From the IMG/VR virus record IMGVR_UViG_3300027730_000009, positions 1-64,000 of that record: a DNA stretch of 64,000 nucleotides; one strand, given 5' to 3'. Positions 1 through 64,000 of this stretch are shown here, one piece after another. The DNA comes from a virus. Below the pieces are notes generated by a model. The model was not told the DNA's origin. It saw only the letters and a program-made list of their open reading frames with translations, and did not search any database. The position numbers and the translations under genes were made by a program. Within the stretch, counting starts at the first letter, position 1. Each line of letters starts with the position of its first letter.

Positions 1-858
1 CTTGTCAACCCAAATAGCAGGGGTAAAGAACTCTCCCTGACGACGACGAGTTGTGTCTTCAACAATACGGTCAACAACTGCCGCCAACTTGTGTTTTTGG
101 CTTGGAGTGTATGAAGAGGAAAAGTGACCAAAGAACGAGGTAAAACCGTCACGGGAAGAGATAGGAATCTCACCGAAGGATTTAGTTACAACCATCTTAC
201 GTTTGGAAACTGGATGAAGGTAGTTATCCTCGTTGTTTACAAGAAGCTGAACAAACAAGTTAGCCCGTTCGTTCGTTGATAGTTTGTTTTTACCCAAAAC
301 CTTTTCATCAAAGTAACGGAATACTTCAGTGATATTCTTGTCAGTGACCAACACCTTACGTTGAACTTTGTCTGTCAAATCCTTAACCTTCTCAACACAA
401 TCCATAAAATTGTCAGAGTTAAATACAAAGGGTTTAATGTTTTCGTCTTGTATCAATTTCAAAACAAGTTCCGTGATTGTGTGGGCTTGGGAAGGTGCGG
501 TAGACCAATTCAAATCCATGTCCAAATAATCAATCACGTCGTTGACATGAAGTGCAGTACATTCGTTTCGGTCCGCAACAAAAATGGTTGACGGAGGAAC
601 CATTCCCTTATCATAGAACTTCTTAATGTAGAAGATTGATTGAGCCAGCACCTTAGCCAAGTCAGCTTTGTTGTACAGATTCAAGTCATCCTTGAATTCC
701 ATAAGGACTCGAACTCCATCGTTCTTAGACACACCGAATCCATCACAACCAAAAGGTGATGTAATTTGCATGTCCTTGAACTTCTTCAAGAAGTTGTGAC
801 GGTAAAGGTTCTCTACATCCTTTTCGTTAATCGCCGAGGCTAAGTTATCAGGTCCCAT
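1..858 (-). CDS. Type IIG-like restriction-modification enzyme, N-terminal part (PD-(D/E)xK nuclease then start of N6-adenine MTase); runs off the window
   Basis: Not in the ORF track. Hand translation from ATG at 858 is open to base 1: MGPDNLASAINEKDVENLY...CDGFG...VLMEFKDD...RRRQGEFFTPAIWVDK. GEFFTP is typical of type I/IIG m6A MTases; D...ExK is nuclease-like. Confidence 0.65.
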   Translation of the reverse strand, partial: MGPDNLASAINEKDVENLYRHNFLKKFKDMQITSPFGCDGFGVSKNDGVRVLMEFKDDLNLYNKADLAKVLAQSIFYIKKFYDKGMVPPSTIFVADRNECTALHVNDVIDYLDMDLNWSTAPSQAHTITELVLKLIQDENIKPFVFNSDNFMDCVEKVKDLTDKVQRKVLVTDKNITEVFRYFDEKVLGKNKLSTNERANLFVQLLVNNEDNYLHPVSKRKMVVTKSFGEIPISSRDGFTSFFGHFSSSYTPSQKHKLAAVVDRIVEDTTRRRQGEFFTPAIWVDK

Positions 859-885
859 GTTTTTTGTTTTTGTGGTTCAACACTT

Positions 886-918
886 CAAAGATAAATACAA
901 AACTTTGAATCTGCCAAA
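886..918 (-). promoter_or_regulatory. Bacteroidota housekeeping-type promoter
   Basis: Minus strand TTTG (918-915), 21 nt, TATCTTTG (893-886). Confidence 0.75.
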
Positions 919-925
919 TATTTTG

Positions 926-958
926 AAAAAAAAATACCCCCACTTTTGGTGAGGGTTT
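926..958 (-). terminator. Intrinsic terminator
   Basis: Minus strand CCCTCAC-CAAAA-GTGGGGG plus T tract just after the stop of 967..2247; near-identical copy at 29161-29180. Confidence 0.7.
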
Positions 959-966
959 AAAAAAGG

Positions 967-2247
967 TTAAAAGACCTTATTTGATTTTTTTAGGTTGTCC
1001 TTTTTCCGAAGTAATTGACCATTTTCTACGGTGGTTTGTCCCCCTTTAGAGTAAGGTTTGATGTGGTCCGCGTGGTATTCTTTTCCGTTAAGTGCTTGAA
1101 GGACTGAAATCTTTTCACTAGTCCCGTCCAACTTATTAACCACACCGTTGGTCTTAACGAACATCTCAATTTTTTCATCCTCGGTGTAAACTCGGTTACG
1201 GTCTAAACTGATGAAGTAATCTCCCACAAATGGTAACATGTCACTATAGATACGGGAGTATTTTTTCGACAAGTCTTTTGAGTAACGCTGCCAATCATTC
1301 CAATTCACAGCACGAGTAACATCGGCAACCTCGAATTTTTCGATAATCCGTGTCTCCTCTAATTCCACATATTTTTTTGCAAAGTCCTCAATTACCTCAA
1401 AGTTTAGTTTATACCCATGCTCACGATACATTTCAGTGAGATAAATGAAAAGGTTTAACGAGAAAGTCTTCTTTACTTTATACTTACCATCTAAAATAAT
1501 GGTAATAACTTTAGACCACAAGAAAATCGCAATCTCGAATTGGTCCTTGTGGTCAATATGGTTTCGAAGGTACAGCGCATCGAGTAAGTCTTGTTTCAAC
1601 CCATCGGGATTGGTTTGATGGTAAGCCAAGTAATAACCTAAAGTTTCATCTACCTTTCGGGTACGCATTTCCTTTATGGTCAAGAATTCACCGAAAATTG
1701 GTGAGTATTGGTTGGTTAGGTGTCGAACATATTGGGCAATGGGACCAGGTAATACATTACGCTTGTCTGCTTTATTCCAAGGTACTCCCATGTTTACCTT
1801 ACCCGCCATTTCATGCATTTCAAAGAATGTCAAGTTCATATAAACCGAAAGCTGAATTTCATGTTGGAAAAAAGTTTTAAGTTCATCACTCATGTTTTTA
1901 AACATGCCGCATTGCATCTCATACCTCTCATTGAGGTACTTAGTACGGTTACCACCATCTATTGAAATATATTGTTTACCCTCCTCAAAGTATTCTTTGA
2001 AGACTTGGTAGTCCTCCATGTTATTTGTGTGTTTTGCATGGTTCATTGCCGTTTCAATGTCAGCTAGAATGATTGGTGTAGGAGTCATGTTACGAAGGAT
2101 TGCTTCATAATACCCATCTTTGTTTTTTTTACCCCAAACAAAATCTCGTTGGATTGAAGGAAGGAATAGTGTGGTGTCTTCTGAATAGTTCTCCACAAAA
2201 TTTCGTACTGAAGTAGTACTATTTTTGATGTAAATACGGTTGGTCAT
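967..2247 (-). CDS. GmrSD-family protein (DUF262 + C-terminal HNH), type IV restriction-like
   Basis: LPSIQRDFVW and SIDGGNRT (DUF262 QR and DGQQR-like motifs); HADHIKPYSKGGQTTVENGQLL..N (HNH). Confidence 0.8.
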   Translation of the reverse strand: MTNRIYIKNSTTSVRNFVENYSEDTTLFLPSIQRDFVWGKKNKDGYYEAILRNMTPTPIILADIETAMNHAKHTNNMEDYQVFKEYFEEGKQYISIDGGNRTKYLNERYEMQCGMFKNMSDELKTFFQHEIQLSVYMNLTFFEMHEMAGKVNMGVPWNKADKRNVLPGPIAQYVRHLTNQYSPIFGEFLTIKEMRTRKVDETLGYYLAYHQTNPDGLKQDLLDALYLRNHIDHKDQFEIAIFLWSKVITIILDGKYKVKKTFSLNLFIYLTEMYREHGYKLNFEVIEDFAKKYVELEETRIIEKFEVADVTRAVNWNDWQRYSKDLSKKYSRIYSDMLPFVGDYFISLDRNRVYTEDEKIEMFVKTNGVVNKLDGTSEKISVLQALNGKEYHADHIKPYSKGGQTTVENGQLLRKKDNLKKSNKVF

Positions 2248-2275
2248 GATTTAGTGGTTTATGTTAAACTTGAGT

Positions 2276-2307
2276 CAAAGTAAAGGCAAAGAAATAACAC
2301 TGCCAAA
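2276..2307 (-). promoter_or_regulatory. Bacteroidota-type promoter, variant -7 element
   Basis: TTTG, 20 nt, TTACTTTG upstream of the DUF262-HNH gene. Confidence 0.5.
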
Positions 2308-2312
2308 TAATC

Positions 2313-2807
2313 CTAAAATAAATTTATTCTAACTAAGAATTTATCACGGAACTTTATCTTAGGAATCAAGTATCCCGAGGAATTGGAACCTGGGTCTCCC
2401 CCGACACCAACCCTAAAGTTGTTCTCATCAATTAACTTCTTGAGGTCTTGGACTTTTATCATCCATAACTCACCCAAGAACTTGAAATAGTATACAAACC
2501 AATCGGCCTCAGTGACCTTAATACCTGAGTTTTTCCCACGACAAGAAAACTCAATAAATATGTTACCAGTATCCCTACCTTTGATTACTTTATCATTCAC
2601 CTTACTTGGTGGAATACAATAGACATCAGTCTTGGATTCAAAAGTTTGAACACCCGAGTTTTCAAAATCGATTTTAAAATCCCATGTATAGTCTTTCTTC
2701 TTCTCAAGTAAAGTTCCCTTCCAACCTTTGGTTAGAAAATCTATGATGTAATCCTCACCGGCTTCACCCTCGATAATATCTTTACGAAATGAATATTCAG
2801 CCATCAA
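2313..2807 (-). CDS. PD-(D/E)xK-like phage nuclease
   Basis: GEAGE...WDF...FESKTD...TGNIFIEF...SGIKVTEADW. Confidence 0.6.
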   Translation of the reverse strand: MMAEYSFRKDIIEGEAGEDYIIDFLTKGWKGTLLEKKKDYTWDFKIDFENSGVQTFESKTDVYCIPPSKVNDKVIKGRDTGNIFIEFSCRGKNSGIKVTEADWFVYYFKFLGELWMIKVQDLKKLIDENNFRVGVGGDPGSNSSGYLIPKIKFRDKFLVRINLF

Positions 2808-3121
2808 TATTTTTGGATTTGTGAGATTATCTTTTCCCTGAGTGTTAAGTCCTTCACTTCGTGTAAAATCTCCTCTAAAAGAGTCTGTATGTGTTTCTTA
2901 CCCCGTTCTTTGGACCTCTTACGGGAATTAATCTCAACTAAGTACAGATGATAAGCGATTTCATCAATCTCTTTGAGTTTATCATAATACTTTTCTAATC
3001 TCGAATCCAACTTTCTATGTCGGGAAATGTCCAAGACCGTTGGTATGGCTTTATGGAGCTCATCCAATCTACCTCGTAGGTATTGAATCTCTCCGTATTT
3101 TTGAATTTGTTGTTCTGTCAT
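2804..3121 (-). CDS. hypothetical protein
   Basis: 105-aa ORF overlapping the downstream gene start. Confidence 0.7.
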   Translation of the reverse strand: MTEQQIQKYGEIQYLRGRLDELHKAIPTVLDISRHRKLDSRLEKYYDKLKEIDEIAYHLYLVEINSRKRSKERGKKHIQTLLEEILHEVKDLTLREKIISQIQKY

Positions 3122-3122
3122 A

Positions 3123-3446
3123 TTACATGTTGTTTAGAACGGCCCGTAACATATCGATTGATGTTTTATCTGCCACGGACTTTTTGGGTTTACTCTGAAG
3201 TTGTCGAAGAGCTCCCTCAATTTCTTCTCTTTCAGTCAAAACTACATTACCACTACGATGTCCACCCCTTTTTAATGGCGGTGAACTCGGAGTTTCAGGG
3301 GTATAATCCATCCTTGTTTCTACCTTGCGAGGTCTGTCAGCAATCTGAAAAACCTCAGGGTGATAAATCATCTGATAAATGCGAGCAGCAGTCATGGGGT
3401 TCTTAGTGACCCGATGGATGAGGAAGTATCGTATGAGTTTGAACAT
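3123..3446 (-). CDS. hypothetical protein (likely leaderless; start revised to ATG 3446)
   Basis: TATCTTTG at 3458-3451 lies 4 nt before ATG 3446. Confidence 0.6.
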   Translation of the reverse strand: MFKLIRYFLIHRVTKNPMTAARIYQMIYHPEVFQIADRPRKVETRMDYTPETPSSPPLKRGGHRSGNVVLTEREEIEGALRQLQSKPKKSVADKTSIDMLRAVLNNM

Positions 3447-3469
3447 ACGACAAAGATATAACAAATTTC

Positions 3470-3883
3470 TTACTTGACCAAATGAGATATAATCTCCTTT
3501 ACTCCACTGACTTGTTCGTCCAAGGGGTACTCAACCAACATCTTCATCGGGTCGAGGTCCAAGTAATCTAAACTCCAAAGTATTTGATTGTACTTACCAT
3601 CGTATATCTTTTCCCAAAACTTGTCTTTGTAGGGTCTAACATCCCCCCTTTTAGTCACTGCAGTTCTTACCCAACTTTCAGGTGAAGAGTGCACCAAATT
3701 GTAAAGGGTGATAAGATGAGAGTAATCTTCCCCTGTGAATTCTTTGTAAGTGGGTGAATCAGGGTCACCATCGATTGCGGGAGTGATAAAAACTACACCC
3801 TCATTCAAGAGTTTTTCAATGTCGAAAGGAAGTCTTTCTTTTACTTCATCCCTACCTTCTTGATAATCATAGACCAAATCCAT
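3470..3883 (-). CDS. hypothetical protein
   Basis: 137-aa ORF with TATTTATA just upstream. Confidence 0.7.
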   Translation of the reverse strand: MDLVYDYQEGRDEVKERLPFDIEKLLNEGVVFITPAIDGDPDSPTYKEFTGEDYSHLITLYNLVHSSPESWVRTAVTKRGDVRPYKDKFWEKIYDGKYNQILWSLDYLDLDPMKMLVEYPLDEQVSGVKEIISHLVK

Positions 3884-3900
3884 ATTTATAAATATTTATC
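3883..3900. promoter_or_regulatory. Bidirectional putative late-promoter motif TATTTAT(A)
   Basis: TATTTATAAATATTTATC between divergent genes gives the motif in the sense orientation of both. Confidence 0.5.
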
Positions 3901-3916
3901 ATAAAAGTAAAAACTT

Positions 3917-4312
3917 ATGAAACTCATCATTACCGAGTCACAATACAGAACAATTCACGAACAATTTAACTCTGCAGATGAAAACAATATCGTTGGGGAC
4001 CCATCAGAGAACACTTTAATGTTTGCCGATTTTCTTCTTAAACAAGATATTGTTGAGATTGGTAGAATGTTGGTTCTTGGAGATGAAATTGAAGTTTATG
4101 GATTTCAAAACCGAAAGTTTGAGTACTTTTTAGACAACTCAATGACTTTTAATGTTCACACAATTAATGGTGACGTTCATGTAAATGTTACAGCAAACGA
4201 TAATGATGATGAAGGGGATGATGAAATGAGAGACGAAGTTTTTCTTTACATCCAAGAGTTAGCAAGTCAATACCCATTTGTTAATTGGTATTTTGATGGT
4301 GCAAGACTTTAA
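3917..4312 (+). CDS. acidic protein with MKLIITESQ leader (putative virion-internal protein)
   Basis: N-terminal leader shared with other ORFs; upstream TATTTAT. Confidence 0.65.
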   Translation: MKLIITESQYRTIHEQFNSADENNIVGDPSENTLMFADFLLKQDIVEIGRMLVLGDEIEVYGFQNRKFEYFLDNSMTFNVHTINGDVHVNVTANDNDDEGDDEMRDEVFLYIQELASQYPFVNWYFDGARL

Positions 4313-4830
4313 TCTTCTTTTGAATATTCTGCAGTTCCGTCAGGGGTAACAAAGTAATTTCTAAGAAACTCCATATCATTTCGAACCTTATCTAACGACG
4401 AAACAATTTCTCCGTTTTCATCGGCTAAAAGTATATTTTCGTATTCTACAATTCTGGCTGGAATCTCTAACTTGTTTGCCTTTTCATAAGAAAATTTTCT
4501 ATGGTGTCCATCCATAATTAGGAAAACATCTTCGTTTTCAGGATGTTGAATAACCATAATAGGTTCTAATTCATCTCCCTTACTCAATTTTTTAATCATA
4601 TCCTGAACATTTTCATTTGACATAAGATAATCCTCATCTTTGAAAATCTCATTTTCCTTTACCATCCCTAAGGGAATGTAATAAGTCTCTGATGTTGGAA
4701 TCTCTTCACCATATTCCACGCCCATTCCTTTGGGGTAAACCATAATGAATGTGTCCAAGTTTTTTTTGTCTTGTTCAGAAATGAGTCCCATGACTTCTTT
4801 GATTCTTTTAATCTCTTCTTTTAAAATCAT
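4309..4830 (-). CDS. ParB/Srx-like domain protein with leader peptide
   Basis: EPIMV...FLIMDGHHR; N-terminus MILKEEIKRIKEVMGL. Confidence 0.7.
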   Translation of the reverse strand: MILKEEIKRIKEVMGLISEQDKKNLDTFIMVYPKGMGVEYGEEIPTSETYYIPLGMVKENEIFKDEDYLMSNENVQDMIKKLSKGDELEPIMVIQHPENEDVFLIMDGHHRKFSYEKANKLEIPARIVEYENILLADENGEIVSSLDKVRNDMEFLRNYFVTPDGTAEYSKED

Positions 4831-4831
4831 A

Positions 4832-5341
4832 TCAAAATGGATTTCGCAAACCCCTTTTTATCATTTCTGAATTTTCAGGGTTAAATTTTTTATCGGCGTA
4901 TGTTATAAAAATTTTCATTGCTTGTTCGATTTGAGGAAGATAACCTAAATTGTCCGCAAAATTAAGAAAACTCCGTGAAGGAATAAAATGGTCAGAATCA
5001 TCATAAACTAAAATCTTTTCAATGTTTCTCGCATTTTCAATTGAAGTTGGACGATTCACATAAAATGCAAATTTTTCATTACCCAAGGTTTCCATTACTT
5101 CAGGATTTTTCACAATTAATATCCCCAGACTACCCATGTCATAATGTCTTTCAAACATATCGGGGTCTTTTTCAGTTACACACCATTTTGTTTTAGCACC
5201 ATATTTACAAGTCGCATTGTGAGTTAAAGGTACTACCAAAAGAAAATCATCGGTTTCCATGAGTTTCACTCTTTCCTCATCTCCGATTTTATATTTTTCC
5301 AATAAAATATTAAATTGACTTTCCTTCAATACTATTTTCAT
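4832..5341 (-). CDS. AxCxYG..T(K/R)WC domain protein, paralogue 1
   Basis: LLVVPLTHNATCKYGAKTKWCVT...FERHY..GSL; leader MKIVLKESQ. Confidence 0.7.
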   Translation of the reverse strand: MKIVLKESQFNILLEKYKIGDEERVKLMETDDFLLVVPLTHNATCKYGAKTKWCVTEKDPDMFERHYDMGSLGILIVKNPEVMETLGNEKFAFYVNRPTSIENARNIEKILVYDDSDHFIPSRSFLNFADNLGYLPQIEQAMKIFITYADKKFNPENSEMIKRGLRNPF

Positions 5342-5364
5342 AATCTATAAATATCATTGTAAAT

Positions 5365-5392
5365 AAAAAATCCCCACCACAAGGGTGAGGGC
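5365..5392 (-). terminator. Intrinsic terminator
   Basis: Minus strand CCCTCACC-CTTGT-GGTGGGGA plus T tract. Confidence 0.65.
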
Positions 5393-5414
5393 TTATTTCC
5401 ATAAGGGATAACCC

Positions 5415-5963
5415 TTACAGAGCGTCAAACCACTTGACCAAAGCCTCAGCACTTGTGTTGTCAAGTAAGTTGTAACGATGAAGTTTCTTCATCGATTCTG
5501 AGTTACGACCAACCGTCAGTGACAGTTCGACATTGTGATTGTCCATGTTCGAACGAGGTGTACCACTCATAGCACGAAGGGTGAAAGAATTAAGACGGTA
5601 CTTATCCAAGACAAAAAACTGTGGAGTGAAACGATTTGCGCTGTCAATAAGACAGAACAAGTAGTTAGTGTGACGACCCCAAGGACGAATGTGACGGATT
5701 GAGTAGGTCTTGCTCGAACGAGAAAGGTAAGTAACTTTGGTCTCGTAGAAACGATTACCTTTTACCATGTCACCACGTTCTTCTGACGCATTTACTGTAG
5801 ACGCTCCGAGAGTCTGACGAATCTTCTCCTGAATACGGTCTCCGTACGCACTTGGGTTGAGTTTGACATAAGCCTCAGTGATTACACTGTTGAGGGTTTG
5901 GTTCATGTTCACAACCGCTTTGGTGGCGAACTTCTTTTCTGCTTGTTTGAGAAATTTAGACAT
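5415..5963 (-). CDS. putative restriction endonuclease-like protein
   Basis: GDM...FYETK PD-(D/E)xK-like spacing, basic; has its own promoter and terminator. Confidence 0.45.
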   Translation of the reverse strand: MSKFLKQAEKKFATKAVVNMNQTLNSVITEAYVKLNPSAYGDRIQEKIRQTLGASTVNASEERGDMVKGNRFYETKVTYLSRSSKTYSIRHIRPWGRHTNYLFCLIDSANRFTPQFFVLDKYRLNSFTLRAMSGTPRSNMDNHNVELSLTVGRNSESMKKLHRYNLLDNTSAEALVKWFDAL

Positions 5964-6007
5964 AACATTTATGTTGTTGGTTTTTAGTTAGTGGTTCAAC
6001 AACACCA

Positions 6008-6040
6008 CAAATATAAAAACAAAAAATTGACACTACCAAA
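6008..6040 (-). promoter_or_regulatory. Bacteroidota-type promoter
   Basis: TTTG (6040-6037), 21 nt, TATATTTG (6015-6008). Confidence 0.75.
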
Positions 6041-6086
6041 TTTTTTTTCTATTTTTTTATTAAATGACAAAAAAACTTTTCTTAAC

Positions 6087-6458
6087 ATGGAACCCGCAGG
6101 TAAATTAAAGGTAATCGGAGTCTTGGCTGTAGTGGTCATTCTCCTTATGATTGGTCGAAGTAAAGATGATGCGTCATTTGTAACCGAGTCTCAACCCTCA
6201 CACCACACCCTTAAAGAGAGACAACCCGAGCTTTCAACTCCAATGTATTATTTGGTGGTAGGTTCTTTTGCGGATATTGAAAACGCAAATACTTTTGGTC
6301 AGTCGGTAGAATCACTAAACTATCAGTTACACATTCTACCTCGTACCGACGGTTATGTCCGAGTAGGAATTTTTACCTCACCTCACAGAGATGTCGTAGT
6401 TGAATACCAAAAAATGTCTGAAGGTGATTTTCCAAAGTCTTGGATTACCTATCAATAA
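6087..6458 (+). CDS. membrane-anchored SPOR-domain protein (start revised to 6087)
   Basis: N-terminal TM helix; YYLVVGSFADIENA...YVRVGIF SPOR pattern. Confidence 0.7.
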   Translation: MEPAGKLKVIGVLAVVVILLMIGRSKDDASFVTESQPSHHTLKERQPELSTPMYYLVVGSFADIENANTFGQSVESLNYQLHILPRTDGYVRVGIFTSPHRDVVVEYQKMSEGDFPKSWITYQ

Positions 6459-6469
6459 AAAAAAATCAC

Positions 6470-6700
6470 TTAGTTTAAATCCTTGAATGGTTTTCCACCC
6501 CAACAAATTCGTATTACTTTTAAAGTTAACCAATGATGTTGCCCATCATACCACTCATGGTCATATGAGAAATCCCACCAACCAAAATAAATGGTCAGAT
6601 AGTCCAATCCTACTATTTTAGATAATTTTTGCCAGTGTCCACCAAATCTCTTGTGTTTCTTGTCGAAAACTTCAAAACCATTTTTAACTTTTTTCATCAA
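6470..6700 (-). CDS. hypothetical Trp-rich protein
   Basis: 76-aa ORF. Confidence 0.55.
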   Translation of the reverse strand: MMKKVKNGFEVFDKKHKRFGGHWQKLSKIVGLDYLTIYFGWWDFSYDHEWYDGQHHWLTLKVIRICWGGKPFKDLN

Positions 6701-6729
6701 GTATTCTTTTGGACCTTTACAGAATTAAA

Positions 6730-6996
6730 TTAATCCTTAACCTCATCAAAAGTAACCGCCAAATTATTTAAGAGTTTAATTACAAACTCTAATCCATGTA
6801 CATCTTTAATTTCTTGGAACCGTGGAATAAAAATTCTTTCAAAATAATCAAGTTTTCTGATTGTACTTTTTTCTTCTTCAGATTTACCTAACATGTTAAA
6901 TCCAAAACTATTCATGTCCTTCATCGGTTCTTCTTTAATTACCTTCTCAATTAGGTTAACCAAATCGGTTTCAGAGATTCTAACTTTATTTCCCAT
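6730..6996 (-). CDS. protein with KVRISETDLVNLIEKVIKE leader
   Basis: Leader motif; TATTTAT upstream (7009-7003). Confidence 0.65.
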   Translation of the reverse strand: MGNKVRISETDLVNLIEKVIKEEPMKDMNSFGFNMLGKSEEEKSTIRKLDYFERIFIPRFQEIKDVHGLEFVIKLLNNLAVTFDEVKD

Positions 6997-7038
6997 AATA
7001 CAATAAATATACTTTTAACAATAACTATTTATAAAACA

Positions 7039-7647
7039 ATGAAAATTATTGTAAATGAATCTCAACTTAAGTTGCTAACAGAACAAATTGAAGGGTTAGA
7101 TGAGTTTAAATTAAAAAGTTTTGCGTCTTACCCCGAAATAATTGAGTTTTGGGATGTTATTGAAAATCATATACAAAAATCAGGTGTAAAAAAAATTGAA
7201 TTGGGTAAACTGCGAATGGGTATTGCAGTTGCACTAATTAATGGTATTATTTTTAGTGAGAATGTTTTTAAACAACCACTACCTTTGTTCTTATTTTCTG
7301 TATTTCATGAATTTGCCCACCAATATCAATTTAAAAAATATGGTAAAGAAAAAATGTTGAAACTTTACACAAATGAAATGTCCATTGGAGAAGCCGCAAA
7401 ATTGATGAAAGAAATTGAATTGGTTGCAGATGAATTTGCAACAAGAAAATTAAGAGAATTACAAAAAAATGGTTTTTTAAAAAATATTATCATACCAAAT
7501 GGTTTTTACAAACAAATGCCCCTCTCAACATTTGAGAAAACTATAGAATACTTAAAATCCCAAATTAAAGACTTGAAACTCACTTCACCTGATGAAATCA
7601 GTAATGTGTTTTATAATTGGTTAAAACTTGAAGTTCAGAATTCTTAG
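7039..7647 (+). CDS. HExxH zincin-like metallopeptidase with leader peptide
   Basis: FHEFAHQYQ...ELVADEFA; MKIIVNESQLKLLTE; TATTTATA at 7026-7033. Confidence 0.65.
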   Translation: MKIIVNESQLKLLTEQIEGLDEFKLKSFASYPEIIEFWDVIENHIQKSGVKKIELGKLRMGIAVALINGIIFSENVFKQPLPLFLFSVFHEFAHQYQFKKYGKEKMLKLYTNEMSIGEAAKLMKEIELVADEFATRKLRELQKNGFLKNIIIPNGFYKQMPLSTFEKTIEYLKSQIKDLKLTSPDEISNVFYNWLKLEVQNS

Positions 7648-8249
7648 TGAACACACTTAATTTTGTGTTCATTCCATTTTTTTGTTGGTTTTTCATTTGG
7701 AAAGTAATAACATTCCCACTTCTTTGATGTTTCGAAATAAATGTGTTTGGTAAAACCCTTAGGTACCATTGCACCTGTTGGGATAACTAAAGAACTCTTA
7801 TCAAAATCCAATATTATCCTTACTGTTAGATTTTCTTTGTCATCCCATTTTCTTTCTTGTTCTTCAAGTAATCTCCATTCCCCCCTGTTTAAGTATTGGT
7901 CTTGTAAGGCACAATTAAGATATGAGAAAGTAGTTTTGAGATTATCCATATTATCTGAGAAAGTAGCTGCGGGAGCTAAGTGTCCTTTATCCCAAATATT
8001 TTTTGCATAATCGTTATGGTCTGAAGTATGAACATTAGGTTCTGTTTTAAAATCCATAGAACCACGATTTACATTTGTAGGTCTATTAATAGAACGATAA
8101 GTGAGTTCAAGTGGTTGTTCTAATGATTGAGAGTAATTTACCTCAAAAATTTGGTTTTTAACTTTAACATCTTTTAAAGCTTGTGCGGAAATAAAAATTA
8201 AACTTACAAGGCTTAATAGTATTAGTGATTTTATTTTAGTCATTTTCAA
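7644..8249 (-). CDS. secreted DNA/RNA non-specific endonuclease (NucA/EndA family)
   Basis: Signal peptide; WDKGHLAPAA, TFSYLNCALQ..LNRGEWRLLE. Confidence 0.9.
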   Translation of the reverse strand: MKMTKIKSLILLSLVSLIFISAQALKDVKVKNQIFEVNYSQSLEQPLELTYRSINRPTNVNRGSMDFKTEPNVHTSDHNDYAKNIWDKGHLAPAATFSDNMDNLKTTFSYLNCALQDQYLNRGEWRLLEEQERKWDDKENLTVRIILDFDKSSLVIPTGAMVPKGFTKHIYFETSKKWECYYFPNEKPTKKWNEHKIKCVH

Positions 8250-9448
8250 TAAATTAATTTATTTTTATTTGAGTATCCTGTGGTTAATAAATAGATGTTA
8301 GTTGAGCCACCTCTTACAGGGTTCGAGATAGTCATTGAAGACTGACCAAGAATTGTAGACTTAAGATTATTTGTGGAGTTTTTGATTGTTGTCCATTCAC
8401 CACTGTTGAACATTCTTACTGAAGGTGCAAGAATAGTATTGTTTTTTAGACCTGTTGTTACACCAAACAAAAGAAAACCATCCGATACAGTAATTCTCCC
8501 GTCATTGTTAATGTCCATTCTATAGTATTCTTTGGAAGTAATAGGAATAACACCTAAAACTAAATCAGACACATACTTAGCATCGGTAACCGATAAGGGA
8601 CTTGTTGTTGTTGGGTTGGGAACTACTATTTGAAACTGATAGTTGTTAATATCTAAACCTGTTGAACCGAAGTTGTAATTTCCAACGGCTGAGGTGTAAA
8701 CCGACCTATTATAATTGAATGTTGTTTGAACAGTTGAAGGTGTAAACTTATAAGAAGTACCTTGAGTTATGGACCATTGCACCGCGTTTTTTCCACCAAC
8801 AGGAACAACTTGTGTTCCTGTGATATTAGTAAGACCTAAAGTGGCGGAATATCCACCACATTGTGGTTTTGATTGAAGGTTAATGTCAATTTCATTTGTA
8901 GTTTCACTTAATACTATTTGCCAAATCACTGAAATACTCCTGCAATCATAAAATGGTACCCTGTTAAAATTAAAAACCATTTTTCTGTTTGGGGAACTTC
9001 CAGTCACATAATAATTCATTTGACCTGAGGAAGGAAACAAATCTTCCCAATCAGCTAAGATAGCATTCTTTGGTGCACTACCATTTGGTAAAAATTGGGC
9101 AACATAACCACTTGTTTGACCAGGTGAAAATCCTATCCAACCATTCGAACTGACATAAAATTGTGTGTAAGTGTTACCAAAATAGGTGAAATTAAAACCA
9201 ATATTAAAGGGTCCTTGAACACAATCATCACAACCGTTTACTGAGGTACCCCCCGCAAAGGCAAAATTAGAATATGTTGGGTTAGTAATTTCATAATTTG
9301 AAATATTTTTTGTTAAAAGTTGTACTTCAACACCTTGCACACCTACCTCATTCCCATCATAGATGTTACCCGAATAGGTAAATTCTTGTCCTTGCAAATG
9401 AAATACAAGAACTAAGAATAAAATACTGGCAACGAATTTTTTCATCAC
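8246..9448 (-). CDS. secreted dockerin-like domain protein
   Basis: Signal peptide; IGFNFTYFGNTY...SSNGWI beta domain; DINNDGRITVSD Ca-binding loop. Confidence 0.7.
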   Translation of the reverse strand: MMKKFVASILFLVLVFHLQGQEFTYSGNIYDGNEVGVQGVEVQLLTKNISNYEITNPTYSNFAFAGGTSVNGCDDCVQGPFNIGFNFTYFGNTYTQFYVSSNGWIGFSPGQTSGYVAQFLPNGSAPKNAILADWEDLFPSSGQMNYYVTGSSPNRKMVFNFNRVPFYDCRSISVIWQIVLSETTNEIDINLQSKPQCGGYSATLGLTNITGTQVVPVGGKNAVQWSITQGTSYKFTPSTVQTTFNYNRSVYTSAVGNYNFGSTGLDINNYQFQIVVPNPTTTSPLSVTDAKYVSDLVLGVIPITSKEYYRMDINNDGRITVSDGFLLFGVTTGLKNNTILAPSVRMFNSGEWTTIKNSTNNLKSTILGQSSMTISNPVRGGSTNIYLLTTGYSNKNKLIY

Positions 9449-9894
9449 AATTTTCCAATCGCGTTTTCTAATGATTTTTTAATTGCAGATGAAAACACTG
9501 ATTTTTCGAATGGTAAATTTTCATCTCTAAGCTCAGCAAAACCCGCTTTAACCGCAAGTTTAGCACTTCCGAATCCTTCATACTTGACACCCTCAATCAC
9601 CACTTCAGTTTTGACCTCTGTAATTTTCTTTTTAATCATAAAAGGACCAATGTTAATACCAACCGAAGGAGCTTTAATTGAAATGATATTAACGAAAACC
9701 GAGGTTCCTTCTTCACACAAACTTAATTTTTCACTGATAAGTTCCTCAGCAATTTGTTTAACTCCAAAGGTAAACCTTTTTGAAGATAAATCAGGGTTTT
9801 CACTTTTATTTTCAACACCTTTAACAGTATAACAAGTTTGTCCAAATAAACCTAAGGACATTATTAAACCAATTGATAATAGGATATTTTTCAT
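9445..9894 (-). CDS. secreted hypothetical protein
   Basis: Signal peptide ending LFG-Q; overlaps both neighbours by 4 bp. Confidence 0.7.
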   Translation of the reverse strand: MKNILLSIGLIMSLGLFGQTCYTVKGVENKSENPDLSSKRFTFGVKQIAEELISEKLSLCEEGTSVFVNIISIKAPSVGINIGPFMIKKKITEVKTEVVIEGVKYEGFGSAKLAVKAGFAELRDENLPFEKSVFSSAIKKSLENAIGKL

Positions 9895-11318
9895 AGTAAT
9901 ATTTTTCCACCTGTTAATATTTGAAATTGGAGAATACTCCCTTGAACTTGATAGACACCTGAAAAACTAACATTGTATTTGAAGTTTTTAGATATCGTAT
10001 AATCCCAAGAACTAAAGGGAACCATCAACCAACCCGAGTCCCACCATTTCCCTTCATAAAATTGAGTAAACGGTGAGTAAACACCAAGAACCAAAAGATT
10101 ACCTGATAAGTTTTTGTTTAATTTAAATGGGTGGAATCCACCACCTACCGCCGAAATATTTGTAAAAGATTCACCACCCAATCCTCCGATAGTAAAATTT
10201 AATCCACCCATAATGGATGTTTTTCCGAATGTTTTTGAATCAAGAGCCGTTGTCGTGTTAAAGAAATTACGCTCAAAATCTATCATTGATGAATTTGCAA
10301 CAATCATAGTGTTTGTTCTTTTTTTATTGGAAAAAGCGCCATATAAGGTTAGATTCGAGTTATTAACTGTTGTGGTATAGTTTAAAAGAACACCTTTAGC
10401 TCTTGTGTTGTTTGTATTAGACTTAGTAACAGACATCGTACCTCTGAACTGATTGGATTTGTCTTCATTAACTCTGATTGCAACAATATCACCAACACCT
10501 ATCAACGAACCAACTTTTGGTTTACCACCACCTTTACCATCTGAACCTGATGATGTGGCTTCTGCGGCATTAGCCACCGAATTAGTCGTACCACCATTAC
10601 CCCCACCCGAAGTTTCATTTTGTACACCAGTAGCATTAGGATTAGTTTGTGCAGATTCTCCCGTTACACCCCGCTGAGTCTGTCCACTTCCCCCTTGAGA
10701 AACCCCAGCTGGTTGGTTATTTGTTCCTCCTTGCGAATTATTTCCTTTTGAAGTTGAAGAACCACCTGATGTATTTCCTCCTTGTTGAGTTCCTCCACCC
10801 TGAGTTGTTGAACCATTTGATGTATTTCCTTGAGTATTATTATTTGTTCCATCTGTTGCCGAATTATTTTGATTATTGGAGGTCGAGTTTGAATTACTAT
10901 TGTTTTTGTTTCCTTCTCTATTGTTTTTTCTTGATGATGTTGAGTTCGATACAGAATTTGCGACAGCATTAGAGGCTGTCATTGTGGAAGAGGCCGTGAT
11001 ACTTGTTAATGTAGAAATTAAATTTTGAGTAATAAACATATTTTGAGAAACTTGTGTATTAGTTAATAACTCATCACATGGTTGGTTAGCGACCGCCGCT
11101 GTGATTTGATTAACCCACAAATCAAAGTTTCCATTAATAAAATCATTAGATGAAAAACTATTGATATTCCCTAAATAGTTTACTGTTATGGCTTGATTGT
11201 TTGTAACTTGGAGAGTTTTAATCTGTCTGGAACAAGGGTCCACATAAGAATATGTGAACCCCTGTCCAAAAATAATTGTGGACATAACAACAAATAATGT
11301 CGTTATTATCCTTTTCAT
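9891..11318 (-). CDS. secreted protein with N/S/G/T-rich linker and probable outer-membrane beta-barrel C-terminus
   Basis: Signal peptide; ~140-aa low-complexity linker; amphipathic strands with aromatic residues at the C-terminus. Confidence 0.55.
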   Translation of the reverse strand: MKRIITTLFVVMSTIIFGQGFTYSYVDPCSRQIKTLQVTNNQAITVNYLGNINSFSSNDFINGNFDLWVNQITAAVANQPCDELLTNTQVSQNMFITQNLISTLTSITASSTMTASNAVANSVSNSTSSRKNNREGNKNNSNSNSTSNNQNNSATDGTNNNTQGNTSNGSTTQGGGTQQGGNTSGGSSTSKGNNSQGGTNNQPAGVSQGGSGQTQRGVTGESAQTNPNATGVQNETSGGGNGGTTNSVANAAEATSSGSDGKGGGKPKVGSLIGVGDIVAIRVNEDKSNQFRGTMSVTKSNTNNTRAKGVLLNYTTTVNNSNLTLYGAFSNKKRTNTMIVANSSMIDFERNFFNTTTALDSKTFGKTSIMGGLNFTIGGLGGESFTNISAVGGGFHPFKLNKNLSGNLLVLGVYSPFTQFYEGKWWDSGWLMVPFSSWDYTISKNFKYNVSFSGVYQVQGSILQFQILTGGKILL

Positions 11319-11354
11319 TGGTTAGTATCTAAAAATAATTTTCGAGGTAACATA

Positions 11355-12068
11355 TTAACTTTTGAATACCCCTTTTTTTATCATTTTTGTAACCACTCTT
11401 ACCGATGCTGTTTCCAAAGCCTTTTTAGTGGATACCCCAACTGTTGAACGATTAAATGCCGGTCCCTGGATATCACCTAAAACACTTGAGGTTTTGATTG
11501 TAATTGCCCTTCCTTGACCGGAACCTGTAATTACCTCTCCTGTTTCAGAATCAACAAATCTAACTTGTAATCCGAGTTGAGTAATTTGTTTAATTGTCAC
11601 ACCTGAAGTTTCAACTACCTCATCTTCACCCACAGAAAAATCGTACACTTCAATGTAAACAAAATACTTGGCAAGTTTAATCTTACCTTTACCGTCCAAT
11701 TTATTTTCAGTAAATCCTTTATTAGATGCTTTGAATTGCTGAACCATTCTTTCCTTGATTTCAAGTTTGTCCTCAGTAAAAACAAATCTCTCAGTTTCTT
11801 CCAAATATTCTAATACAATATTTGTTACACCAAGTCCAACTCTGGCATCACGAAGTTCAGGATACATTTCGTATACTTCATCATTAATGCCAATTTTAAG
11901 AATTTGAATTGGGATTTGGATTGTGTCTTGATATGGTGGCAATTCATCATGTGTTTTTTTTGCCTCAAATCCTGCAGTGTATTCTTCTGTCTGAATTTTT
12001 GCAATCTGACCACTTAAAGATATTGCGCCTAATAAAAAAAGTGATATAAAAATTTTACCAAGGTGCAT
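11355..12068 (-). CDS. CsgG/HfaB-family protein (start likely ATG 12068)
   Basis: GLGVTNIVLEYLEETERFVFTE...AKYFVYIEVYDF...LQVRFVDSETGEVI..G.G pattern; signal peptide. Confidence 0.7.
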   Translation of the reverse strand: MHLGKIFISLFLLGAISLSGQIAKIQTEEYTAGFEAKKTHDELPPYQDTIQIPIQILKIGINDEVYEMYPELRDARVGLGVTNIVLEYLEETERFVFTEDKLEIKERMVQQFKASNKGFTENKLDGKGKIKLAKYFVYIEVYDFSVGEDEVVETSGVTIKQITQLGLQVRFVDSETGEVITGSGQGRAITIKTSSVLGDIQGPAFNRSTVGVSTKKALETASVRVVTKMIKKGVFKS

Positions 12069-12375
12069 CTTCACTCTCACTTTTATCTTCTTTAACAGGT
12101 TTTTCAACAACTTTAGTTTCTTTAATCACTGTTGTACCCCCACCACTTTGATTAGAATTTTGCGATGAGTTGTCGATGTTAAGAACAATCGGGGCGGGTT
12201 GGGTTGACTGTTGAACTGGAGCTACTTCTTCAGTTTTTACATCTTCCTCTATTCCGAAAAGTTGATTGATATGTGTTGCAACATATGCTCCCGCACCTGT
12301 TACGGCAGTTGTCGCTAATCCTATTAGAGTTTTTTTGATTGTTGACATCCCACCTTCTTGAGTTTCCTCTGACAT
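12055..12375 (-). CDS. single-TM small protein
   Basis: Hydrophobic N-terminal helix and low-complexity tail. Confidence 0.65.
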   Translation of the reverse strand: MSEETQEGGMSTIKKTLIGLATTAVTGAGAYVATHINQLFGIEEDVKTEEVAPVQQSTQPAPIVLNIDNSSQNSNQSGGGTTVIKETKVVEKPVKEDKSESEDAPW

Positions 12376-12416
12376 AATAAATTAATTTAGTTTTGGTTTA
12401 TTGTATTCTTTGGCAT

Positions 12417-12443
12417 CTTGAGGTCTCAAATTGAGACCTCAAG
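12417..12443. repeat. 27-nt palindrome / intercistronic stem-loop
   Basis: CTTGAGGTCTCAA-A-TTGAGACCTCAAG; no U tract on the coding strand. Confidence 0.8.
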
Positions 12444-12445
12444 TT

Positions 12446-14341
12446 TTATTCTGTTTTTGTTGTTCTTTCAACAATTTTCTTTTTTTCAGTATTGAGAATT
12501 GCAACATACTCACCTGCCGCTAAAGAACCTAAATCAAAAGTTTGTTCATAAATTCCAATTGGATAAGTTCCCTCAATTACTTCAAAAACTAACTTACCCC
12601 CTAAATCGTAAACAGCTAAAGTCACATTACTTTTTTCATAAAGTTTAAACCTTGCAGTAACTAAACCATCGGTTGGTGTGGGGAATAAAACCATTTGATT
12701 TTTAACCGATATGTCATTGGGGTCCATCTTTAAAACTTGTAATATACCATCAGTTGGGGTGATTTTTAAATCCTTAGCGTTTTGGTCACCAGCAAACTTT
12801 CTTGTAACATATAAAGGACTTTTATTCCAATCGGATTGAAGTTCATTTGCTGTAAAGTTTAAAGTAAAAAGGATTTCACCATTGTTTACTAAATTTTGAT
12901 TGAATGAAGGGTCATATCCCCCCCACTCAACTTCACCATCATTTGTGTTGATAAATGTCAACCAATAAGAACTCTTCAACTCAGTTACCAAAGATTCAAA
13001 TTCCAATAGGTCACTATCATACTTCATAGCTAATTGCAATGAACCCAAATCGATATCATTTGTTTTTAAAGTTACAGGAACACTTACCAAATCCCCCTCA
13101 TCAACTCCCAATTCAGGAAAATTAACTTCGATGGTCTCAAGGTTATTGTCGTATTCGGTAGTAACATCTATAATGTGTAAGTTAGCATTATTGGGATTAA
13201 CTATTTCGATGGGTGTTAAACGAGCTCTTTTGAATCCTGTTCCGTTAGCATCTCCCATCCCTAAAACATAGTATGTTACAGTATCGGAGGTATTTGGTAG
13301 AATTTCGAATGTGAAGTTAGTTACTCCACCTGTTGAAGAAATAAGGTTTGAAGCTGAACCATCAATTATGTTAAACTGTGCCTCGGTGAAGAATTTCACA
13401 TCTGCAACTGAGTTAATCCATGAAGAGAACCTACCTGATATTCTTCCGTAAATTGCATAAACATCGGATATTGTAATCTGACCATCTCCGTTCACATCAG
13501 AAGCGTGGAAATCAAACCCTGTTGGTGTTTGTTGACCAAGTACATATTGATTCACTCTCTGAGCATCGGCAACAGAAATAATGTTCCCAAAGTTTAAAGT
13601 GTCTCCCTGTACAGCAAGTCTAACATCAAACGCTGTAGTATCAATGTTCACATCGTTAAATGATACCCATCCTTGAAGGTTGCTAGTATCAACACTTACA
13701 GAAGTCCAAGTTGAAGTTGTTTTTAACTTTTTCTCAAGAGCAACACTTACATGTTTAGCGGGTGTACCGGTAACATTCATAAAATTTACATGATATGAAA
13801 AAGTACGAGACAATAACTGACCACCAAAATTTGTGAGGTTCAAAGTAAAGTCATTACCCCCTTGTGAGGTCGCAGTCTCACTGAACACATTACCACCATT
13901 AAATGTTAAATTACCCACATTGAAATAGGTGGTTGACAATGCCGCAGTGTGGTTCAATGTCACTTGAAACAATCCACCGTCAGGTATATCAAATGTATTG
14001 AGACTACCGGTATATGTGAGGGTAATGGTAACATATCCCAAAGCAGGATTATCCTGATATTGGAGATATTGTGAAAAAGTTGTGTTCAAAGAAGTTATGG
14101 TATCAACGGACCCAAAAGCTTGATTATCATAAAACAGTCTAAATTGCACTGCTGTGATATCAGTTCCTGAATTATTGTAAAAACAAAGACCAACATTTGT
14201 TTTACCCGCTGTTGATGTACCAATCTGATAAGTGGAATCTATAGTGATATGAGCTCCGTTTAAAGTTGGTATAGGACACGACTGTGAATATAAATTACTC
14301 ACAAGAATTGTCCCGAAAAAAAGAAATAATAATTTTCTCAT
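12446..14341 (-). CDS. cohesin-dockerin-cohesin protein with T9SS (Por secretion) C-terminal domain
   Basis: Signal peptide; cohesin-like ITAVQFRLFYD and VSVPVTL..LGSLQLAMKYDSDLLEF..GEILFTLNF; DVNGDGQITISD; CTD FPTPT..LAVYDLGGKLV..LAAGEYV. Confidence 0.8.
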   Translation of the reverse strand: MRKLLFLFFGTILVSNLYSQSCPIPTLNGAHITIDSTYQIGTSTAGKTNVGLCFYNNSGTDITAVQFRLFYDNQAFGSVDTITSLNTTFSQYLQYQDNPALGYVTITLTYTGSLNTFDIPDGGLFQVTLNHTAALSTTYFNVGNLTFNGGNVFSETATSQGGNDFTLNLTNFGGQLLSRTFSYHVNFMNVTGTPAKHVSVALEKKLKTTSTWTSVSVDTSNLQGWVSFNDVNIDTTAFDVRLAVQGDTLNFGNIISVADAQRVNQYVLGQQTPTGFDFHASDVNGDGQITISDVYAIYGRISGRFSSWINSVADVKFFTEAQFNIIDGSASNLISSTGGVTNFTFEILPNTSDTVTYYVLGMGDANGTGFKRARLTPIEIVNPNNANLHIIDVTTEYDNNLETIEVNFPELGVDEGDLVSVPVTLKTNDIDLGSLQLAMKYDSDLLEFESLVTELKSSYWLTFINTNDGEVEWGGYDPSFNQNLVNNGEILFTLNFTANELQSDWNKSPLYVTRKFAGDQNAKDLKITPTDGILQVLKMDPNDISVKNQMVLFPTPTDGLVTARFKLYEKSNVTLAVYDLGGKLVFEVIEGTYPIGIYEQTFDLGSLAAGEYVAILNTEKKKIVERTTKTE

Positions 14342-14371
14342 ATTCGAATGTAGATTAATGTACTTATAAAT

Positions 14372-14824
14372 ATGAAAAAATTTCTTTGGTTACCAATTTT
14401 TCTATTAATTAATTTAAAAGTTTGTGGGCAAATTAAAATTGACTTGGTAGGTGATACTTGGGTTCCTCAGGTTGAACAAGCATTAGAACTAATTAAAAAT
14501 ACCGACACTAACACTTATAACTTTGTTTTAAAACATTGTAAAAAAATAAGTTTTTGGAACGGAGAGTTCTCTACTGTAGAGGGTAATTACACCATCACAA
14601 TTTCACAGGGTGATATGAAACTAAATTCCGTTGAAAATATTGCATGCATTTTGGTTCATGAATCAAAACACTTGGAAATTATTCAATCAGGAACATCTTT
14701 TTCTTTATTAAAAGAAGAATATATTTGTTATCTATGGGAACTTCAATTCATTGAAATTCTTCAAGGGGAACCTGAGTGGATAAAAGAAAATTGTCTTAAT
14801 ATGATTTCTAAATTAGAACCATAA
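14372..14824 (+). CDS. secreted HExxH metalloprotease-like protein
   Basis: Signal peptide; ILVHESKH...EEYICY. Confidence 0.6.
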   Translation: MKKFLWLPIFLLINLKVCGQIKIDLVGDTWVPQVEQALELIKNTDTNTYNFVLKHCKKISFWNGEFSTVEGNYTITISQGDMKLNSVENIACILVHESKHLEIIQSGTSFSLLKEEYICYLWELQFIEILQGEPEWIKENCLNMISKLEP

Positions 14825-15015
14825 AAAGGGTTACCTGATTCTATTAATCACAATCTTGACACTCAAATACAACATATTTTCTCCACCATTTCGAAAACAT
14901 AGTATTAGGTAAATTATAAACAACTAATTCTGCCAAAACAAATAAACCCCCCACTAGGAGTGAGAAAACAATTAAGTAAATAAACCACATAATCTTTTTT
15001 TTTATAAATATAATC

Positions 15016-15045
15016 AAAAAACCCCCACTCGGAAAGAGTGAGGGC
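15016..15045 (-). terminator. Intrinsic terminator
   Basis: Minus strand CCCTCACTC-TTTCC-GAGTGGGGG plus TTTTTT. Confidence 0.7.
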
Positions 15046-15166
15046 TGTTGGGCTGTAAGGTCAAAGATTTATTTAAAAGAGTTTTGAGATTATTGATGCT
15101 CCTTTGACGACTTTTAAACTATGTTGATTTGTGACTTTTGACATTCCCATCGAAATCAAACATCCA

Positions 15167-15238
15167 CTACTTAGTGTTTAATGTAGGTTGAACCTTCGCC
15201 GCCTCAGCAATACTCAAAAAATACTCATTCCAATTCAT
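15167..15238 (-). pseudogene. possible dCMP deaminase N-terminal remnant
   Basis: MNWNEYFLSIAEAAK resembles the WDEYFM.IA start of dCMP deaminases; stop after 23 codons. Confidence 0.3.
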
Positions 15239-15446
15239 CACAAGAACTTATCTTATAAATCAGACCCTTTGAACCATCGGCGTGAATCTGTTTTTCTTTT
15301 TCATTGACCAAAATTAAATTCGTAAACTTACATTTAAAACGAGGTTCGTATTCTTGAATCAAGATTAAACGAGACACCGTACCAATAAAGAGTTCCCCCC
15401 TTGTTGAGTAATGAATATATCGGTCTCCTTCTTTCCAATCAAACAT
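15225..15446 (-). CDS. hypothetical protein
   Basis: 73-aa ORF with upstream TATATTTG. Confidence 0.55.
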   Translation of the reverse strand: MFDWKEGDRYIHYSTRGELFIGTVSRLILIQEYEPRFKCKFTNLILVNEKEKQIHADGSKGLIYKISSCDELE

Positions 15447-15501
15447 TTCAATTTGTTTTACTTCACAAATATACTATTTATTTTTTATAAAGTCAAAAAC
15501 T

Positions 15502-15645
15502 ATGTCAATAATTAATTGGGAACTCCACTCAAAATTAAAAAAGAAAAAAAGATTAACCTATTCAAAAGAAATTATTACAATTGATGATTTGAGTGTGTGG
15601 GGTAAGATAAAAAAGTTTTTTAAGGAACTTCTCTTTAAGAAGTAA
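15502..15645 (+). CDS. small basic protein (47 aa)
   Basis: Hand-translated MSIINWELHSKLKKKKR...FFKELLFKK; TATTTAT upstream. Confidence 0.45.
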   Translation: MSIINWELHSKLKKKKRLTYSKEIITIDDLSVWGKIKKFFKELLFKK

Positions 15646-15660
15646 TTCACTTATCTTTTC

Positions 15661-15753
15661 AAGGTCCAAAGGTGGCCGGTCGTCCCACGGATGTAGATTA
15701 GTGTATTACCGGATTCTCTTAACTGAGATAAAGGGGACTTTGGTCCCCTTTTT
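15661..15753 (+). ncRNA. candidate structured small RNA or attenuator ending in a strong terminator
   Basis: GC-rich island: CCGGT/ACCGG stem, TCTC/GAGA hairpin, terminator AAGGGGAC-TTTG-GTCCCCTT-TTT. Confidence 0.45.
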
Positions 15754-15767
15754 AAAAAAAATTATGT

Positions 15768-16394
15768 ATGTCATTATACAATGCAAATATCCCGAGTTTT
15801 AAAGGTTTCGTAAGAAAATCTTTTTTTACCAAAAATGAAAGCGATTACAACGATTTTTACAATGTTTATGTTTTTGCAATACAATCAATTTCAGGAAAAA
15901 TTCTAACTTTCCACGTGATGACAGATGACGGTATGGTTAGAAGTAGGATACCACTTTCTGAGGTTTATACAAAAATTCCTACAAATGATATTCCTTTCAA
16001 TTTTAAACAACTTTGGGATTGTTTTAGTGAGAATGTCTCGATAATAGATTACGATTTTTTAGCCTATCACAGGGCTCAAATAGTTCTGAGAGATGGAAAC
16101 AAAGTTTGGGGAACATATATTTTTACTGTTGATTGGTATAACAATCCCTACAGTGATGAACCTTCAGATTACAAATGTGGTCATGTATTTGAATCCGACG
16201 AAGGATATCTTCTTTGTATGCCAAACAACAGGATATTTTGGAAGGATTCCAACTGGGTAACCAAGAAATTACCTGAAGATTTGAAACAATTCAAAGTTGA
16301 TACTGACTTACCTTCGGTGGAAAATCTATCAGATAGATGGGTGACTGAAGATGGTGATTCTTTTTACTATACTATAGAAGAACTAAAAGATTAA
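15768..16394 (+). CDS. conserved aquatic-phage hypothetical protein
   Basis: QLWDCFS, YIFTVDW, KCGH, PNNRI motifs recalled from other phages; function unknown. Confidence 0.75.
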   Translation: MSLYNANIPSFKGFVRKSFFTKNESDYNDFYNVYVFAIQSISGKILTFHVMTDDGMVRSRIPLSEVYTKIPTNDIPFNFKQLWDCFSENVSIIDYDFLAYHRAQIVLRDGNKVWGTYIFTVDWYNNPYSDEPSDYKCGHVFESDEGYLLCMPNNRIFWKDSNWVTKKLPEDLKQFKVDTDLPSVENLSDRWVTEDGDSFYYTIEELKD

Positions 16395-17932
16395 AAATAT
16401 CTAATTTTAGCACCCTTCATAAACTTATTATAGTTTGGACCCTTTGTAATAATTTGGTTTCTACCAACCCTTTTGAAATCAATAATACCCGCACCAGTTA
16501 TGGCTTGAAAAAAAGTTGATAGATATCCCCTTGGAACAATTTTACTACCAGTTGAGGTGGATATAAAATCATTATCCTGTTTTTGAAGAATATTTGTCCC
16601 CAAAAAAAAGTCTACTTTGTCGGTTTTTTTTCCTGAATCCAACCAATCAGTAAGTTTTTTGATTAGACCTCTATCTCGGAATTTAAAAGAATATCCCTTA
16701 TTTTCTGTTGGAACCAAAATTTCATTTTGACCAATTAAATTATTCAAAAAGTTTTGATTGCTTCGCACTGTGTAAAATATTCGGTCAAAAAGTTTTCGGA
16801 AAAATACTCTTTTTAACTCCTCAGAGGACTGCCCTATTACATTGTTCAACATAACAAATTCTTTACCCCCCAATTCAATCATATCAACCTTTGGTTCAGT
16901 AACAACAATATTAAAATTACAAACAGACCGGGAACATTTCAGATTTATATCCAAAATGTAGTCTCCAATTATTTTTTCATTTCCGTCCTTATTTTGTAAG
17001 ACTATACATTTAACTTTGGCAGTTGAAGGTTCAATGGTATCTTTGACATTAAAATTAATAATTAAATCGATTGCAGGTTTTCCTGATAACAATTGTTTTT
17101 CAAAACTGACGCCATAATTTTTTGTAAAAATTTCAGATAAAAAAGGGCTTACTCGTTCAAATTTTTCAAAATCAGAATCTATACTTACAAGAGCATCGCC
17201 ATAGGCAGAGGTTAAAAGTTCAATTTCATTTTCACCCATTTCTCGGTCTGTAGCATCGTACCAATTATCAATACCATCATTGTCCCTGTAAAGTGCAACT
17301 TTGTAGAACTTATTTGATGAATCAACACCCTTAGTAATAAAATAATATAGTGAACCAGTTTCGTTGTAATTATCAAAATGAGTTGAAGTTGATTTAGATG
17401 ATGTACACCATCTTGTTCCTGCGCCATAAACACAAGACGCTTCGTATGTCTTTGGTCTTACGACTAAAACCCTTTCGTTTTCATATATCTTTTCAACTTC
17501 TTTTTCACCCTTTTTTTTATTGAATTTTTCGCGAATTTCGTCAGTTTCTTTTAAAAAATAGAATAAATCATTATCGGCATATTTTTTAAATTCTTGGTAC
17601 TTATATTTTTTATTATGTATATCGAAAAATTTGAGAGCCTCCACAAAACGGTCAATTTCATCCCTTTTTTCGATTATGTACCTTTTGGCAATTTCAAAAC
17701 TTAAAGGTTGTATATCTTCCTGAGATATGTTCCAATCGCGATAATAATTTCTTAAAATATCATCCAAATACTTAAAATTGGTATCAATAATAAATAAATC
17801 GGTTATTAGATAATCATAAATTGAACCTAAAGCACCACCACTCAAGTACTCTTTTACCAACTTTTTTTCTGCGAGTATTGGTATAATGTATTTTGATAAA
17901 ATTTCTTCTTTTCTCCCTTCGCTCAGTATCAT
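16391..17932 (-). CDS. AxCxYG..T(K/R)WC domain protein, paralogue 2
   Basis: VLVVRPKTYEASCVYGAGTRWCTSS..HFDNYNETGSLYY. Confidence 0.75.
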   Translation of the reverse strand: MILSEGRKEEILSKYIIPILAEKKLVKEYLSGGALGSIYDYLITDLFIIDTNFKYLDDILRNYYRDWNISQEDIQPLSFEIAKRYIIEKRDEIDRFVEALKFFDIHNKKYKYQEFKKYADNDLFYFLKETDEIREKFNKKKGEKEVEKIYENERVLVVRPKTYEASCVYGAGTRWCTSSKSTSTHFDNYNETGSLYYFITKGVDSSNKFYKVALYRDNDGIDNWYDATDREMGENEIELLTSAYGDALVSIDSDFEKFERVSPFLSEIFTKNYGVSFEKQLLSGKPAIDLIINFNVKDTIEPSTAKVKCIVLQNKDGNEKIIGDYILDINLKCSRSVCNFNIVVTEPKVDMIELGGKEFVMLNNVIGQSSEELKRVFFRKLFDRIFYTVRSNQNFLNNLIGQNEILVPTENKGYSFKFRDRGLIKKLTDWLDSGKKTDKVDFFLGTNILQKQDNDFISTSTGSKIVPRGYLSTFFQAITGAGIIDFKRVGRNQIITKGPNYNKFMKGAKIRYF

Positions 17933-17933
17933 C

Positions 17934-18689
17934 TTATACCAAATTTGTACCTGTAATTTTTTCGATTTTTTCAGCCGAGGATGAAATCAATTTATTATTA
18001 GAGTTTTTTCTATCTTGTAAACCAATTTTCATTAATTTTTCGGTGTCAGTAACTCCTTTTTCTACTTGCGAATTAATACTCTTAGCAAATTGATTAAACC
18101 ACCCCGGTCCATTCCATGTTGCATAGATAAAATGGGTAAGTAAACCTTCATCACTTTGAACGATTTTTTTAGCCTCAGAAGTCAAATATCTATCAGCAAA
18201 TTTGTTAAAATTGTTTTTAATCATCCGAGAGGCCAAATTCTTCAAAGGACCTTCTAAATTACCCCCCTTGTGAAGCCAAGGCCATTTTTTCGATGCATTA
18301 GCGGCATCAATCAATCCCCAAAATTGTCTACCCTCTGAGGAAGTGTTAATTTCCGCCCCGTGTTTTCTGTCGATACCAAACATAGTTTCACCTGAATCTC
18401 CCATAGAACGACTACCTTTGGGGAATCCTCTACCACCTTTGACCATTATAGGATGGAAATACCCACCTTCGATTTCATCAATGAGTTGTCCTGCAATTTT
18501 TTCAAAGGAACCAATATTGTCCTCTAATTTTTTTGGTTTTTTTTCATCCTCGTCATCGTCTCCAAAAAATATACTTTTTAGTCCTGAAGACATGTAATCA
18601 TATAATGCATCACCCCAAGACTGATTCTGTTCTTGTAGGTTCATTAATTTTTTTTGTCGGAGGATTTCCTCTCTTAATACTTTTTTCAT
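17934..18689 (-). CDS. glycoside hydrolase family 108-like lysozyme with leader peptide
   Basis: EIEGGY...DSGETMFGI; leader MKKVLREEILRQKKLMNL; TATTTATA upstream. Confidence 0.6.
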   Translation of the reverse strand: MKKVLREEILRQKKLMNLQEQNQSWGDALYDYMSSGLKSIFFGDDDEDEKKPKKLEDNIGSFEKIAGQLIDEIEGGYFHPIMVKGGRGFPKGSRSMGDSGETMFGIDRKHGAEINTSSEGRQFWGLIDAANASKKWPWLHKGGNLEGPLKNLASRMIKNNFNKFADRYLTSEAKKIVQSDEGLLTHFIYATWNGPGWFNQFAKSINSQVEKGVTDTEKLMKIGLQDRKNSNNKLISSSAEKIEKITGTNLV

Positions 18690-18720
18690 AAGATATTATC
18701 ATATAAATATCTTTTAGACT

Positions 18721-19923
18721 CTAAACAAACACTTCAGGAATTTCTTCCCAAGAAGTTGTATAATGTTGAGTTTTAAAATCTTGTCTCATTTCCCATTTAT
18801 TTGTTAATGAAACAGGTGGTTGAACGATTTTAATATCTTCGGTAAATAAAGTTGTTTGTGTTTGAGTATCAGGAATTAGATTATGAAAAATTACCCCACA
18901 CTTTTTATACTTTTTACCACTTTCAAATAAGTTTTGAAGATGTGGGAATATTTGGCTCCAAATTTCATCAACATCTTTTGTTTGTTGTTGAAGATATAGT
19001 TGTTTACTCGAGGAATGTTTTTGACCCTTGTGTATGTTACCACTCACAAAAATGGTTACTCGATTTGTTTCCGCGCCACTTTCATCCATTTTTCTCACAC
19101 CATTTTTAATGTAAGTGTACATAGCTTGTGAGATGTCATCAAGTTGGTCAACATCTTGCCCAAATGAACGAGCTGAGGCAATATTTCTTTTGAATTTAGG
19201 TATGGGTTTCACGGGATGACAATACATCCCTAGTATTTCTACTTTTGCTCTAAGCCCATTCACATTAGTCATTTTTTTTACTATGGTATCAGACAACATC
19301 ACAAATTGACCTATCGATTCAACACCACCCTCTTTGAATTTCTTTGACCATTTTCTACCTATTCCCCAAATTTCATCAATAGGTATTTCGTACAAGTCAT
19401 TCCTAAAGTTTTTGAATTCCCAATAACTACAAATCCCTTTATAGGAAGGTTGTTTTTTGGCAATATGAGAAGTTAACTTCGCCAAAGTTTTGTTGGGACC
19501 TACGCCAATAGATACCGGTATACCTACTCGTTGTTTGACCTCATATTGAATTAGTTCCAAAGTTGGTATTAATTCTTTATCGGGGATATTTGAGAAATCA
19601 ACAAAAGCCTCATCTATGGAATAAACTTCAACCTGTTTAGAATACTCTTTAATGACCGCCATCACTCGGTCTGACATATCACCATAAAGATTGTAATTTG
19701 ATGAGTAAACACAAAAACGATGTTCTTCCATGAAGTCTCTTCTTTGGAAAAAAGGTTCCCCCATTTTAATACCCAAATCTTTAGCTTCTTGACTTCGAGC
19801 AATTACACACCCATCGTTGTTTGAAAGTACAACTGTTGGTCTCCCAATTGAAATTGGATTAAATACCCTTTCACAACTTACATAGAAATTGTTCGCATCA
19901 ATAATGCCAATCTTTCGGTCCAT
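18721..19923 (-). CDS. umuC: Y-family DNA polymerase V subunit UmuC
   Basis: [38 protein letters not shown]-terminal WEMRQ..YTTSW. Confidence 0.95.
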
Positions 19924-20025
19924 TTATTTTATTTTGATGTAATTCAATTTTTATTGTTAGATTTTTTCACATTGTGATTAATCTCAAGTAATAAAAATAT
20001 AACAATAATTCCAATAATAATCATC

Positions 20026-20343
20026 TCATTTTTTCTTTAAGACCCACGAAACTTTACCCCATAAATTGGTTTGACCTTCGTATGGTCTGATTTTAAAACA
20101 TAGTTTATCTGTTAACACAACAAGGTCCCCGTCTTGGGGTGAAAGTGACCTATCAATAACCAATACATCGTTGGTTTCAACACCAAGAGTTTTGGGTCCT
20201 TTATACCTAAAATAAAATGTGGAATACACATCCCCAACAATTAAATCATTGAGGTCTAATCTTTTATCCACATAGCTCTCTGCGGGTGAAGCAAACCCAG
20301 TTGTCTGAGATTTTATCTTAAGTGTTGTGTCCGCAAAATTCAT
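20026..20343 (-). CDS. umuD: UmuD-like protein, shortened, catalytic dyad apparently absent
   Basis: GFASPAESYVDKRLDLNDL, DVLVIDRS, LWGKV; directly upstream of umuC. Confidence 0.85.
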   Translation of the reverse strand: MNFADTTLKIKSQTTGFASPAESYVDKRLDLNDLIVGDVYSTFYFRYKGPKTLGVETNDVLVIDRSLSPQDGDLVVLTDKLCFKIRPYEGQTNLWGKVSWVLKKK

Positions 20344-20347
20344 ACTT

Positions 20348-20379
20348 CAAAGATACAAAAAACATATTATAGAAACAAA
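20348..20379 (-). promoter_or_regulatory. Bacteroidota-type promoter giving a probably leaderless umuD mRNA
   Basis: TTTG, 20 nt, TATCTTTG ending 4 nt before the ATG. Confidence 0.7.
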
Positions 20380-20415
20380 TATAGAACTATTTATATTTGT
20401 AGAAAATTATGGATA

Positions 20416-20712
20416 GTGGCCGACAAAAACATAATTATGAAAAAATCAGTACAAAAGATTTTGTCAAATCTTTTAAAAAAAAGTCCTGCGTTTAAAGATA
20501 TCGATTCAATTTCACTAAATTTTATTTTCAGCTCACCGGTTAAAACCGCAATGTGTGATTGGGTTTACGGTGTTGACATTAAAACGAAAACACCTGAAGT
20601 CAACCAAGGTGAGATATCTTATGTTATTACACAAACCATAACTAAAACAATGTCTCTACTTAGCAAAGATACATTGTGTGCTACAGATATTAAGTTCGAA
20701 TCAGCTTATTGA
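20416..20712 (+). CDS. hypothetical protein
   Basis: 98-aa ORF; TATTTATA upstream; start uncertain. Confidence 0.55.
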   Translation: MADKNIIMKKSVQKILSNLLKKSPAFKDIDSISLNFIFSSPVKTAMCDWVYGVDIKTKTPEVNQGEISYVITQTITKTMSLLSKDTLCATDIKFESAY

Positions 20713-21802
20713 CCGTTGTTAAGGCTTGACCAATCACTTGATGCATGTCATAGTACATATAAGTCCCAAGTCTACCACCAAAGATGTATTTTAAAGAAGT
20801 TTCACCGAGTTCTTTATACTTCCTATACATTTCTGAATTAATCTCATCTCGTATGGGATAATAGGGTTCGTTATCACCCGTATAATCACATGGAAACTCC
20901 TTACTTACATAAGTTCTTTTTTGATTTTGATTGTCAAAATACTTGTGTTCGATAATCCGTGTATAAGGAGTTTCATCATCAGTGTAATTAACCACAGGAT
21001 GTCCTTGAAAACTTTCAGTATGCATGTAGGTATTTTCCCACTCAAGACTTCTATATTCCAATTTACCAAATTCATAGTCAAAGAACTCATCAATAGGTCC
21101 TGTGTAGATAATCTTATCCGATATGGATTCATAGTAATCTCTTTTTTCAAAGAAATTCGTGCCTAAGTGAACTTCAATACCACTGAGAAGTTTTTCGAAG
21201 ATTTGTGTGTAACCACCAACTGGTATACCTTGGTATTTGTCATTAAAATAATTGTTATCCCAAGTGAATCTAACGGGTAATCTTTTGATAATTGATGCTG
21301 GTAGTTCTGTGCACTTTTTACCCCATTGTTTTTCAGTATACCCTTTGATAAGTTTAAAATAGATGTCATCACCAACCATTGAACGAGCTTGTTCTTCCAA
21401 GTTAGTGATGGCACCTTTATATTTTTGACTCTCAATTTTTGCTTTAGCTTCCTCAGGAGTTTTTACTCCCCACAATTGATGGAATGTCCACATATTGAAT
21501 GGGAGAGAATATAACTCATCGTTATAATTTGCTATAGGTGAATTGACAAATTGTCGGAATTCCGCAAATTGATTCACCCATTCCCATATGTCTTTATCCG
21601 AGGTATGAAAAATGTGAGCTCCATATCTGTGAATATGAATTCCATCCAAGTTTTCGGTGTAGCAGTTTCCTCCAATGGTTAAACGCTTGTCTATTACCAA
21701 ACACTTGAACTTTTTTGATAGTTCATATGCACAAGTGGCCCCGAATAAACCGGAGCCCACAATTATGTAATCGTATTTTTTATGTAAAGGAGAAAGTAAC
21801 AC
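20690..21802 (-). CDS. glf: UDP-galactopyranose mutase
   Basis: IVGSGLFG, IGGNCY, HRYGAHIFHT, YTEKQWG, LEYRSL, EPYYP, GRLGTYMYYDMH. Confidence 0.95.
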   Translation of the reverse strand: MLLSPLHKKYDYIIVGSGLFGATCAYELSKKFKCLVIDKRLTIGGNCYTENLDGIHIHRYGAHIFHTSDKDIWEWVNQFAEFRQFVNSPIANYNDELYSLPFNMWTFHQLWGVKTPEEAKAKIESQKYKGAITNLEEQARSMVGDDIYFKLIKGYTEKQWGKKCTELPASIIKRLPVRFTWDNNYFNDKYQGIPVGGYTQIFEKLLSGIEVHLGTNFFEKRDYYESISDKIIYTGPIDEFFDYEFGKLEYRSLEWENTYMHTESFQGHPVVNYTDDETPYTRIIEHKYFDNQNQKRTYVSKEFPCDYTGDNEPYYPIRDEINSEMYRKYKELGETSLKYIFGGRLGTYMYYDMHQVIGQALTTVNKLIRT

Positions 21803-22940
21803 CTTCGTTTTTGATTATAGGTTCAGTCAACTTACGAGTTAGTCTATCTTTCCATTCATTTAACTCTTTTTTACCTGTGTCTAAGTAACATCGGTCTTCA
21901 ATCAAAAAACAATATGTTGGAAAAGGATTTTTTCTTTCAGGATTCATCATTTGATTTACCAAATCAAGAGCCTCTTGAGTTCGATTATTATCCTCTAAGA
22001 AGAAAGCGTGGTACATAAGGTGTTCATTTCTACCAGGTGCGAATTGTTCCGCTTGATTCCATGATTTTTCGGCTTCTTCATGTTCACCTCGGAATGAGTA
22101 TGCCGAACCCATCAACAAAAATGTTGTATATGACATCTCATCGATTCGTGCAGGTTTTCCTGTTTCCCAATAGTTGTGTGATACTCTTAGAAAATGATTA
22201 AAATAAAAAATTGCCCTTCGCGCATATTCATCAGAGTGGTCTTTACCGAACGGTAACTCGTTAGGATTACCATAACAATCTGAATAACTTTTACCCACAT
22301 ACCACAAATGGTAATGGTCTTCTAATACGGTGTTACCAACGACTTTATCGATTTCTAATTCGAGAGCATCTCGTAGAAATTTACGAGGAGCCGCCCATGT
22401 TTGTCCATCGTTGGTCACAATGTGACGGAAACTTTCAGGTAGAACTCTTCTTTCGAAATCTTCACCAACTTCGGGTAAGTGAATTGTTTCGTGTCGTTTA
22501 TCATGTTGAAAGAACCAAGGACGATTGGCATTCCACAACCATGTGCGGTAGTATCTTGTATTAAAACTTCTAACAATAATATTCCAAGAGTCCACTTCCA
22601 TATTTTCTAATAAAGTCCAATCGAAATCTTCATCGATTTCAAGTCTTTCATCAGCATCCATTCGAATAATCCAATCACAACCATGGTCAGTCTTTAAACA
22701 AGTTTGAAGTGCATGGTCTCTGTTCCAACCAGGAAATTGCCATTCGATTTCATAAAGAAATCCTGGTATATTTTTTTCTTTAAAGAAATTTCTGATAATT
22801 TCTTGTGTTCCATCAGTTGAACCATTATCCTGTATTACCCAATAATCAACATGTTGATATACTGAGTCTAACATTCGAGTGATGGTACGCGCCTCATTGG
22901 CGACCATAGCATTTAATACAATTTTAGTTTTTTTATTCAT
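21780..22940 (-). CDS. GT2 glycosyltransferase with TPR-like C-terminus
   Basis: MVANEARTI..ML, DNGSTDGT, DADE; helical C-terminal region. Confidence 0.8.
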   Translation of the reverse strand: MNKKTKIVLNAMVANEARTITRMLDSVYQHVDYWVIQDNGSTDGTQEIIRNFFKEKNIPGFLYEIEWQFPGWNRDHALQTCLKTDHGCDWIIRMDADERLEIDEDFDWTLLENMEVDSWNIIVRSFNTRYYRTWLWNANRPWFFQHDKRHETIHLPEVGEDFERRVLPESFRHIVTNDGQTWAAPRKFLRDALELEIDKVVGNTVLEDHYHLWYVGKSYSDCYGNPNELPFGKDHSDEYARRAIFYFNHFLRVSHNYWETGKPARIDEMSYTTFLLMGSAYSFRGEHEEAEKSWNQAEQFAPGRNEHLMYHAFFLEDNNRTQEALDLVNQMMNPERKNPFPTYCFLIEDRCYLDTGKKELNEWKDRLTRKLTEPIIKNEGVTFSFT

Positions 22941-24180
22941 AGATATAATTCATTATTTGTTCTTCTTCGAAGTATTTTCTTATGGGCACACTATTTTGGA
23001 ATTTCTGAGAGTGCCCAGCCTCTTCATCCCAATTCCAATCATGAAATCCTAATTCCTTAATTCTTTCATGAATCCTTTTATCGTAATGGTCTCGAATTAG
23101 TCGGGCTCTACGATTAATGTCTTGAGAGTTGTTATCTACAGTACTGTTTCTATTGTTTTTCTGTAGGTAAAGAACTTTCTTGACATGAATCATTCGGGTA
23201 TAAAGGAATGTTTTAATAGAAATTTCTAAGTCATCGGCAACAGGTATCGCCTTATTATGACCACCAATTTGGTGGTAAACTTCCCTTTTCCACATTTTCA
23301 CATGGTTTGGCATTGATATATTAAAACGAATACTCAATGGGTTAACATCAGGGTAGTGGTGTGCCAGTATTTTTTCACCGTCAACTTCAACCCATGTGTG
23401 TCCCGCATAACCAAAATCAAAATAATTGTCCTCTCTTGCGTACCAATTACCTGACCAATCATGGTCATAATACTTCATTTCACCGTCTTCGTAAGACTCA
23501 GAACAATCACTATACAAGAACCCTGCATCTGAAAATTTATTTATTGCCTCATTTGAAATCTCCAACGCATTGGAAACCAAATGGTCGTCGTGGTCAAGTT
23601 CAACTAACCAATCACCATCACACATCATAGCCGCTCGGTGTTTTGCCAATCCAACATTTCCACCAGTCAATGGGTATAATCTGAAAGGTTTGACTCGGTA
23701 ATCTTTTGCCGCAATATCTTGTATTAATCTCCATGTCACATCATCGGGTGAATCATCTAAAACAATCCACTCCCAATTAGTATTTGTCTGATTCTTCAAG
23801 GATTCGTAAGCCCTGACGATTCTTTCATTGGTTTTGTAAGTTGGAGTGAAAATAGAAAATCTTGGTCTCGGAAACTCGCAATGTCTAAAAACACTTTGAC
23901 AAACGATGATATTTGCAATGACCAAGTCAGGTAACATTTCATCCGCATGAACATGAATTTTTTTCAAATGAAAATGAGGAATTTCAATTTCTTCGCCAAT
24001 TGATAATATTATATCAGGTCTATATCGCGTATAATCTTCCACCACTTTTCCTGTGTATGGTAATGAATATAAGTTTACTTCATCGTGGAGATATTCTTCC
24101 CAATAGATATCAGAAAAAAGAATTGTGTCCCCCAATTTATGCCAACCATAAACTATAGCAGATGGTTTTTTTGTGTTCAT
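22933..24180 (-). CDS. GT2 glycosyltransferase
   Basis: FSIFTPTY, SLKNQT..WEWIVLDD, ELDHDD, ADDLE. Confidence 0.85.
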   Translation of the reverse strand: MNTKKPSAIVYGWHKLGDTILFSDIYWEEYLHDEVNLYSLPYTGKVVEDYTRYRPDIILSIGEEIEIPHFHLKKIHVHADEMLPDLVIANIIVCQSVFRHCEFPRPRFSIFTPTYKTNERIVRAYESLKNQTNTNWEWIVLDDSPDDVTWRLIQDIAAKDYRVKPFRLYPLTGGNVGLAKHRAAMMCDGDWLVELDHDDHLVSNALEISNEAINKFSDAGFLYSDCSESYEDGEMKYYDHDWSGNWYAREDNYFDFGYAGHTWVEVDGEKILAHHYPDVNPLSIRFNISMPNHVKMWKREVYHQIGGHNKAIPVADDLEISIKTFLYTRMIHVKKVLYLQKNNRNSTVDNNSQDINRRARLIRDHYDKRIHERIKELGFHDWNWDEEAGHSQKFQNSVPIRKYFEEEQIMNYIYE

Positions 24181-24215
24181 AGTAAAAATATAGTTATTTA
24201 AACTTTTTTGTCAAT

Positions 24216-24626
24216 TTATACTCTTCGACATGCCCCGTCACATGTTTGTCCTGCCCCTTCGACATAACCAATTCTCATATCAATTGGAGTACTTCTTTTA
24301 TATGAGGTTTCTCTACCACAAATAACACAAACATCAAATTCGTTTTGTTGGTTTAACACACATTGCATGTGTTCTGTACCCACTAAATGTTCCGAAGACA
24401 ATCTGTATGTATTTTCACCACAAATTGAACAAGTTTGCATCATTGATTCCGCGTTGATAATAGATTTTACTAATCCGTCTTCACCGATTACCAAACCCAC
24501 ATGTTCATCAAAGTTTTGATTAATGTCTTTTTCATAAAGTTCCCAATATCTTTGTCTAACCAACTTACCCAATTCGTAATCATTAGGGTTGGATAGAATT
24601 TCTTGTTTTGTAACTCTTACATCCAT
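24216..24626 (-). CDS. hypothetical zinc-ribbon protein
   Basis: CSIC, CVICG...YVEGAGQTC. Confidence 0.65.
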   Translation of the reverse strand: MDVRVTKQEILSNPNDYELGKLVRQRYWELYEKDINQNFDEHVGLVIGEDGLVKSIINAESMMQTCSICGENTYRLSSEHLVGTEHMQCVLNQQNEFDVCVICGRETSYKRSTPIDMRIGYVEGAGQTCDGACRRV

Positions 24627-24709
24627 TTTTTTATTTAAATGTAAAAATCAAGCTACAAAAGTGAAACATTACATGAATTTATTTTACTTATATTTATAGA
24701 TTATTCATT

Positions 24710-25495
24710 ATGACTAACGAAAAACTTTATATCATAGCCAAAAAATTAGTTTCTTTTTTTCCCTCAGGGGAAAATATGGAAACTTTTTTAGAACGATTCA
24801 AGTATTTGTATACTAAACAAAATGAGTTTTTCTCTCTTTTTGATGAAGAAAGTATTTTCAAATTATTTGTTTTCATTTATCAGTTGACTCAAGTAGATTC
24901 AAATTTGGATTTAAACTATCTTATTTTAAAAACCGAAGAAACTAAAATAGTTTTAACCTTTTACACCTCTTACACCGATGTTTTTGATACTTGCTCTGCA
25001 TGTGGTGGTGACGGCGAAGTAAACTGTGATTATTGTGATGGTATTGGTGAATATGAATGTTCTGAATGTGATGGTACTGGAGAAATCGATGGTGAACCGT
25101 GTTCAACTTGTCAAGGGGGTGGAGAAGTTGGATGTGATTATTGTGGTGGGGATGGTTCTATTAGTTGTGATACTTGTGATGAAAATGGTGAAGAAGAAGA
25201 TTGGCAAGAAAAAAGTATTGAAGTATATTTCGAAATATCAGATGATGCTCAAGTTAATTCAGAATTGAACGATTATGAAGGTACTACAACTCCACTTTCT
25301 AACGTATTTGAAAACCGATTGAAAGTGTTGAAGGAGTATGATGTAACAGTAAGGACTGAAACTTTTCTTCAGTTTGAAAGTGATGAAAAGTTTGTTAAGC
25401 AAATTTTTAACCGACCAAAAAATAAAGGGATGATTTTACAAGGGATAATTTCATATTCGGAGTTTCCCACCCCTCTTTATTTTTCAAATATGTAA
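24710..25495 (+). CDS. protein with DnaJ-type CxxCxGxG zinc-finger repeats, no J domain
   Basis: Six CxxC repeats, five with GxG; TATTTATA at 24691-24698. Confidence 0.75.
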   Translation: MTNEKLYIIAKKLVSFFPSGENMETFLERFKYLYTKQNEFFSLFDEESIFKLFVFIYQLTQVDSNLDLNYLILKTEETKIVLTFYTSYTDVFDTCSACGGDGEVNCDYCDGIGEYECSECDGTGEIDGEPCSTCQGGGEVGCDYCGGDGSISCDTCDENGEEEDWQEKSIEVYFEISDDAQVNSELNDYEGTTTPLSNVFENRLKVLKEYDVTVRTETFLQFESDEKFVKQIFNRPKNKGMILQGIISYSEFPTPLYFSNM

Positions 25496-25569
25496 TAAAA
25501 AAGGTCAGAGTTAACTGACCTTTCTTGGGTCCAACAGGTTGTTGGACGCTCCACCACCTAACAGAGAGG

Positions 25570-25857
25570 TTAGGACTCTTTGATTACCTCGGCTTCCATT
25601 CGAGATTTGAAATGTTCAGACAAAGAATTTCCTTTCTTTTCTCCAACATGTTTAGTTATAATAATACATTCACAGAGAATTTTGTGAGGTATATTGAGAA
25701 GAAAATCGTCACCATTGAAAAAATTCAGGTCGGTTTTCAATTCAAGTGGTCCATGAATACCCATAAGAAACAATTTAAACTGACCAGACTTATCGAAAGT
25801 CTGATGAACTAATTTACCCAACTTCGGGTGTTTGATGATAATGGTGTTGTGTTTCAT
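25570..25857 (-). CDS. hypothetical protein (start revised)
   Basis: Promoter TTTG-N20-TATATTTG at 25907-25876 precedes ATG 25857. Confidence 0.6.
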   Translation of the reverse strand: MKHNTIIIKHPKLGKLVHQTFDKSGQFKLFLMGIHGPLELKTDLNFFNGDDFLLNIPHKILCECIIITKHVGEKKGNSLSEHFKSRMEAEVIKES

Positions 25858-25909
25858 GTTTATCGAATTACAACACAAATATAAAAAATAAATTTTAAAC
25901 TACCAAATT

Positions 25910-26371
25910 TTATTCTTCTAAGTCCATAATAAATCGTAAGGTTTTCTCCCCTCTATCAAGGAAATAAAAATCACGACCCTCCACATCTAAAAAAGAAACT
26001 ATTTGCAGGACGATTTTTTTCTTTTCAGAGTTTAGTTCTTCAATTTGCACCACCATTTGAGGTCTTGAATTACCCTTTATCTTTCTGATTATAAATCTCG
26101 GATGAAAACCATCTTCAGGTTTTATCTCCTTGAATTTTGTCCCTTGAAAAAAATACTTAGTTAGTATCAGGGGACTTGATAAATCGATAAGTTTATCGAA
26201 TATCCTTATATCAGGTATTCGAGGTTTACCATCTCGTTGTTCATATACATGTGGGGCTGTCCACCACTCAACTAAGTATTCACCCTCTCTGTAATAATCA
26301 TAAGGTTCTGAGCCAGGTCCCATTTCTTCGACAAGAAAAATTGTTTCTTTAAGAACACTTAAAAGTTTCAT
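25910..26371 (-). CDS. hypothetical protein with MKLLSVLKE leader
   Basis: Leader motif; TATTTATA at 26384-26377. Confidence 0.65.
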   Translation of the reverse strand: MKLLSVLKETIFLVEEMGPGSEPYDYYREGEYLVEWWTAPHVYEQRDGKPRIPDIRIFDKLIDLSSPLILTKYFFQGTKFKEIKPEDGFHPRFIIRKIKGNSRPQMVVQIEELNSEKKKIVLQIVSFLDVEGRDFYFLDRGEKTLRFIMDLEE

Positions 26372-26394
26372 ATTTTTATAAATACCCCTTTAAA

Positions 26395-26424
26395 TAAAAA
26401 ACCCCCAACCTTTCGGAAGGGGGT
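26395..26424 (-). terminator. Terminator of the large ncRNA
   Basis: Minus strand ACCCCC-TT-CC-GAAA-GG-TT-GGGGGT plus TTTTT. Confidence 0.75.
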
Positions 26425-27170
26425 TTGGCTAATGCTCTGAGACTACGAGCTTAGGTGGTCAGTCTTTGGTGGGATTATGGTTTCCCCACTCGGTCCACAA
26501 CAGTTGCCTGTCGTAACCAACCAATGTCGGTAATTTGAGTCTACCACTCTTTTCGTTGACACCAACTCAACTGATACTCCTATCTCTTCAACCTTGCGAG
26601 CTGACTGAGGGATGGCCGTCCCACGAGTAGTTTCTCAATCAACACCGATGGACTTGCGGTCCTATCCGTGCCTTCATTGGTCCGATGACCTGAAGGATTA
26701 GACACCTTTCAGTACCAACGCCCGAAGACTTTTGCTTGTATCATTGAATATCATTCACATTGATATGTAGCTTTGTAGAAGAATGAAAGATGTGCTTCGG
26801 GAGAAGGTCCATTCCTTTTGAGAACGAAATGCTTCACACCTCTCTGTCAACCCGCCAGTTGACGGTCAATCAGGACTACGGTGGGTTTAAACCCGTGGTA
26901 ACCCCTCAGACTGGTACTCAGCTTTACAACACCCAGCGGGATGTCTCAAACCGTCACCTGTACCTTTTCCTGTTGATGTCTCCATCGCAACCCCGATTCT
27001 CTACAAAATCGGGATGATGTCTCCCCCTCAGCACTTGCCGTCAGGGTTTTCACCGTAGGTACTTTGTTTAGTTGTCAGGTCATCGACCTGCGAGACTACT
27101 AAGGTCGCTAAACCTTCTCATCCCTTTTAGTCCCATCGCTGGGGTTATCTAAAGACGCTAAACCGCCTAT
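26425..27170 (-). ncRNA. large structured ncRNA, GOLLD-like
   Basis: ~750 nt, much more GC-rich than flanks, no credible ORF; GNRA-type loops on the minus strand; long-range helices 27058-27051/26883-26876, 26730-26722/26469-26461, 26637-26627/26446-26438; next to a tRNA. Confidence 0.7.
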
Positions 27171-27215
27171 TTTGTAATTCAAAGAACTCGTCAGATTTAC
27201 CTGACTTGTTGTTAA

Positions 27216-27244
27216 AGTATAATAAGATTTTTTAATCTTGTCAA
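27216..27244 (-). promoter_or_regulatory. sigma70-consensus promoter for the ncRNA
   Basis: TTGACA (27244-27239), 17 nt, TATACT (27221-27216). Confidence 0.65.
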
Positions 27245-27267
27245 GTACCTTATGAAACTTTTTTTAG

Positions 27268-27341
27268 TGGCGGGAGAAGGATTTGAACCTTCGACCTTAA
27301 GGTTATGAGCCTTGCAAGCTAACCAACTGCTCTATCCCGCA
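27268..27341 (-). tRNA. tRNA-Met(CAT), initiator type; CCA not encoded
   Basis: TGCGGGATAGAGCAGTTGGTTAGCTTGCAAGGCTCATAACCTTAAGGTCGAAGGTTCAAATCCTTCTCCCGCCA; 1:72 mismatch; TTCAAAT T-loop. Confidence 0.92.
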
Positions 27342-27447
27342 ATATTTTAAAGACCGACACCCGAAAAAAATCCCACAACTACTATGTTCTCTCGAACACT
27401 CATTGTGGGATGTGAAAGGGACCGAAGTCCTTCTTCCGAGTGTTCTA

Positions 27448-27478
27448 CAAAGATAAAACAAATTTAGGATTTGTCAAA
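27448..27478 (-). promoter_or_regulatory. Bacteroidota-type promoter for the tRNA
   Basis: TTTG, 19 nt, TATCTTTG. Confidence 0.75.
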
Positions 27479-27552
27479 TGACCTGTAGAACTTTTTGTGG
27501 GGTGTGTCAACCTCTCGGTTGAGATAATAAATATATCTTTTGTTTTGAAAAG

Positions 27553-27978
27553 TTAAACTTTATTTAAAATTGCCATTAATAATTTTTTGAAAAAATCACC
27601 AGTGTTCATTTCCATAATGTCTTCATAAGTAAAATACCCACAGTCACTGTGTTCTTCACCATCTTTAGCATTTTCTAAATCGGGATACAAATACGGATTA
27701 GATTGTAAAAGATAAACATACATCCACCCTTTTACAAACCTACCATCTCTTGAAGTACGAGGAACCAAACCAACAAAGGTTAAGTCATCTGAGGAAATAA
27801 TGATATCAGTTTCCTCATGGAATTCTCTAACAGCAGCTTCTTTTGTGGTTTCACCTTTCTCAACACTACCCGCAGGGACGGACCATACACCCGGCAAAGT
27901 TGCTTTGGTAGACCTTTTACAAAGTAAAACTTCGTCATTAACTTTTACAACAACACCAACATAAATCTTCTCTTTCAT
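27553..27978 (-). CDS. Nudix hydrolase (start revised)
   Basis: PAGSVEKGETTKEAAVREFHEET Nudix box. Confidence 0.9.
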   Translation of the reverse strand: MKEKIYVGVVVKVNDEVLLCKRSTKATLPGVWSVPAGSVEKGETTKEAAVREFHEETDIIISSDDLTFVGLVPRTSRDGRFVKGWMYVYLLQSNPYLYPDLENAKDGEEHSDCGYFTYEDIMEMNTGDFFKKLLMAILNKV

Positions 27979-27991
27979 ATTTATAATTACT

Positions 27992-28339
27992 ATGAGGTTA
28001 AAAATAGGGGATAATATCTTTAATGTAAAAGTTGTTACAAGTAATTTTGACAAAGCTCAAGGAATGATGAACAGAACTTTCACTGATGAGTTCAACGGAA
28101 TGTTATTTGTTATGGATGAAGACACCAGTTGTTTTTGGATGAAGAACTGTATAATCCCCTTAGACATAATCTTTATTGAAGGAACAACGATAACTAAAGT
28201 ACATCACAATTGCCAGCCTTGTAAGGATGAAGATTGTGATAGTTATTGCGGTAGAGGAAGATTAGTTCTTGAAATTCAAGGTGGTTCCGCAAATGAGCTT
28301 GACATAAAAAAAGGGGACCAAGTAAAACTTTTACTTTAG
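27992..28339 (+). CDS. DUF192-family protein
   Basis: GMM..GMLF..FWMKN..PLDIIFI..VLEI.GG. Confidence 0.85.
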   Translation: MRLKIGDNIFNVKVVTSNFDKAQGMMNRTFTDEFNGMLFVMDEDTSCFWMKNCIIPLDIIFIEGTTITKVHHNCQPCKDEDCDSYCGRGRLVLEIQGGSANELDIKKGDQVKLLL

Positions 28340-28366
28340 TCCCCATTTAATTTTAATTGGTTTTTA

Positions 28367-28756
28367 TCAGAACAAACCAAGTTTGGATAACCATCTTTCG
28401 AAAAAGTTACCTCTGATACCTAACTCAACCATTTTTTCATAAACACTCGGTCCAGGAATTCCATCCACATCGAGTTTCTCCATTTTTTGGAATTTCTTAA
28501 GTGCCTCAACCGTTGAAGGTCCCCACCTTTCATCAACAACTATTTTTGTTGGTATTTTTTTCATCTTAAAATATTCATTCAAAGCATTTTGAATTTCACG
28601 AACATCTCCCGATGATAGTTGATAACTTGAAAGTTGTTCATTGACCTTATTTTTTAAGTCTTTGACTTTCATTTCTACAACCACTTCTTGTTCTTTAATC
28701 ACATTGTCGATAATACGAGATAGTGCCTTTTCGGTGATACGGATATTTTTTTTCAT
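28367..28756 (-). CDS. peptidoglycan-binding (PG_binding_1) protein with leader peptide
   Basis: GDVREIQNALN..WGPSTVEALKKFQ..LDVDGIPGP; leader MKKNIRITEKAL. Confidence 0.8.
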   Translation of the reverse strand: MKKNIRITEKALSRIIDNVIKEQEVVVEMKVKDLKNKVNEQLSSYQLSSGDVREIQNALNEYFKMKKIPTKIVVDERWGPSTVEALKKFQKMEKLDVDGIPGPSVYEKMVELGIRGNFFERWLSKLGLF

Positions 28757-29121
28757 TCTAAAGTGAATAAGTATTTTCCTCTGTTTATTAACGCAACCAT
28801 CTCATCTCTTAGGTTTAACAAATCTGTGTCAAGGGTTGGGTCATAGATTTCATCAAAAGACAATAGGAAGTTTACCGAGTCATCAACAAACTCTTGTAAA
28901 GACATCTGTGATAAATCTTCAATCTCTAAACTCAAACCTCCAAGATATTCGGGTCTTCCGTGTTTTCCCATACATACTTCAGCAAATTCATCAACTAAAT
29001 TAACAAGTGCTTCGTATATCTTACCATAAGCCTTGTGTTTTGCATAGGAGAATGTCTGCCAATGCATAAATCTAAATTGCATTTGAATTTGGACTAACTT
29101 GGCTATAACTTCACTGTTCAT
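28753..29121 (-). CDS. phage ferritin/Dps-like protein (DUF5856-like)
   Basis: HWQT.SYAKHKA...DEFAE...NLRDEM..YLFTL. Confidence 0.8.
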   Translation of the reverse strand: MNSEVIAKLVQIQMQFRFMHWQTFSYAKHKAYGKIYEALVNLVDEFAEVCMGKHGRPEYLGGLSLEIEDLSQMSLQEFVDDSVNFLLSFDEIYDPTLDTDLLNLRDEMVALINRGKYLFTLE

Positions 29122-29151
29122 AAAAATTCTTTTATTATAAATACCTGAGAT

Positions 29152-29180
29152 AAGAAAAAACCCCCACTTTTGGTGAGGGT
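29152..29180 (-). terminator. Intrinsic terminator
   Basis: ACCCTCACCAAAAGTGGGGG plus TTTTTT; same stem-loop as at 936-957. Confidence 0.7.
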
Positions 29181-29186
29181 CTTTCT

Positions 29187-29312
29187 TTATTCTGATTGAG
29201 TCGAGAGTTTCTGAGCCTCTTGAATCATTAGGTCGGTACTGCCGTTGTATTTACAAGGGCAAGTAGGACGACCATGTTCCTTAAGAATTTGTTTTGCTTG
29301 TTCGAGTGTCAT
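29187..29312 (-). CDS. small protein (41 aa)
   Basis: Hand-translated MTLEQAKQILKEHGRPTCPCK...; flanked by TATTTATA and a terminator. Confidence 0.5.
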   Translation of the reverse strand: MTLEQAKQILKEHGRPTCPCKYNGSTDLMIQEAQKLSTQSE

Positions 29313-29369
29313 GTTTATAAATATTACAAAAATATAGACAATAAAAATAATTTGAAAATATAAATCAGT

Positions 29370-29765
29370 TTATTCCTTGTTGCAAATATAAAACCAAACC
29401 AAATCATTGTATTCGACCGCCAAAGTAATCAGAGCAGCATATCTTTCATCAAAGTGCATGGCAACATAACAACTCTTACCATCAGAATCTTTACACAACC
29501 ATCTTGATGTTCCAACAGACGCATCGACAGCGTTAACCACATGGTAATTCTGAGTTGTTTTACTATAAATAACAACCTTAGTTTGGTGAAGTTCAACCAA
29601 GATGTTGACCTCCTTACTGTCAATAATCCACTCTGTGACTGGACTGTTTTCATCTTGTCTTACACCCATTGAAGCGTTTTGTGCTCTGAGGTAAGTAATC
29701 TTAGTTTCCTGAGAAAATAAACTTGTGAAGGACACAAGCAAAAATAAAAGTAATAGTTTTTTCAT
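29370..29765 (-). CDS. secreted hypothetical protein (start revised)
   Basis: MKKLLLLFLLVSFTSLFS-Q signal peptide. Confidence 0.7.
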   Translation of the reverse strand: MKKLLLLFLLVSFTSLFSQETKITYLRAQNASMGVRQDENSPVTEWIIDSKEVNILVELHQTKVVIYSKTTQNYHVVNAVDASVGTSRWLCKDSDGKSCYVAMHFDERYAALITLAVEYNDLVWFYICNKE

Positions 29766-29857
29766 TATCAAATAAATAGATAATTGAAACCTAATAAAAA
29801 AACCCCACTCTTTCAAGGGGGGTCAAATTATTTTTTAAGCGGTCTAAGTTGTCTACT

Positions 29858-30259
29858 TTAAATTAATTTAATTTCAAACCTGTTTTTCATTTGTTCTAAC
29901 TTTTCTTCAGGTACTCCATGTTCGTTGACACCACCATGGCGGTTTTCCACAATCAAGGAATGAACACGATACCCATATTTTTCAGCCAACTTGTGGTAAT
30001 ATTCCATTTCCCACTCTTGGGTGAAAGTGTTTGATACAACAACAGGTGAATGTTCGTAATTAAACAAAAGCTCAACTTCGTTTTGACACCACATGTGTGC
30101 AAGTTTGATTTCAGATGGGTTGAACTTATAGTTCCCTTCCCTATCAACAAAATACATGTCAGTTTCTTTGTGACAATAGTCTTTGTTCCCCACAATCATT
30201 TTAGCAATTGTTGATTTACCCGAGTTTGGTAATCCTCTCAAGAGATATAGTTCTTTCAT
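29858..30259 (-). CDS. P-loop kinase (AAA_33, polynucleotide kinase-like)
   Basis: LLRGLPNSGKST, VVVSNTF, HGVP..KLEQM. Confidence 0.85.
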   Translation of the reverse strand: MKELYLLRGLPNSGKSTIAKMIVGNKDYCHKETDMYFVDREGNYKFNPSEIKLAHMWCQNEVELLFNYEHSPVVVSNTFTQEWEMEYYHKLAEKYGYRVHSLIVENRHGGVNEHGVPEEKLEQMKNRFEIKLI

Positions 30260-30260
30260 T

Positions 30261-30908
30261 TTACAGTCGTTTTTCGTGGTGGTCTTTTGGTAGGGTCAAT
30301 TTTCTGTGAAGACGGTCCTTCATAATGTTACGGATTTCCTCAAAAGAAATTGGGTAAAGGTCATTTCCGTCCACACCAACATCCATTGCTCGTCCTTCGT
30401 TGATACGAAGGTTAGGTGGAAGGTGAACATGACCATGAAGGTGAGCAACACCGTCATTCATACCATCCCAAGATGCAATCGGATAGTGCATACACACCAT
30501 AGAATATTTCAGAACCTCTTTACCGATTGGTTTGCGAATATCCAAGTGAAGGTAGTCCTGACAAGATGAAAAAATATCTTGGATATCTCCTTTGTTTCGA
30601 CGGATGTGATGGTCGTGGTTTCCGAAGGTCAGGTGAATGTTCTTACAAAGAATCCGACTACGAAACTCAGCGATGGATTCAAAACCGCCAAACGACCAGT
30701 CACCCAAGTGAATCAAAATATCGTCCTCACCTACCATCTCATTGATTCGGTTTACCAAAGTATCGTTCATGTGGTTTAAGGACTTATAATCACGGGTCAG
30801 GTTTTCAGCACCCACCCAATTGGTAGTAGCACGACAAATGTTTCCGTGGTTATAGTGAGTGTCTGATGTGAAAAACAGACCTTGCCCTTTTTCCAATACA
30901 ATTTTCAT
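30261..30908 (-). CDS. calcineurin-like metallophosphoesterase
   Basis: FTSDTH, HLGD, GNHD, HYP, HGHVH, DVGVD. Confidence 0.9.
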   Translation of the reverse strand: MKIVLEKGQGLFFTSDTHYNHGNICRATTNWVGAENLTRDYKSLNHMNDTLVNRINEMVGEDDILIHLGDWSFGGFESIAEFRSRILCKNIHLTFGNHDHHIRRNKGDIQDIFSSCQDYLHLDIRKPIGKEVLKYSMVCMHYPIASWDGMNDGVAHLHGHVHLPPNLRINEGRAMDVGVDGNDLYPISFEEIRNIMKDRLHRKLTLPKDHHEKRL

Positions 30909-30929
30909 AAGACAAAGATATAAAATATT

Positions 30930-32006
30930 TTACAACTTACGAAACTCAGGTTTGATTAATTTCCAAATGATTGGTTCTACATCCTTACCACCCAACATGG
31001 CAAATAAGATTGCTGGATGTTTAAACATTCGTGCACTTAGTGCAAAAAACTTTCGTATCCCCAATCCTTTTATTGAATCAAAGTGGTTTTGGTATTCCTC
31101 CTCAAGTTGGTTGAACTGAATAATCAATTCTTTCTCATACTCTTTGATTTTGCGGTAGAATTCATCAGGAACATGAGTTAAAATACTATCCATACTACCA
31201 CCCGATGACAATACCTCCCAAACCGCAGTGGTTGAAAGATTGGTCATGACCTTGTGGAGACGAACATATTCTTCAAACTTGATTTTCATCCTGAAGTTAC
31301 CAGGTTGGAATCTAAGGACAAAACCTTCTTTATTGGTCTCGTTCTTTTCTTTCAACGACTTGTATAACTCATCAGAGAAATTGAAATGTTGTTCGGTTTT
31401 AACCAAATCATCTTCTTCAACACCGTTAGCATGTAGAACCATCTTTGCGGTAGTCCAGTGTAGTTCGGTGTCGTCCGTTGGTTCCCATTTCCAACTCTCA
31501 TTCAAAACCACGGATAAGAACACAATTTTTTCTTCATCGTATCGAACAACAATTCGATTCGCTTCATAAATTATCTCCACTAAGTAGGCATATTCTTTTG
31601 ACCATGAAGCCAAAAAATACTTTGATTTAACAATCTCAAGACCTTTGATTGCTTGTTCAGAAGCAAATGAACCACGGGTTGCCATAATCCATTGGTCTTC
31701 GTAGTTGAACAAAATACCCAAAGACCCATCCATCTTTTCTTGGATGTAAACATAATCGCCCTTGGAAGGGATTACTTCCTTACCAATAACCTCCTCGTAG
31801 TTAAAGAATTTTTTAAAGGGGCGAACCAATATTTTACCAGTGGTATTCTCAGTTATAAGACCTCTACATTGCACCGTAACCTCGTCCCACAACCCTTCGT
31901 ACTGAACTTTCTCGGTGTAGTTCCATATAGTCAATGGAAGGGTGGGATGAGTTTGTTTGTACAACAACCCATCTTCATAATAACGATTAAGCGTCTCAAT
32001 AGTCAT
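30930..32006 (-). CDS. T4 Rnl1-like RNA ligase
   Basis: CRGL, RPFKKFFN, EKMDGSLG, ATRGSF, EII..NRIVV.Y, EGFV, KIKFEEY. Confidence 0.9.
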   Translation of the reverse strand: MTIETLNRYYEDGLLYKQTHPTLPLTIWNYTEKVQYEGLWDEVTVQCRGLITENTTGKILVRPFKKFFNYEEVIGKEVIPSKGDYVYIQEKMDGSLGILFNYEDQWIMATRGSFASEQAIKGLEIVKSKYFLASWSKEYAYLVEIIYEANRIVVRYDEEKIVFLSVVLNESWKWEPTDDTELHWTTAKMVLHANGVEEDDLVKTEQHFNFSDELYKSLKEKNETNKEGFVLRFQPGNFRMKIKFEEYVRLHKVMTNLSTTAVWEVLSSGGSMDSILTHVPDEFYRKIKEYEKELIIQFNQLEEEYQNHFDSIKGLGIRKFFALSARMFKHPAILFAMLGGKDVEPIIWKLIKPEFRKL

Positions 32007-32019
32007 TTAACAAACATAA

Positions 32020-32640
32020 TCAATTTAAACTATTTGGAATATACAAAATCGTCGGATTTTTTTTCTGAACATCTACCTCAGGATAACGCTCTTTAAACTT
32101 TTGTAGATTAAAGGGTGAGGCAATAATATGAAACCCAACCCTAGTTGGGATGAAAGTCATCTCAACTTCTTTACCAGTTTCACTTTGCAGTTCACTAATA
32201 TACCGACGCATTTCTTTATAAAAAGGTGCATGAGCAAAACCATCAATTGATATTCCATCGATATCGATAACCCATCGCTTTTCCAAAGTTTTCAATTGAC
32301 CCACAACAGAATCAAATAAATGTTGCTGGCGATGCTGACCGTTACGAATACGCTCAGCCAAAGCAACTAACATGTTCAACGACACATCGTGGTGACTTTG
32401 CTTTTGAACATGAATGTATGCCCTGGCTTTGAACATCTCACAAAGTTCTTTAATCTCTTCATACCTCTTTTCGAGATACTCAACACTTTCAATACAGTAG
32501 GTCTTTATCGTTCTAACTGATTGATGATTTGACTTATCAGTGGTTTGGTCTTTCTTACGCTTCAAAACATAAAGCATGTAAAAGTCCCCCTCCTTTTCGA
32601 AGTTAAGCAGAGACTTGATTTGATGTAGGTTGTCAATCAT
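32020..32640 (-). CDS. conserved phage protein, possible AEP (primase-polymerase) fold
   Basis: WVIDID and PTRVGFHII resemble AEP motifs I and II. Confidence 0.5.
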   Translation of the reverse strand: MIDNLHQIKSLLNFEKEGDFYMLYVLKRKKDQTTDKSNHQSVRTIKTYCIESVEYLEKRYEEIKELCEMFKARAYIHVQKQSHHDVSLNMLVALAERIRNGQHRQQHLFDSVVGQLKTLEKRWVIDIDGISIDGFAHAPFYKEMRRYISELQSETGKEVEMTFIPTRVGFHIIASPFNLQKFKERYPEVDVQKKNPTILYIPNSLN

Positions 32641-32724
32641 ATAAACAAAGATACTAAAAAGTTTCGAAATAAAAAAACCCCCACCTTTACAGATAGAGGT
32701 CTCTCATGAAATTAAAAACTCAAC

Positions 32725-33045
32725 TTATTCGATTTCGCTAATGTGGGTTAATTCTTTGGGACATTCCACCGACTGTAAAAGCCCGATGTAAAGGGGGATG
32801 TACTTCCGATTGATATAGTCAGCCCGTGATACGGCAAGTTGTAGGTTGTTTTCCACCACAGCTTGAACAAAACTACCACCGGGGTATCCTATGTTCCATT
32901 TGGTACAAAGTATACTTTCTGCGATGTTTAAAATGTGTTGGTATTCATCATCCGTGGGTGTGAATCCGTGGGTGAGGAACATTTCCCGAGCACAGTAGTC
33001 TTCAACCAACTGTCGAACTGTTTCGATTTGTTGAGTTTTGGTCAT
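32725..33045 (-). CDS. hypothetical protein
   Basis: PGGSFVQAVVENNL..AVSRAD; promoter TTTG-N20-TAGGTTTG at 33104-33073. Confidence 0.7.
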   Translation of the reverse strand: MTKTQQIETVRQLVEDYCAREMFLTHGFTPTDDEYQHILNIAESILCTKWNIGYPGGSFVQAVVENNLQLAVSRADYINRKYIPLYIGLLQSVECPKELTHISEIE

Positions 33046-33091
33046 GTTTTTAGTTTTTATTAATCAACAAGACAAACCTACAACAAAATTT

Positions 33092-33970
33092 CTATTCCGC
33101 CAAATCTTTTTCAAAATTAATTTTTTGTTGTTTTTTCTCATCAATAAACCCCTGAACTCTCTTTCGAGCAACTTCGGTGTAGTTGGGTGACAATTCAATT
33201 CCAATCCAACGACGGTCTAATACTTCTGCGGCGACCAAACTAGTTCCACTACCAGCAAATGGGTCCAATACAACATCATTCTTGTAAGTCAGAATTTTAA
33301 TTGCTTTGGTTGGGATGTCCATTGAGAAAGTAGCTTTGGTCATACTCTTGGTATCGGCAAAATAATTCCACTGTCCAAATACCAAGTCAATGAATTCTCT
33401 TTTTTGGTCTTCAGTATAAACCTTTTTTTGTTTGGTAACACCATTCTCATCTTCAACATCAATCCATTCGTTTGTCCATTGAGGTTTACCCTTAATTTTT
33501 TTAATGTGTTCTTTCTTGTAAGCTAAGATAACACACTCTTTCGGGTTGTAGATGTAAGGTGAACTTGGGCTCATCCAACTTCCCCATGCGGTGGTACGGC
33601 TACGGTGTGGTGACTCTTCTTCCAAATCAACGATTCCGAAGAATTTGTATCCGATTTGTTTCATAATCTGCCAAATTTCACTAACCATAAAAATTCTTCC
33701 ACCCTTATTTTGCCGATTAATTTCATAAGGAATATTCAAAGCAATCCTTCCATCATCTTTTAAAACACGGAAAGCTTCAGTCATCCACTTTTTTGTGAAT
33801 TCAAAATATTCTTCGGGTGTCATATCATCATCATGTACATCGTATTCAATACCAACCCCATATGGACAACTTGTAACAATCAAATCAACACAGGATTCAG
33901 GAAGGGTTTTCATTTCTTCAATACAATCTCCATTAATTATTGTACCGATAGTGTTTTCTAAATTTCTCAT
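33092..33970 (-). CDS. beta-class N4-C/N6-A DNA methyltransferase
   Basis: GDCIE..VDLIVTSCPY..VLDPFAGSGT..IGIELS. Confidence 0.9.
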   Translation of the reverse strand: MRNLENTIGTIINGDCIEEMKTLPESCVDLIVTSCPYGVGIEYDVHDDDMTPEEYFEFTKKWMTEAFRVLKDDGRIALNIPYEINRQNKGGRIFMVSEIWQIMKQIGYKFFGIVDLEEESPHRSRTTAWGSWMSPSSPYIYNPKECVILAYKKEHIKKIKGKPQWTNEWIDVEDENGVTKQKKVYTEDQKREFIDLVFGQWNYFADTKSMTKATFSMDIPTKAIKILTYKNDVVLDPFAGSGTSLVAAEVLDRRWIGIELSPNYTEVARKRVQGFIDEKKQQKINFEKDLAE

Positions 33971-34733
33971 AGTTTTGTTTTTTTCTTTCTAAACATATTT
34001 TACAATCTGAGTAAATGTAATTATAAAAATTTACATTATCCAATTTGTTTTGTATTTGTAATCTAATTTTATCATAAAGATTTATATTAATATTATTTCT
34101 CTTTAACTCTTCAACAACAAACTTTTGAAATTTTTCAGACGCTGAGACAATACTTGTGCAGTTTTTACTTTTTGTTGGATTGAAAGTGAATGACCCATCA
34201 CCATCAAAATATCCTCTAATGAAATGTCTTTTGAGATTATTTTCAATGTTAGGGGAATCAATTGTAAATGTTTTTCGTGAGTGAATACCTTGTTTTTTTA
34301 TTGAGTTTACCAATTTTTGTGAGTAAATTGCTAAGTGAACCATGTGAGACTTTGAAATCCCATCCTTGTATTTTACAGAATTATAACCCTCAACTATGAG
34401 ATGATTTGATTTCAAATGTTCTCTAAAAAGTTCTAAATGTTCAACATCCTTATAAGACAATTTTAATTCGAGCGAACACCCTGAAGACCTCTCCCGAATA
34501 TAACCATCCGCAAATAAAAAACCTAACCAGTATGCTTTCTCTTCGGAGTCAATTTTGTCAAAATAAGTTTCATCAACTTTATAACGCCGATTATCCAATT
34601 CAATACCATGATTTTTCAATATTCGTCTAATTGGCGAAATTGACACACCGAAAAATTGTGAAACTTTATGAATACTTCTAAACTCTCTGTATTTGGACAG
34701 AACTTCTTGTTCATTCAATAATAACTTCTCCAC
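33933..34733 (-). mobile_element. free-standing LAGLIDADG homing endonuclease
   Basis: AYWLGFLFADG and HFIRGYFDGDGS; N-terminal HTH; overlaps MTase start. Confidence 0.85.
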
Positions 34734-34938
34734 ACTAATAAATATGACTAAAAATCTAAAAAATTGGATTTATTTCATTTTCTAAGTTCATTAATTAATC
34801 CAAATACAAAAACAAGTAATATCAGTGGCCAACCAAGGACCACCAATATTATTTCAGTAAATTCAACTTCTTGTTGAGTTACAATCATAACATAATGGAA
34901 TAACATTCCAAATATCGAACCCCAAAGAAGATATAAAA

Positions 34939-35178
34939 TCATCGATTAGATTCCAAAAGTTGAATTTTTCTCTCTAAATACCAAAGAGCCTTTTTCAAGT
35001 CTTGGATTTCTTTGTCAGTTCCTTTTTTACCCGCCCGAGCGATGTACTTAAAAGTATTACCGAGATGGAAATCCATCTCAAGGGCTTCAATGACTTTAAT
35101 AACTTCATAAGTATTCGAGGCACCTCCGTAATGTTGAGGATGATTTACATATTCGTGGTTCGTGGTATGCTCAGACAT
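34939..35178 (-). CDS. DUF3310-family protein
   Basis: VNHPQHY..GNTFKYIARAGKK..QDLKKALWYL. Confidence 0.9.
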   Translation of the reverse strand: MSEHTTNHEYVNHPQHYGGASNTYEVIKVIEALEMDFHLGNTFKYIARAGKKGTDKEIQDLKKALWYLERKIQLLESNR

Positions 35179-35179
35179 T

Positions 35180-35809
35180 TTACTTCAGTTTTACTATAGG
35201 GCAATGATAGGTCTTCCATTCAGGATGCCAATAGAATCCTCCGTTTGCAGTTTGTTTATCTGGTCCGTCAATATGATTCAACTCAATAGTTTCGAAGTCA
35301 ATTTGACAGATAGGTGACAAAATGTCATATTCTTCTTGAGACATATGTAATCCTTTCTCGTCACCACGAGGATTATTAAAGAATGAAAGGACACCCCCCT
35401 CTTTAAGCATGTTAGGTGTATTCTTCAAGAAGTCCCAAATCTGTTCATCCCAAGTGTCGATGTAGATACCATCAAACTTAGGTAAGTATTTAAGAAACCA
35501 CTGCCAGTCTCCGTGTAGAATTTTTACATTGGATTTAAGGTGCCACCCGTCATCCATCATTTTAGTAAAGACATCTAAGTGGGGTTCAATAATCCAATGT
35601 TCGGTGTTGGGATATTTTTCAATTTCAGTGTCAATAATTCCCATTCCGAATCCTACATTGAGAACTCGTCCACCATTTTGGGTAATGACCTTTGCCGCTT
35701 GTTCCATAATTGGGCGTTCCCAATCCATCATTACCGCTTGTCCTGTTTCGTCCATTAACCTACCATCTTCAGTATAGGTTAGAGTTTGTTGGATATAGGG
35801 TTTACTCAT
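35180..35809 (-). CDS. Rmt2/GAMT-like class I SAM-dependent methyltransferase
   Basis: VMMDWERPIM, VLNVGFGMGIID, HWIIEPH, FDGIYIDT, SFFN. Confidence 0.8.
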   Translation of the reverse strand: MSKPYIQQTLTYTEDGRLMDETGQAVMMDWERPIMEQAAKVITQNGGRVLNVGFGMGIIDTEIEKYPNTEHWIIEPHLDVFTKMMDDGWHLKSNVKILHGDWQWFLKYLPKFDGIYIDTWDEQIWDFLKNTPNMLKEGGVLSFFNNPRGDEKGLHMSQEEYDILSPICQIDFETIELNHIDGPDKQTANGGFYWHPEWKTYHCPIVKLK

Positions 35810-35831
35810 TATTAGAAAAATAATTTAATCT

Positions 35832-36089
35832 TTATAGTAATTCAAAATAAAATTTGCCCAACTTGAGGGACTTCTTTAATCTGTTTCTAACAGAAAACAA
35901 AGGTTGTGTTGTAACGGATATTCCTCGACCGAAAAATCTTATCCAAGCAGTTCCTTTGGATAAAGAAAAAGCAAAGATAGGTAAACGAAAAATTCTTAGC
36001 GAAACCGCCCAATGGTGTCTGTTCATCACCCTATGTAGTTTTACGAACATAATACTCCTTTCCCATCGGACTTTCTTCGACCATATCAT
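35832..36089 (-). CDS. hypothetical basic protein
   Basis: ORF in a co-oriented run; start uncertain. Confidence 0.45.
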   Translation of the reverse strand: MIWSKKVRWERSIMFVKLHRVMNRHHWAVSLRIFRLPIFAFSLSKGTAWIRFFGRGISVTTQPLFSVRNRLKKSLKLGKFYFELL

Positions 36090-36225
36090 CCTCGATTAAC
36101 TTTTTCATTACTCTGTTGGTCACATCGTATTCTTGTTTGAGAATGTAACGAGCGATGTAACTAATATGAACAGGCTGACTAAGTTTGCTCATTAGAGTCT
36201 TGAGGGTGATTTGGTCGATTTCCAT
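36031..36225 (-). CDS. small winged-helix-like protein
   Basis: HISYIA...KLIEDDMVEE..YYV. Confidence 0.55.
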   Translation of the reverse strand: MEIDQITLKTLMSKLSQPVHISYIARYILKQEYDVTNRVMKKLIEDDMVEESPMGKEYYVRKTT

Positions 36226-36437
36226 TAGTCTTGTTTATTGGTTTTTTTCTTCTTCTTTGGTTTTTCTTCCACAACGGGAAGTATCTGAGTTCCACGGACT
36301 TCTTTTTTCCACTCTGACTTGGGCACGAACTCCCACACCCCTGTTGAAACCTTAAGGTCAGCTTCGAAGTCCTCCACACGGACAATATCCCCCACCTTAT
36401 AGGTGTTGTTAAGTTTGGTTGATTTAATACACTTCAT
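36225..36437 (-). CDS. hypothetical protein
   Basis: 70-aa ORF abutting the next gene. Confidence 0.6.
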   Translation of the reverse strand: MKCIKSTKLNNTYKVGDIVRVEDFEADLKVSTGVWEFVPKSEWKKEVRGTQILPVVEEKPKKKKKTNKQD

Positions 36438-36445
36438 AAAAATTC

Positions 36446-36646
36446 TTATTTTATATCTTGCTTAAAGATATTAAACAATTCCACATCTGTCAAACCCATA
36501 ATGTAACTTTCGTAAACTTTAAGGGTAAACTCATCATTAAAGAAAAGTGCATCGGCACTTCCAAAAAGTTTGGACACCGATTTTTCATTAAGATACTTGA
36601 TGGTTTGTTCTTTGGTTATAATCCGTTTGTTAAAAGACATAAACAA
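36446..36646 (-). CDS. hypothetical protein
   Basis: 66-aa ORF in a co-oriented run. Confidence 0.55.
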   Translation of the reverse strand: MFMSFNKRIITKEQTIKYLNEKSVSKLFGSADALFFNDEFTLKVYESYIMGLTDVELFNIFKQDIK

Positions 36647-36648
36647 TA

Positions 36649-37437
36649 TTACGAAATTAATTTGGAACTATCAAAGTGTTTAAAGTCTTTTAATGGTATA
36701 CTTTGAGTAAGGTACCCCACAATCTTTCTCTTAATCATCGGAATAAGAGTTTCTTCCATCGGAAATTTATTGTTTGTTGTAATCTCAAACAACGGCAATT
36801 TTTCAATGTCTTCGACATTTTCCCACGATGACCTCTCCAAACAGATGTCAAATATTTTTAATCCTTGAGGGTCACCCTCCCAAATTAAATCCATAATCAT
36901 TTTGGTTTCCCCTTTGGTGGTTCGGTTTTTTTCAAACCTGAATTCCCAAACTAAAACTTTTTTTAAATCCTTTATAGGGAAATAAACAAACCCCCGACCG
37001 CTATTGACAAACTTTTTGTTTTTCTTTAAAACAACATTGGTAGATTCGTAAACTATGTTCCAAATTGATTTACCAACATTGAAGACATCTAAAAGTTTGT
37101 TTCCCGAATACATAATCGTTTTTTCAATTTCGGCAAATTCATCCTCTGTTAGACCAGTAATTCTTTTGGGATATAGTTCCTTAAGAAGAATTTCATCATC
37201 AGGGGATTGGAACTTTTTATTAGTTAAAAGAAGTATTCTTTCCTTCATAAGGGACTGAAGGTTGGCTAAGTGTAAAGAGATTTCCACAAAGTCGGGGTAA
37301 ATCTCAAAGTTATCGAAACTTTTTTCACACTTTTGAAGGTACCCTAACAAAGTATATTTGTTATATTCAAAGTCAATAGGCTGAGTGAACATCCACTCAG
37401 GGCTTAACTTAAAATGTTGGTTTTTTCCTCTTCCCAT
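36649..37437 (-). CDS. hypothetical protein
   Basis: 262-aa ORF. Confidence 0.75.
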   Translation of the reverse strand: MGRGKNQHFKLSPEWMFTQPIDFEYNKYTLLGYLQKCEKSFDNFEIYPDFVEISLHLANLQSLMKERILLLTNKKFQSPDDEILLKELYPKRITGLTEDEFAEIEKTIMYSGNKLLDVFNVGKSIWNIVYESTNVVLKKNKKFVNSGRGFVYFPIKDLKKVLVWEFRFEKNRTTKGETKMIMDLIWEGDPQGLKIFDICLERSSWENVEDIEKLPLFEITTNNKFPMEETLIPMIKRKIVGYLTQSIPLKDFKHFDSSKLIS

Positions 37438-37464
37438 TTTTTAAAAAATAACAAACTAATCTTT

Positions 37465-38460
37465 TTAATCAACTCGGACAATATAATATGTTGTCCCCTC
37501 AACATTTTCTTCACCTATTTTACCATCATATGGAGAAATTGCCGTGTATCCATCATTTCGAATAATTTTACCAATTACATCACCTTGGTCAATAAAGTCA
37601 GATATGGCCAAATCATAATCTTCTATAAAGTCCAAAGGCGCTTCACGAACTTCTTCAACTTTTTTTTCAATTTCCTCCTCAATTTTTTCTTCGAGATAAT
37701 CTCCCTGTGGGTCTGATTCAATTTCCTCTATTAATTCCAACATTTTTTCCATCTCAGATTCTAAAGTCTCAATCAAATCTTGAAATTCTTCTTTCCTTTT
37801 TCCAGTTTCTTTTTCCGCAATTTTTTTGAAAGTTTCAAGTCTCTCAGCCAAAATTTTAGATTTTTTCTGATAAACTTGATATTCTTTTTTTTGTTCATTG
37901 GACAAATCCTTAGCGTCATCATCCAAATAATTCTCAGGGGCCGAAGTAATCCAATCATTATAAAGGTCATATGCATAATCAACAACATCTCTCTCTGAAA
38001 TACTACTCTCCAAAATCCAATCGGGTAATGAGTCGTAACCCTCTGAATCAAGAAAGTTCTCTAAGTTTTTTTTGGTAGCCTCATCGATATCATAATCATC
38101 ACCCACAGCATAGGTCTGACCTAACTTTTCAATCAGATAAGATTTCATATAATATTCATAATCACCCTCAGGTTGTATATCATAAACATCAATATACTCA
38201 TCATACTGAGACAACTCTTCATCAATCTGCTCAATTTGGGCAATGAGTTCAGGTGACGAAGTCTCTTCATATTGATTTTCCAACTCATCTTTACGATTCC
38301 TTAGTCTGTTCAAATTCTCTTGGATATCATCATCAATTTCATTTATCTCTCCCTCACTTACCAAATACTGATAAAGAGCATTGACCTGTCTTCCCTCTTC
38401 ATCCAAACCAGGACCCAATTCCCATTTACCTGTTTTTCTTCTTTCCTCGGCTGCTGACAT
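37465..38460 (-). CDS. very acidic coiled-coil protein
   Basis: 331 aa, D/E rich; TATTTAT upstream. Confidence 0.75.
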   Translation of the reverse strand: MSAAEERRKTGKWELGPGLDEEGRQVNALYQYLVSEGEINEIDDDIQENLNRLRNRKDELENQYEETSSPELIAQIEQIDEELSQYDEYIDVYDIQPEGDYEYYMKSYLIEKLGQTYAVGDDYDIDEATKKNLENFLDSEGYDSLPDWILESSISERDVVDYAYDLYNDWITSAPENYLDDDAKDLSNEQKKEYQVYQKKSKILAERLETFKKIAEKETGKRKEEFQDLIETLESEMEKMLELIEEIESDPQGDYLEEKIEEEIEKKVEEVREAPLDFIEDYDLAISDFIDQGDVIGKIIRNDGYTAISPYDGKIGEENVEGTTYYIVRVD

Positions 38461-38527
38461 AATTTTAATCTTTATATTTGATAAATACTATAATAAAACC
38501 ATATTTATAATATGTAGATGTTTGAAA

Positions 38528-39118
38528 ATGACCACCGGAATTTATAAAATAACTAATATCACAAATAATAAAGTCTACATAGGAAGTAGCATTAATATTT
38601 CCAGTAGGGAATATAAACATTTTTGGATGTTAGATAGAGGGATACACGACAATCCTCACTTACAAAATTCTTTCAACAAATATGGTTTAAATAGTTTTAT
38701 TTTCGAGATTTTGGAAATTTGTGAGGAATCATCACTAATTGAAAAAGAAAATTATTATATTTCAACCCATCGTTCTAATATTTTTGAATCAGGGTACAAT
38801 TTAGCAACCGTAAATGAATCAAGAAGAAATAACTCCAACACTGAAGTAAAAATAAAATTATCTAAATATAACTTGATAAAAAATGGAAATTTTACTATGT
38901 TTTCTTTAAGAAATATTATAACAGATAAAGAACACATATTCGAAAGTTTAGTTGATGCCGCAAATTATTTGATTGAGAATGGTTTTTCGAAAGGGAAACC
39001 AACAAATGTAAGAATAAAAATTTCACAATGTTTACGAGGTTTAAAAGTTAATAATGGTCACAAAAATCACTCAATCAGAAAAACTTGTTATAAACACAAT
39101 TTCAGAATAATAAAATAA
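38528..39118 (+). mobile_element. free-standing GIY-YIG homing endonuclease (start revised)
   Basis: MTTGIYKITN..KVYIGSS..R...H..LQNSFNKYG..E..GYN. Confidence 0.88.
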
Positions 39119-39133
39119 AAAAAAACAAAAATT

Positions 39134-39274
39134 ATGGGCGGATGTGGATGCAAAAACAAAAATCAAAACCCTCAACAAGCTGCAACTCAAGCCGCTGCAC
39201 AGAGAGTTACCCAACAAGAGAGCGTCAAGGATGCCATCAAAAAGACAGTAGAAAAATATTATAACAAAAAGTAA
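39134..39274 (+). CDS. small protein MGGCGCK (46 aa)
   Basis: Hand-translated; A-rich initiation region; hairpin terminator at about 39295-39328. Confidence 0.6.
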   Translation: MGGCGCKNKNQNPQQAATQAAAQRVTQQESVKDAIKKTVEKYYNKK

Positions 39275-39342
39275 TACGACCTTAGGTTCTCTTTAAAAAA
39301 GGGGGGATAGAAAAATCCATCCCCTTTTGTATTTATAATGGT

Positions 39343-40365
39343 ATGAGTAAGTATGATTTTTTACTTAGAAAATTCAACAATGGTCAATTGGGAAATATTT
39401 TAGGCGCCTTGGATGGTAAGATAGAACCTATTATTGGATTATTAGATAAAAAAGGATTACTTGACCAAATAAATTTGACTTCTAATGATAACGAAGAATA
39501 TCATAACCATGGCTATTATTATATCGCCAAAAACCATCCAGAAAAGTTTTTATCGATGATGGTAGAATTCTTCGATGAAATTTCTGTTGAGGGCGATGGT
39601 AGAACATTTTTAACTATTGCTGACCGAAGTGACCTATCCGAGTTATTTTGTGATAGTATTAGAAATGGTTTGAGTCAAAGCACCGTTGCAAACATTTTGG
39701 ATGGTGAAAATGATTGGAGAAGTTTTGATGTATCATCTGAAAACCTTTATCGGGATGTTATCGAAGATTTAACTCCCAAAAATGAAACTATTTTATATCA
39801 AAGAGTGTTAAAAGATTTTCTGAATGAAAGTGAGAAGATTTATCCTGAAACAGAGCTACTTCAATCAATTGCCGAAGAACAAGGTCATAATGATTTCGTT
39901 GAACTAACCCAAGAGAATATCCCTAAGATTTTCTCAGATGAAGATAGTGCTCTCTCAGTATTGGGTATTTTGGAAGATTTGAGGTCAGATTTACATTCTT
40001 TATACGACAGCGCATACAACGACGCGTATGAACCTGAACTATATGAAAACATTTTCAATTCATTAAGTGATTTTTTTGTTGGCAGAGGTGATTGGGTTTC
40101 AAAACAATCCCCTAAAGACCCAACCAAAACTCAATATGATTTTAGAATTGAAGTCAATGACTTTGTTGGTTTAATGAAAAGGTATTTCGATGAACTCAGA
40201 GGTGAAGGTACCCATACTATTGAAAATTATGGTTATTTTATGAGTGTTCTACAAAATGGTATTGATATGGGTGTATTTGAATGCGTTAGGGTATTCGCAC
40301 CTGACTATGCCGACTGGACCAAAATGAAAGAAAGTTTTAACGAGTTATTTTCAGACTATATCTAA
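39343..40365 (+). CDS. acidic hypothetical protein
   Basis: 340 aa; TATTTATA at 39330-39337. Confidence 0.75.
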
Positions 40366-43300
40366 ATCAGCAAACCTTTTTCTTTCGCCCTATTAAATAA
40401 TTTTTCAGCTCTTTCTTCGAGTTGATTGATTATAGTATCCTGTTCTTTAAGAGCCTCAACACAAATAGCAATTACTTCACGATATCTTACCATGTAAGTA
40501 TTTTGCTCAGAACCAACTACTAATTCAGGGTAAAACTGAAGTATTTCTTGTGCAATGAATCCTATTTCTGGCTCTTCTTTCTTTCCCCAAGCATAATCTT
40601 CTAACCAATTGAATTCAACACCTCTAATTTTCTGTATTGTCTCCAATGCGGATTCAATTTGATGAATGTTTGTCTTTAATCTAAAATCTGAAGGTCCAGT
40701 AGGACCGGGAGCTCCTTGAGCACCCTGTGGTCCAGTTGGACCTTGAGCACCTGTACCAACTTTTTGTCCCTGAGCACCTTGAGGACCTGCAAGAGCTCCA
40801 CCTATGTCACCTTGTGCTCCTTGAGGACCTCCACCTCCTTGAGCACCTTGAGCACCTTGTGGTCCTATTGCCCCTTGTGAACCTTGGGAACCTTGGGGAC
40901 CAACACCTCCTTGAACACCTTGTCCACCGGCAGCACCTTGGAATCCTTGAGCTCCAGCCGCTCCTTGGAAACCTTGACCTCCTTGGGCTCCTTGAGCTCC
41001 TTGAGCTCCAGTCGCTCCTTGGGAACCTTGAAAACCTACAGGTCCTTGAGCTCCTTGAGGTCCTTTAGAACCTTGTGCTCCTTGAGGCCCTTGTGCCCCT
41101 TGTCCTCCTTGAGCTCCTTGAGGTCCTACAGCTCCTTGAGCACCTTGACTTCCTTGAAATCCTTGTCCTCCAGTTGCTCCTTGGAAACCTTGAGCACCTT
41201 GACCTCCTGTCGCCCCTTGGAAACCTTGTCCGCCTTGAGCTCCTTGAGGTCCTACAGCCCCTTGAGCACCTTGAGCACCTTGAAATCCTTGACCTCCTTG
41301 AGCTCCTTGAGGTCCTTTCGCACCTTGAGCACCTTGAGCTCCTTGGAAACCAGTAGTTCCTTGGGCACCTTGTGGGCCAACAGCACCTATATGTCCCGTA
41401 GCTCCCTGAAAACCTTGTCCTCCTTGAGCTCCTTGAGCACCTTCAGGACCGGTTGCTCCTGTAGCTCCTTGGAACCCTTGAGCTCCGACGGCACCTTGTG
41501 AACCCTGTGGCCCTATATGACCTTGAGCACCTTGGAATCCTTGACCTCCTACCGCTCCCTGAGAACCTTGTGGTCCTTGAGCTCCTTGAGCACCTTGGAA
41601 TCCCTGACCCCCTTGAGCACCCTGAGACCCTTGAGCACCTATGGCTCCTTGAGCTCCTTGGAATCCTGTTCCACCTTGAGCCCCTTGCGGACCTAAGGCC
41701 CCTTGAGCACCTACCGCTCCTTGATTCCCTTGTCCTCCTTGTGCACCTTGGGACCCTACTGGACCTTGAGCACCTTGAGCTCCTTGAAATCCTTGACCTC
41801 CCTGCGCTCCTTGGGGACCTTGAGCACCTTGACCTCCTGTCGCCCCTTGAAATCCTTGTCCTCCTTGAGACCCTTGTGGACCTTTTGGTCCTTGGGCACC
41901 TTGAGCTCCTTGAAATCCTTGTATCCCTTGAGCTCCTTGTGAACCAATAGCACCTTGAGCTCCTTGTGCTCCTTGAAATCCTTGACCTCCTTGAGCTCCT
42001 TGTGGTCCAGTTCCACCCTGAGCTCCGACAGCACCTTGAAACCCCTGTCCTCCTTGTGCCCCTTGAGCTCCCTGAGGTCCTTGCGCCCCTTGAGCTCCTT
42101 GGAACCCTTGAGCTCCGACGGCACCTTGTGAACCCTGTGGCCCTATATGACCTTGAGCACCTTGGAATCCTTGACCTCCTACCGCTCCCTGAGAACCTTG
42201 TGGTCCTTGAGCTCCTTGAGCACCTTGGAATCCCTGACCCCCTTGAGCACCCTGAGACCCTTGAGCACCTATGGCTCCTTGAGCTCCTTGGAATCCTGTT
42301 CCACCTTGAGCCCCTTGCGGACCTAAGGCCCCTTGAGCACCTACCGCTCCTTGATTCCCTTGTCCTCCTTGTGCACCTTGGGACCCTACTGGACCTTGAG
42401 CACCTTGAGCTCCTTGAAATCCTTGACCTCCCTGCGCTCCTTGGGGACCTTGAGCACCTTGACCTCCTGTCGCCCCTTGAAATCCTTGTCCTCCTTGAGA
42501 CCCTTGTGGACCTTTTGGTCCTTGGGCACCTTGAGCTCCTTGAAATCCTTGTATCCCTTGAGCTCCTTGTGAACCAATAGCACCTTGAGCTCCTTGTGCT
42601 CCTTGAAATCCTTGACCTCCTTGAGCTCCTTGAGAACCTATTGCACCCTGAGCTCCGATAGCTCCTTGAAGACCGATACCTCCTTGAGCTCCTTGTGCGC
42701 CTATTGCACCTTGTGCTCCTTGAGCCCCTTGAAATCCTTGCCCTCCTTGAGCTCCTTGAGCACCTATCGCTCCTTGTGCACCGATTGCTCCTTGTACTCC
42801 CTGAGGTCCAATTGCTCCTTGTACTCCTTGAGCACCTTGACCACCTACATGACCTTGAACACCCTGACCCCCTTGAGCTCCTTGTGAACCTATTGGGCCT
42901 ATCGCTCCTTGAGCTCCTTGGAACCCTTGTCCACCTTGAGAACCTTGAGAACCTCGGGGACCTTGAGAACCTTCTAATCCCTGAGCTCCTTGTCCTCCTT
43001 GAGCCCCTTGAGCACCTTGAGAACCTATAGCACCTTGAGAACCTTGAGCACCTTGAGCCCCTATCAAACCCTGTGGACCTGGAACTCCTTGGGAACCAGT
43101 TGCACCTTGTGACCCTTGAGCTCCTTGAGGTCCTGTATTTTTATTACCTAACCAACCCTGAGGACCTATAATGTTACCAAAATTATTTTGGATAATATTG
43201 GTTCGAGTGTTACCTGAAATTCTTAATGTAGGTGCCGCGTCTATTATTTTAACAATAGAACCTGAATTAGGTGTCGAATATACTAACCCTGAACTATTGG

Positions 43301-43385
43301 ATAGATAAACCCAATTGGTAACAGTAGACGCGGAATCAAGGAACTCAAATTTTCCATCCAAAGGATAAATTACTATGTCAGCCAC
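40362..43385 (-). CDS. collagen-like fibre protein 1 with C-terminal S74 intramolecular chaperone
   Basis: ~815 aa Gly-X-Y (GAQ/GPQ/GFQ); S-DFRLKTNI...GFIAQE; terminal coiled coil. Confidence 0.9.
41463..42632. repeat. ~540-bp near-exact direct repeat, period 630 bp
   Basis: 41463-42002 matches 42093-42632; shadow ORFs 41703..41942 and 42333..42572 translate identically. Confidence 0.85.
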
Positions 43386-46300
43386 CGATTAATGATTTGA
43401 GTTGATTAAGTTTAGTTTGTATTGATTTCACTCTTGTATTATTTTCTTTTAAAGTTGCAATACCTACGGAAACAAGTAAATCGTATTGTAGATTTTTAAA
43501 ACCATAAATATCAGTGCTCACGACTTCAGGAAAAAGTTTTTCTATTTCTTGAGCAATAAATCCTATACTTTTTCCTTTTAATAGATATTTCTGGTTTGGT
43601 TTATACCCCTCCAATTGAGGAATATTGTCTCTCCATTCGAATCTGACACCCTTCATACCAATTACACGACTTTTTATATTTTCTAATGATTTTACATTAG
43701 TTTTTAGTCGTTTATCTGATGGGGGACCTTGCGCTCCTTGGGCCCCTTGTGGTCCTTTTGGCCCTTGAGCACCTGTACCCCCTCCTATCCCTTGTGCACC
43801 TTGAGGTCCATCTGGTGGTTCCCCACCACCACCAGCTATTCCTTGAGCCCCTTGAGAACCTTGAAAGAATCCATTTGCACCTGTGGCTCCTTGAAAACCT
43901 TGGACATTGCCAGCCCCTTGAGCTCCTTGAGGTCCAGTTGGCCCTGTTGCACCGGGGGTGATATTGGGTTGACCGGGATGTCCAGTCACCCCAAATGAAC
44001 CTTGGGCACCCTGAGGACCACCCTGAGCTCCTACAGCAGATATGGCACCCTGAGCACCAGTAGCCCCTTTAGCACCAATAGCTTCAATTGGGTCAGCTGC
44101 AGCCCCGGGATTACCAGTATCACCAACAGCTCCACCAAATCCCGGAGCACCTGTAGTTACACTTGCAGCCCCATTATTACCTGTCGTTCCTTGAGCACCA
44201 GTAAATCCCGGTGCACCCTGTGTCACCCCTGCAGCTCCGTTGTGACCTGTTGCACCTCCATTACCATTAGCTCCGGTATGTCCTTGGACGGCACCTTGAG
44301 CACCTTGAAATCCTGTGGCACCCTGAGCACCTCCAAATCCCGGTGCACCTTGGGTGGCACCTTGAGCTCCTTGAAACCCTGTAGCTCCTTGTGCACCAGT
44401 AAATCCTAAATCACCCGTCACAGAACTTTGAGCTCCTTGGGCTCCTTGACTTCCTTGACTTCCTTGGGCTCCTACATGCCCTGTTGGTCCTCCTTGAGCC
44501 CCTATTTGTCCTTGGGCTCCTTGTGGACCTGTTGCGCCAGTGTGTCCTTGAACTATCGATGCTGGTCCTTGAGCTCCTTGAGGACCTTTAGTACCTTGAG
44601 CTCCGACGGCTCCTGATACTTCACTTGCGGTCCCACCGTGTCCTGTAGGTCCTTGTGCACCTATACCTCCTGTATGTCCTTGAACAGCTCCTTGGGCACC
44701 TATATGTCCTTGGTCACCTTGAGCACCTTGTGCTCCTTTGGCACCCACAGCTGAAATCGCGTCACCGGCAGCTCCAGTGTGACCTGTAGCCCCTTGGGAA
44801 CCTTGTGCTCCGGTAGCCCCTTGAACCGCATTTTGTGCACCTTGAGCTCCTTGAGAGCCTTGTGAGCCAGTAAATCCCGGCGCTCCTTGTGTTGCCCCTG
44901 CAGCACCGATGTTACCTGTGGCTCCTTGGGAACCTGCAGCTCCCGTATGTCCCTGAACCGCACCTTGTGCTCCCTGAAACCCTTGTGCTCCTTGTGCACC
45001 AAAAATACCATCATGACCAGGGTTGACCCCTTGAGCGCCTTGTTGACCCACGGCACCTTGTGCCCCTATAATACCTCCATGTCCTGTCACTGCACTTTGA
45101 GCTCCTGTTGCACCTTGAGCTCCCTGAGCTCCTTGACCACCGACAGCACCTTGGACAGCTCCTTGAGCTCCAATGTGTCCCTGAGCTCCTTGAGCTCCAA
45201 TAACACCAACATGTCCCTGAACCGCCGATTGAGGTCCTTGAGCTCCTTGAGGACCTTTGGTACCTTGAGCACCCTGAGCACCTGAGACTTCACTTGCGGT
45301 CCCACCGTGTCCTGTAGGTCCTTGTGCACCTATACCACCTGTATGTCCTTGAACAGCTCCTTGAGCACCTATATGGCCTTGGTTACCTTGAGCACCTTGA
45401 GCTCCTTTCGCCCCATCAGTACCTAATCCTGCAGCAGCTCCTGTATTTCCCGTTCCTCCTTGAGCACCTTGTGCTCCGATGTTACCGGTTGGTAATCCTT
45501 GTGCTCCCACGGCTCCTTGAGCACCTTGAAAACCCATTACTCCAGAAGCACCTTGAGTACCACCATCAGCACCGATATTACCTGTAGCTCCTTGGGAACC
45601 TGCAGCTCCCGTATGTCCCTGAACCGCACCTTGTGCTCCCTGAAACCCTTGTGCTCCTTGTGCACCAAAAATACCATCATGACCAGGGTTGACCCCTTGA
45701 GCGCCTTGTTGACCCACGGCACCTTGTGCCCCTATAATACCTCCATGTCCTGTCACTGCACTTTGAGCTCCTGTTGCACCTTGAGCTCCCTGAGCTCCTT
45801 GACCACCGACAGCACCTTGGACAGCTCCTTGAGCTCCAATGTGTCCCTGAGCTCCTTGAGCTCCAATAACACCAACATGTCCCTGAACCGCCGATTGAGG
45901 TCCTTGAGCTCCTTGAGGACCTTTGGTACCTTGAGCACCCTGAGCACCTGAGACTTCACTTGCGGTCCCACCGTGTCCTGTAGGTCCTTGTGCACCGATA
46001 CCACCTGTATGTCCTTGAACAGCTCCTTGAGCACCTATATGGCCTTGGTCACCTTGAGCACCTTGTGCTCCCTTAGCTCCAATATCTAAAAATTCCGATG
46101 CCGCAGCTCCTGTATTTCCAGTTCCTCCTTGAGCACCTTGTGCTCCGATGTTACCGGTTGGTAATCCTTGGGCTCCCACGGCTCCTTGAGCCCCTTGAAA
46201 ACCCATTACCCCAGACGCACCTTGAGTGCCACCATCAGCACCGATGTTACCTGTGGCTCCTTGGGAACCTTCAGCTCCCGTATGTCCCTGAACCGCACCT

Positions 46301-47244
46301 TGTGCTCCCTGAAACCCTTGCGCTCCTTGAGCACCAAAAATACCATCATGACCAGGGTTGACCCCTTGAGCGCCTTGTTGACCTACGGCACCTTGTGCAC
46401 CTTCAAACCCTATATGTCCTTGTACAGCCCCTTGTGAACCGATAGCACCCTGTGCTCCTTGAGCACCGATTGCCCCTTGTGCTCCCTGAACAGCCCCTTG
46501 TGCTCCAACCTCACCTTGTGCCCCTTGGGCACCAATTGAACCTGTTTCACCTGCAACACCACCTTGGGCACCAATACCACCTTGAGCTCCTTGAAAACCT
46601 TGAGCACCTTGTGCACCTATTGTTTCATTTGCCAATCCAACAACTCCCTCACCACCTTGAGCCCCTTGAGCTCCTTGAGCCCCTACGGTAGCCCCTTGAG
46701 CTCCTTGAGCACCTTGTGGTCCTTTAACACCTTGAGCACCTTGTGCTCCTTGTATACCTCCTTGGGCACCTTGAGCTCCGGCACCCCCTTGGGCACCTTG
46801 TGCTCCTTGTGCACCTGACACACCACCTTTAGCACCTTGAGCTCCTGTGTCCCCTTGAATCCCTTTAGCACCTTGAGCTCCTTGAGAACCTTGAGCACCC
46901 TGAGGACCTATAGGTCCAACTGCGCCCTGGGCTCCTTGGCCACCGATAGCACCTTGGAATCCTTGAATATTTAGTGGTGGTCCGACCCATTCACCGATGG
47001 TGTTTATCATCAGGGTTTCACCAGCCCAAACCCCTGATGTAGCATTGGTAATTGCAAGTCCTTTAGAGACTAATCCTGTTGTCGAAATTTCAACAGTGTC
47101 AAATTGGGTTACCGAGGAGAAATTAATTCTGTCCGCCTCCAACATAACCACAACCATACCTGATGATACAGAATCATCAAAAACAAAAAGTGGGTCAAGA
47201 GTTAAGGGAGAACCTTGAGGAAAAATAGTTACATTCAATGCCAT
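43378..47244 (-). CDS. collagen-like fibre protein 2 (regularly interrupted) with S74 chaperone
   Basis: ~1080 aa; six triplets plus one 4-residue unit per period; SDKRLKTNV...GFIAQE. Confidence 0.9.
44560..46400. repeat. tandem repeat, period 666-669 bp, about 2.7 copies (boundaries approximate)
   Basis: Shadow ORFs at 45087/45753 and 45499/46168 are offset by 666 and 669. Confidence 0.75.
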
Positions 47245-47245
47245 A

Positions 47246-50200
47246 TCAATTTATTTCATTTTCAAGGTCTTCAATTAATTTTTGTAGTTCTTCAATAAAT
47301 ACTTGTTGTTCTTTAATACCTTCAACAAGTAGGGCATTTAACTTCGGATAATCGATAGAATAATAACCGTTGTCTTTTAAGTCAACCACTTGTGGTATTA
47401 CGGCTCTAACTTCTTGAGCAATAAATCCAATAGAGTGTATTTGTCCTAATTCTTTATAGGTATCATAATGTGGTGCCGATTCCAACCAATCAAATTCAAC
47501 GGGATTCAATTTCAAAATTTTATCTAAAGCGTCTTCAATTGTAGTAACATTTGTTTTGAGTCTCGCGTCGGACTTTTCACATGCTGTTTGGTTAGATAGT
47601 GCAGCGCCAGGCCCAGGGTCACATTCACCTATTGTCCAACAATTCACCCCATCACTAAAATTAGCGCCTCCAAAACAAGGAGGACAACTCGTACAGGCAC
47701 TATCTGAGAAAATGTTACAACCGTTAGCCAGCGTCGCACAGTTGGAGTAGAAGGTAACATTTTCACCAGAACATACTGCCTCACAGCTCTCTGGATTACA
47801 ATTCGCATTGTGGGGATAACAAGCTACTCCAGTAGCTCCTTGTGCTCCTTGAAACCCGGTAGCACCTGGTGCACCTGTATCACTAGCACCAGGAGCACCT
47901 TGGAATCCTATTATACCGACGTCCGGAATCCCTTGGGCTCCTTTTTGTCCTTGTGGTCCACCAGGGGTACCTTGAGCACCTGTTGCACCAGGGGTAGTGT
48001 TATTAGCACCTGGTGCGCCACCAGGTCCAGGTGGACCGCCCCCGCCAGGAGGTCCTGCAGCTCCTTGTGAACCTTGCGGACCCTTAGTACCTTGCGCGCC
48101 TGTTGGACCTGGATTACCTGGAGGTAAAGTTGAACCTGTAGCTCCTTGTGCTCCCTGTACCCCTTGAGGACCTCTCGCCCCTTGTGACCCTTGTGGCCCA
48201 ACAGCACCCTGAGCACCTTGAGGACCTGTAGCTCCTATGGTACCTTGCGCCCCTTGTGGTCCAACAGCACCCTGTATCCCTTGTGCTCCTTGAGGTCCTC
48301 TACCTCCTTGAGCTCCTTGAGGTCCTACTCCTCCTTGACTTCCTTGAGAACCTTGAGGTCCTCGGGCACCGACATCACCAGTTCCTCCTCCAGCACCTTG
48401 TGAACCTTGAGAACCCTGTGGTCCTCTAGCACCGACATCACCAGTTCCTCCTCCAGCACCTTGTGAACCCTGACCCCCTTGAGGTCCTCTATTACCTTGA
48501 GCTCCTGTACCTCCTGTTGCTCCTTGTGAACCTTGACCACCTTGAGGTCCACGAGCACCTTGCGAACCTTGAGCTCCCTTGGCTCCTTGTGCCCCTTGAG
48601 ACCCTTGTGGTCCGATATTTCCTTGAGCGCCAGTTTCTCCTGTTGCCCCTTGTACCCCTTGTGCTCCTTGACCCCCTATCAGTCCTTGAGCTCCTTGGAA
48701 TCCGACAGCACCTTGAGCTCCTTGAACTCCTTGTGGACCTCTAGCCCCTTGGACACCTATTGGACCTTGAGCACCTTGTGCTCCTTGTACTCCTTGTGGA
48801 CCTCTTGGTCCTTGGACTCCCTGAGGACCTATGGCACCTTGAACACCTTGGGAACCTTGTGGTCCTCTATTACCTTGAGCACCTGTTCCTCCTTGCGCAC
48901 CTTGCGACCCTTGGGCTCCTTGAGGTCCTCTATCTCCTTGAGCTCCTTGGCCTCCTTGAGCCCCTTGAGCACCTTGAGCACCCTGAGGTCCTAAGGCTCC
49001 GGTGTGTCCAGTGGCTCCAGCAGCACTCTGTGAACCTTGAGACCCTTGTGGTCCTCTTGCCCCGATTTCTCCAGTAGCTCCTTGAGCTCCTTGGGACCCT
49101 TGAGCACCTTGTGGTCCTACGCTACCCTGAGCTCCAGTTCCTCCAGTTGCTCCTTGTACACCTTGTGCTCCTTGAGGTCCAACGGACCCTTGGGACCCTT
49201 GAGCTCCCTTAGCCCCTTGAGCTCCTTGAGACCCTTGTGGTCCGACATTTCCTTGAGCTCCAGTCTCTCCAGTTGCTCCTTGTGCCCCTTGTGCTCCTTG
49301 ACCTCCTATCAGTCCTTGTGCTCCTTGGAATCCGACAGCACCTTGAGCCCCTTGGGCTCCTTGCGGACCTCTAGCTCCTTGAGACCCTATTGGACCTTGA
49401 GCCCCTTCCGCTCCTTGTACTCCTTGTGGACCTCTTGCCCCTTGTGAACCTTGTGGTCCGACAGCACCCTGAAGTCCTTGTGCCCCTTGAGGTCCTCTGG
49501 CACCTTGGGCTCCTTGAGCTCCTACGGCATCATTTTGTGCTCCTTGTGCCCCTTGAGGTCCTCTACCTCCTTGTGACCCTTGAGGTCCAACAGCACCTTG
49601 AACTCCTTGGGCACCCTGAGGTCCTAAAGCTCCGGTATCTCCTGTTGCTCCAGGAGCACTCTGAGAACCTTGAGACCCTTGTGGTCCTCTTGCCCCGATT
49701 TCTCCAGTAGCTCCTTGAGCTCCTTGGGACCCTTGAGCACCTTGAGGTCCTACGCTACCCTGAGCTCCAGTTCCTCCAGTTGCTCCTTGTACACCTTGTG
49801 CTCCTTGAGGTCCAACGGACCCTTGGGACCCTTGAGCTCCCTTAGCCCCTTGTGCCCCTTGAGACCCTTGTGGTCCGACATTTCCTTGAGCACCTGTTTC
49901 TCCAGTTGCTCCTTGTACCCCTTGTGCTCCTTGACCTCCTATCAGTCCTTGTGCTCCTTGGAATCCGACAGCACCTTGAGCCCCTTGGGCTCCTTGCGGA
50001 CCTCTAGCTCCTTGAGACCCTATTGGACCTTGAGCCCCTTCCGCTCCTTGTACTCCTTGTGGACCTCTTGCCCCTTGTGAACCTTGTGGTCCGACGGCAC
50101 CCTGAACACCTTGTGCCCCTTGAGGTCCTCGGGCTCCTTGGGCACCTTGAGCACCTACGGCATCATTTTGTGCTCCTTGTGCCCCTTGAGGTCCTCTATT

Positions 50201-51751
50201 TCCTTGAGCTCCTTGGCCTCCTTGAGCCCCTTGAGCTCCTTGAGCGCCCTGAGGTCCTAAGGCTCCGGTGTGTCCAGTGGCTCCAGCAGCACTCTGAGAA
50301 CCTTGAGACCCTTGTGGTCCTCTTGCCCCGATTTCTCCAGTAGCCCCTTGTGCTCCTTGGGACCCTTGAGCACCTTGGGGTCCTATGTTTCCCTGAGCAC
50401 CTTGGGCACCTTCACCACCTTGTGCTCCTTGAGCACCCTGTGGACCAACTAATCCTTGAGCCCCTTGAGCCCCTTTTGAGCCTTGTGACCCTTGTGGCCC
50501 GAAAGGTCCTACTAATCCTTGGGCACCTTGTCCTCCTTTTGCTCCTTGTACCCCTTGAGCTCCTTGGGGACCCGCAGCACCTTGAGCACCTTGAGAACCT
50601 ATTCCTCCTTGAGCACCTTGTGCCCCTTGAGGCCCGATAGCACCTGTGGCTCCTTGGAAACCCTCGGCACCTTGTGCTCCGATGTTACCCGTGGAGCCGA
50701 TTGCCCCCTCAGAACCTTGAGCACCAGTAGTTCCCTCAGCACCTTGAGCACCAGTAGGTCCTATTGCTCCTTGAACACCCTGAGGCCCTTTGGGACCTTG
50801 TGCACCTTGAGCACCAACAGCAGCATTTAGAGTATTGTTGTAATCCAAAAATTCGATACCAAAAAACATTTTGATATCTTGATTCACATTAGTGCTTCCT
50901 GAAGTAAAAGATATCCCAAAATCCCAATAGTTACCAAACAAGGATGTACTAGTAACATTATAGAGATAATTACCATCGAGAGGTCCATCAACATCGAGTA
51001 ATTCAACTCTTAAATCCCAGTTATTATCAATTTGAGAAAATATACTACTTAAATCAACAAGTCCAGCTCCTTGAGGTGTAGTTCCTCCTGAAACTGAGAC
51101 TGACATTGTGTTAACACCAGTCACTGTTGTGTCACTATTAGTCGCCGCAACCCTTAGAGCCCCATCAAAAGTCGAGTCAGCTACCCATGTCCACCAATAT
51201 GGACCATAAATTGTTGGTTGACCACCACCTTGATTTCCTTGTGGTCCTTGAGCACCTTGCGCACCTTGGGCACCAATGGCACCCTGAGCACCTGTAATAT
51301 TGGTACCAGGTCCTGTCCAATTTCCTGTACCATCCAAGACTTGTGTACCTCCGACCGATAAAAAGTTAGTGACCGTAAGGGTTGAAAACACATAAACCTC
51401 AGGAGAACATCCTCCCAAGTTTGATGAAAGAACATCACTAATATCTGTTACTGTACTTGGTCTTACACAACGATAATAAGTTAGACCCGAAGGAACATTA
51501 ATAGTTTCTAATACCCCTGTACTACAATTACGATATGTCGCAACCCCCGTTCCTCCACCAGTTGCCAAAAATGAAAAGTAATCACAATTTTCTTGGGGTG
51601 CAAATAAAACTTGGTTTTCAAATAACAAAGAGGCATCATATAACACCAAAATTTTGAACTTAAAACTTGGGTCAGTCTCAAATAATATTTCAGGAATGTT
51701 TCCAGGTCTTGAACGTATATTACTTGGAAATATTGTTAGATTCTTTGCCAT
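47246..51751 (-). CDS. collagen-like fibre protein 3 with inserted globular domain, Cys-rich domains and S74 chaperone
   Basis: Main Gly-X-Y run 50815-47822; Cys-rich segment before SDARLKTNV...GFIAQE; TATTTATA at 51775-51768. Confidence 0.9.
48560..50380. repeat. tandem repeat, period 630-633 bp, about 3 copies (boundaries approximate)
   Basis: Shadow ORFs at 48760/49390/50023 and 49037/49670. Confidence 0.75.
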
Positions 51752-51842
51752 TGAGTTTTACAGATACTATAAATACATCTAAACAAAGTTTAGAGCACCA
51801 AAGTTTATTAGATATTATAATAAAATTATAATAAGGGTAAAC

Positions 51843-52130
51843 CTACTCCTTGAGATGTTTTTTGATTATGTCAACCGCTTCGGTTAACTCTTGATAGTCC
51901 CTGTCGGGAGCATACAGAAATGACTTGTGTTTATCACCCCCCTTTTCTTGGATTATCAAAAGAGCAGGTACATAGTCGTTTTCTGTTGCCTTAACAAAAA
52001 TATCATATTCTTCTTTATTGTCATCGATATCCCTGTCAACAAAATCGATACCTTCACTTGTGAGCATATCTTTAAAGTCATAACAATGGGGACATCCTTT
52101 CATTGTATAGACAACTATATGTGTAGACAT
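51843..52130 (-). CDS. glutaredoxin-like protein
   Basis: VVYTMKGCPHC...VP. Confidence 0.85.
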   Translation of the reverse strand: MSTHIVVYTMKGCPHCYDFKDMLTSEGIDFVDRDIDDNKEEYDIFVKATENDYVPALLIIQEKGGDKHKSFLYAPDRDYQELTEAVDIIKKHLKE

Positions 52131-52132
52131 CT

Positions 52133-52444
52133 TTAGTATTTGTTTATCACCTCCAGCAATTGAGATTGACTCATAACTCCCACATTAGAGAACACCTCTT
52201 TACCTTCTTTATACACTTTAAGTGTGGGAACCGAGCGGATTCCAAGTTCCATAACGAAATCTCTGTCAGAGTCGATATCTAAACTAAAGATACCCATGGA
52301 TAGTTCTTGTCCTGACTTTTCCAAACTCCCGAGGTTACCCATTAAAACTTTACAGGGACCACACCATGTGGCAAACAAATCCAAGACAAATGTCTCGTTA
52401 TTTTTGATTTTTTCTTTTACTTGTTCAGATGATAGTTGTGTCAT
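52133..52444 (-). CDS. trxA: thioredoxin
   Basis: FATWCGPCK...GIRSVPT. Confidence 0.92.
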   Translation of the reverse strand: MTQLSSEQVKEKIKNNETFVLDLFATWCGPCKVLMGNLGSLEKSGQELSMGIFSLDIDSDRDFVMELGIRSVPTLKVYKEGKEVFSNVGVMSQSQLLEVINKY

Positions 52445-52745
52445 TTTTTTTCAATATTGAATTCAGGAATATTTGAATGGGTCCAATTTGATTGGGAAGG
52501 AAATAGACCTCCAACGAATAGTAACCAGTTGTTCCTGTTGTCTTATACAATAAATAGAACCCCCCCTTTGTTTTGTAAATAACTTCATTAAACTCAGGTG
52601 TTGGATAAATAGAGTTTACATACACCATCTCGAACTTGTCTTTTGGGGTTTCCGTTTTTTTTACTCTATCCAATCGAAATACCGAAAAAGAAGTTTCTTC
52701 TTTTTGTTCGACTTTTTCAATAAAGGGGTGGGGTTTTATAAACAT
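52425..52745 (-). CDS. hypothetical protein
   Basis: 106-aa ORF in a co-oriented run. Confidence 0.65.
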   Translation of the reverse strand: MFIKPHPFIEKVEQKEETSFSVFRLDRVKKTETPKDKFEMVYVNSIYPTPEFNEVIYKTKGGFYLLYKTTGTTGYYSLEVYFLPNQIGPIQIFLNSILKKNDTTII

Positions 52746-52748
52746 ATG

Positions 52749-54362
52749 TTAGAAAAAATAATCGATATCCGTAATAAGTTCAATAGGATTCTCCCATACA
52801 ACAAATCCCTGTTCATTAAATACGGTATTATAGGTACTCACCTTGTCTTTCTTTTCTTTTGTTAGGACCATTTCATATCCTTTTTCTAAGATTAGACTCG
52901 ATACCATTTCGTCGACTTTTTTTAATGCCTTATCCCAAGTGGGGTCAAGTTCTTGGTTGAATCTACCAAGACTTTGAGCTCTTTCAGTTCTAACTTTTCT
53001 CTTTAAAAATTTAATGTGGTATTCTACCGTTGCTCTGTCCTCTTGGTTTCTTATGGAAAGAATAAAACTACCCGGTTTTGTAAGATATGTTTTCACGCAG
53101 TTTTGCTGGTGTTCACTCTCTTGGTAGAACTCATCTTGGGTGGACAATAAATTAACCGAATAGGTAATAAGTTCTGAGTTGTCATTCAATAGGGTAATAT
53201 CTTTATTCAAAGTTGAATAAAACACCTCAGGATATTTTCGGTTGAAAATACCTTTTTTAAGTTTGGTAACCTCATCAGAGAGGGTCTTGTGTTCGATAAG
53301 AAAATCTTTATATGTTTTACTTTTCCAACCTACATTGATTCCATTTTTTTTAAGAAAAACGATAAATTCAATATGGTCCCTGATTACTGTCATTCGTGGT
53401 AGAGTATTTTTTACAAAATTCCAAATTCGTTTCTTTTCCGCATCACTAAGCCAAGAAACATCATGAGGTATCAAAATGTCATTTTGATGAGAAAGATAAA
53501 TCATTAACACCCTATAATCTTGTTGTACCTTAGTTGTCCCAACCAAATTAATCAAAGATTTGAGAGTGTTAAAGGTAAAAGGAACGTCAGTGTGTAACGC
53601 TTTTTTGATGATATCACCACCGAATCCATGAAAGGACATAAGGGAATCAATATATTTGTTTTTACCCTTTTTGAAAAATTTAGCAGGGACAAGACCATCA
53701 AACCCATTGCGTTGGAACCCATAGAAGTTGTCAGGAATACTCACCCCCCTTTTAAAAAGGTAAAATTCATAAAATCTCCACCCCAAACATGAATTGATGT
53801 CATGACCTTCATTTCCCCTTAAATGAAAATCAGGTATCTGACTTAGAAAAATGTCCTGCAATGATTCATACTCTTTCTGATGATTCTCAAGTTTACAAAA
53901 CAAATGCAAAGCGTCACTCATAATCATAAAAGGGTTACGATGAAAATAATTTGTTCTTATCCTCCGATTTTTTTTCTTTTTATGTAACCCCATTATTTCA
54001 CCCTGATACAAAATACCAGTCCTAATGTTCAAAGTAAAAAAAGAAACACTCCTTACTTTTTTGAAATAATGAACACCCTCTCGTCGTTCATTATGATAAC
54101 GGAATACCTTGAACGATATCTTATCTCCATTTTTTTCAATCACCATAGTTGTCTTAGAATGGGAAACTCTCGCCAACTTATTGGCATAGTGTTTCAAAAA
54201 CTCCTCTGATGAATTAAGATATGTGTGATGCTTATCCCAATAAGGATTTTTAAGTTTTGGAGTGTTTAGTAAAAACCCATAATTTTCGATAACTAAATGG
54301 TCTTTGTGTACCTGAACCTCGTAGTCCTCTTTTACTTTTTTGTAAATCTCTATTTTTTCCAT
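52749..54362 (-). CDS. PcfJ-domain protein (start revised)
   Basis: EFYQESEHQQNCVKTY...ILSIR...ATVE...QSLGRFN. Confidence 0.75.
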   Translation of the reverse strand: MEKIEIYKKVKEDYEVQVHKDHLVIENYGFLLNTPKLKNPYWDKHHTYLNSSEEFLKHYANKLARVSHSKTTMVIEKNGDKISFKVFRYHNERREGVHYFKKVRSVSFFTLNIRTGILYQGEIMGLHKKKKNRRIRTNYFHRNPFMIMSDALHLFCKLENHQKEYESLQDIFLSQIPDFHLRGNEGHDINSCLGWRFYEFYLFKRGVSIPDNFYGFQRNGFDGLVPAKFFKKGKNKYIDSLMSFHGFGGDIIKKALHTDVPFTFNTLKSLINLVGTTKVQQDYRVLMIYLSHQNDILIPHDVSWLSDAEKKRIWNFVKNTLPRMTVIRDHIEFIVFLKKNGINVGWKSKTYKDFLIEHKTLSDEVTKLKKGIFNRKYPEVFYSTLNKDITLLNDNSELITYSVNLLSTQDEFYQESEHQQNCVKTYLTKPGSFILSIRNQEDRATVEYHIKFLKRKVRTERAQSLGRFNQELDPTWDKALKKVDEMVSSLILEKGYEMVLTKEKKDKVSTYNTVFNEQGFVVWENPIELITDIDYFF

Positions 54363-54415
54363 AGTCAAAAAGGGGGATGGTCTCCCATCCCCCAAGGGTT
54401 AGTAATTGTTAGGGT

Positions 54416-55171
54416 TTAGCAGTAAGACTCGGCCAGTTCCCACAAGTCAGAGTTGATACGGTTGACAACATCGAAGTTCTTAAGTTCACGCATCTTGATG
54501 AAACGACCCTTCTGATTCTGAACCTGCTCTCCACCACGGACAAACTTCTCTTGAACTCGGTTGAAGACCTTCCACATGGTGGGTTCTTGGTCTCCTTCAC
54601 GAAGAGGGTTCAACCATGAATTAACATCAATCTTAGGTAGTGAACCTGAGTTCCAACGAAGCATTGTAGCCTTGTTGACAAAATCTACACTCTCCGACTC
54701 GGTCATCATCTTAGACTCGAACATCTCAACCTTTTGTTGAAGAAGGGGTAGGGTGGTTGCGAATTGGTCGGTGATACGACGAATATCACCCATCTCCAAT
54801 CCTTTGTGACGAAGTTTAAAGTCCGAAGTCGTTTGGGTGGGAACAGTCAATCCATTTGAACATACCAAACGGAAAAGACCCGCTTGGATTTGAAGGGGTT
54901 TGGTTCCGTTGTGAGAGTTTTGAATCACCGCCTGAATCAGAGAGTCACCAACAGCAGGGAGGGTTCCATTGGTAAGACGAATCTCGTGAGCGTGGTACTG
55001 AGTTTTTCCTTTTTGAACTGCCGAGGCAATCTTCCACCCATCTTGTTCAAACTTCTCTAAGATTTCTAAAGAAGAAACAAAGGTGTATTTGTCAGACACC
55101 TTAGGAGATGCTTGGTTGGCGAAAATCGAGGGGACTTTTAAGGTCAGGGTTTCAAGAGAGAGAGTGTTCAT
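54416..55171 (-). CDS. DUF932-family protein
   Basis: VSDKYTFV, NSHNG, AGLFRLVCSNGL, WKVFNRVQE, NSDLW. Confidence 0.88.
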   Translation of the reverse strand: MNTLSLETLTLKVPSIFANQASPKVSDKYTFVSSLEILEKFEQDGWKIASAVQKGKTQYHAHEIRLTNGTLPAVGDSLIQAVIQNSHNGTKPLQIQAGLFRLVCSNGLTVPTQTTSDFKLRHKGLEMGDIRRITDQFATTLPLLQQKVEMFESKMMTESESVDFVNKATMLRWNSGSLPKIDVNSWLNPLREGDQEPTMWKVFNRVQEKFVRGGEQVQNQKGRFIKMRELKNFDVVNRINSDLWELAESYC

Positions 55172-55196
55172 GGGTTTTTGTTTTTGAATTACACTT

Positions 55197-55228
55197 CAAA
55201 GATAAAACAAAAAAACTTTTCAGCCAAA
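55197..55228 (-). promoter_or_regulatory. Bacteroidota-type promoter
   Basis: TTTG, 20 nt, TATCTTTG. Confidence 0.75.
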
Positions 55229-55235
55229 TCTTTTT

Positions 55236-55508
55236 TCAATTAAGAAAAAAGTTTCCAAACTCAGTCTCCACAAAAATCTTGTCTTCTTTTTTTGGAGGAT
55301 TACCATTCAACCCAACACAAAGTTCGATAAGTTGTTTTCTAGTTAAAGGAATCTCATTTCCACCTTCAGCATTTTTACTGGCAATCACTTGAACCTTTTC
55401 ATAGAACTTATCCTTGAGTTCCAACGGAATCAAATTAGACAGGTCCTCAGGATTGTCATCAAAGAACTTCATCAAGTTAGACATATAAATTGCAACATCC
55501 ACATTCAT
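55236..55508 (-). CDS. hypothetical protein (start revised; likely leaderless)
   Basis: TATTTTTG ends 4 nt before ATG 55508. Confidence 0.6.
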   Translation of the reverse strand: MNVDVAIYMSNLMKFFDDNPEDLSNLIPLELKDKFYEKVQVIASKNAEGGNEIPLTRKQLIELCVGLNGNPPKKEDKIFVETEFGNFFLN

Positions 55509-55560
55509 AAGACAAAAATAAGGGAAAAAAATAAAGGGTTCAATATGAACCCTTAAATTA

Positions 55561-56868
55561 TTATTGTGCAACCTCCCAAAGTCCTGAGTCCCATTCGACA
55601 CCTCTGTCGGCAATACCTTGAGGTATCTCCAAATTATCAGACTCCTTGACATTGATAAACAATAAATCAGGAAGGTCAGCAATACAGTCAGGGATGGTTC
55701 TCAGTTCAGGATTTTTCTGTAGGGTTAAAAACTTTAAATTTTTAAGTTCACAAACTTGTTCAGGAAGATAATCAATACAATTAATCAAAACCAAAGCCTC
55801 AAGGTTTTTAAACTTACCAATACTCGGTGGAATAACCAAAGTATGTTGTCCTCTCCCGTTGATGTTAATTTCATTCAAATCATCAGGTAGAGCATCGAAT
55901 AATTCGTCTAATCCATAAAGACCAATGAACTTACCAACAGACCCCGAATTAAAACCATCAATTTCAAGTTTTTCACCACCGACGGTAAGACCCTTAGCAA
56001 ACTCAGGTTTAAAATATTGTTTTAATTCCTCCATTGGTCCGTTTAACAACTGAACCAAATCAACACTACGGTCATCCTTGTCCATAAACTGATTGCTAGG
56101 GAAGTGGAACTGATATCTATCAACAGGAAGACCTGTAGAAGGTGCCACTCTAGTGTCATTGGGATTGTATACAACATACAAAGGACCATCCTTAATATAA
56201 CGGTCAAACCAGTTAAGACCAGGGGCTGATGTACACCAGCGAGTCTCTTGTTGGTTCCCACCATAGAAACATGCCGCCTCTCTACCCTTATCACCCTTAT
56301 CTTCAATTTTTACGACCTTCCAAGTCTCACCCTCAAAACCACTTTCTGCACCAGGGTGAACCGCCAAATTCTTTCTCTCCGCCTTAGTGGTAGTTGCCAT
56401 AGTTAAGTCAAAGTCCTTAACCGCGTCATACAAATCATCAACACTCAACTTATTGATGTCTCTTAACTCAACAGGAAGTCTATTTTTGAAACGATGAAAC
56501 TTCTTCAAATCATCGGTCACCTTATAAAGGTCCTCCATGAAACGGTCCTTACTTTGGACAACCTCCCTATCGTAACCATACTCACCATACTGAAGTTCAG
56601 TCTTAGGACGAAGGTAGTTTTTAATAATCCATGGAGTGTATTCCCCCACCTTTACCTTAGACATATCTTCCTTACTGATTCTATCATCACCCAAGTTTAC
56701 ATCGTTCAAACGAGTGGTCGGGTCCGCAGCAATTAACTGAAGTAATTCAGTTTTTTTCAAAAGGGGTTTTTTTTCCGAACCTTTCTTCGGATTTACAAAC
56801 TTGTCCATCAACACCTCAAAACGAGAGGCTTCCTTAATAAGTGTACGCAGTAAAGAATTAAACTTCAT
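55561..56868 (-). CDS. AxCxYG..T(K/R)WC domain protein with C-terminal leucine-rich repeats, paralogue 3
   Basis: AACFYGG..TRWCTSA..WFDRYIKDGPLY; IPPSIGKFKNLEAL / LPEQVCELKNLKFL / IPDCIADLPDL. Confidence 0.8.
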   Translation of the reverse strand: MKFNSLLRTLIKEASRFEVLMDKFVNPKKGSEKKPLLKKTELLQLIAADPTTRLNDVNLGDDRISKEDMSKVKVGEYTPWIIKNYLRPKTELQYGEYGYDREVVQSKDRFMEDLYKVTDDLKKFHRFKNRLPVELRDINKLSVDDLYDAVKDFDLTMATTTKAERKNLAVHPGAESGFEGETWKVVKIEDKGDKGREAACFYGGNQQETRWCTSAPGLNWFDRYIKDGPLYVVYNPNDTRVAPSTGLPVDRYQFHFPSNQFMDKDDRSVDLVQLLNGPMEELKQYFKPEFAKGLTVGGEKLEIDGFNSGSVGKFIGLYGLDELFDALPDDLNEININGRGQHTLVIPPSIGKFKNLEALVLINCIDYLPEQVCELKNLKFLTLQKNPELRTIPDCIADLPDLLFINVKESDNLEIPQGIADRGVEWDSGLWEVAQ

Positions 56869-56911
56869 TATAATGAGATTTTATTATAAATATACGATGC
56901 TAATATAATAC

Positions 56912-57757
56912 TCAGTAATTCATTATAAGCAACTCCTCACCCATATTTTGTTTTTTTCCCTTAGTAGCGGCAGCGGCCTTAGCAAAAGAACGACGTTCCC
57001 ATCGATACCCATTCTCAGGGAACCACTGACCCAAGAGTTCAAAGTCATAGTACGACAAAGAGAACTTACCCTGAATCTCTTTCAAGGCATTCGCCAACCT
57101 CTCGTGGTCGTTCCTGTCAAAGTCATGGTTAGAATAGTAATTCTCGGTTTTCCAATAGGGTGGGTCCATGTAGAAATAAGTGGTTGGTGAATCGTATTTT
57201 GAAATAACCTCTTGAAAGTCCATATTTTCAACAAAAGTAATCTTTTCGAAATGTTCACGAAAAGAAAGTTTTTTCAGTTTGTCCATAAAGATTAGAACTT
57301 TACAACGATATTTGCCCTTATAATCCGTGTAATTGGAAGTTTCTGGTTTAGAACCCGAAAAAACTTGACACAAGACATATACATACTTCGCAGCAATTAC
57401 AAAGTTAGGTTCATCACCAATGACCAAATTTTCATTGAATATTTCTTTTTGAAATGTTTTGAACATAACCTCAAATTCGGGTGGGGTGTTTTCAACACCA
57501 AGTTGTTGACATGGATATCGGGAGAGTTCATCCCAAAGTCTATCATACTCTTTTGCACATTTGAATAGGTTAGCGTTTAGTCTATTGTAGTCATTATAAA
57601 CGACTGTCTTGAGGTTTGGGTACTTTTTGAGGTCCATATTAAAGAACACCCAGAACATCCCTGAAAATCCCTCTACATATGTTTCAATGTTAGTGGGGAT
57701 AAACGGAACAATCCATTTACCAATCCTAGCCTTTCCTCCGATATATGATATTGCCAT
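56912..57757 (-). CDS. D12-class (Dam-like) N6-adenine DNA methyltransferase
   Basis: SYIGGK, YVEGFSG, YND, YMDPPY, ELLIMNY. Confidence 0.9.
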   Translation of the reverse strand: MAISYIGGKARIGKWIVPFIPTNIETYVEGFSGMFWVFFNMDLKKYPNLKTVVYNDYNRLNANLFKCAKEYDRLWDELSRYPCQQLGVENTPPEFEVMFKTFQKEIFNENLVIGDEPNFVIAAKYVYVLCQVFSGSKPETSNYTDYKGKYRCKVLIFMDKLKKLSFREHFEKITFVENMDFQEVISKYDSPTTYFYMDPPYWKTENYYSNHDFDRNDHERLANALKEIQGKFSLSYYDFELLGQWFPENGYRWERRSFAKAAAATKGKKQNMGEELLIMNY

Positions 57758-57958
57758 ATTAATTTTTCTGTTTTTTTAGAATGTACTAACAAATATACAA
57801 ATAGCAAGTAATAAAAACAAATCTCAAACAAAATGTTTCATTAGACCTTTACAACACTTTTAGAAAAAATTTAACATTGCAAATTGTACTAATGGGATTC
57901 TAATGTTATATTTATGTTAAGAGAATATCAATAAACTTTACAAAAACTTAACAAAAAA

Positions 57959-58300
57959 ATGAAAACTATTTTAATTATCACCCTACTTTTTCTAAATTCA
58001 AACTTATTTGCACAAAAAGCCATTTATACTGACAACGATGGTGATGGTGTTATTGAATATACTTTGATGGACGATTTCAAAAAAGTTTTGGAGACAGGTT
58101 ATTACCAAAACAACAAGATGGTTGGGACGTGGACTTTATTCTACCCCGACGGTAAAAAAAGAATGGTTGCAAAATTCAAAAACGGAATTAAACAAGGTCT
58201 TTGGTTAGTTTACGATGATAAGGGTAGAATTTTAACTGAGGTGTTTTACAAAGACGATAAAAAAATTAGCGCATCTCAACACAACTACGCTAATAACTAA
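57959..58300 (+). CDS. secreted MORN-variant/YwqK-like repeat protein
   Basis: Signal peptide LFA-Q; GTWTLFYPDG...FKNG...GLW..YDDKG repeats. Confidence 0.75.
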   Translation: MKTILIITLLFLNSNLFAQKAIYTDNDGDGVIEYTLMDDFKKVLETGYYQNNKMVGTWTLFYPDGKKRMVAKFKNGIKQGLWLVYDDKGRILTEVFYKDDKKISASQHNYANN

Positions 58301-58491
58301 TAACAATTCTTGTAAGGTCTACACGAAGCTTTCTGACTGAATCCCATAGACTTACAAGATGTTTTTTTACAGTAAGATTCTGACCATTTTCTCGGTTTCT
58401 TAAATTTTTTAACCTCTTCTAAACTATCGGGATGTTTATTTTCAGTTTTTTCTACATATTCTTTTAGATACTTAATAATCAAATCTCTCAT
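58297..58491 (-). CDS. small Cys-rich phage protein
   Basis: KWS..YC...C..MGFSQKASC motif recalled from large myophages; TATTTATA upstream. Confidence 0.65.
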   Translation of the reverse strand: MRDLIIKYLKEYVEKTENKHPDSLEEVKKFKKPRKWSESYCKKTSCKSMGFSQKASCRPYKNCY

Positions 58492-58615
58492 ACATATAAA
58501 TATGTCATGTCAAAATTGTAAAAATAAAACACCTTTTCAAATTTCATCCAAGTTAAATTGGATGCTTGTTTTCACCTCTTACGGATTCGTATCGGTTATT
58601 TACTCAACTTATAAA

Positions 58616-59551
58616 TTAGTTTCCTACCTTCTCAGTTTGATTTGATTTATCAAACCTAACATTTAATTTTACATACATATCCCCATTTGGGAACCCTTTA
58701 TTTTTTAACCTCAGGGGTTTAGATGTATCAAAAATAATGGGTGCAGGTATTTTAAGTTCACCATCAGGGTGGTGTATAATATAAAAGTCCTCAGTAATTG
58801 TTTGTAAGTCCAAAAACAAATTGTAAATTAAATCCGAACCCATTTTTTGAAATTCACCGTTTTGTTCGATGATTGGTTGGATAACCAAATTACCATACAT
58901 ACCTTGGATAAAGTCACCTCGACCTTCTAACTTCATGAATTGACCATCATCAATCCCTTTTGGAAGGGATACCGTAATAGATTCAAAATGATTTTTAGTT
59001 CCAACACCCGAACAACTATGACATCTATTGATTAATATTTGCCCTTTAGCTTGGCAATGTACACACGCCACTCTAACTCTCTGTTGAAAAAATCCTGAAC
59101 CTAAAACTTGAATGCTGTGTCCCGCACCATGACAGACGGCACACAATTGAGTGTCCCCTCCTGAACCACCACAATCTGAACAGGCAATGTTCCTTTGATA
59201 GTTGATTGTTTTTGGACCTCCTTTATAGGACTCCATTACCGTTACAGGTAGTTTTATTATCTTATCAGCAACTTTTCTTATTGGCGGTGCTCCCCCACCT
59301 TGATTGTACATGTTTTTGAAAAACTCTTCGAATGAGCCACCAGCAAAAGGATTGTCTTTTTGTCTAAGATAATCTATTTTTTTCTTAGGGTCTGAAAGAA
59401 CATCGTATGCCTCGGCAATCTCTTTGAATTTCTCTCCCCCATCAGGATTTACATCAGGATGATATTTCTTAGATAGTAATCTATATTGTTTTTTAATTTC
59501 TTCATCAGTGGCATCTTCCTTAACACCTAAAATTTCAAAGTAGTTTTTCAT
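58616..59551 (-). CDS. dnaJ: DnaJ chaperone
   Basis: J domain with HPD, four CxxC zinc-finger motifs, C-terminal domains. Confidence 0.93.
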
Positions 59552-59555
59552 TGTA

Positions 59556-60200
59556 ATGACACCAAAATATTATGTAGTCCTGTTTAAGAATAAGGTTCGG
59601 AAAAAAATAATAAAGAAATTTAGTAATTTCAAAAATTCTGAAAACTTTTATAACAATTTAATTAAAGAGAGTTCTGCGGTAATTTTCCCAAAAAAGATAG
59701 AGAATGGTAAAAACTCACACTATGAGTTGGCACTCTTACAAAATAAAAGTAATCAGGATAATGATATTTATATGACTGATGAGTTAGGTAGAAATGTTAA
59801 GGTTGTTTTAGAAGATGAAAGTTTTGAAATGTTAAAAATCAAACTATACGAAGTTGAGGAGTTAATTTATGATACTCAAAAAAAACAAAAAATTTCAACC
59901 CTTAAATTAATACAAACTTATTTGAAGGGAGATGGTGTTAAAATGGTTTTCTCATTAAACAATAAATTTATCATTCAAAAAGACGAAGACATTAAATTGT
60001 TTTCATTAAAGTCTGAAATGGAAACTGACCGATTTATTGATTGTATTTCAAAACAATTTTACAAGGAAGGTCGTAAAGATTGTCTTTTTATAAAAGATAC
60101 CTCTACAGCACAAAAAAAATACCTCTTTTCAGTTTTATCTGAAATGGGTATTGATAAGAAAGTTTTATATCGAAAGTTTACGACTTATCCTCGTCAGTAA
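59556..60200 (+). CDS. hypothetical basic protein
   Basis: 214-aa ORF. Confidence 0.7.
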
Positions 60201-60435
60201 TTTCCGTTTCTTTTTCCTCTAACATAAAATGAAAATCGACTCCTGATATTTCCACGGTGAATTGTTTGTGATGCCGGTCAATTTCTCGGAAGTGACTTTG
60301 CATTTTTTTAAAATCGGGTTCCTTAAGTTCGAATACCACGACTGTATTTCCATCTGGAAACATATCCAAAAAAGAATCCGAAAGTATTGCCAACTTTTCT
60401 AAATCCCCCAAATCATTTTTTTGAGTCTCTTCCAT
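60178..60435 (-). CDS. hypothetical protein
   Basis: 85-aa ORF. Confidence 0.65.
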   Translation of the reverse strand: MEETQKNDLGDLEKLAILSDSFLDMFPDGNTVVVFELKEPDFKKMQSHFREIDRHHKQFTVEISGVDFHFMLEEKETEITDEDKS

Positions 60436-60578
60436 AATGTTGGTTTTTCTTTTTTAAATAAATCTTCTTTTTTTAATTTTTGAAATTTAGAAACCAAATC
60501 TTTTTTGTATTTCTCAATTTCGACATCATCTTTTGTTTTTTCCTTATTCAGCCAATCCAATAGTCTCTGTTGGTTCAT
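60399..60578 (-). CDS. small basic protein (59 aa)
   Basis: Hand-translated MNQQRLLDWLNKEK...; fills the gap in a co-oriented run. Confidence 0.5.
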   Translation of the reverse strand: MNQQRLLDWLNKEKTKDDVEIEKYKKDLVSKFQKLKKEDLFKKEKPTLWKRLKKMIWGI

Positions 60579-60972
60579 CTTCTTCTAATTCTTTTGGTTT
60601 GTTATCTTCAAAATAAAAGTTTAGTTTTTTAAGACTCTCTAAGTCAGAAGACTCGAAGGTTTTTTTCAAATCGGAAATGACTTCTTTGAAAAGTAATTCT
60701 TTTTCTTCTCGTTCCTTATTTATCTTAATTAATCTAAGAATGTTTTGAACAGTTTTTTCAACTTCCTGTTCGTTAATCTCACAAACAATACTTAGACCAC
60801 GAAAATTTTCTCCTTTTTGTGACTCGAACGGTATTGTTTGACCGTCGGTTGAAATGCTTTTAGGAACTCCCCAAGATTTAGGGATTTCAATATCGAAAGA
60901 AAAATATGACTCTAATTTCCTTATTGAAAAAAAATATTCCAAAAATGGTTCTATTGATTTGAAAAAATTCAT
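60544..60972 (-). CDS. hypothetical protein
   Basis: 142-aa ORF. Confidence 0.7.
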   Translation of the reverse strand: MNFFKSIEPFLEYFFSIRKLESYFSFDIEIPKSWGVPKSISTDGQTIPFESQKGENFRGLSIVCEINEQEVEKTVQNILRLIKINKEREEKELLFKEVISDLKKTFESSDLESLKKLNFYFEDNKPKELEEDEPTETIGLAE

Positions 60973-61148
60973 GTTGTGATTAAATATGTTAGAAAATAAC
61001 TGATTGATAAATATAAAAATAAAAGGTCCCTACTTGAAAATAATGCTTCATTTCCAAGCAGGACACCTATGAATTTTACTATATTTTTTATAATAATTTG
61101 AGATGTTAGGATAAACAAAAATAAAAATAAAGTGTCTAAACTTAACAT
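60969..61148 (-). CDS. small two-TM membrane protein (59 aa)
   Basis: Hand-translated; ATGA overlap with the next gene. Confidence 0.5.
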   Translation of the reverse strand: MLSLDTLFLFLFILTSQIIIKNIVKFIGVLLGNEALFSSRDLLFLYLSISYFLTYLITT

Positions 61149-61149
61149 T

Positions 61150-61323
61150 TTATTTTTTTTTGTTTTCTTCCAAAATCTCGATTCTAAGTTGTTGCAAAAG
61201 AGCTTTCAATTCTTGCGCAGTTTTTCTTGCACGAGTACCAGCACTTTTGTTTCCCTTGAAGAATTTTTCAGTGTCACTTGAGAGTAACTCTGTCAAATCT
61301 TTGATGTTCTGTAATGTTTCCAT
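61150..61323 (-). CDS. histone H1-like protein, Hc1 family (57 aa)
   Basis: Hand-translated ...EKFFKGNKSAGTRARKTAQELK...; below the ORF-track cutoff. Confidence 0.8.
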   Translation of the reverse strand: METLQNIKDLTELLSSDTEKFFKGNKSAGTRARKTAQELKALLQQLRIEILEENKKK

Positions 61324-61376
61324 TTTAAAGTATTTTTTATTGTTTATGGATAATCTAAGACAATATAATCATATTG

Positions 61377-61859
61377 TCACTCTCCGTCAAGTGTTCTAAC
61401 ATGAACAACATTCTTATCTAATAATTTATAAATCTCAGTCAAGATATCTAAATCTGATTTGGCAAAGGGTTTATCTTGGTCAAATAAATCTTTTATAAAA
61501 TCAGGTATGGCACTTCTCATATTAATTGTTTCTTGATGATAAAAACTATCGTCAAAGAATTTTTTTAAATATTCTTTGTGTTCCCCTTTAGGTTTTAATA
61601 TTATATTTTCCAATTCAAAATTTTTAACTATAGTCTTCCAACACCACTCAAAATGACTTTCGATATCTTTTTCAGACATAGTAATTTTTGTTTCATTTGT
61701 GTTGTCACCCAAATAAGTGTCATTAATAGTCTGTGCCAAGGAAAGAAAAATATCACCAAACAAATCGATTTTCTCAGATATTATGTTATGTACTTGAAAC
61801 CATACCTCCACTTCGTGGTTAGGTATGGGCTTAGACATCCAATTAAAAAAATTCTCCAT
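61377..61859 (-). CDS. hypothetical protein
   Basis: 160-aa ORF. Confidence 0.7.
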   Translation of the reverse strand: MENFFNWMSKPIPNHEVEVWFQVHNIISEKIDLFGDIFLSLAQTINDTYLGDNTNETKITMSEKDIESHFEWCWKTIVKNFELENIILKPKGEHKEYLKKFFDDSFYHQETINMRSAIPDFIKDLFDQDKPFAKSDLDILTEIYKLLDKNVVHVRTLDGE

Positions 61860-61905
61860 AGGGTTTCTATGGAGAATTATAACAAATTGTAATGAAATTT
61901 ATAGG

Positions 61906-63360
61906 TTATTGAGTTTTTTGATTATAATCAACAATTTTTTTCATTCTATTAATTTCTTCTGAAATAATTTTTTCATTTTTGTTTTCAACAGATTCTAATT
62001 GATTCATAATCTTTTGAGACTTAGCCGCCCCTTTTTTCAAATTAAGTGCACCTTGTTCAGTACTTTCACCCGCTTGGTCAACAGGTTGTGGGTATCTTTT
62101 ATAAGATGCATTCATTTGCTCAGCACCATAAACATTGTCTTTGAAATTTTTATAGAACTTATCACCAACTTTAGATGGAACAACATTACCTAAGGCTTTT
62201 CCATCTTTATCGACTTGTGCATTTCCTGTTTTAGATGCTCCCTTGAGGTTAGCTTCAATCCATTCATCATTTGGTTTGATTTCATCATACACCAAATTGG
62301 TTTGACCAGGGAATGCAAACGCATCAATGTACTCTTCAACAGCATCAGAAGCCTTGTAAGCCTTCTTGGGAGTTTCTTTCATCTCACCATTTCCAACGGG
62401 AAATCCTTCAGGGTCCATTTCATATGTACCCTCAGACCCAGTCTTCAAATAATCTTTCATTTTTTTAACAACAGCATCTAAGTGGTCTTTGTTAACTTCC
62501 TTATTTTTATTTGAAATTTTATTAAAGTCAGGTTCAACTGACGAACTTTTCTTTTGCATATTGTTTTTTTGTTCTTTGATAATCATTTCAATTAGGTCAA
62601 TGATTTCACTTTCATACAACTTTAAAACTTTTTTATTTGAATTGGACTCTTGTAAATTTTTACATTTGTCTTTATTCATATTTAAATATAATTGAGCCAT
62701 TTTAGCAGGGTGTCCTCCAATCTTTTTTGCCGTTGTTGCGCATTTACATGTAACATCACCATCACTATCTACCATTTTCTTACGACTACACCATTTTGTG
62801 AAAGCACCCTTTTTCATGTCCACATCTTGAATCCATTTGTCATCTTTAGCTTCTTTAACGGGGTAAGTTTTACCATCGACAGTAAAAGTTTTTTTACCTT
62901 CTTCTCTTGCCTTAGCTAACTCCCCAGAGAACTCATTTCCCTCAACAGTTTCATCTTCTTCACCCATTCTCTGTTTATCAATATTTGAATAAACACCCAT
63001 TACTTTAGATTTTCTACCATCGAACTCATCTCTATCTTCATGGTCCTCCTCTTCGTACCCTTCATTTTTGATATCATGGATTTTAGGTTTTTCAGTTTTG
63101 AAGTCACCATATGGTTCAACTTCATCATCTTCAGTATCTCCAAAAGTAACTTCTTTCATGTCTCTTAACTTTTTAAAGTCGGCTGAAGTGAGTTTACCTT
63201 TAGGTTTAGCAACATCAAGTTTATGTTGGTTTCCCTGTAACTTCTCGTTAGTTTCCATTTTCTCAACAATTTGAGATACTAACTTCTCACTTTTTTCTCT
63301 TAAAGATTCATTCAAAACCTTCTCAACAATTTTATCAATGTGTTTTTCAAAATTATTCAT
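61906..63360 (-). CDS. charged multi-motif putative head/core protein
   Basis: Short modules separated by Glu-rich sites; C-terminal ISEEINRMKKI; TATTTAT upstream. Confidence 0.65.
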   Translation of the reverse strand: MNNFEKHIDKIVEKVLNESLREKSEKLVSQIVEKMETNEKLQGNQHKLDVAKPKGKLTSADFKKLRDMKEVTFGDTEDDEVEPYGDFKTEKPKIHDIKNEGYEEEDHEDRDEFDGRKSKVMGVYSNIDKQRMGEEDETVEGNEFSGELAKAREEGKKTFTVDGKTYPVKEAKDDKWIQDVDMKKGAFTKWCSRKKMVDSDGDVTCKCATTAKKIGGHPAKMAQLYLNMNKDKCKNLQESNSNKKVLKLYESEIIDLIEMIIKEQKNNMQKKSSSVEPDFNKISNKNKEVNKDHLDAVVKKMKDYLKTGSEGTYEMDPEGFPVGNGEMKETPKKAYKASDAVEEYIDAFAFPGQTNLVYDEIKPNDEWIEANLKGASKTGNAQVDKDGKALGNVVPSKVGDKFYKNFKDNVYGAEQMNASYKRYPQPVDQAGESTEQGALNLKKGAAKSQKIMNQLESVENKNEKIISEEINRMKKIVDYNQKTQ

Positions 63361-63399
63361 TTTATTGTTTTCTTAATAAATATCAATCTTCTTTGAAGA

Positions 63400-63999
63400 T
63401 TACTGGTTATTTTTTTTATCTTGGATTTTCTTTAGGATTTCAATAATCGTACTTTCACTAAGACCTAATCTTTGACTTGCGTTTTTTAAGATGTGTTTCT
63501 TATTATCTATTTCGGATAAATCAATTGCACCAGCACCCTGATTACAATATGGGAATGTTAAACACTTCTTTTTGATTTTTACAAATTTACCACCCTTATA
63601 AATAGGTTTCTTACCACCTCTCCAATTTTTACTCCCTTTAGCAATAAATGCCGGTGTGGAATAGGCACCACTAGATGCTGAGGTTGTTGCCTCAGTTGTT
63701 TCTTCCTTTGACTCCTCAATTCTTTTTAATTTAGTGTAATAGTTGGGGTCTTCAGCCAAATGGTCCATAGCAATTTCTTTCGCAATTTTCATATCATCGC
63801 TGTGTTCCATTTCTACTTTGATACCCTTGACTAGTTGTTGAGCCAAATGCATTATCATTTTTGAAATTCTTTGAGGACTTTGTTTTTTTACTGTCTTATC
63901 ACCAACATGTTTCATTGCTAAATCGTATAGTGTTGACGCATCTGCCAGTCCACCTTTTAATTTATTATCTTCTTTGGTTTCTTCCTTTGTAAATAAAGG
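63400..63999 (-). CDS. DUF5661-like domain protein, 5' end outside the window
   Basis: KGIKVEMEH...AKEIAMDHLAEDPNYYTKL; frame stays open upstream of 63915 to the window edge. Confidence 0.7.
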   Translation of the reverse strand, partial: PLFTKEETKEDNKLKGGLADASTLYDLAMKHVGDKTVKKQSPQRISKMIMHLAQQLVKGIKVEMEHSDDMKIAKEIAMDHLAEDPNYYTKLKRIEESKEETTEATTSASSGAYSTPAFIAKGSKNWRGGKKPIYKGGKFVKIKKKCLTFPYCNQGAGAIDLSEIDNKKHILKNASQRLGLSESTIIEILKKIQDKKNNQ

Positions 64000-64000
64000 G

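Follow-up and report, generated by a model that had tools for sequence, protein, structure and literature searches.

To our knowledge, phage genes whose products reach the surface of the host are few and encode mostly single proteins. Phages carrying a module for the cell surface or for secretion have a precedent in the type VIII (curli) module of Pelagiphages, which comprises CsgG, CsgF, and CsgA/B together with FecR and an adenylate cyclase (PMC9599517). The operon described here, which is conserved in large phages of Flavobacterium-type bacteria and was previously undescribed, has in common with that module a multigene, order-conserved organization with a CsgG-family protein, a wide distribution in metagenomes, and a predicted effect on the surface of marine or freshwater cells during infection (PMC9599517). 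However, CsgF and a curlin-repeat subunit are both missing from the present operon, whose CsgG-like protein lacks a lipid anchor and is shorter in the hairpins; in addition, the operon encodes lectins, a T9SS CTD, cohesin/dockerin domains, and a barrel of the autotransporter type. The hosts also differ, being Bacteroidota instead of SAR11, and for the operon reported here no counterpart in cells was found.

The operon is further reminiscent of cellulosomes, in that its Cohesin and Dockerin_1 domains score above the Pfam cut-offs and are distributed over an anchor (cohesin and surface signal), an adaptor (cohesin and dockerin), and a cargo (dockerin and variable domain). In contrast to cellulosomes, the cargo consists of lectins, not glycoside hydrolases, the anchoring relies on a T9SS CTD, not on SLH or sortase, the dockerin has one canonical Ca loop, and the system, with its predicted cohesin–dockerin pairing, is phage-encoded. 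RemA of F. johnsoniae is a T9SS-exported surface lectin adhesin, for which cell aggregation is a known outcome; a lectin function is likewise predicted to be placed at the surface through a type-A CTD in the present system, although in this case separate phage-encoded proteins, presumably joined by cohesin–dockerin pairing, carry the lectin and the CTD.

Gene layout and domain architecture

The analyzed window of 64,000 nucleotides corresponds to positions 1–64,000 of the IMG/VR record IMGVR_UViG_3300027730_000009, and its claimed phage origin is borne out by the Y-family polymerase, RNA ligase, and collagen/S74 tail fibres that it encodes. The operon spans positions 7644–14341 on the minus strand, with seven genes in one direction that mostly overlap (Table 1), by 4 bases at each of the G201/F400, F400/E149, and E149/D475 junctions and by 14 bases between C237 and B106. 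The open reading frames confirm the original prediction of seven co-oriented, overlapping genes for exported or anchored proteins with a divergent HExxH gene. The listed start of C237 is TTG 12110; the likely start is ATG 12068, because the homologues are 237 aa long. The hairpin in the gap between A631 and B106 lacks a following T-run on the minus strand and hence does not qualify as a canonical terminator of the operon. When signal peptides were read by eye from the sequence, every exported product was found to begin with a hydrophobic N-terminus followed by Gln; Gln just after the leader fits the Bacteroidota pattern for signal-peptidase-I substrates. All the operon products fit an envelope location, being predicted to be either exported or membrane-anchored. 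The domain assignments made originally proved essentially right.

Table 1. Positions in the window of the operon genes and neighbouring features, with the predicted products and the evidence for each.
Feature	Predicted product or description	Positions	Strand	Evidence
A631	Scaffold	12446-14341	-	Pfam Dockerin_1, Por_Secre_tail, Cohesin
B106	Bitopic inner-membrane protein	12055-12375	-	Family alignment
C237	CsgG/HfaB-family protein	11355-12068	-	hhalign, ESM Atlas, Foldseek, relatives with PF03783
D475	Outer-membrane barrel protein	9891-11318	-	AlphaFold2, VIA-align, Foldseek
E149	Short exported CsgG-like paralogue of C237	9445-9894	-	hhalign, BLAST clustering
F400	Dockerin-like-module protein, no CTD	8246-9448	-	BLASTP vs A631
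G201	Exported DNA/RNA non-specific endonuclease	7644-8249	-	Pfam Endonuclease_NS
H150	Small exported HExxH protein	14372-14824	+	Sequence
Hairpin	Perfect 12-bp palindromic hairpin	12417-12443	.	A631–B106 intergenic gap

A631 is composed of a signal peptide, cohesin 1 (about residues 21–178), a beta-sandwich, a dockerin-like module (246–304), an X domain (305–375), cohesin 2 (381–550), and a T9SS type-A CTD (552–625). Residues 253–297 match Dockerin_1 in Pfam (PF00404; E 1.4e-5, 25.6 bits against a gathering score of 22.9), and PDB dockerins match the module with E values of 0.004–0.04. Residues 552–625 match Por_Secre_tail (PF18962; E 7.9e-8, 32.9 bits against 27), whereas TIGR04183 of NCBIfam scores slightly below its cut-off (22.0 against 23 bits); A631 has both the C-terminal Por_Secre_tail and the hydrophobic leader (by eye) of a T9SS type-A CTD cargo. 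When scanned alone, residues 381–550 match Cohesin (PF00963; E 1.6e-7, 32.1 bits against 24.1), as does gp015 of Flavobacterium phage immuto (E 5.9e-9). The N-terminal domain in the window copy has no Pfam Cohesin match and is only weakly similar to cohesin 2 (hhalign probability 17%), and in 27 of 40 orthologues the corresponding domain matches Cohesin at E values up to 1, the best being 3.9e-6. The cohesin–dockerin–cohesin arrangement with a T9SS CTD that had been claimed for A631 is thus upheld by the Pfam matches and, for cohesin 1, by the orthologues.

The second protein predicted to carry the dockerin-like module is F400, which has a 210-residue module in common with A631, including a DxNxDGxITxSD loop (BLASTP E 1e-9). 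The window copy of F400 has no direct Dockerin match in Pfam, its module being homologous to that of A631; two further members match Dockerin in the Pfam scan set that includes F400-family sequences. A duplicated F-hand with two DxNxDGxxxxxD loops was sought in the module of both proteins and not found: the canonical Ca-binding loop occurs only in the second repeat (DVNGDGQITISD in A631 and DINNDGRITVSD in F400), the first repeat being degenerate in sequence, with the helix kept and the Asp/Asn ligands gone. Because only one canonical Ca loop is present, cohesin binding by this module is not assured. F400 starts with a signal peptide, continues with a beta-sandwich that is split by the insertion of a variable domain, and ends in the dockerin-like and X module, with no CTD. 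The orthologues bear interchangeable lectin domains of the C-type, ConA-like, and PA14 kinds at the insertion site; in the Pfam scan of 38 family members, the inserts were mainly Lectin_C (20), Laminin_G_3 (11), and PA14 (4), alongside single cases of pentaxin, Ig_7, and GEVED. The insert in the window has no Pfam match, and the counterpart in immuto, gp013, carries Lectin_C (E 3e-15). In immuto and in L061, L006, and L074, A631 is replaced by two adjacent genes (363 aa and 243 aa), an adaptor gene with cohesin and dockerin beside an anchor gene with cohesin and CTD, and this separation of the halves in immuto-like phages provides a Rosetta-stone argument for their interaction. Neither F400 nor the split adaptor has a known outer-membrane export signal. 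Of the modular surface lattice or channel originally proposed, the cohesin–dockerin assembly is the best-supported part, in view of the fission of A631 and the swapped lectins of F400; the channel part looks unlikely.

C237 has no direct match in Pfam or NCBIfam. Its proposed membership of the CsgG family is nevertheless agreed upon by several approaches: hhalign with E. coli CsgG gives a probability of 92.8% (E 3.9e-7) over 223 columns; PF03783 is matched by 15 of 36 sequences (best E 1.9e-17) in an alignment of the close family with distant relatives, which were retrieved with a profile of the phage family of C237; every named neighbour in the ESM Atlas is CsgG/HfaB; and the top 24 Foldseek hits in the PDB are all CsgG, for a low-confidence model (pLDDT 49). 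C237 can accordingly be placed in the CsgG/HfaB/LpoB-fold superfamily. Unlike CsgG, however, it has no lipid anchor, the leader ending in SLSGQ without a lipobox Cys (signal-peptidase-I type), while the distant relatives do have LxGC. In the hhalign alignment, C237 shows gaps of about 6 residues in TM1 and 10 residues in TM2, the two transmembrane beta-hairpins with which CsgG builds its 36-stranded pore; the corresponding segments come out shorter and more charged, the TM1-equivalent one being Asp/Glu-rich. Curli partners are also missing, since Pfam and NCBIfam give no match to Curlin_rpt, CsgF, or CsgE in any module protein, in agreement with the absence of a curlin gene noted originally, and the E149 family is related to E. 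coli CsgF with a probability of only 0.07%. In distant relatives of the C237 subfamily, the domain is of a sensor type, lies in the periplasm or outside the cell, and is joined to kinases or caspases, suggesting a periplasmic binding or oligomerization domain rather than a pore. A curli-type outer-membrane channel, as had been envisaged, looks unlikely for a protein with these features. E149, previously described as a small secreted protein, does appear to be exported; its identity can be revised to a second, shortened CsgG-like paralogue of C237, as judged from the hhalign comparison of the two family alignments (probability 97.4%, E 9.7e-12) and their joining by BLAST clustering. It contains two conserved Cys residues.

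B106 has an acidic MSEET head, one TM helix, and a roughly 65-residue tail rich in Pro, Ala, Asn, Gln, Lys, and Glu, which is of low complexity and is read as unstructured; the C-terminal Trp is invariant in all 60 distinct homologues (60/60). D475, with 1168 homologues of which none is annotated, comprises a signal peptide, a small domain with two invariant Cys (21–81), a long helix (82–114), a central region of 153 disordered residues (78% N/Q/S/T/G), and a C-terminal barrel. The linker and putative barrel foreseen in the original prediction correspond well to the AlphaFold2 model, with 12 strands at residues 271–473 and pLDDT of about 60–87 per 10-residue block. In the model, this barrel is most like the translocators of type Va autotransporters (NalP, EspP, AIDA-I, and EstA; VIA-align Z 15.5–19.9), with NalP giving Z 19.9 (rmsd 3.8, 229 aligned) and EspP 18.4, and resembles them better than porins; FapF scores well below NalP, at Z 14.3. 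As in the autotransporters, an extra N-terminal domain is present and the model puts the helix in the pore, at the pore-helix site, with pLDDT of 62–69. In contrast to them, D475 has no match to Pfam Autotransporter (PF03797), its "passenger" is only about 60–90 residues long, and the disordered residues intervene between the helix and strand 1. The barrel is minimal, with about 200 residues, similar in size to KdgM; Foldseek matches it with 12-stranded barrels, KdgM and NanC giving target-normalised TM-scores of 0.63–0.71, and one ESM Atlas neighbour is OmpK/Tsx.

G201 was correctly identified as a NucA-type nuclease (Pfam Endonuclease_NS, PF01223; E 1.1e-20, 74.7 bits against 23), carrying the DKGH motif of the NucA/Serratia type and also matching the phrog_14168 nuclease in PHROG. 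It is, however, an accessory and not a core member, as only 24 of 86 loci have it at a distance of 8 kb or less from the module. H150 has no match in Pfam, PHROG, or NCBIfam; it is co-located with the module in 50 of the 86 loci, divergent in the window and co-directional downstream in other lineages.

Distribution among phages and linkage to lysis genes

The module is phage-specific. C237 has 5913 homologues, and the module is on 423 IMG/VR contigs against only five MAG contigs; a large terminase (TerL) is encoded on both of those checked (254 and 248 kb). In a search at E 1e-5, all 400 further genomes from the host family lacked C237, and among 50,697 GenBank phage records the module is present in immuto only, as gp012–019. 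Across 86 loci, with C237 identity ranging from 50 to 98%, the genes follow the order A-B-(t)-C-D-F/E-H, including phages with C237 proteins only 50–65% identical; B106 is found in 78 and E149 in 72 of these loci. The expected co-conservation of the genes is thus strong. An ordinary bacterial operon newly acquired by one phage, or a bacterial region miscalled as viral, could be imagined from the origin of the parts in families common in bacteria and from the five matches in MAG bins. This origin, which would have undermined the original prediction, is hardly credible and is refuted for practical purposes by the 423 viral contigs, the terminases on both checked MAG contigs, the absence from all 400 genomes, and the gene order conserved among divergent phages.

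A linkage to lysis cassettes, new relative to the original prediction, emerges from the same loci. In 39 of 86, a GH19-like endolysin with PG_binding is encoded no more than 8 kb away, often directly flanking the module and often as the first or last gene of the operon's string. Of the 86 loci, 61 encode within the operon a 2-TM protein of holin-like topology; other 2-TM proteins adjoin the endolysin, and none of these proteins convincingly matches a holin family. The window has no 2-TM protein in the module and no endolysin beside it, and the same is true of immuto. No canonical spanin was noticed in the module loci. PADLOC gave no match for any module protein.

Predicted mechanism and alternative explanations

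That the operon encodes exported proteins and usually lies beside lysis genes suggests a remodelling of the infected cell's surface by the phage. We give somewhat less than an even chance (about 45%) to the predicted role as a lysis-linked envelope module displaying multivalent lectins on the infected Flavobacteriia cell. In the predicted mechanism, A631 would be exported by Sec and then carried over the outer membrane by the host T9SS via its type-A CTD, presenting two cohesins and one dockerin-like module. F400, having no CTD, would dock on A631 either in the periplasm, riding out with it, or at the surface, and self-chaining of A631 is possible because it contains both cohesin and dockerin-like modules. 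The outcome would be a coat or lattice of multivalent lectins that stays on the cell or is shed from it. The tether B106 (with the 2-TM protein in most relatives), C237 and E149 as CsgG/LpoB-fold periplasmic proteins, and D475 as a barrel of autotransporter type containing a long disordered segment may form a trans-envelope set that anchors or services the lectin assembly across the periplasm, although the roles of these four proteins are guesses. Since the operon abuts holin-like and endolysin genes in many lineages, it probably acts late, around lysis. The coat would then bind host-type surface glycans and could thereby hide receptors of the dying cell and of its debris; alternatively, it may glue infected cells or debris to neighbouring hosts or particles. 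We regard as doubtful the more ambitious form of this mechanism, in which a T9SS-hijacking lectin lattice and a spanin-replacing trans-envelope complex couple outer-membrane rupture with debris coating, serving at once for egress and for receptor masking in a manner having no cellular counterpart.

The linkage to lysis genes could also be explained if the operon were itself a device for lysis or egress, with B106, the 2-TM protein, C237, E149, and D475 replacing spanins, joining an inner-membrane tether to an outer-membrane barrel through the periplasm, and breaching the outer membrane after the endolysin has acted, and with A631, F400, G201, and H150 serving as release aids through debris coating, DNA clearing, and proteolysis. 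The frequency and often terminal position of the endolysin, the holin-like topology of the 2-TM proteins, and the lack of a noticed canonical spanin are in line with this explanation. As with the two-component spanins (Rz/Rz1) of phages infecting Gram-negative bacteria, the genes are beside holin-like and endolysin genes in relatives, B106 has an i-spanin topology (N-terminal TM and periplasmic tail, predicted to be inner-membrane-anchored, with all homologues ending in Trp), and D475 is a candidate outer-membrane partner. However, B106 has no coiled-coil, the operon contains no small outer-membrane lipoprotein partner (lipobox o-spanin) and no embedded genes, the 2-TM proteins resemble no holin family convincingly, and the window phage and immuto retain the module with neither an adjacent endolysin nor a 2-TM gene. 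The many additional proteins of the module, with their cohesin, dockerin, lectin, and CTD parts, would moreover be superfluous for lysis, and such a device seems unlikely. Quite unlikely, too, is an armour for superinfection exclusion on the live infected cell, in which a lectin lattice hides phage receptors, the periplasmic nuclease destroys incoming DNA, the HExxH protease trims receptors, and C237, D475, E149, and B106 block injection. Every product is predicted to be envelope-directed, the lectins vary between phages in a manner resembling receptor-binding proteins, and the nuclease and HExxH protein recur as neighbours; the late-type linkage to lysis genes nevertheless argues against an early function, most loci have no nuclease, PADLOC finds nothing in the module proteins, and in the searched libraries these resemble none of the known Sie, Imm, Sp, or Llp proteins.

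Type-VIII-like (curli-like) secretion would require C237, perhaps together with E149, to form an oligomeric outer-membrane channel for an unfolded substrate, the candidates being the N/Q/S/T/G-rich part of D475 or the dockerin proteins lacking a CTD. It draws on the full-length homology of C237 to CsgG, its closest solved fold, on the working-looking CsgG-CsgF-CsgA/B modules of Pelagiphages (PMC9599517), on the composition of the disordered region of D475, and on the occurrence of the Pseudomonas amyloid exporter FapF among the structural neighbours of D475. Set against these are the missing lipobox, the shortened hairpins, the sensor-type relatives, the lack of Curlin_rpt, CsgF, and CsgE matches in module proteins, and the lower Z score of FapF than of the autotransporter, which together make curli-like secretion improbable. 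Scavenging of DNA or nutrients, with a secreted nuclease digesting extracellular or host DNA and the barrel importing the products like Tsx, KdgM, or NanC, is very improbable. The nuclease G201 is indeed predicted to be exported and non-specific, and the D475 barrel resembles small 12-stranded specific porins (KdgM and NanC), with OmpK/Tsx among its ESM Atlas neighbours; yet most loci encode no nuclease, autotransporter barrels fit D475 better than porins, and the cohesin, dockerin, lectin, and CTD parts as well as B106, C237, and E149 would be left unexplained.

Implications for Bacteroidota phages

With seven to nine genes, hundreds of viral contigs, and thousands of unannotated homologues, the operon combines in a single phage locus modules that normally belong to the cellulosome, curli, autotransporters, and the Bacteroidota-only T9SS. 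If true, the lectin-displaying envelope module would represent the first case of a virus employing a cohesin–dockerin system and of a phage protein serving as T9SS cargo. As immuto on Flavobacterium sp. LMO8 is a cultured phage–host pair with the whole module, these questions are directly testable. The operon may also bear on how the outer membrane is handled at lysis by Bacteroidota phages, no spanin-type device being evident in the loci, and the swapped lectin domains would record host glycan specificity a second time, outside the virion.

A phage-borne module and its genomic setting

The ORF coordinates bear out the predicted arrangement of seven co-oriented, partly overlapping genes (A–G), which are tightly packed on the minus strand with overlaps of 4 bases at three junctions and of 14 bases at one, and with gaps of 36 and 70 bases; H, encoding a small HExxH protein, diverges 30 bases upstream of the operon. 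The palindrome in the 70-base gap is followed by a T-run on the plus strand only, where no gene ends, and might serve in the stability or processing of RNA; scanning for sigma-70-type promoters gave no excess of sites over shuffled sequence (38 versus 36.6). Immediately ahead of the H/A divergent pair, the upstream unit is closed by two terminator-like hairpins that lie downstream of a 73-aa ORF. In every module product except B, a Gln follows the N-terminal hydrophobic leader, as is typical of signal-peptidase-I substrates in Bacteroidota; alignments of D, E, A, and F show almost no variation at this Gln. With the one transmembrane (TM) helix of B, the original prediction of a leader or TM anchor on every product agrees with this reading, made by eye for both signal peptides and TM helices.

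The whole set is found as gp012–gp019 in Flavobacterium phage vB_FspM_immuto (hereafter immuto; 160 kb, cultured on Flavobacterium sp. LMO8), the only one among 50,697 GenBank phage records to contain the CsgG-like protein C. An IMG/VR scan found C on 423 contigs, whereas 185,579 species genomes yielded only five matches, all in MAGs; a large terminase is encoded on both large MAG contigs (254 and 248 kb), as also on viral records of 254 and 270 kb, and no match to C at E 1e-5 came from a profile search of 400 further host-family genomes. On these grounds we reject recent capture of an ordinary bacterial operon as the origin of the cluster. Its anticipated co-conservation was upheld by synteny across 86 related phage loci, in which the order is fixed as A-B-C-D, then F and E; C/E are present in all 86, A/F in 85, B in 78, D in 77, H in 50, and the nuclease in 24. 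In four lineages (L003, L083, L045, and L084), the module contains an extra protein of ~270 aa, located between F and E in three of them and in the fourth between D and E. It has a leader, begins with a Pro/Ala-rich stretch, and continues as a beta-rich body with Phe at its end; no Pfam or PHROG family matches it, and it resembles an additional outer-membrane barrel.

The window covers the opening 64 kb of an IMG/VR record of 92 kb, for which CheckV gives a completeness of 31%, so that the source is probably a jumbo phage. Its phage identity is clear from a Y-family polymerase, an RNA ligase/tail-fibre attachment catalyst, glycosyltransferases, and three fibres built of collagen repeats and ending in Peptidase_S74 chaperones; the region of these fibres has a GC content of 46–57% against ~34% elsewhere. 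A second HExxH protein, of 202 aa, is encoded beside the module; it shows a weak PADLOC match to CapP (E 0.003), and its position beside the module is conserved only in the closest relatives (L008 and L026–L028). PADLOC gave no match for any module protein.

Coordinates of features in the window and in related phage loci (window positions unless a locus is named)
Feature	Position	Strand	Description
HExxH protein, 202 aa	7039-7647	+	motif FHEFAH; no leader; convergent on nuclease gene G
Operon A–G	7644-14341	-	seven genes
Gene F	8246-9448	-	insert at residues ~55-245
Start codon (ATG) of C	12068	-	237 aa
Palindrome	12417-12443		perfect, 12 bp, 3-nt loop; between A and B
Gene H	14372-14824	+	150 aa
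Two strong terminator-like hairpins	14947-15046	-	11 and 9 pairs, T-run on each
73-aa ORF	15225-15446
PG_binding_1 ORF	28367-28756	-	match 28430-28612, E 2e-14; 14 kb from module
Collagen-repeat proteins	40362-51751	-	three consecutive, 1007, 1288, and 1501 aa; each terminated by a Peptidase_S74 intramolecular chaperone
YcfL-like protein	immuto (L002, NC_055915) 2746-2973		~3.5 kb from module
Extra ~270-aa protein	L003:11504-12325
Extra ~270-aa protein	L083:6148-6951

Scaffold A and its presumed partner F

A whole-protein Pfam scan of A (631 aa) matched Dockerin_1 (E 1.4e-5) and Por_Secre_tail (E 7.9e-8), and residues 381–550 scanned alone matched Cohesin above the gathering score (E 1.6e-7). 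The N-terminal domain of the window's A has no Pfam match, and a profile search of PDB sequences with this domain found no cohesin; in 27 of 40 A orthologues, the domain is matched by Cohesin (best E 3.9e-6). The proposed order of cohesin, dockerin, cohesin, and T9SS C-terminal domain (CTD) stands because of these Pfam matches in A and its orthologues. In the dockerin, only the second Ca-binding loop is canonical. Immuto has A split into two adjacent genes, gp014 (cohesin and dockerin-like module) and gp015 (cohesin and CTD), and in the window's A the adaptor is fused to the anchor; such fusion and fission provide independent genomic support for their acting together.

The partner protein F (400 aa), which has no CTD, shares with A ~210 residues comprising a beta-sandwich, the dockerin-like module, and the following domain (BLASTP E 1e-9), as expected from its earlier description as a second protein with the same module and similar flanks. 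The insert in its N-terminal sandwich varies among the 38 F-family sequences scanned, matching C-type lectin in 20, ConA-like Laminin_G_3 in 11, PA14 in 4, and pentaxin, Ig_7, and GEVED once each. From the constant docking part and the varied inserts, F appears to be a constant docking module on which the sugar-binding head can be exchanged. In the window's own F, the insert matches no Pfam family; its FxFxFYGxxY...SSNG-type motif may be reminiscent of NIDO-like domains. A cellulosome-like hierarchy, predicted from these sequences to consist of a T9SS-exported cohesin anchor, a cohesin-dockerin adaptor, and dockerin-bearing lectins, is the best-supported piece of our interpretation, in which the partners lacking a CTD might cross the outer membrane bound to the CTD protein.

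CsgG-like proteins, barrel, and tether

Direct scans with Pfam, NCBIfam, and PHROG gave no match for C, D, E, B, or H. C has 5913 homologues, nearly all unnamed, and its phage-family profile retrieved 275 of 1.84 billion cluster representatives. When the close family was aligned with full-length distant relatives, PF03783 (CsgG) was matched in 15 of 36 and LpoB in 6 of 36, and hhalign of this alignment against E. coli CsgG gave a probability of 92.8% (E 3.9e-7, 223 columns). The named ESM Atlas neighbours of C are all CsgG/HfaB, and the AlphaFold2 model (31 close homologues), although poor (pLDDT 49), retrieved only CsgG chains at the top of a PDB structure search; profile searches of PDB sequences with C-family alignments returned no CsgG. 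Family membership is thus supported by profile relatives, hhalign, ESM Atlas neighbours, and PDB structure matches, but the channel function originally proposed is put in doubt by the absence of a lipobox, by two transmembrane hairpins ~6 and ~10 residues short in the CsgG alignment, the first of them acidic, and by the occurrence of distant relatives as fusions with Ser/Thr kinases or caspases. Among the fused relatives P0197, P0202, P0206, P0220, and P0253, some have a lipoprotein CsgG-like domain followed by a caspase-like domain, and others a Ser/Thr kinase, a TM segment, and a CsgG-like domain.

E (149 aa), formerly described as a small secreted protein, is indeed small and has a leader, but comparison by hhalign with the C family (probability 97.4%, E 9.7e-12) and BLAST clustering, which merges the two families, indicate a shortened paralogue of C. 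Its identification as CsgF was rejected, the comparison showing no relation. A YcfL-like protein is encoded near the immuto module; in E. coli, ycfL adjoins lpoB, and the LpoB fold is related to the CsgG-like proteins. The proximity in immuto is possibly a coincidence.

The predicted linker and barrel were recovered in the AlphaFold2 model of D (475 aa, 50 homologues), which has a small N-terminal domain in which two Cys are invariant, a long helix (82–114), 153 disordered residues, and a 12-stranded barrel (271–473, pLDDT ~60–87). The disordered part is 78% N/Q/S/T/G and spans 89–298 residues of the same composition in homologues. Foldseek retrieved the 12-stranded barrels NanC, KdgM, FapF, and NalP, and VIA-align placed autotransporter translocators first, NalP (Z 19.9, 229 residues aligned) preceding EspP, AaaA, EstA, and AIDA-I; the NalP alignment covers model residues 80–475, and the helix is accordingly modelled inside the pore. 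D is predicted to be autotransporter-like in fold but not a family member, having no Pfam match, a tiny passenger, and a helix not contiguous with strand 1. B (106 aa) consists of one TM helix and a low-complexity tail, with a C-terminal Trp in 60 of 60 distinct homologues, and Pfam confirmed the assignment of G as a NucA-type nuclease (Endonuclease_NS, with leader). Taken together, the features of B, C, E, and D suggest a set spanning the envelope, in which flexible tethers would extend from both membranes with CsgG-fold domains in between.

Link to lysis genes and proposed role

A conserved protein with two TM helices (2-TM protein) lies inside the operon in 61 of the 86 loci. It is holin-like in topology and position, on which its putative holin identity rests; 2-TM proteins match no holin family, and the sole, weak PHROG holin match (E 0.007) came from a different small protein. 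In 39 of the 86 loci, an endolysin that bears PG_binding repeats and was assigned as GH19-like from its sequence motifs occurs within 8 kb of the module; often it directly precedes A or follows the final gene of the module, and sometimes it is paired with another 2-TM protein. The window's phage has neither near the module, and a search of the 92-kb record for the endolysin of immuto and for the GH19-like one of relatives found neither; the PG_binding_1 ORF is a candidate part of its endolysin.

The closest parallel is offered by the Pelagiphage T8SS module (PMC9599517), from which the present module differs in adding unrelated parts and in lacking CsgF, curlin, and a lipoprotein CsgG. The lack of these three argues against a curli-like secretion system; that no curlin was found among the module proteins agrees with the earlier observation. 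Other, less favoured readings are that the module substitutes for spanins, excludes superinfecting phages, or scavenges DNA. Our literature searches found no paper on this gene combination or on immuto gp012–019. Since holin and endolysin genes accompany the operon, our preferred reading is that it acts late in infection, near the time of lysis. In such late action, a lectin coat would bind host-type glycans, and may thereby mask receptors on debris or stick cells and debris to their neighbours.

Follow-up and report, generated by a model that had tools for sequence, protein, structure and literature searches.

A GOLLD RNA gene beside an initiator-like tRNA(CAU) gene in a freshwater phage contig

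Introduction

Does an ORF-poor, G+C-rich block beside a tRNA gene of a freshwater phage encode a member of the GOLLD family, or does it represent a new class of large ornate RNA? The question stems from an original prediction, made from the letters alone, on a 64,000-nt stretch of viral DNA (positions 1 to 64,000 of IMG/VR record IMGVR_UViG_3300027730_000009; hereafter, the window), which named both possibilities. Few natural RNAs are known to assemble into cages free of protein, and GOLLD RNAs are among them. Their cage structure, association with tRNAs and lytic-phase expression have been described (PMC12286853, PMC12990946). The env-38 GOLLD was seen by cryo-EM as a 14-mer (PDB 9MEE; Kretsch et al. 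2025, PMC12286853), while Streptococcus agalactiae GOLLD forms a 12-mer (PDB 9L0R), or a 10-mer in the case of its 3' domain alone (PMC12286853, PMC12990946); the published stoichiometry (10, 12, 14) varies with the 5' domain (PMC12286853, PMC12990946). Here, we conclude that the window very probably carries a complete GOLLD gene of a large lytic-type freshwater phage. The family is already known, and the locus is a well-documented GOLLD member, not a new RNA class.

Materials and Methods

The window was searched with Rfam covariance models, including that of GOLLD (RF02032; gathering score 150 bits), which covers the conserved 3' half of the RNA only. Relatives were collected by pattern scans of viral and metagenome contigs followed by BLAST, which yielded 24 distinct full-length sequences, 73-99% identical; together with the window sequence they make up alignment A2 (25 sequences). 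The two domains of the RNA were folded separately and pairs were then counted on the alignment. Contigs from RNA studies were aligned to positions 24500-29500 of the window.

Results

Genomic setting of the locus

The window belongs to a viral contig of 91,973 nt, whose estimated completeness of 31% points to a phage of roughly 300 kb. The phage genes of the window encode collagen-like tail fibres, an Rnl1-type RNA ligase, a NUDIX hydrolase, a Y-family polymerase and glycosyltransferases, and the collagen-like genes (Table 1) explain the skewed 55% G+C block (40-52 kb) in a genome of roughly 34% G+C. GOLLD genes are located in phages or prophages, commonly next to tRNA genes. The same holds here, where a tRNA(CAU) gene lies directly upstream, its end 25 nt from the GOLLD promoter; the occurrence that the original prediction had given for GOLLD (lake metagenomes, phages, often near tRNAs) fits the locus in its tRNA, its phage genes and its lake habitat. 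About 40 related loci share the gene order DUF5856, peptidoglycan-binding protein, NUDIX, GOLLD. Several close relatives (L042, L085, L037) lack the tRNA neighbor, so the GOLLD-tRNA link is not obligatory.

Elsewhere in the window, genes for an AAA_33 kinase-like protein, a calcineurin-type phosphoesterase-like protein and the Rnl1-type RNA ligase are adjacent (29858-32006, minus strand), the phosphoesterase-like gene being recognized by a weak match of 19.1 bits, below the Pfam cut-off of 21.5. This trio, located 2.6 kb from the tRNA and GOLLD genes, resembles the T4-style tRNA repair set. At 33092-34733 (minus strand), a LAGLIDADG homing-endonuclease-like gene and a gene for an N6/N4 DNA methylase overlap, the overlap falling at the end of the former. 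For the motif CGKTCTTTRAA, the window shows no enrichment, with 10 matches vs 7.1 expected.

Identity and extent of the RNA

We found that the minus strand at 26434-26844 matches the Rfam GOLLD model over its whole length (positions 1-416 of 416) with 301.8 bits (E 2.2e-85), about twice the gathering score, so that the GOLLD half of the original prediction proved right. Among the models it had put forward for this search (GOLLD, ROOL, OLE, RNase P, tmRNA and group I/II introns), GOLLD alone matched; the others gave nothing at gathering score in the window or at E<=1 in 26300-27600. Other Rfam calls in the region are the tRNA and one noise-level match on the terminator hairpin (12.9 bits vs a gathering score of 88). 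There is no counter-evidence to GOLLD membership.

Because the Rfam model spans the 3' half only, we assign the remaining 365 nt (27209-26845) to the variable 5' domain of the family. No Rfam family matched these 365 nt in a permissive scan (E<=1), and nothing similar to them was seen in the GOLLD loci L086 and L089-L091. GOLLD RNAs possess a structured, less conserved 5' domain and reach about 700-850 nt in total, a range which includes the ~815 nt of the present transcription unit, extending on the minus strand from the promoter (27244-27216) to the terminator (26419-26392). Both of these boundary signals had been proposed beforehand, together with a length of ~750 nt, which should be corrected to about 815 nt when counted from the predicted start. 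The description of the block at 26395-27244 as G+C-rich and ORF-poor is borne out by a single ORF of more than 50 codons, on the plus strand, and by a G+C content of 0.425 (26001-27000) and 0.47 (Rfam match) vs about 0.30-0.38 in the adjacent kilobases.

In nearly all relatives, a promoter of the form TTGAC(A/G/C)-16/17-TAT(A/C)(C/T)T lies ahead of the first hairpin. It is positioned 40 nt before the conserved core, which begins at GGCGGUUUAGCG, in the closest relatives, and farther upstream in those with an enlarged first hairpin or an inserted extra one. The first hairpin itself occurs in all relatives, its stems differing in sequence and remaining complementary (CAGG/CCTG, CGGG/CTCG, GGGGG/CCCC, GAGGG/CCTC), and is followed by (A/G)CGTTCTTT(A/G)AA and, in some of them, by an extra hairpin. 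This arrangement suggests, as the most likely transcript start, a position about 7 nt beyond the -10 element (about 27209), which would make the hairpin of the leader (27205-27190) the first helix of the RNA.

Table 1. Features of the GOLLD locus and of the collagen-like gene block in the window.
Feature	Position	Strand	Description and evidence
tRNA leader with second promoter	27342..27477	-	promoter TTGACA-16-TATCTT (27477-27450) and structured leader of about 100 nt before the tRNA; promoter scan, folding
tRNA, anticodon CAU, initiator-like	about 27267..27341	-	ARAGORN tRNA-Met (CAU); Rfam 27268-27341
sigma70-like promoter	27216..27244	-	TTGACA-17-TATACT; 11/12 consensus matches; predicted start near 27209
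5' leader	27178..27209	-	hairpin GTCAGG-TAAA-TCTGAC (27205-27190), then conserved GAGTTCTTTGAA; alignment of relatives
GOLLD 5' domain	26845..27177	-	variable among subtypes, about 18 helices; folding and covariation, 25 sequences
GOLLD conserved 3' domain	26434..26844	-	whole Rfam model; RF02032 match; covariation, helices 19-36
AU-rich variable linker (J13/15)	26731..26790	-	after first 3'-region hairpin; unpaired Rfam positions about 60-117
Intrinsic terminator	26392..26419	-	stem AACCCCC..GGGGGTT, then T-run; compensatory changes in relatives (columns 820-850)
Three consecutive collagen-like (Gly-X-Y) tail-fibre genes	40362-51751	-	1,007, 1,288 and 1,501 codons

Conservation of the fold

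In the 25 aligned sequences, standard pairs fill 99.1% of the cells of the 201 predicted pairs, vs 37-47% when the partners are slid by 1-3 columns. Covariation, which had been proposed as a check, is evident: 74 pairs show compensatory double changes vs 32.5 +/- 2.7 in shuffles, none of 500 shuffles reaching 74. Helices 1-18 of the 5' domain are 96-100% paired, the majority with compensatory double changes. The same degree of pairing was determined for helices 19-36 of the 3' domain, most of which possess 2-5 double-change pairs, in keeping with the GOLLD family. Selection keeps the GOLLD fold over all 800 nt.

The long-range Rfam helix of CGUUGGUACU with GGUGUCAACG (helix 25) was regained when the domains were folded separately, and four of its pairs are compensated. 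Without this division of the alignment, RNAalifold joined the 5' end to the region behind the linker instead; we rejected this fold in favor of the Rfam helix, since the latter reappears in the separate domain folds with its four compensated pairs.

As for the individual elements of the original prediction, its four local hairpins, namely GGACCGCAAGTCC, GTCAAC..GTTGAC (in which most relatives have G-C in place of a C-G pair), CCCGATT..AATCGGG and CAGGTC..GACCTG, are all present and kept across relatives, three of them with compensatory changes. In contrast, its three long-range helices find no support in covariation, as a double change was seen in one of 26 pairs and none in CTACGGTG/CACCGTAG or AGTCTTCGG/CCAAAGACT. 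The GGUG (GGTG) of the first of these helices is mismatched in 8-15 of 25 sequences, while it covaries with a local partner (helix 7, four of four pairs compensated); the second one, AGTCTTCGG/CCAAAGACT, includes a C.A mismatch on the RNA strand. The AU-rich linker exists as predicted, yet does not divide the two domains, for it sits in the 3' region and the domain border lies at about 26845.

Typical for GOLLD is a linker, variable and single-stranded, that follows the first hairpin of the 3' region and sometimes bears a tRNA. The linker of the window differs in length and sequence among relatives (alignment columns 410-470), and no tRNA was detected inside it by ARAGORN or Rfam. In the cryo-EM cage, the J13/15 linker is disordered and faces the interior (PMC12286853). 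A tRNA inside the linker is described in the literature for some GOLLD members, and we observed one (7252-7324) within the linker of L086:6954-7394 (minus strand), a GOLLD that is more distant and differs in its 5' domain.

The motif GGUUUAGCG is present twice in the 5' domain (27156-27164 and 27107-27115, minus strand), each time in or beside a hairpin loop. It is nearly invariant in the 25 sequences, and the solved env-38 RNA has a similar GGUUUAGC in one of its loops; the motif may represent a conserved tertiary or inter-subunit contact.

BLASTN of the GOLLD RNA and the tRNA leader against 50,697 GenBank phage records gave no match, hence no cultured phage relative. An exact 15-mer of the 3' domain retrieved mostly chance matches from viral contigs (relatives being 8 of 83), and a 22-mer of env-38 had no exact match in the viral contig collection.

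The neighboring tRNA(CAU) and its leader

Bacterial initiator tRNAs are marked by a 1:72 mismatch, an A11:U24 pair and three G:C pairs in the anticodon stem. The mismatch is kept in all 12 related loci of alignment A3, as U.C in the window and as C.A, A.A or C.U elsewhere, and pair 11:24 reads as A:U from the alignment; on these two marks we regard the tRNA(CAU) as initiator-like. At the bottom of the anticodon stem, three G:C pairs (GGG/CCC) are found in the relative L104 and only two in the window copy. The gene has no encoded CCA end. Judged by its sequence, it looks like a phage-encoded initiator tRNA.

The leader before the tRNA has a predicted fold with an MFE of -39.3 kcal/mol (z -4.33), including a UUCG hairpin and, at its end, a terminator-like CCCACAAC..GTTGTGGG followed by U7. 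In 17 related loci the leader is retained with 70-99% identity (alignment A3 includes 11 distinct sequences); it has no ARAGORN tRNA call and no Rfam match, and could be a small RNA or an attenuator. In the related locus L022, the tRNA and the GOLLD promoter are separated by a 195-codon ORF with a methyltransferase-like glycine motif (L022:11165-11752, plus strand); the GOLLD of this locus is 98.5% identical to that of the window overall and 100% in the 3' domain.

Identity profile against related loci

Comparison with L052 revealed that the GOLLD gene (26400-27099 vs L052:7385-8165) forms an island of identity in flanks of about 40-65% overall. Identity amounts to 53-73% on the NUDIX side, rises to 83-88% over the tRNA and promoter and to 95-100% over the GOLLD body (27099-26400), including the normally variable linker, and falls below 50% directly beyond the terminator. 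The proteins of the flanking genes share about 45-50% identity or are unalignable. L008 shows the opposite pattern, as its NUDIX protein is 87% identical and its GOLLD only 88%. The simplest reading of these profiles would be that diverged phages have recently exchanged the GOLLD gene.

GOLLD sequences in RNA libraries

An index search detected near-identical GOLLD sequences in 23 runs that are recorded as RNA and belong to at least 14 studies of lakes, rivers and other freshwater. Contigs from four RNA studies cover 26439-27165 at 90-100% identity, which attests to presence and is no proof of transcription, strand or ends. The summed contig depth reaches about 1,000 in one RNA run. No contig of the four RNA runs was found on the 2 kb flanking GOLLD on either side, and the contigs of three studies end at 27151-27165; such limits are at most a weak hint at a discrete, abundant RNA.

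Discussion

The window RNA shares with env-38 GOLLD the architecture of the 3' domain, both P21-type hairpins, the linker after the first 3' hairpin, a size of ~0.8 kb, the location directly downstream of a tRNA-Met gene and an origin in environmental phage-type DNA. In the 5' domain, the likeness, compared by eye, is limited to short motifs (the GGUUUAGC loop and GUAC.GGUG..CGGUU...GUACCAG); otherwise this domain is unalignable by eye and about 55 nt shorter in the window (365 vs 420 nt). The S. agalactiae RNA belongs to the same family and has the same conserved 3' domain, yet it lacks P9, P11a-c and P21b and measures about 700 nt, whereas the window RNA is longer and keeps two hairpins at the P21 position. 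Given these two hairpins and the greater length, the window RNA seems closer to the lake/env type. ROOL, in turn, is likewise a large ornate phage RNA, found near tRNAs in phages and prophages and forming cages (6- to 8-mers), but it is unrelated in sequence and fold, and no Rfam ROOL match was obtained in 26300-27600 even at E<=1.

Judged by the sequence, host RNA polymerase would start at about 27209 from the strong sigma70-type promoter and stop at the intrinsic terminator near 26393, releasing an ~815-nt RNA in which the 5' domain (27209-26845) is followed by the conserved 3' domain (26844-26434). On the model of the two solved cages, its copies would join by A-minor contacts and kissing loops and close into a cage of 12 to 14 subunits, with the 5' domains as caps, the 3' domains as rings and the AU-rich linker turned inward. 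The hairpin GGGAC-GGCC-ATCCC carries an invariant self-complementary GC in its loop in all 25 sequences; if our mapping onto the Rfam consensus is right, this loop would correspond to L21a, the symmetric kissing contact of the solved structure (PMC12286853). By analogy with its solved relatives, the window RNA probably forms a cage, of a copy number that would depend, as in the published structures, on the 5' domain; this domain differs here in sequence from that of both solved RNAs. During infection, the cage would target the translation apparatus, where it would hold or shield tRNAs or parts of the ribosome. Such a role is proposed because tRNA genes keep company with GOLLD, in this case an initiator-like tRNA(CAU); drawn from gene neighborhood and literature only, the handling of tRNAs or ribosomes is a tentative and rather doubtful suggestion.

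It could be argued that the locus encodes a new class of large ornate RNA that merely resembles GOLLD, as the 5' 365 nt lack an Rfam match and differ from env-38 except for short motifs. This is very improbable: the 3' 411 nt fit the GOLLD model from end to end with a score of twice the cut-off, variability of the 5' domain is among the traits that define GOLLD (PMC12286853), and the unbroken conservation across 25 sequences excludes an Rfam match to a fused fragment. Even less credence, next to none, can be given to a protein-coding or dual-function region built on some small ORF. The best candidate is an ATG-started frame of 75 codons (26790-27017, plus strand) which is free of indels among most relatives, yet it is interrupted by in-frame stops in 21 of the 24, the substitutions are compensating pairs in stems, and the promoter and terminator are oriented opposite to it. 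Codon-level conservation of an ORF, which the original prediction had named as an argument against a structured RNA, is thereby absent, and the GOLLD region is non-coding.

The dependence of the RNA on its tRNA neighbor needs separate consideration, since there is no terminator between the two genes and read-through from the 27477 promoter is possible; moreover, the tRNA and the GOLLD body each have a similar CG(G/T)TCTTTAAA element in front of them. The RNA might accordingly be regarded as chiefly a processed part of a tRNA operon, in which it would form an extended 3' trailer of the tRNA(CAU) transcript and have no role of its own. We consider this highly unlikely in view of the GOLLD gene's own near-consensus promoter, which is conserved even in relatives devoid of the upstream tRNA, the strong selection on the fold across all 800 nt and the ORF that separates tRNA and GOLLD in L022.

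A further proposal for this clade of freshwater phages would combine GOLLD, the initiator-like tRNA(CAU) and the structured ~100-nt leader into one conserved module downstream of the NUDIX gene, in which GOLLD would be swapped as a promoter-to-terminator cassette among phages that are otherwise diverged and the cage would act on translation initiation. We think this unlikely as a whole; if true, the cage would work in takeover, through capture of the initiator tRNA or the ribosome, and would be selected like a portable accessory gene. As it stands, the locus is a cleanly bounded GOLLD example with promoter, first hairpin, both domains and terminator. It offers a set of 24 distinct relatives and covariation that is strong in the 5' domain, a part of GOLLD that has been little studied; its genomic address, next to NUDIX and the initiator-like tRNA, is fixed, and it bears signs of having been exchanged between phages as a cassette. 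These are handles useful for choosing constructs, or for relating 5'-domain types to cage stoichiometry.

Follow-up and report, generated by a model that had tools for sequence, protein, structure and literature searches.

Three neighbouring, coupled collagen genes on the minus strand of a large uncultured lake phage (IMGVR_UViG_3300027730_000009), here named A, B and C, appear to encode the three chains of one fibre module that is conserved in a family of large uncultured freshwater phages. Each protein combines a long collagen rod with an N-terminal domain that is homologous among the three and with an autocleaving S74 chaperone. The trio is conserved among relatives, and the numbers of collagen units in the three rods are locked to one another, including compensating insertions and deletions. 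Selection for in-register co-assembly of A, B and C is well supported. The simplest reading is an A:B:C heterotrimer, to which we assign about an even chance; we infer it from the sequences, together with a location on the virion and a receptor-binding role.

Gene organisation and domain architecture

The window, i.e. the whole stretch of 64,000 nucleotides that was analysed, contains the following features (gene A is gene 3 of the initial annotation, B is gene 2 and C is gene 1).

47246..51751, minus strand: gene A, 1501 aa (N-terminal domain, 8-unit collagen segment, 135-aa insert, 330-unit rod, Cys-rich tip, S74)
51302..51751, minus strand: A N-terminal domain, aa 1-150, homologous to the B and C N-terminal domains
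51221..51292, minus strand: A short collagen segment, aa 154-177, 8 units, N-terminal to the insert
50816..51220, minus strand: A globular insert, aa 178-312
47822..50815, minus strand: A main collagen rod, aa 313-1310, 330 units, GxR-GPQ at each 7th unit
48572..50402, minus strand: A array, about three 70-unit (630-633 bp) copies, unit index 44-252 (52-260 when the short segment is included)
47573..47821, minus strand: A Cys-rich tip domain, aa 1311-1393
47249..47572, minus strand: A S74 intramolecular chaperone, starting SDARLK, with an acidic C-terminal helix
43378..47244, minus strand: gene B, 1288 aa (N-terminal domain, 345-unit rod, S74 directly after)
43720..46962, minus strand: B collagen rod, aa 95-1175, with 44 four-residue units (GAVQ, GVNP, SAVQ, others)
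44566..46405, minus strand: B array, about three 10-period (666-669 bp) copies, unit index 57-257
43381..43719, minus strand: B S74 chaperone, starting SDKRLK, with a basic C-terminal helix
40362..43385, minus strand: gene C, 1007 aa, GTG start, 8-nt overlap with the end of B (N-terminal domain, 271-unit rod, S74 directly after)
40692..43133, minus strand: C collagen rod, aa 85-898, GGQ-GFQ at each 7th unit
41406..42666, minus strand: C array, two 70-unit (630 bp) copies, unit index 52-192
40365..40691, minus strand: C S74 chaperone, starting SDFRLK

The open reading frames, the Pfam matches and a shared N-terminal pattern (MAxN-I-x-I-F/Y-P ... W-x-G-P) bear out the adjacent, co-oriented trio with related N-termini and S74 domains that the initial annotation had described. 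All three products exceed the curated cut-offs of both Pfam Collagen and Peptidase_S74. The PF01391 pattern of Gly at every third residue extends over long runs (330, 345 and 271 register units in A, B and C), giving totals of 338 (330 + 8), 345 and 271 units, among which 10, 50 and 2 are irregular. The rods were also rightly described as Pro-poor and Gln-rich, with 3.5-7.0% Pro and 16-25% Gln.

Peptidase_S74 (PF13884) is located at the extreme C-terminus of A, B and C with 60.5, 43.9 and 54.0 bits (cut-off 22), and a six-frame search agrees. The S-D-x-R-x-K motif marks the start of the domain; S, D, R, L and K are invariant in the three chains and kept in relatives. Among solved structures, a tail-fibre chain (8jov) and MYRF (7dc3) were matched weakly. 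The tip domain is found in the A chain only, and B and C pass from collagen straight into S74. Among relatives the tip is hypervariable, with one invariant Cys at either end; its predicted model is of moderate quality (pLDDT 64), and a comparison of this model with the PDB gave no fold match. Residues 175-308 of A, which take in most of the globular insert, share 79% identity with a module found in an unrelated PT-rich protein of 1878 aa from a different viral contig.

For the N-terminal domain, the AlphaFold model was too poor for use (pLDDT 52.6). A homologous-protein search with the N-terminal domains of B and of C from relative L015 returned zero matches, and full-length trio proteins seem to be missing from the protein collection searched. 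No relative was found in the genome-contig collection, and the GenBank phage collection holds none of the B N-terminal domain or of a 548-aa neighbour gene. The closest S74 domains in the latter belong to cyanophage tail fibres with only short collagen stretches.

Repeat period and rod lengths in relatives

A 7-unit period had been proposed for all three genes. It is evident from the unit identity at lag 7 (z-scores of 11.3-11.7 in A, 10.2-11.0 in C and 3.2-4.2 in B) and from the spacing of the one-residue bulge in B, where 37 of the 44 four-residue units follow at exactly 7. The period is marked by GxR-GPQ in A, by GGQ-GFQ in C and by the four-residue units in B. The bulge is present in the B chain of every trio, with a 7-unit spacing in 85% of cases.

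The internal duplication of ten periods previously reported for each gene is likewise seen at the DNA level. Self-identity peaks at shifts of 633/630 in A (98% and 87%), at 666/669 in B (100% and 96%) and at 630 in C (100% over ~570 nt), corresponding to about three recent copies in A, about three in B and two in C. The arrays begin at unit 52 (A, short segment counted), 57 (B) and 52 (C), and those of A and B finish at units 260 and 257. Positional DNA homology among the three arrays was not found above background identity, so gene conversion does not explain their coincidence.

The trio was compared across 14 trios in which all rods are complete (13 from relatives) and one in which C is cut off. 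In the 14 further distinct trios gene order is kept and stops and starts overlap; the order A, B, C is universal except in the module-permuted L119. Judged by their S74 domains (50-53% identity within and 30-34% between types), the A, B and C types are old orthologous groups. The unit counts of relatives (A/B/C) are as follows.

98/99/98; 118/118/117; 154/154/152; 161/161/160; 167/167/166
174/174/177; 195/195/194; 214/216/215; 215/221/219; 269/270/268
301/301/302; 304/303/305; 314/314/319; 356/356/(C cut off)

Across a 3.6-fold range of 98-356 units, 13 of the 14 complete trios have counts that match within 1-6 units. The A and B counts are correlated with r = 0.9996 (permutation p <= 5e-6). 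The A-B difference is 7 units within the window and 0-2 outside it (0-2 in 13 of the 15 trios having both rods). Independent variation of orthologue lengths had been named beforehand as the observation that would speak against a common register. Instead, A, B and C track each other in 13 complete trios, as do A and B in another. Nor do the genes ever stand alone in relatives from this phage group: the three types recur in one order, the exception being L119, in which the pairing of N-terminal domains with C-terminal modules is permuted and which still has one of each. The proposed co-variation in steps of 7 or 70 triplets holds in part. Unit counts track, and no special role of 70 triplets is apparent, with indel steps in relatives of 3, 4, 6, 10, 12 and 14 periods. 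An explanation of 70 triplets as the least common multiple of the 7-unit period and a 10/3 helix was dropped, as relatives have no preference for ten periods.

Close relatives document the compensation directly. L013 and L015 are 89-94% identical and differ by an indel of 126 aa in A and one of 132 aa in B, each equal to six periods. Their near-optimal placements overlap (A, about periods 20.6-22.7; B, about 17.5-22.4). Together with the locked counts, these paired indels uphold the earlier suggestion of selection to keep the chains in register. Deviations from equal length are a C rod 5 units too long in L015, a span of 6 units in L119 and, in L103, a B rod that falls one period short of its orthologue in L101.

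In each gene the repeats lie in tandem, with 63/66-bp and higher-order periods, and whole-period steps are natural under unequal crossing-over. Repeat dynamics in three paralogues with an inherited 63-bp repeat, free of selection on relative length, is nevertheless a very improbable source of the match. Counts are equal in the 13 other complete trios (98-319 units, with the p value given above), six-period indels are paired between close relatives, and paralogue DNA is at background identity. Recent triplication is excluded because the N-terminal and S74 domains are orthologous across relatives. Lengths also match in L019, L025 and L029, whose A and C chains have a weak 7-unit repeat or none, so the match is not a by-product of indels in 7-unit quanta.

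The nature of the match also bears on whether the chains form separate rods. B is longer than A by 10-59 residues, about its bulge number. Unit counts agree to 0.3-1% and residue counts differ by 3-5%, which makes selection of separate rods for equal physical length unlikely, unless bulges add no rise. In the clade with the globular insert, the short segment and the main rod of A add up exactly to B (7 + 307 = 314; 7 + 349 = 356).

A mixed helix of other stoichiometry, e.g. A2B or AB2 with C in a fibre of its own, would account for the particularly tight locking of A and B and for the C outliers of +5 and -70 units. It is nonetheless unlikely, given that C lies within 1-3 units of A and B in 11 of 14 complete trios and that the duplicated C array of the window starts at the A/B unit index.

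The short C chain of the window

Equal length of the three chains in the window itself, as implied by the initial annotation, was not found. C is shorter than A and B by 67-74 units, about one 70-unit block. The short C may be either a real variant or a repeat collapsed in the assembly. In Logan contigs from two runs, the contig over the C repeat core is about twice as deep as the flanking sequence, and the two-copy core of B behaves in the same way; these depths are not copy numbers. The pattern would fit two copies of the 630-bp block of C. The near-identical contig L099 breaks inside the C repeat. The C gene is widespread, with at least half of its sampled words present in each of 17 lake metagenome runs from 13 studies.

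Proposed assembly of the chains and comparison with known systems

Since relatives hold equal unit counts over a 3.6-fold range, A, B and C probably form one mixed triple helix. In the proposed A:B:C fibre, the small beta-rich N-terminal domain of each chain would serve as virion anchor, and the S74 chaperone would trimerise, set the register and cut itself off at the conserved Ser of S-D-x-R-x-K. The chains would wind 1:1:1 into a single collagen triple helix, in which B supplies a looped-out extra residue in each 7th unit and C a Gly at the X position in fixed phase. The collagen rise is ~0.29 nm per residue; if this textbook value applies, the fibre of this phage would measure ~290 nm. After release of the chaperone, the hypervariable, disulfide-rich tip of A could act as an adhesin with a putative role in receptor binding. 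An indel in one chain would leave a stretch of strand unpaired and would be followed in the partner genes by a change of equal size and position. The phase of the C GGx units relative to the B bulge was considered as well; the offset is -2 in five lineages and -1, -3 or diffuse elsewhere, and it is kept out of the evidence because phase inheritance alone could give it.

Three separate homotrimers (A3, B3, C3), each with its own S74 and matched in length by bundling or by the virion-host span, are a real possibility, if somewhat short of probable. To our knowledge, every solved S74 chaperone is a homotrimer, as are all characterised S74 chaperones and bacterial or viral collagens in general. 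In animal heterotrimers most Gly-X-Y breaks line up between chains. Here, the 8-50 breaks of B are unmatched in A or C, and coincidences are few (L025 A104/C104; L029 at ~137-148 in all three chains); in B3 all strands would break at one level, as is usual. The one-period mismatches of L015 and of L103 B against L101 point the same way. So does the window: C has 271 units against 338 in A and 345 in B, A and B are themselves 7 apart, and yet the phage is widespread. A heterotrimer could not absorb the deficit of C, unless the assembly collapsed a perfect repeat. Conserved inter-chain charge pairing between the rods was not found; the collagen domains are almost uncharged. Against homotrimers stand the match in units and not residues, the exact sum of the two A segments, and indels and duplicated arrays that coincide in position as well as size. 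Moreover, B3 and C3 would be bare rods without any distal domain after cleavage. On balance we lean towards the A:B:C heterotrimer.

S74 domains are carried by phage fibres and spikes such as the K1F/NF endosialidase and the T5 L-shaped fibre pb1 (Schulz et al. 2010, as cited in PMC4621102). A, B and C resemble such fibres in a C-terminal domain of ~110 aa with S-D-x-R-x-K that scores above the Pfam cut-off; a position at the distal end of a trimeric fibre and self-cleavage after folding are expected for them as well. The known examples, in contrast, are single-gene homotrimers with a beta-helical or other receptor-binding part upstream and not a bare collagen rod, whereas here three paralogous chaperones cap three length-locked collagen chains.

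Animal heterotrimeric collagens include complement C1q (A, B and C chains) and collagen types I, IV and VIII. The phage trio shares with them three paralogous chains from neighbouring genes, equal triplet numbers (although not in the window), a register-setting C-terminal globular trimerisation domain and chain-specific Gly-X-Y breaks. Unlike these collagens, with which it has no homology beyond the collagen repeat, it has rods of 98-356 units (~27 in C1q), a nucleating domain that would be cleaved off and one chain with a strictly periodic bulge; its heterotrimeric state is a prediction.

In gene arrangement the trio can be likened to the collagen-like gene triplets of Pasteuria ramosa, which comprise three sequence groups in fixed order and orientation and are repeated in the genome (McElroy et al. 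2011; PMC13233619). Heterotrimers have been raised as a possibility for these proteins (PMC7743900), which, unlike the phage trio, are bacterial spore-surface adhesins without S74 chaperones; length locking or a periodic bulge is not reported for them (PMC13233619, PMC7743900). Streptococcus Scl1/2, Bacillus BclA and the collagen-like segments of phage tail fibres are similar in their Pro-poor rods without hydroxyproline and in length variation by repeat number. These are single-gene homotrimers, usually of <100 triplets, without co-varying partner genes.

As far as we know, collagen heterotrimers have been documented in no group but animals, and they are viewed as an invention of that group. 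The chances are roughly balanced that the trio represents the first non-animal heterotrimeric collagen: an ABC helix of up to ~300 nm, nucleated by three paralogous self-cleaving S74 domains, with a register locked by the bulge, the Gly-Gly unit and a single adhesin tip, and with position-matched compensating repeat changes. Collagen folding and design still face the question of how long repetitive chains come into register and stay in it. The trio amounts to a natural experiment run repeatedly, in which rods change 3.6-fold and three genes stay equal to a unit or two. It offers an easily expressed natural system for how terminal domains and periodic bulges set register, bears on how hydroxyproline-free collagens of hundreds of nanometres are built, and could serve as a model for designed ABC collagens. 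To phage biology it adds a probable fibre type not described before, widespread in large freshwater phages and carrying a hypervariable tip.

The trio further bears on a possible hetero-specificity of S74 chaperones. In all ten original trios, the A-type S74 domain ends in 36 residues that are acidic (-2 to -6), and the tip-bearing A-type chains of later trios have tails of -3 to -5. B-type tails range from 0 to +3. Such acidic A-type and neutral-to-basic B-type tails hint at a selection of one chain of each type by the trimerisation domain. Separate homotrimers would leave it unexplained why hardly any singleton S74 tail reaches the acidity of the A-type tail: 81 other S74 tails average +0.3 (sd 1.8), and none is below -4.

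Gene layout and rod architecture

The virus record holding the window comprises 91,973 bp at an estimated completeness of 31% and is thus a fragment of a large phage. The G+C content of the window is ~34%, and cargo genes suggest a Bacteroidota host. Three neighbouring genes, arranged head to tail, show Pfam Collagen and Peptidase_S74 matches above cut-offs, and the record has no S74 genes besides them:

Gene A: 47246-51751, minus strand, 1501 aa
Gene B: 43378-47244, minus strand, 1288 aa
Gene C: 40362-43385, minus strand, 1007 aa; starts at a GTG and shares 8 nt with the end of B

As described in the initial annotation, the products share related N-termini, a W-x-G motif and S74 chaperones. 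The N-terminal domains (84-150 aa) are homologous (pattern MAxN-I-x-I-F/Y-P ... W-x-G-P), and S-D-x-R-L-K is common to the S74 domains, in which A is 32-41% identical to B and C. Only A has an 8-unit collagen segment and a 135-aa globular insert, both ahead of the main rod, and an 83-aa Cys-rich domain (the tip) between rod and S74; in B and C the rod passes straight into S74. The insert (window 50816-51220) shares 79% identity with one module in a protein of 1878 aa from another viral contig (L003:721-6357); outside that module the protein is unrelated, and it has abundant Pro/Thr linkers and Cys. On account of this match the insert looks like a mobile surface module.

No structural genes were recognisable near the trio. 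Directly upstream of A with its Cys-rich tip, two small thioredoxin/glutaredoxin-like ORFs are located (window 51843-52444), which might have a role in disulfide handling or else simply in nucleotide metabolism. At a distance of 34 kb from the trio, and outside the window, is a 1264-aa ORF (L002:3777-7571; record 85777-89571). Within window 40000-52000, G+C is 46-57% in the collagen genes, versus about 29-40% in the rest of the 64,000-nt window, and these genes give rise to numerous long ORFs in alternative frames and on the complementary strand that are spurious.

The rods were parsed into Gly-register units (Gly-X-Y, or four residues at those units of B where one extra residue forms a bulge), seven units making one period. 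A contains 330 units (plus 8 in the short segment), B 345 and C 271. The 7-unit period reported earlier for all three genes was recovered and is strong, with lag-7 z-scores of 11.3-11.7 (A), 10.2-11.0 (C) and 3.2-4.2 (B). The repeating motif is GxR-GPQ in A and GGQ-GFQ in C; B carries 44 four-residue units (GAVQ, GVNP and SAVQ among them), 37 of which are spaced exactly 7 units, giving a 22-residue period. The rods are Pro-poor and Gln-rich, again as described, and also rich in Thr/Ser/Asn. Pro-poor collagens are usually nearer a 10/3 helix than the 7/2 helix on which the initial annotation drew. The internal 10-period duplications claimed for each gene are likewise present and recent, with shifts of 633 and 630 bp in A (98% and 87% identity), 666 and 669 bp in B (100% and 96%) and 630 bp in C (100% across about 570 nt). 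These shifts indicate about three copies in A and B and two in C.

Length matching among related trios

No related cultured phage was found. In profile-guided scans of metagenome and IMG/VR contigs, the same three genes occur together, rather than singly, in many freshwater viral contigs (some of them 120-320 kb long) with a matching neighbourhood: a 251-aa gene, a ~550-aa gene, the trio and a convergent gene. Judging from the higher identity within than between types (S74, 50-53% versus 30-34%; N-domain, 39-45% versus 27-29%), A, B and C are old orthologous groups.

Rod units per chain (L-numbers are contigs; the boundaries at either end of the rod are homologous)
Locus: A, B, C
L020: 98, 99, 98
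L122: 118, 118, 117
L025: 154, 154, 152
L019: 161, 161, 160
L112: 167, 167, 166
L116: 174, 174, 177
L021: 195, 195, 194
L026: 214, 216, 215
L119: 215, 221, 219
L018: 269, 270, 268
L101: 301, 301, 302
L100: 304, 303, 305
L015: 314, 314, 319
L013: 356, 356, cut off
Window: 338, 345, 271

Unit counts of A and B are correlated at r = 0.9996, and within-trio ranges this small arose in 0 of 200,000 partner permutations. The A-B difference is 0-2 units outside the window (L119 is listed with 215 vs 221) and 7 within it, where A is the shorter. B exceeds A by 10-59 residues, about the number of its bulges; units are matched, residues are not. The expectation that orthologue triplet counts co-vary holds among the relatives over 98-356 units, but the proposed ten-period (70-triplet) step is not preferred, with steps of 3, 4, 6, 10, 12 and 14 periods among relatives. 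Lengths also match in L019, L025 and L029, whose A and C chains show the 7-unit repeat barely or not at all, so that the matching is not a side effect of indels in 7-unit quanta.

At 89-94% identity, L013 and L015 are set apart by one gap in each of two chains, 126 aa long in A and 132 aa long in B; both gaps amount to six periods, and their near-optimal placements overlap (about periods 20.6-22.7 in A, 17.5-22.4 in B). In the clade with the A insert, short segment and main rod add up exactly to B (7 + 307 = 314; 7 + 349 = 356). The near-identical L103:105-6804 and L101:3568-10333 differ in B by one 22-aa period (294 vs 301 units) with C at 302 in both (A is off the contig in L103); one-period mismatches therefore occur in nature.

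The window is the exception among the trios. Its duplicated arrays span units 52-260 in A (short segment counted), 57-257 in B and 52-192 in C, starting at the same place in all three and ending at the same place in A and B, but its C falls short of the other two chains by 67-74 units, roughly the size of a single 630-bp block. Gene conversion is not the cause of the coinciding arrays, since at the DNA level the three genes resemble one another no more than background. C is matched in the closest complete trios, L100 and L101 (301-305 units). Because the copies in C show 100% identity across ~570 nt, a short-read assembly would contain two of them whether the true number is two or higher, and the shortfall may reflect either a real variant or a collapsed repeat; the near-identical contig L099 breaks inside the 630-bp repeat of C.

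Division of labour and chain composition

One chain with one-residue bulges is found in 9 of 9 lineages analysed for spacing, and 85% of 240 spacings in these are exactly 7 units. In C-type chains, one X position per period is occupied by Gly. The tip (about 85-95 aa) is confined to one chain; L112 appears to be without it. It is hypervariable, but invariant Cys residues flank it, one directly following the rod and one directly preceding the S74 serine, a pattern that would fit an insertion looped out of the chain. Over its final 36 residues, the A-type chaperone bears a net charge between -2 and -6 in 10 of 10 original trios and between -3 and -5 in later trios with a tip-bearing A-type chain; B-type tails range from 0 to +3, and 81 further S74 tails, taken from unrelated loci, average +0.3 (sd 1.8, none below -4). 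L119 (1539-10351) has reshuffled pairings of N-domain and C-terminal module, yet retains one of each kind: A-type N-domain, bulged rod and B-type S74 (gene 1), C-type N-domain, tip and A-type S74 (gene 2), and B-type N-domain and C-type S74 (gene 3).

Animals encode heterotrimeric collagens, e.g. C1q, in neighbouring paralogues. Phage fibres with collagen-like stretches are established, as are S74 chaperones (PMC4621102 and references therein), and collagen-like gene triplets in fixed order are already known from Pasteuria ramosa (PMC13233619; PMC7743900). In full-text literature searches, no account of a phage collagen that is heterotrimeric or length-locked came up.

The sequences give good support to selection that keeps the three chains in register for co-assembly, and such selection is very probable. 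An A:B:C heterotrimer, for which we see an even chance, would most simply account for the unit-level precision, the matching of units rather than residues, the indels at corresponding positions, the split rod of A adding up exactly to B, the lack of a tip on B and C, the acidic A-type tail, and the module permutation in L119. Against it stand the breaks in B, unmirrored in A or C, and the one-period mismatches (in L015, and in B of L103 relative to its L101 orthologue); the short C of the window is a further misfit. Moreover, all solved S74 chaperones are, to our knowledge, homotrimers. Three length-matched homotrimers are a somewhat less probable alternative, and the remaining probability falls to other chain compositions.

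Further collagen and S74 proteins were encountered outside the trios. In a phage of another kind, collagen and S74 are combined in a single 786-aa gene whose N-terminus is similar (MAKNVQIIP...; L075:7931-10291). About 4.4 kb upstream of this gene is a collagen ORF that is rich in Ser/Thr and lacks S74. The 786-aa gene could represent the family in a one-gene form. Other viral contigs (L031, L032, L046, L050, L053 and L096) encode S74 fibre proteins that are very long (2100-2900 aa) and alternate several collagen segments with globular parts, an architecture unlike the trio. Words of gene C (window 40362-43385) are partly present in runs labelled crustacean metagenome (X18-X20), besides many lake-water runs.
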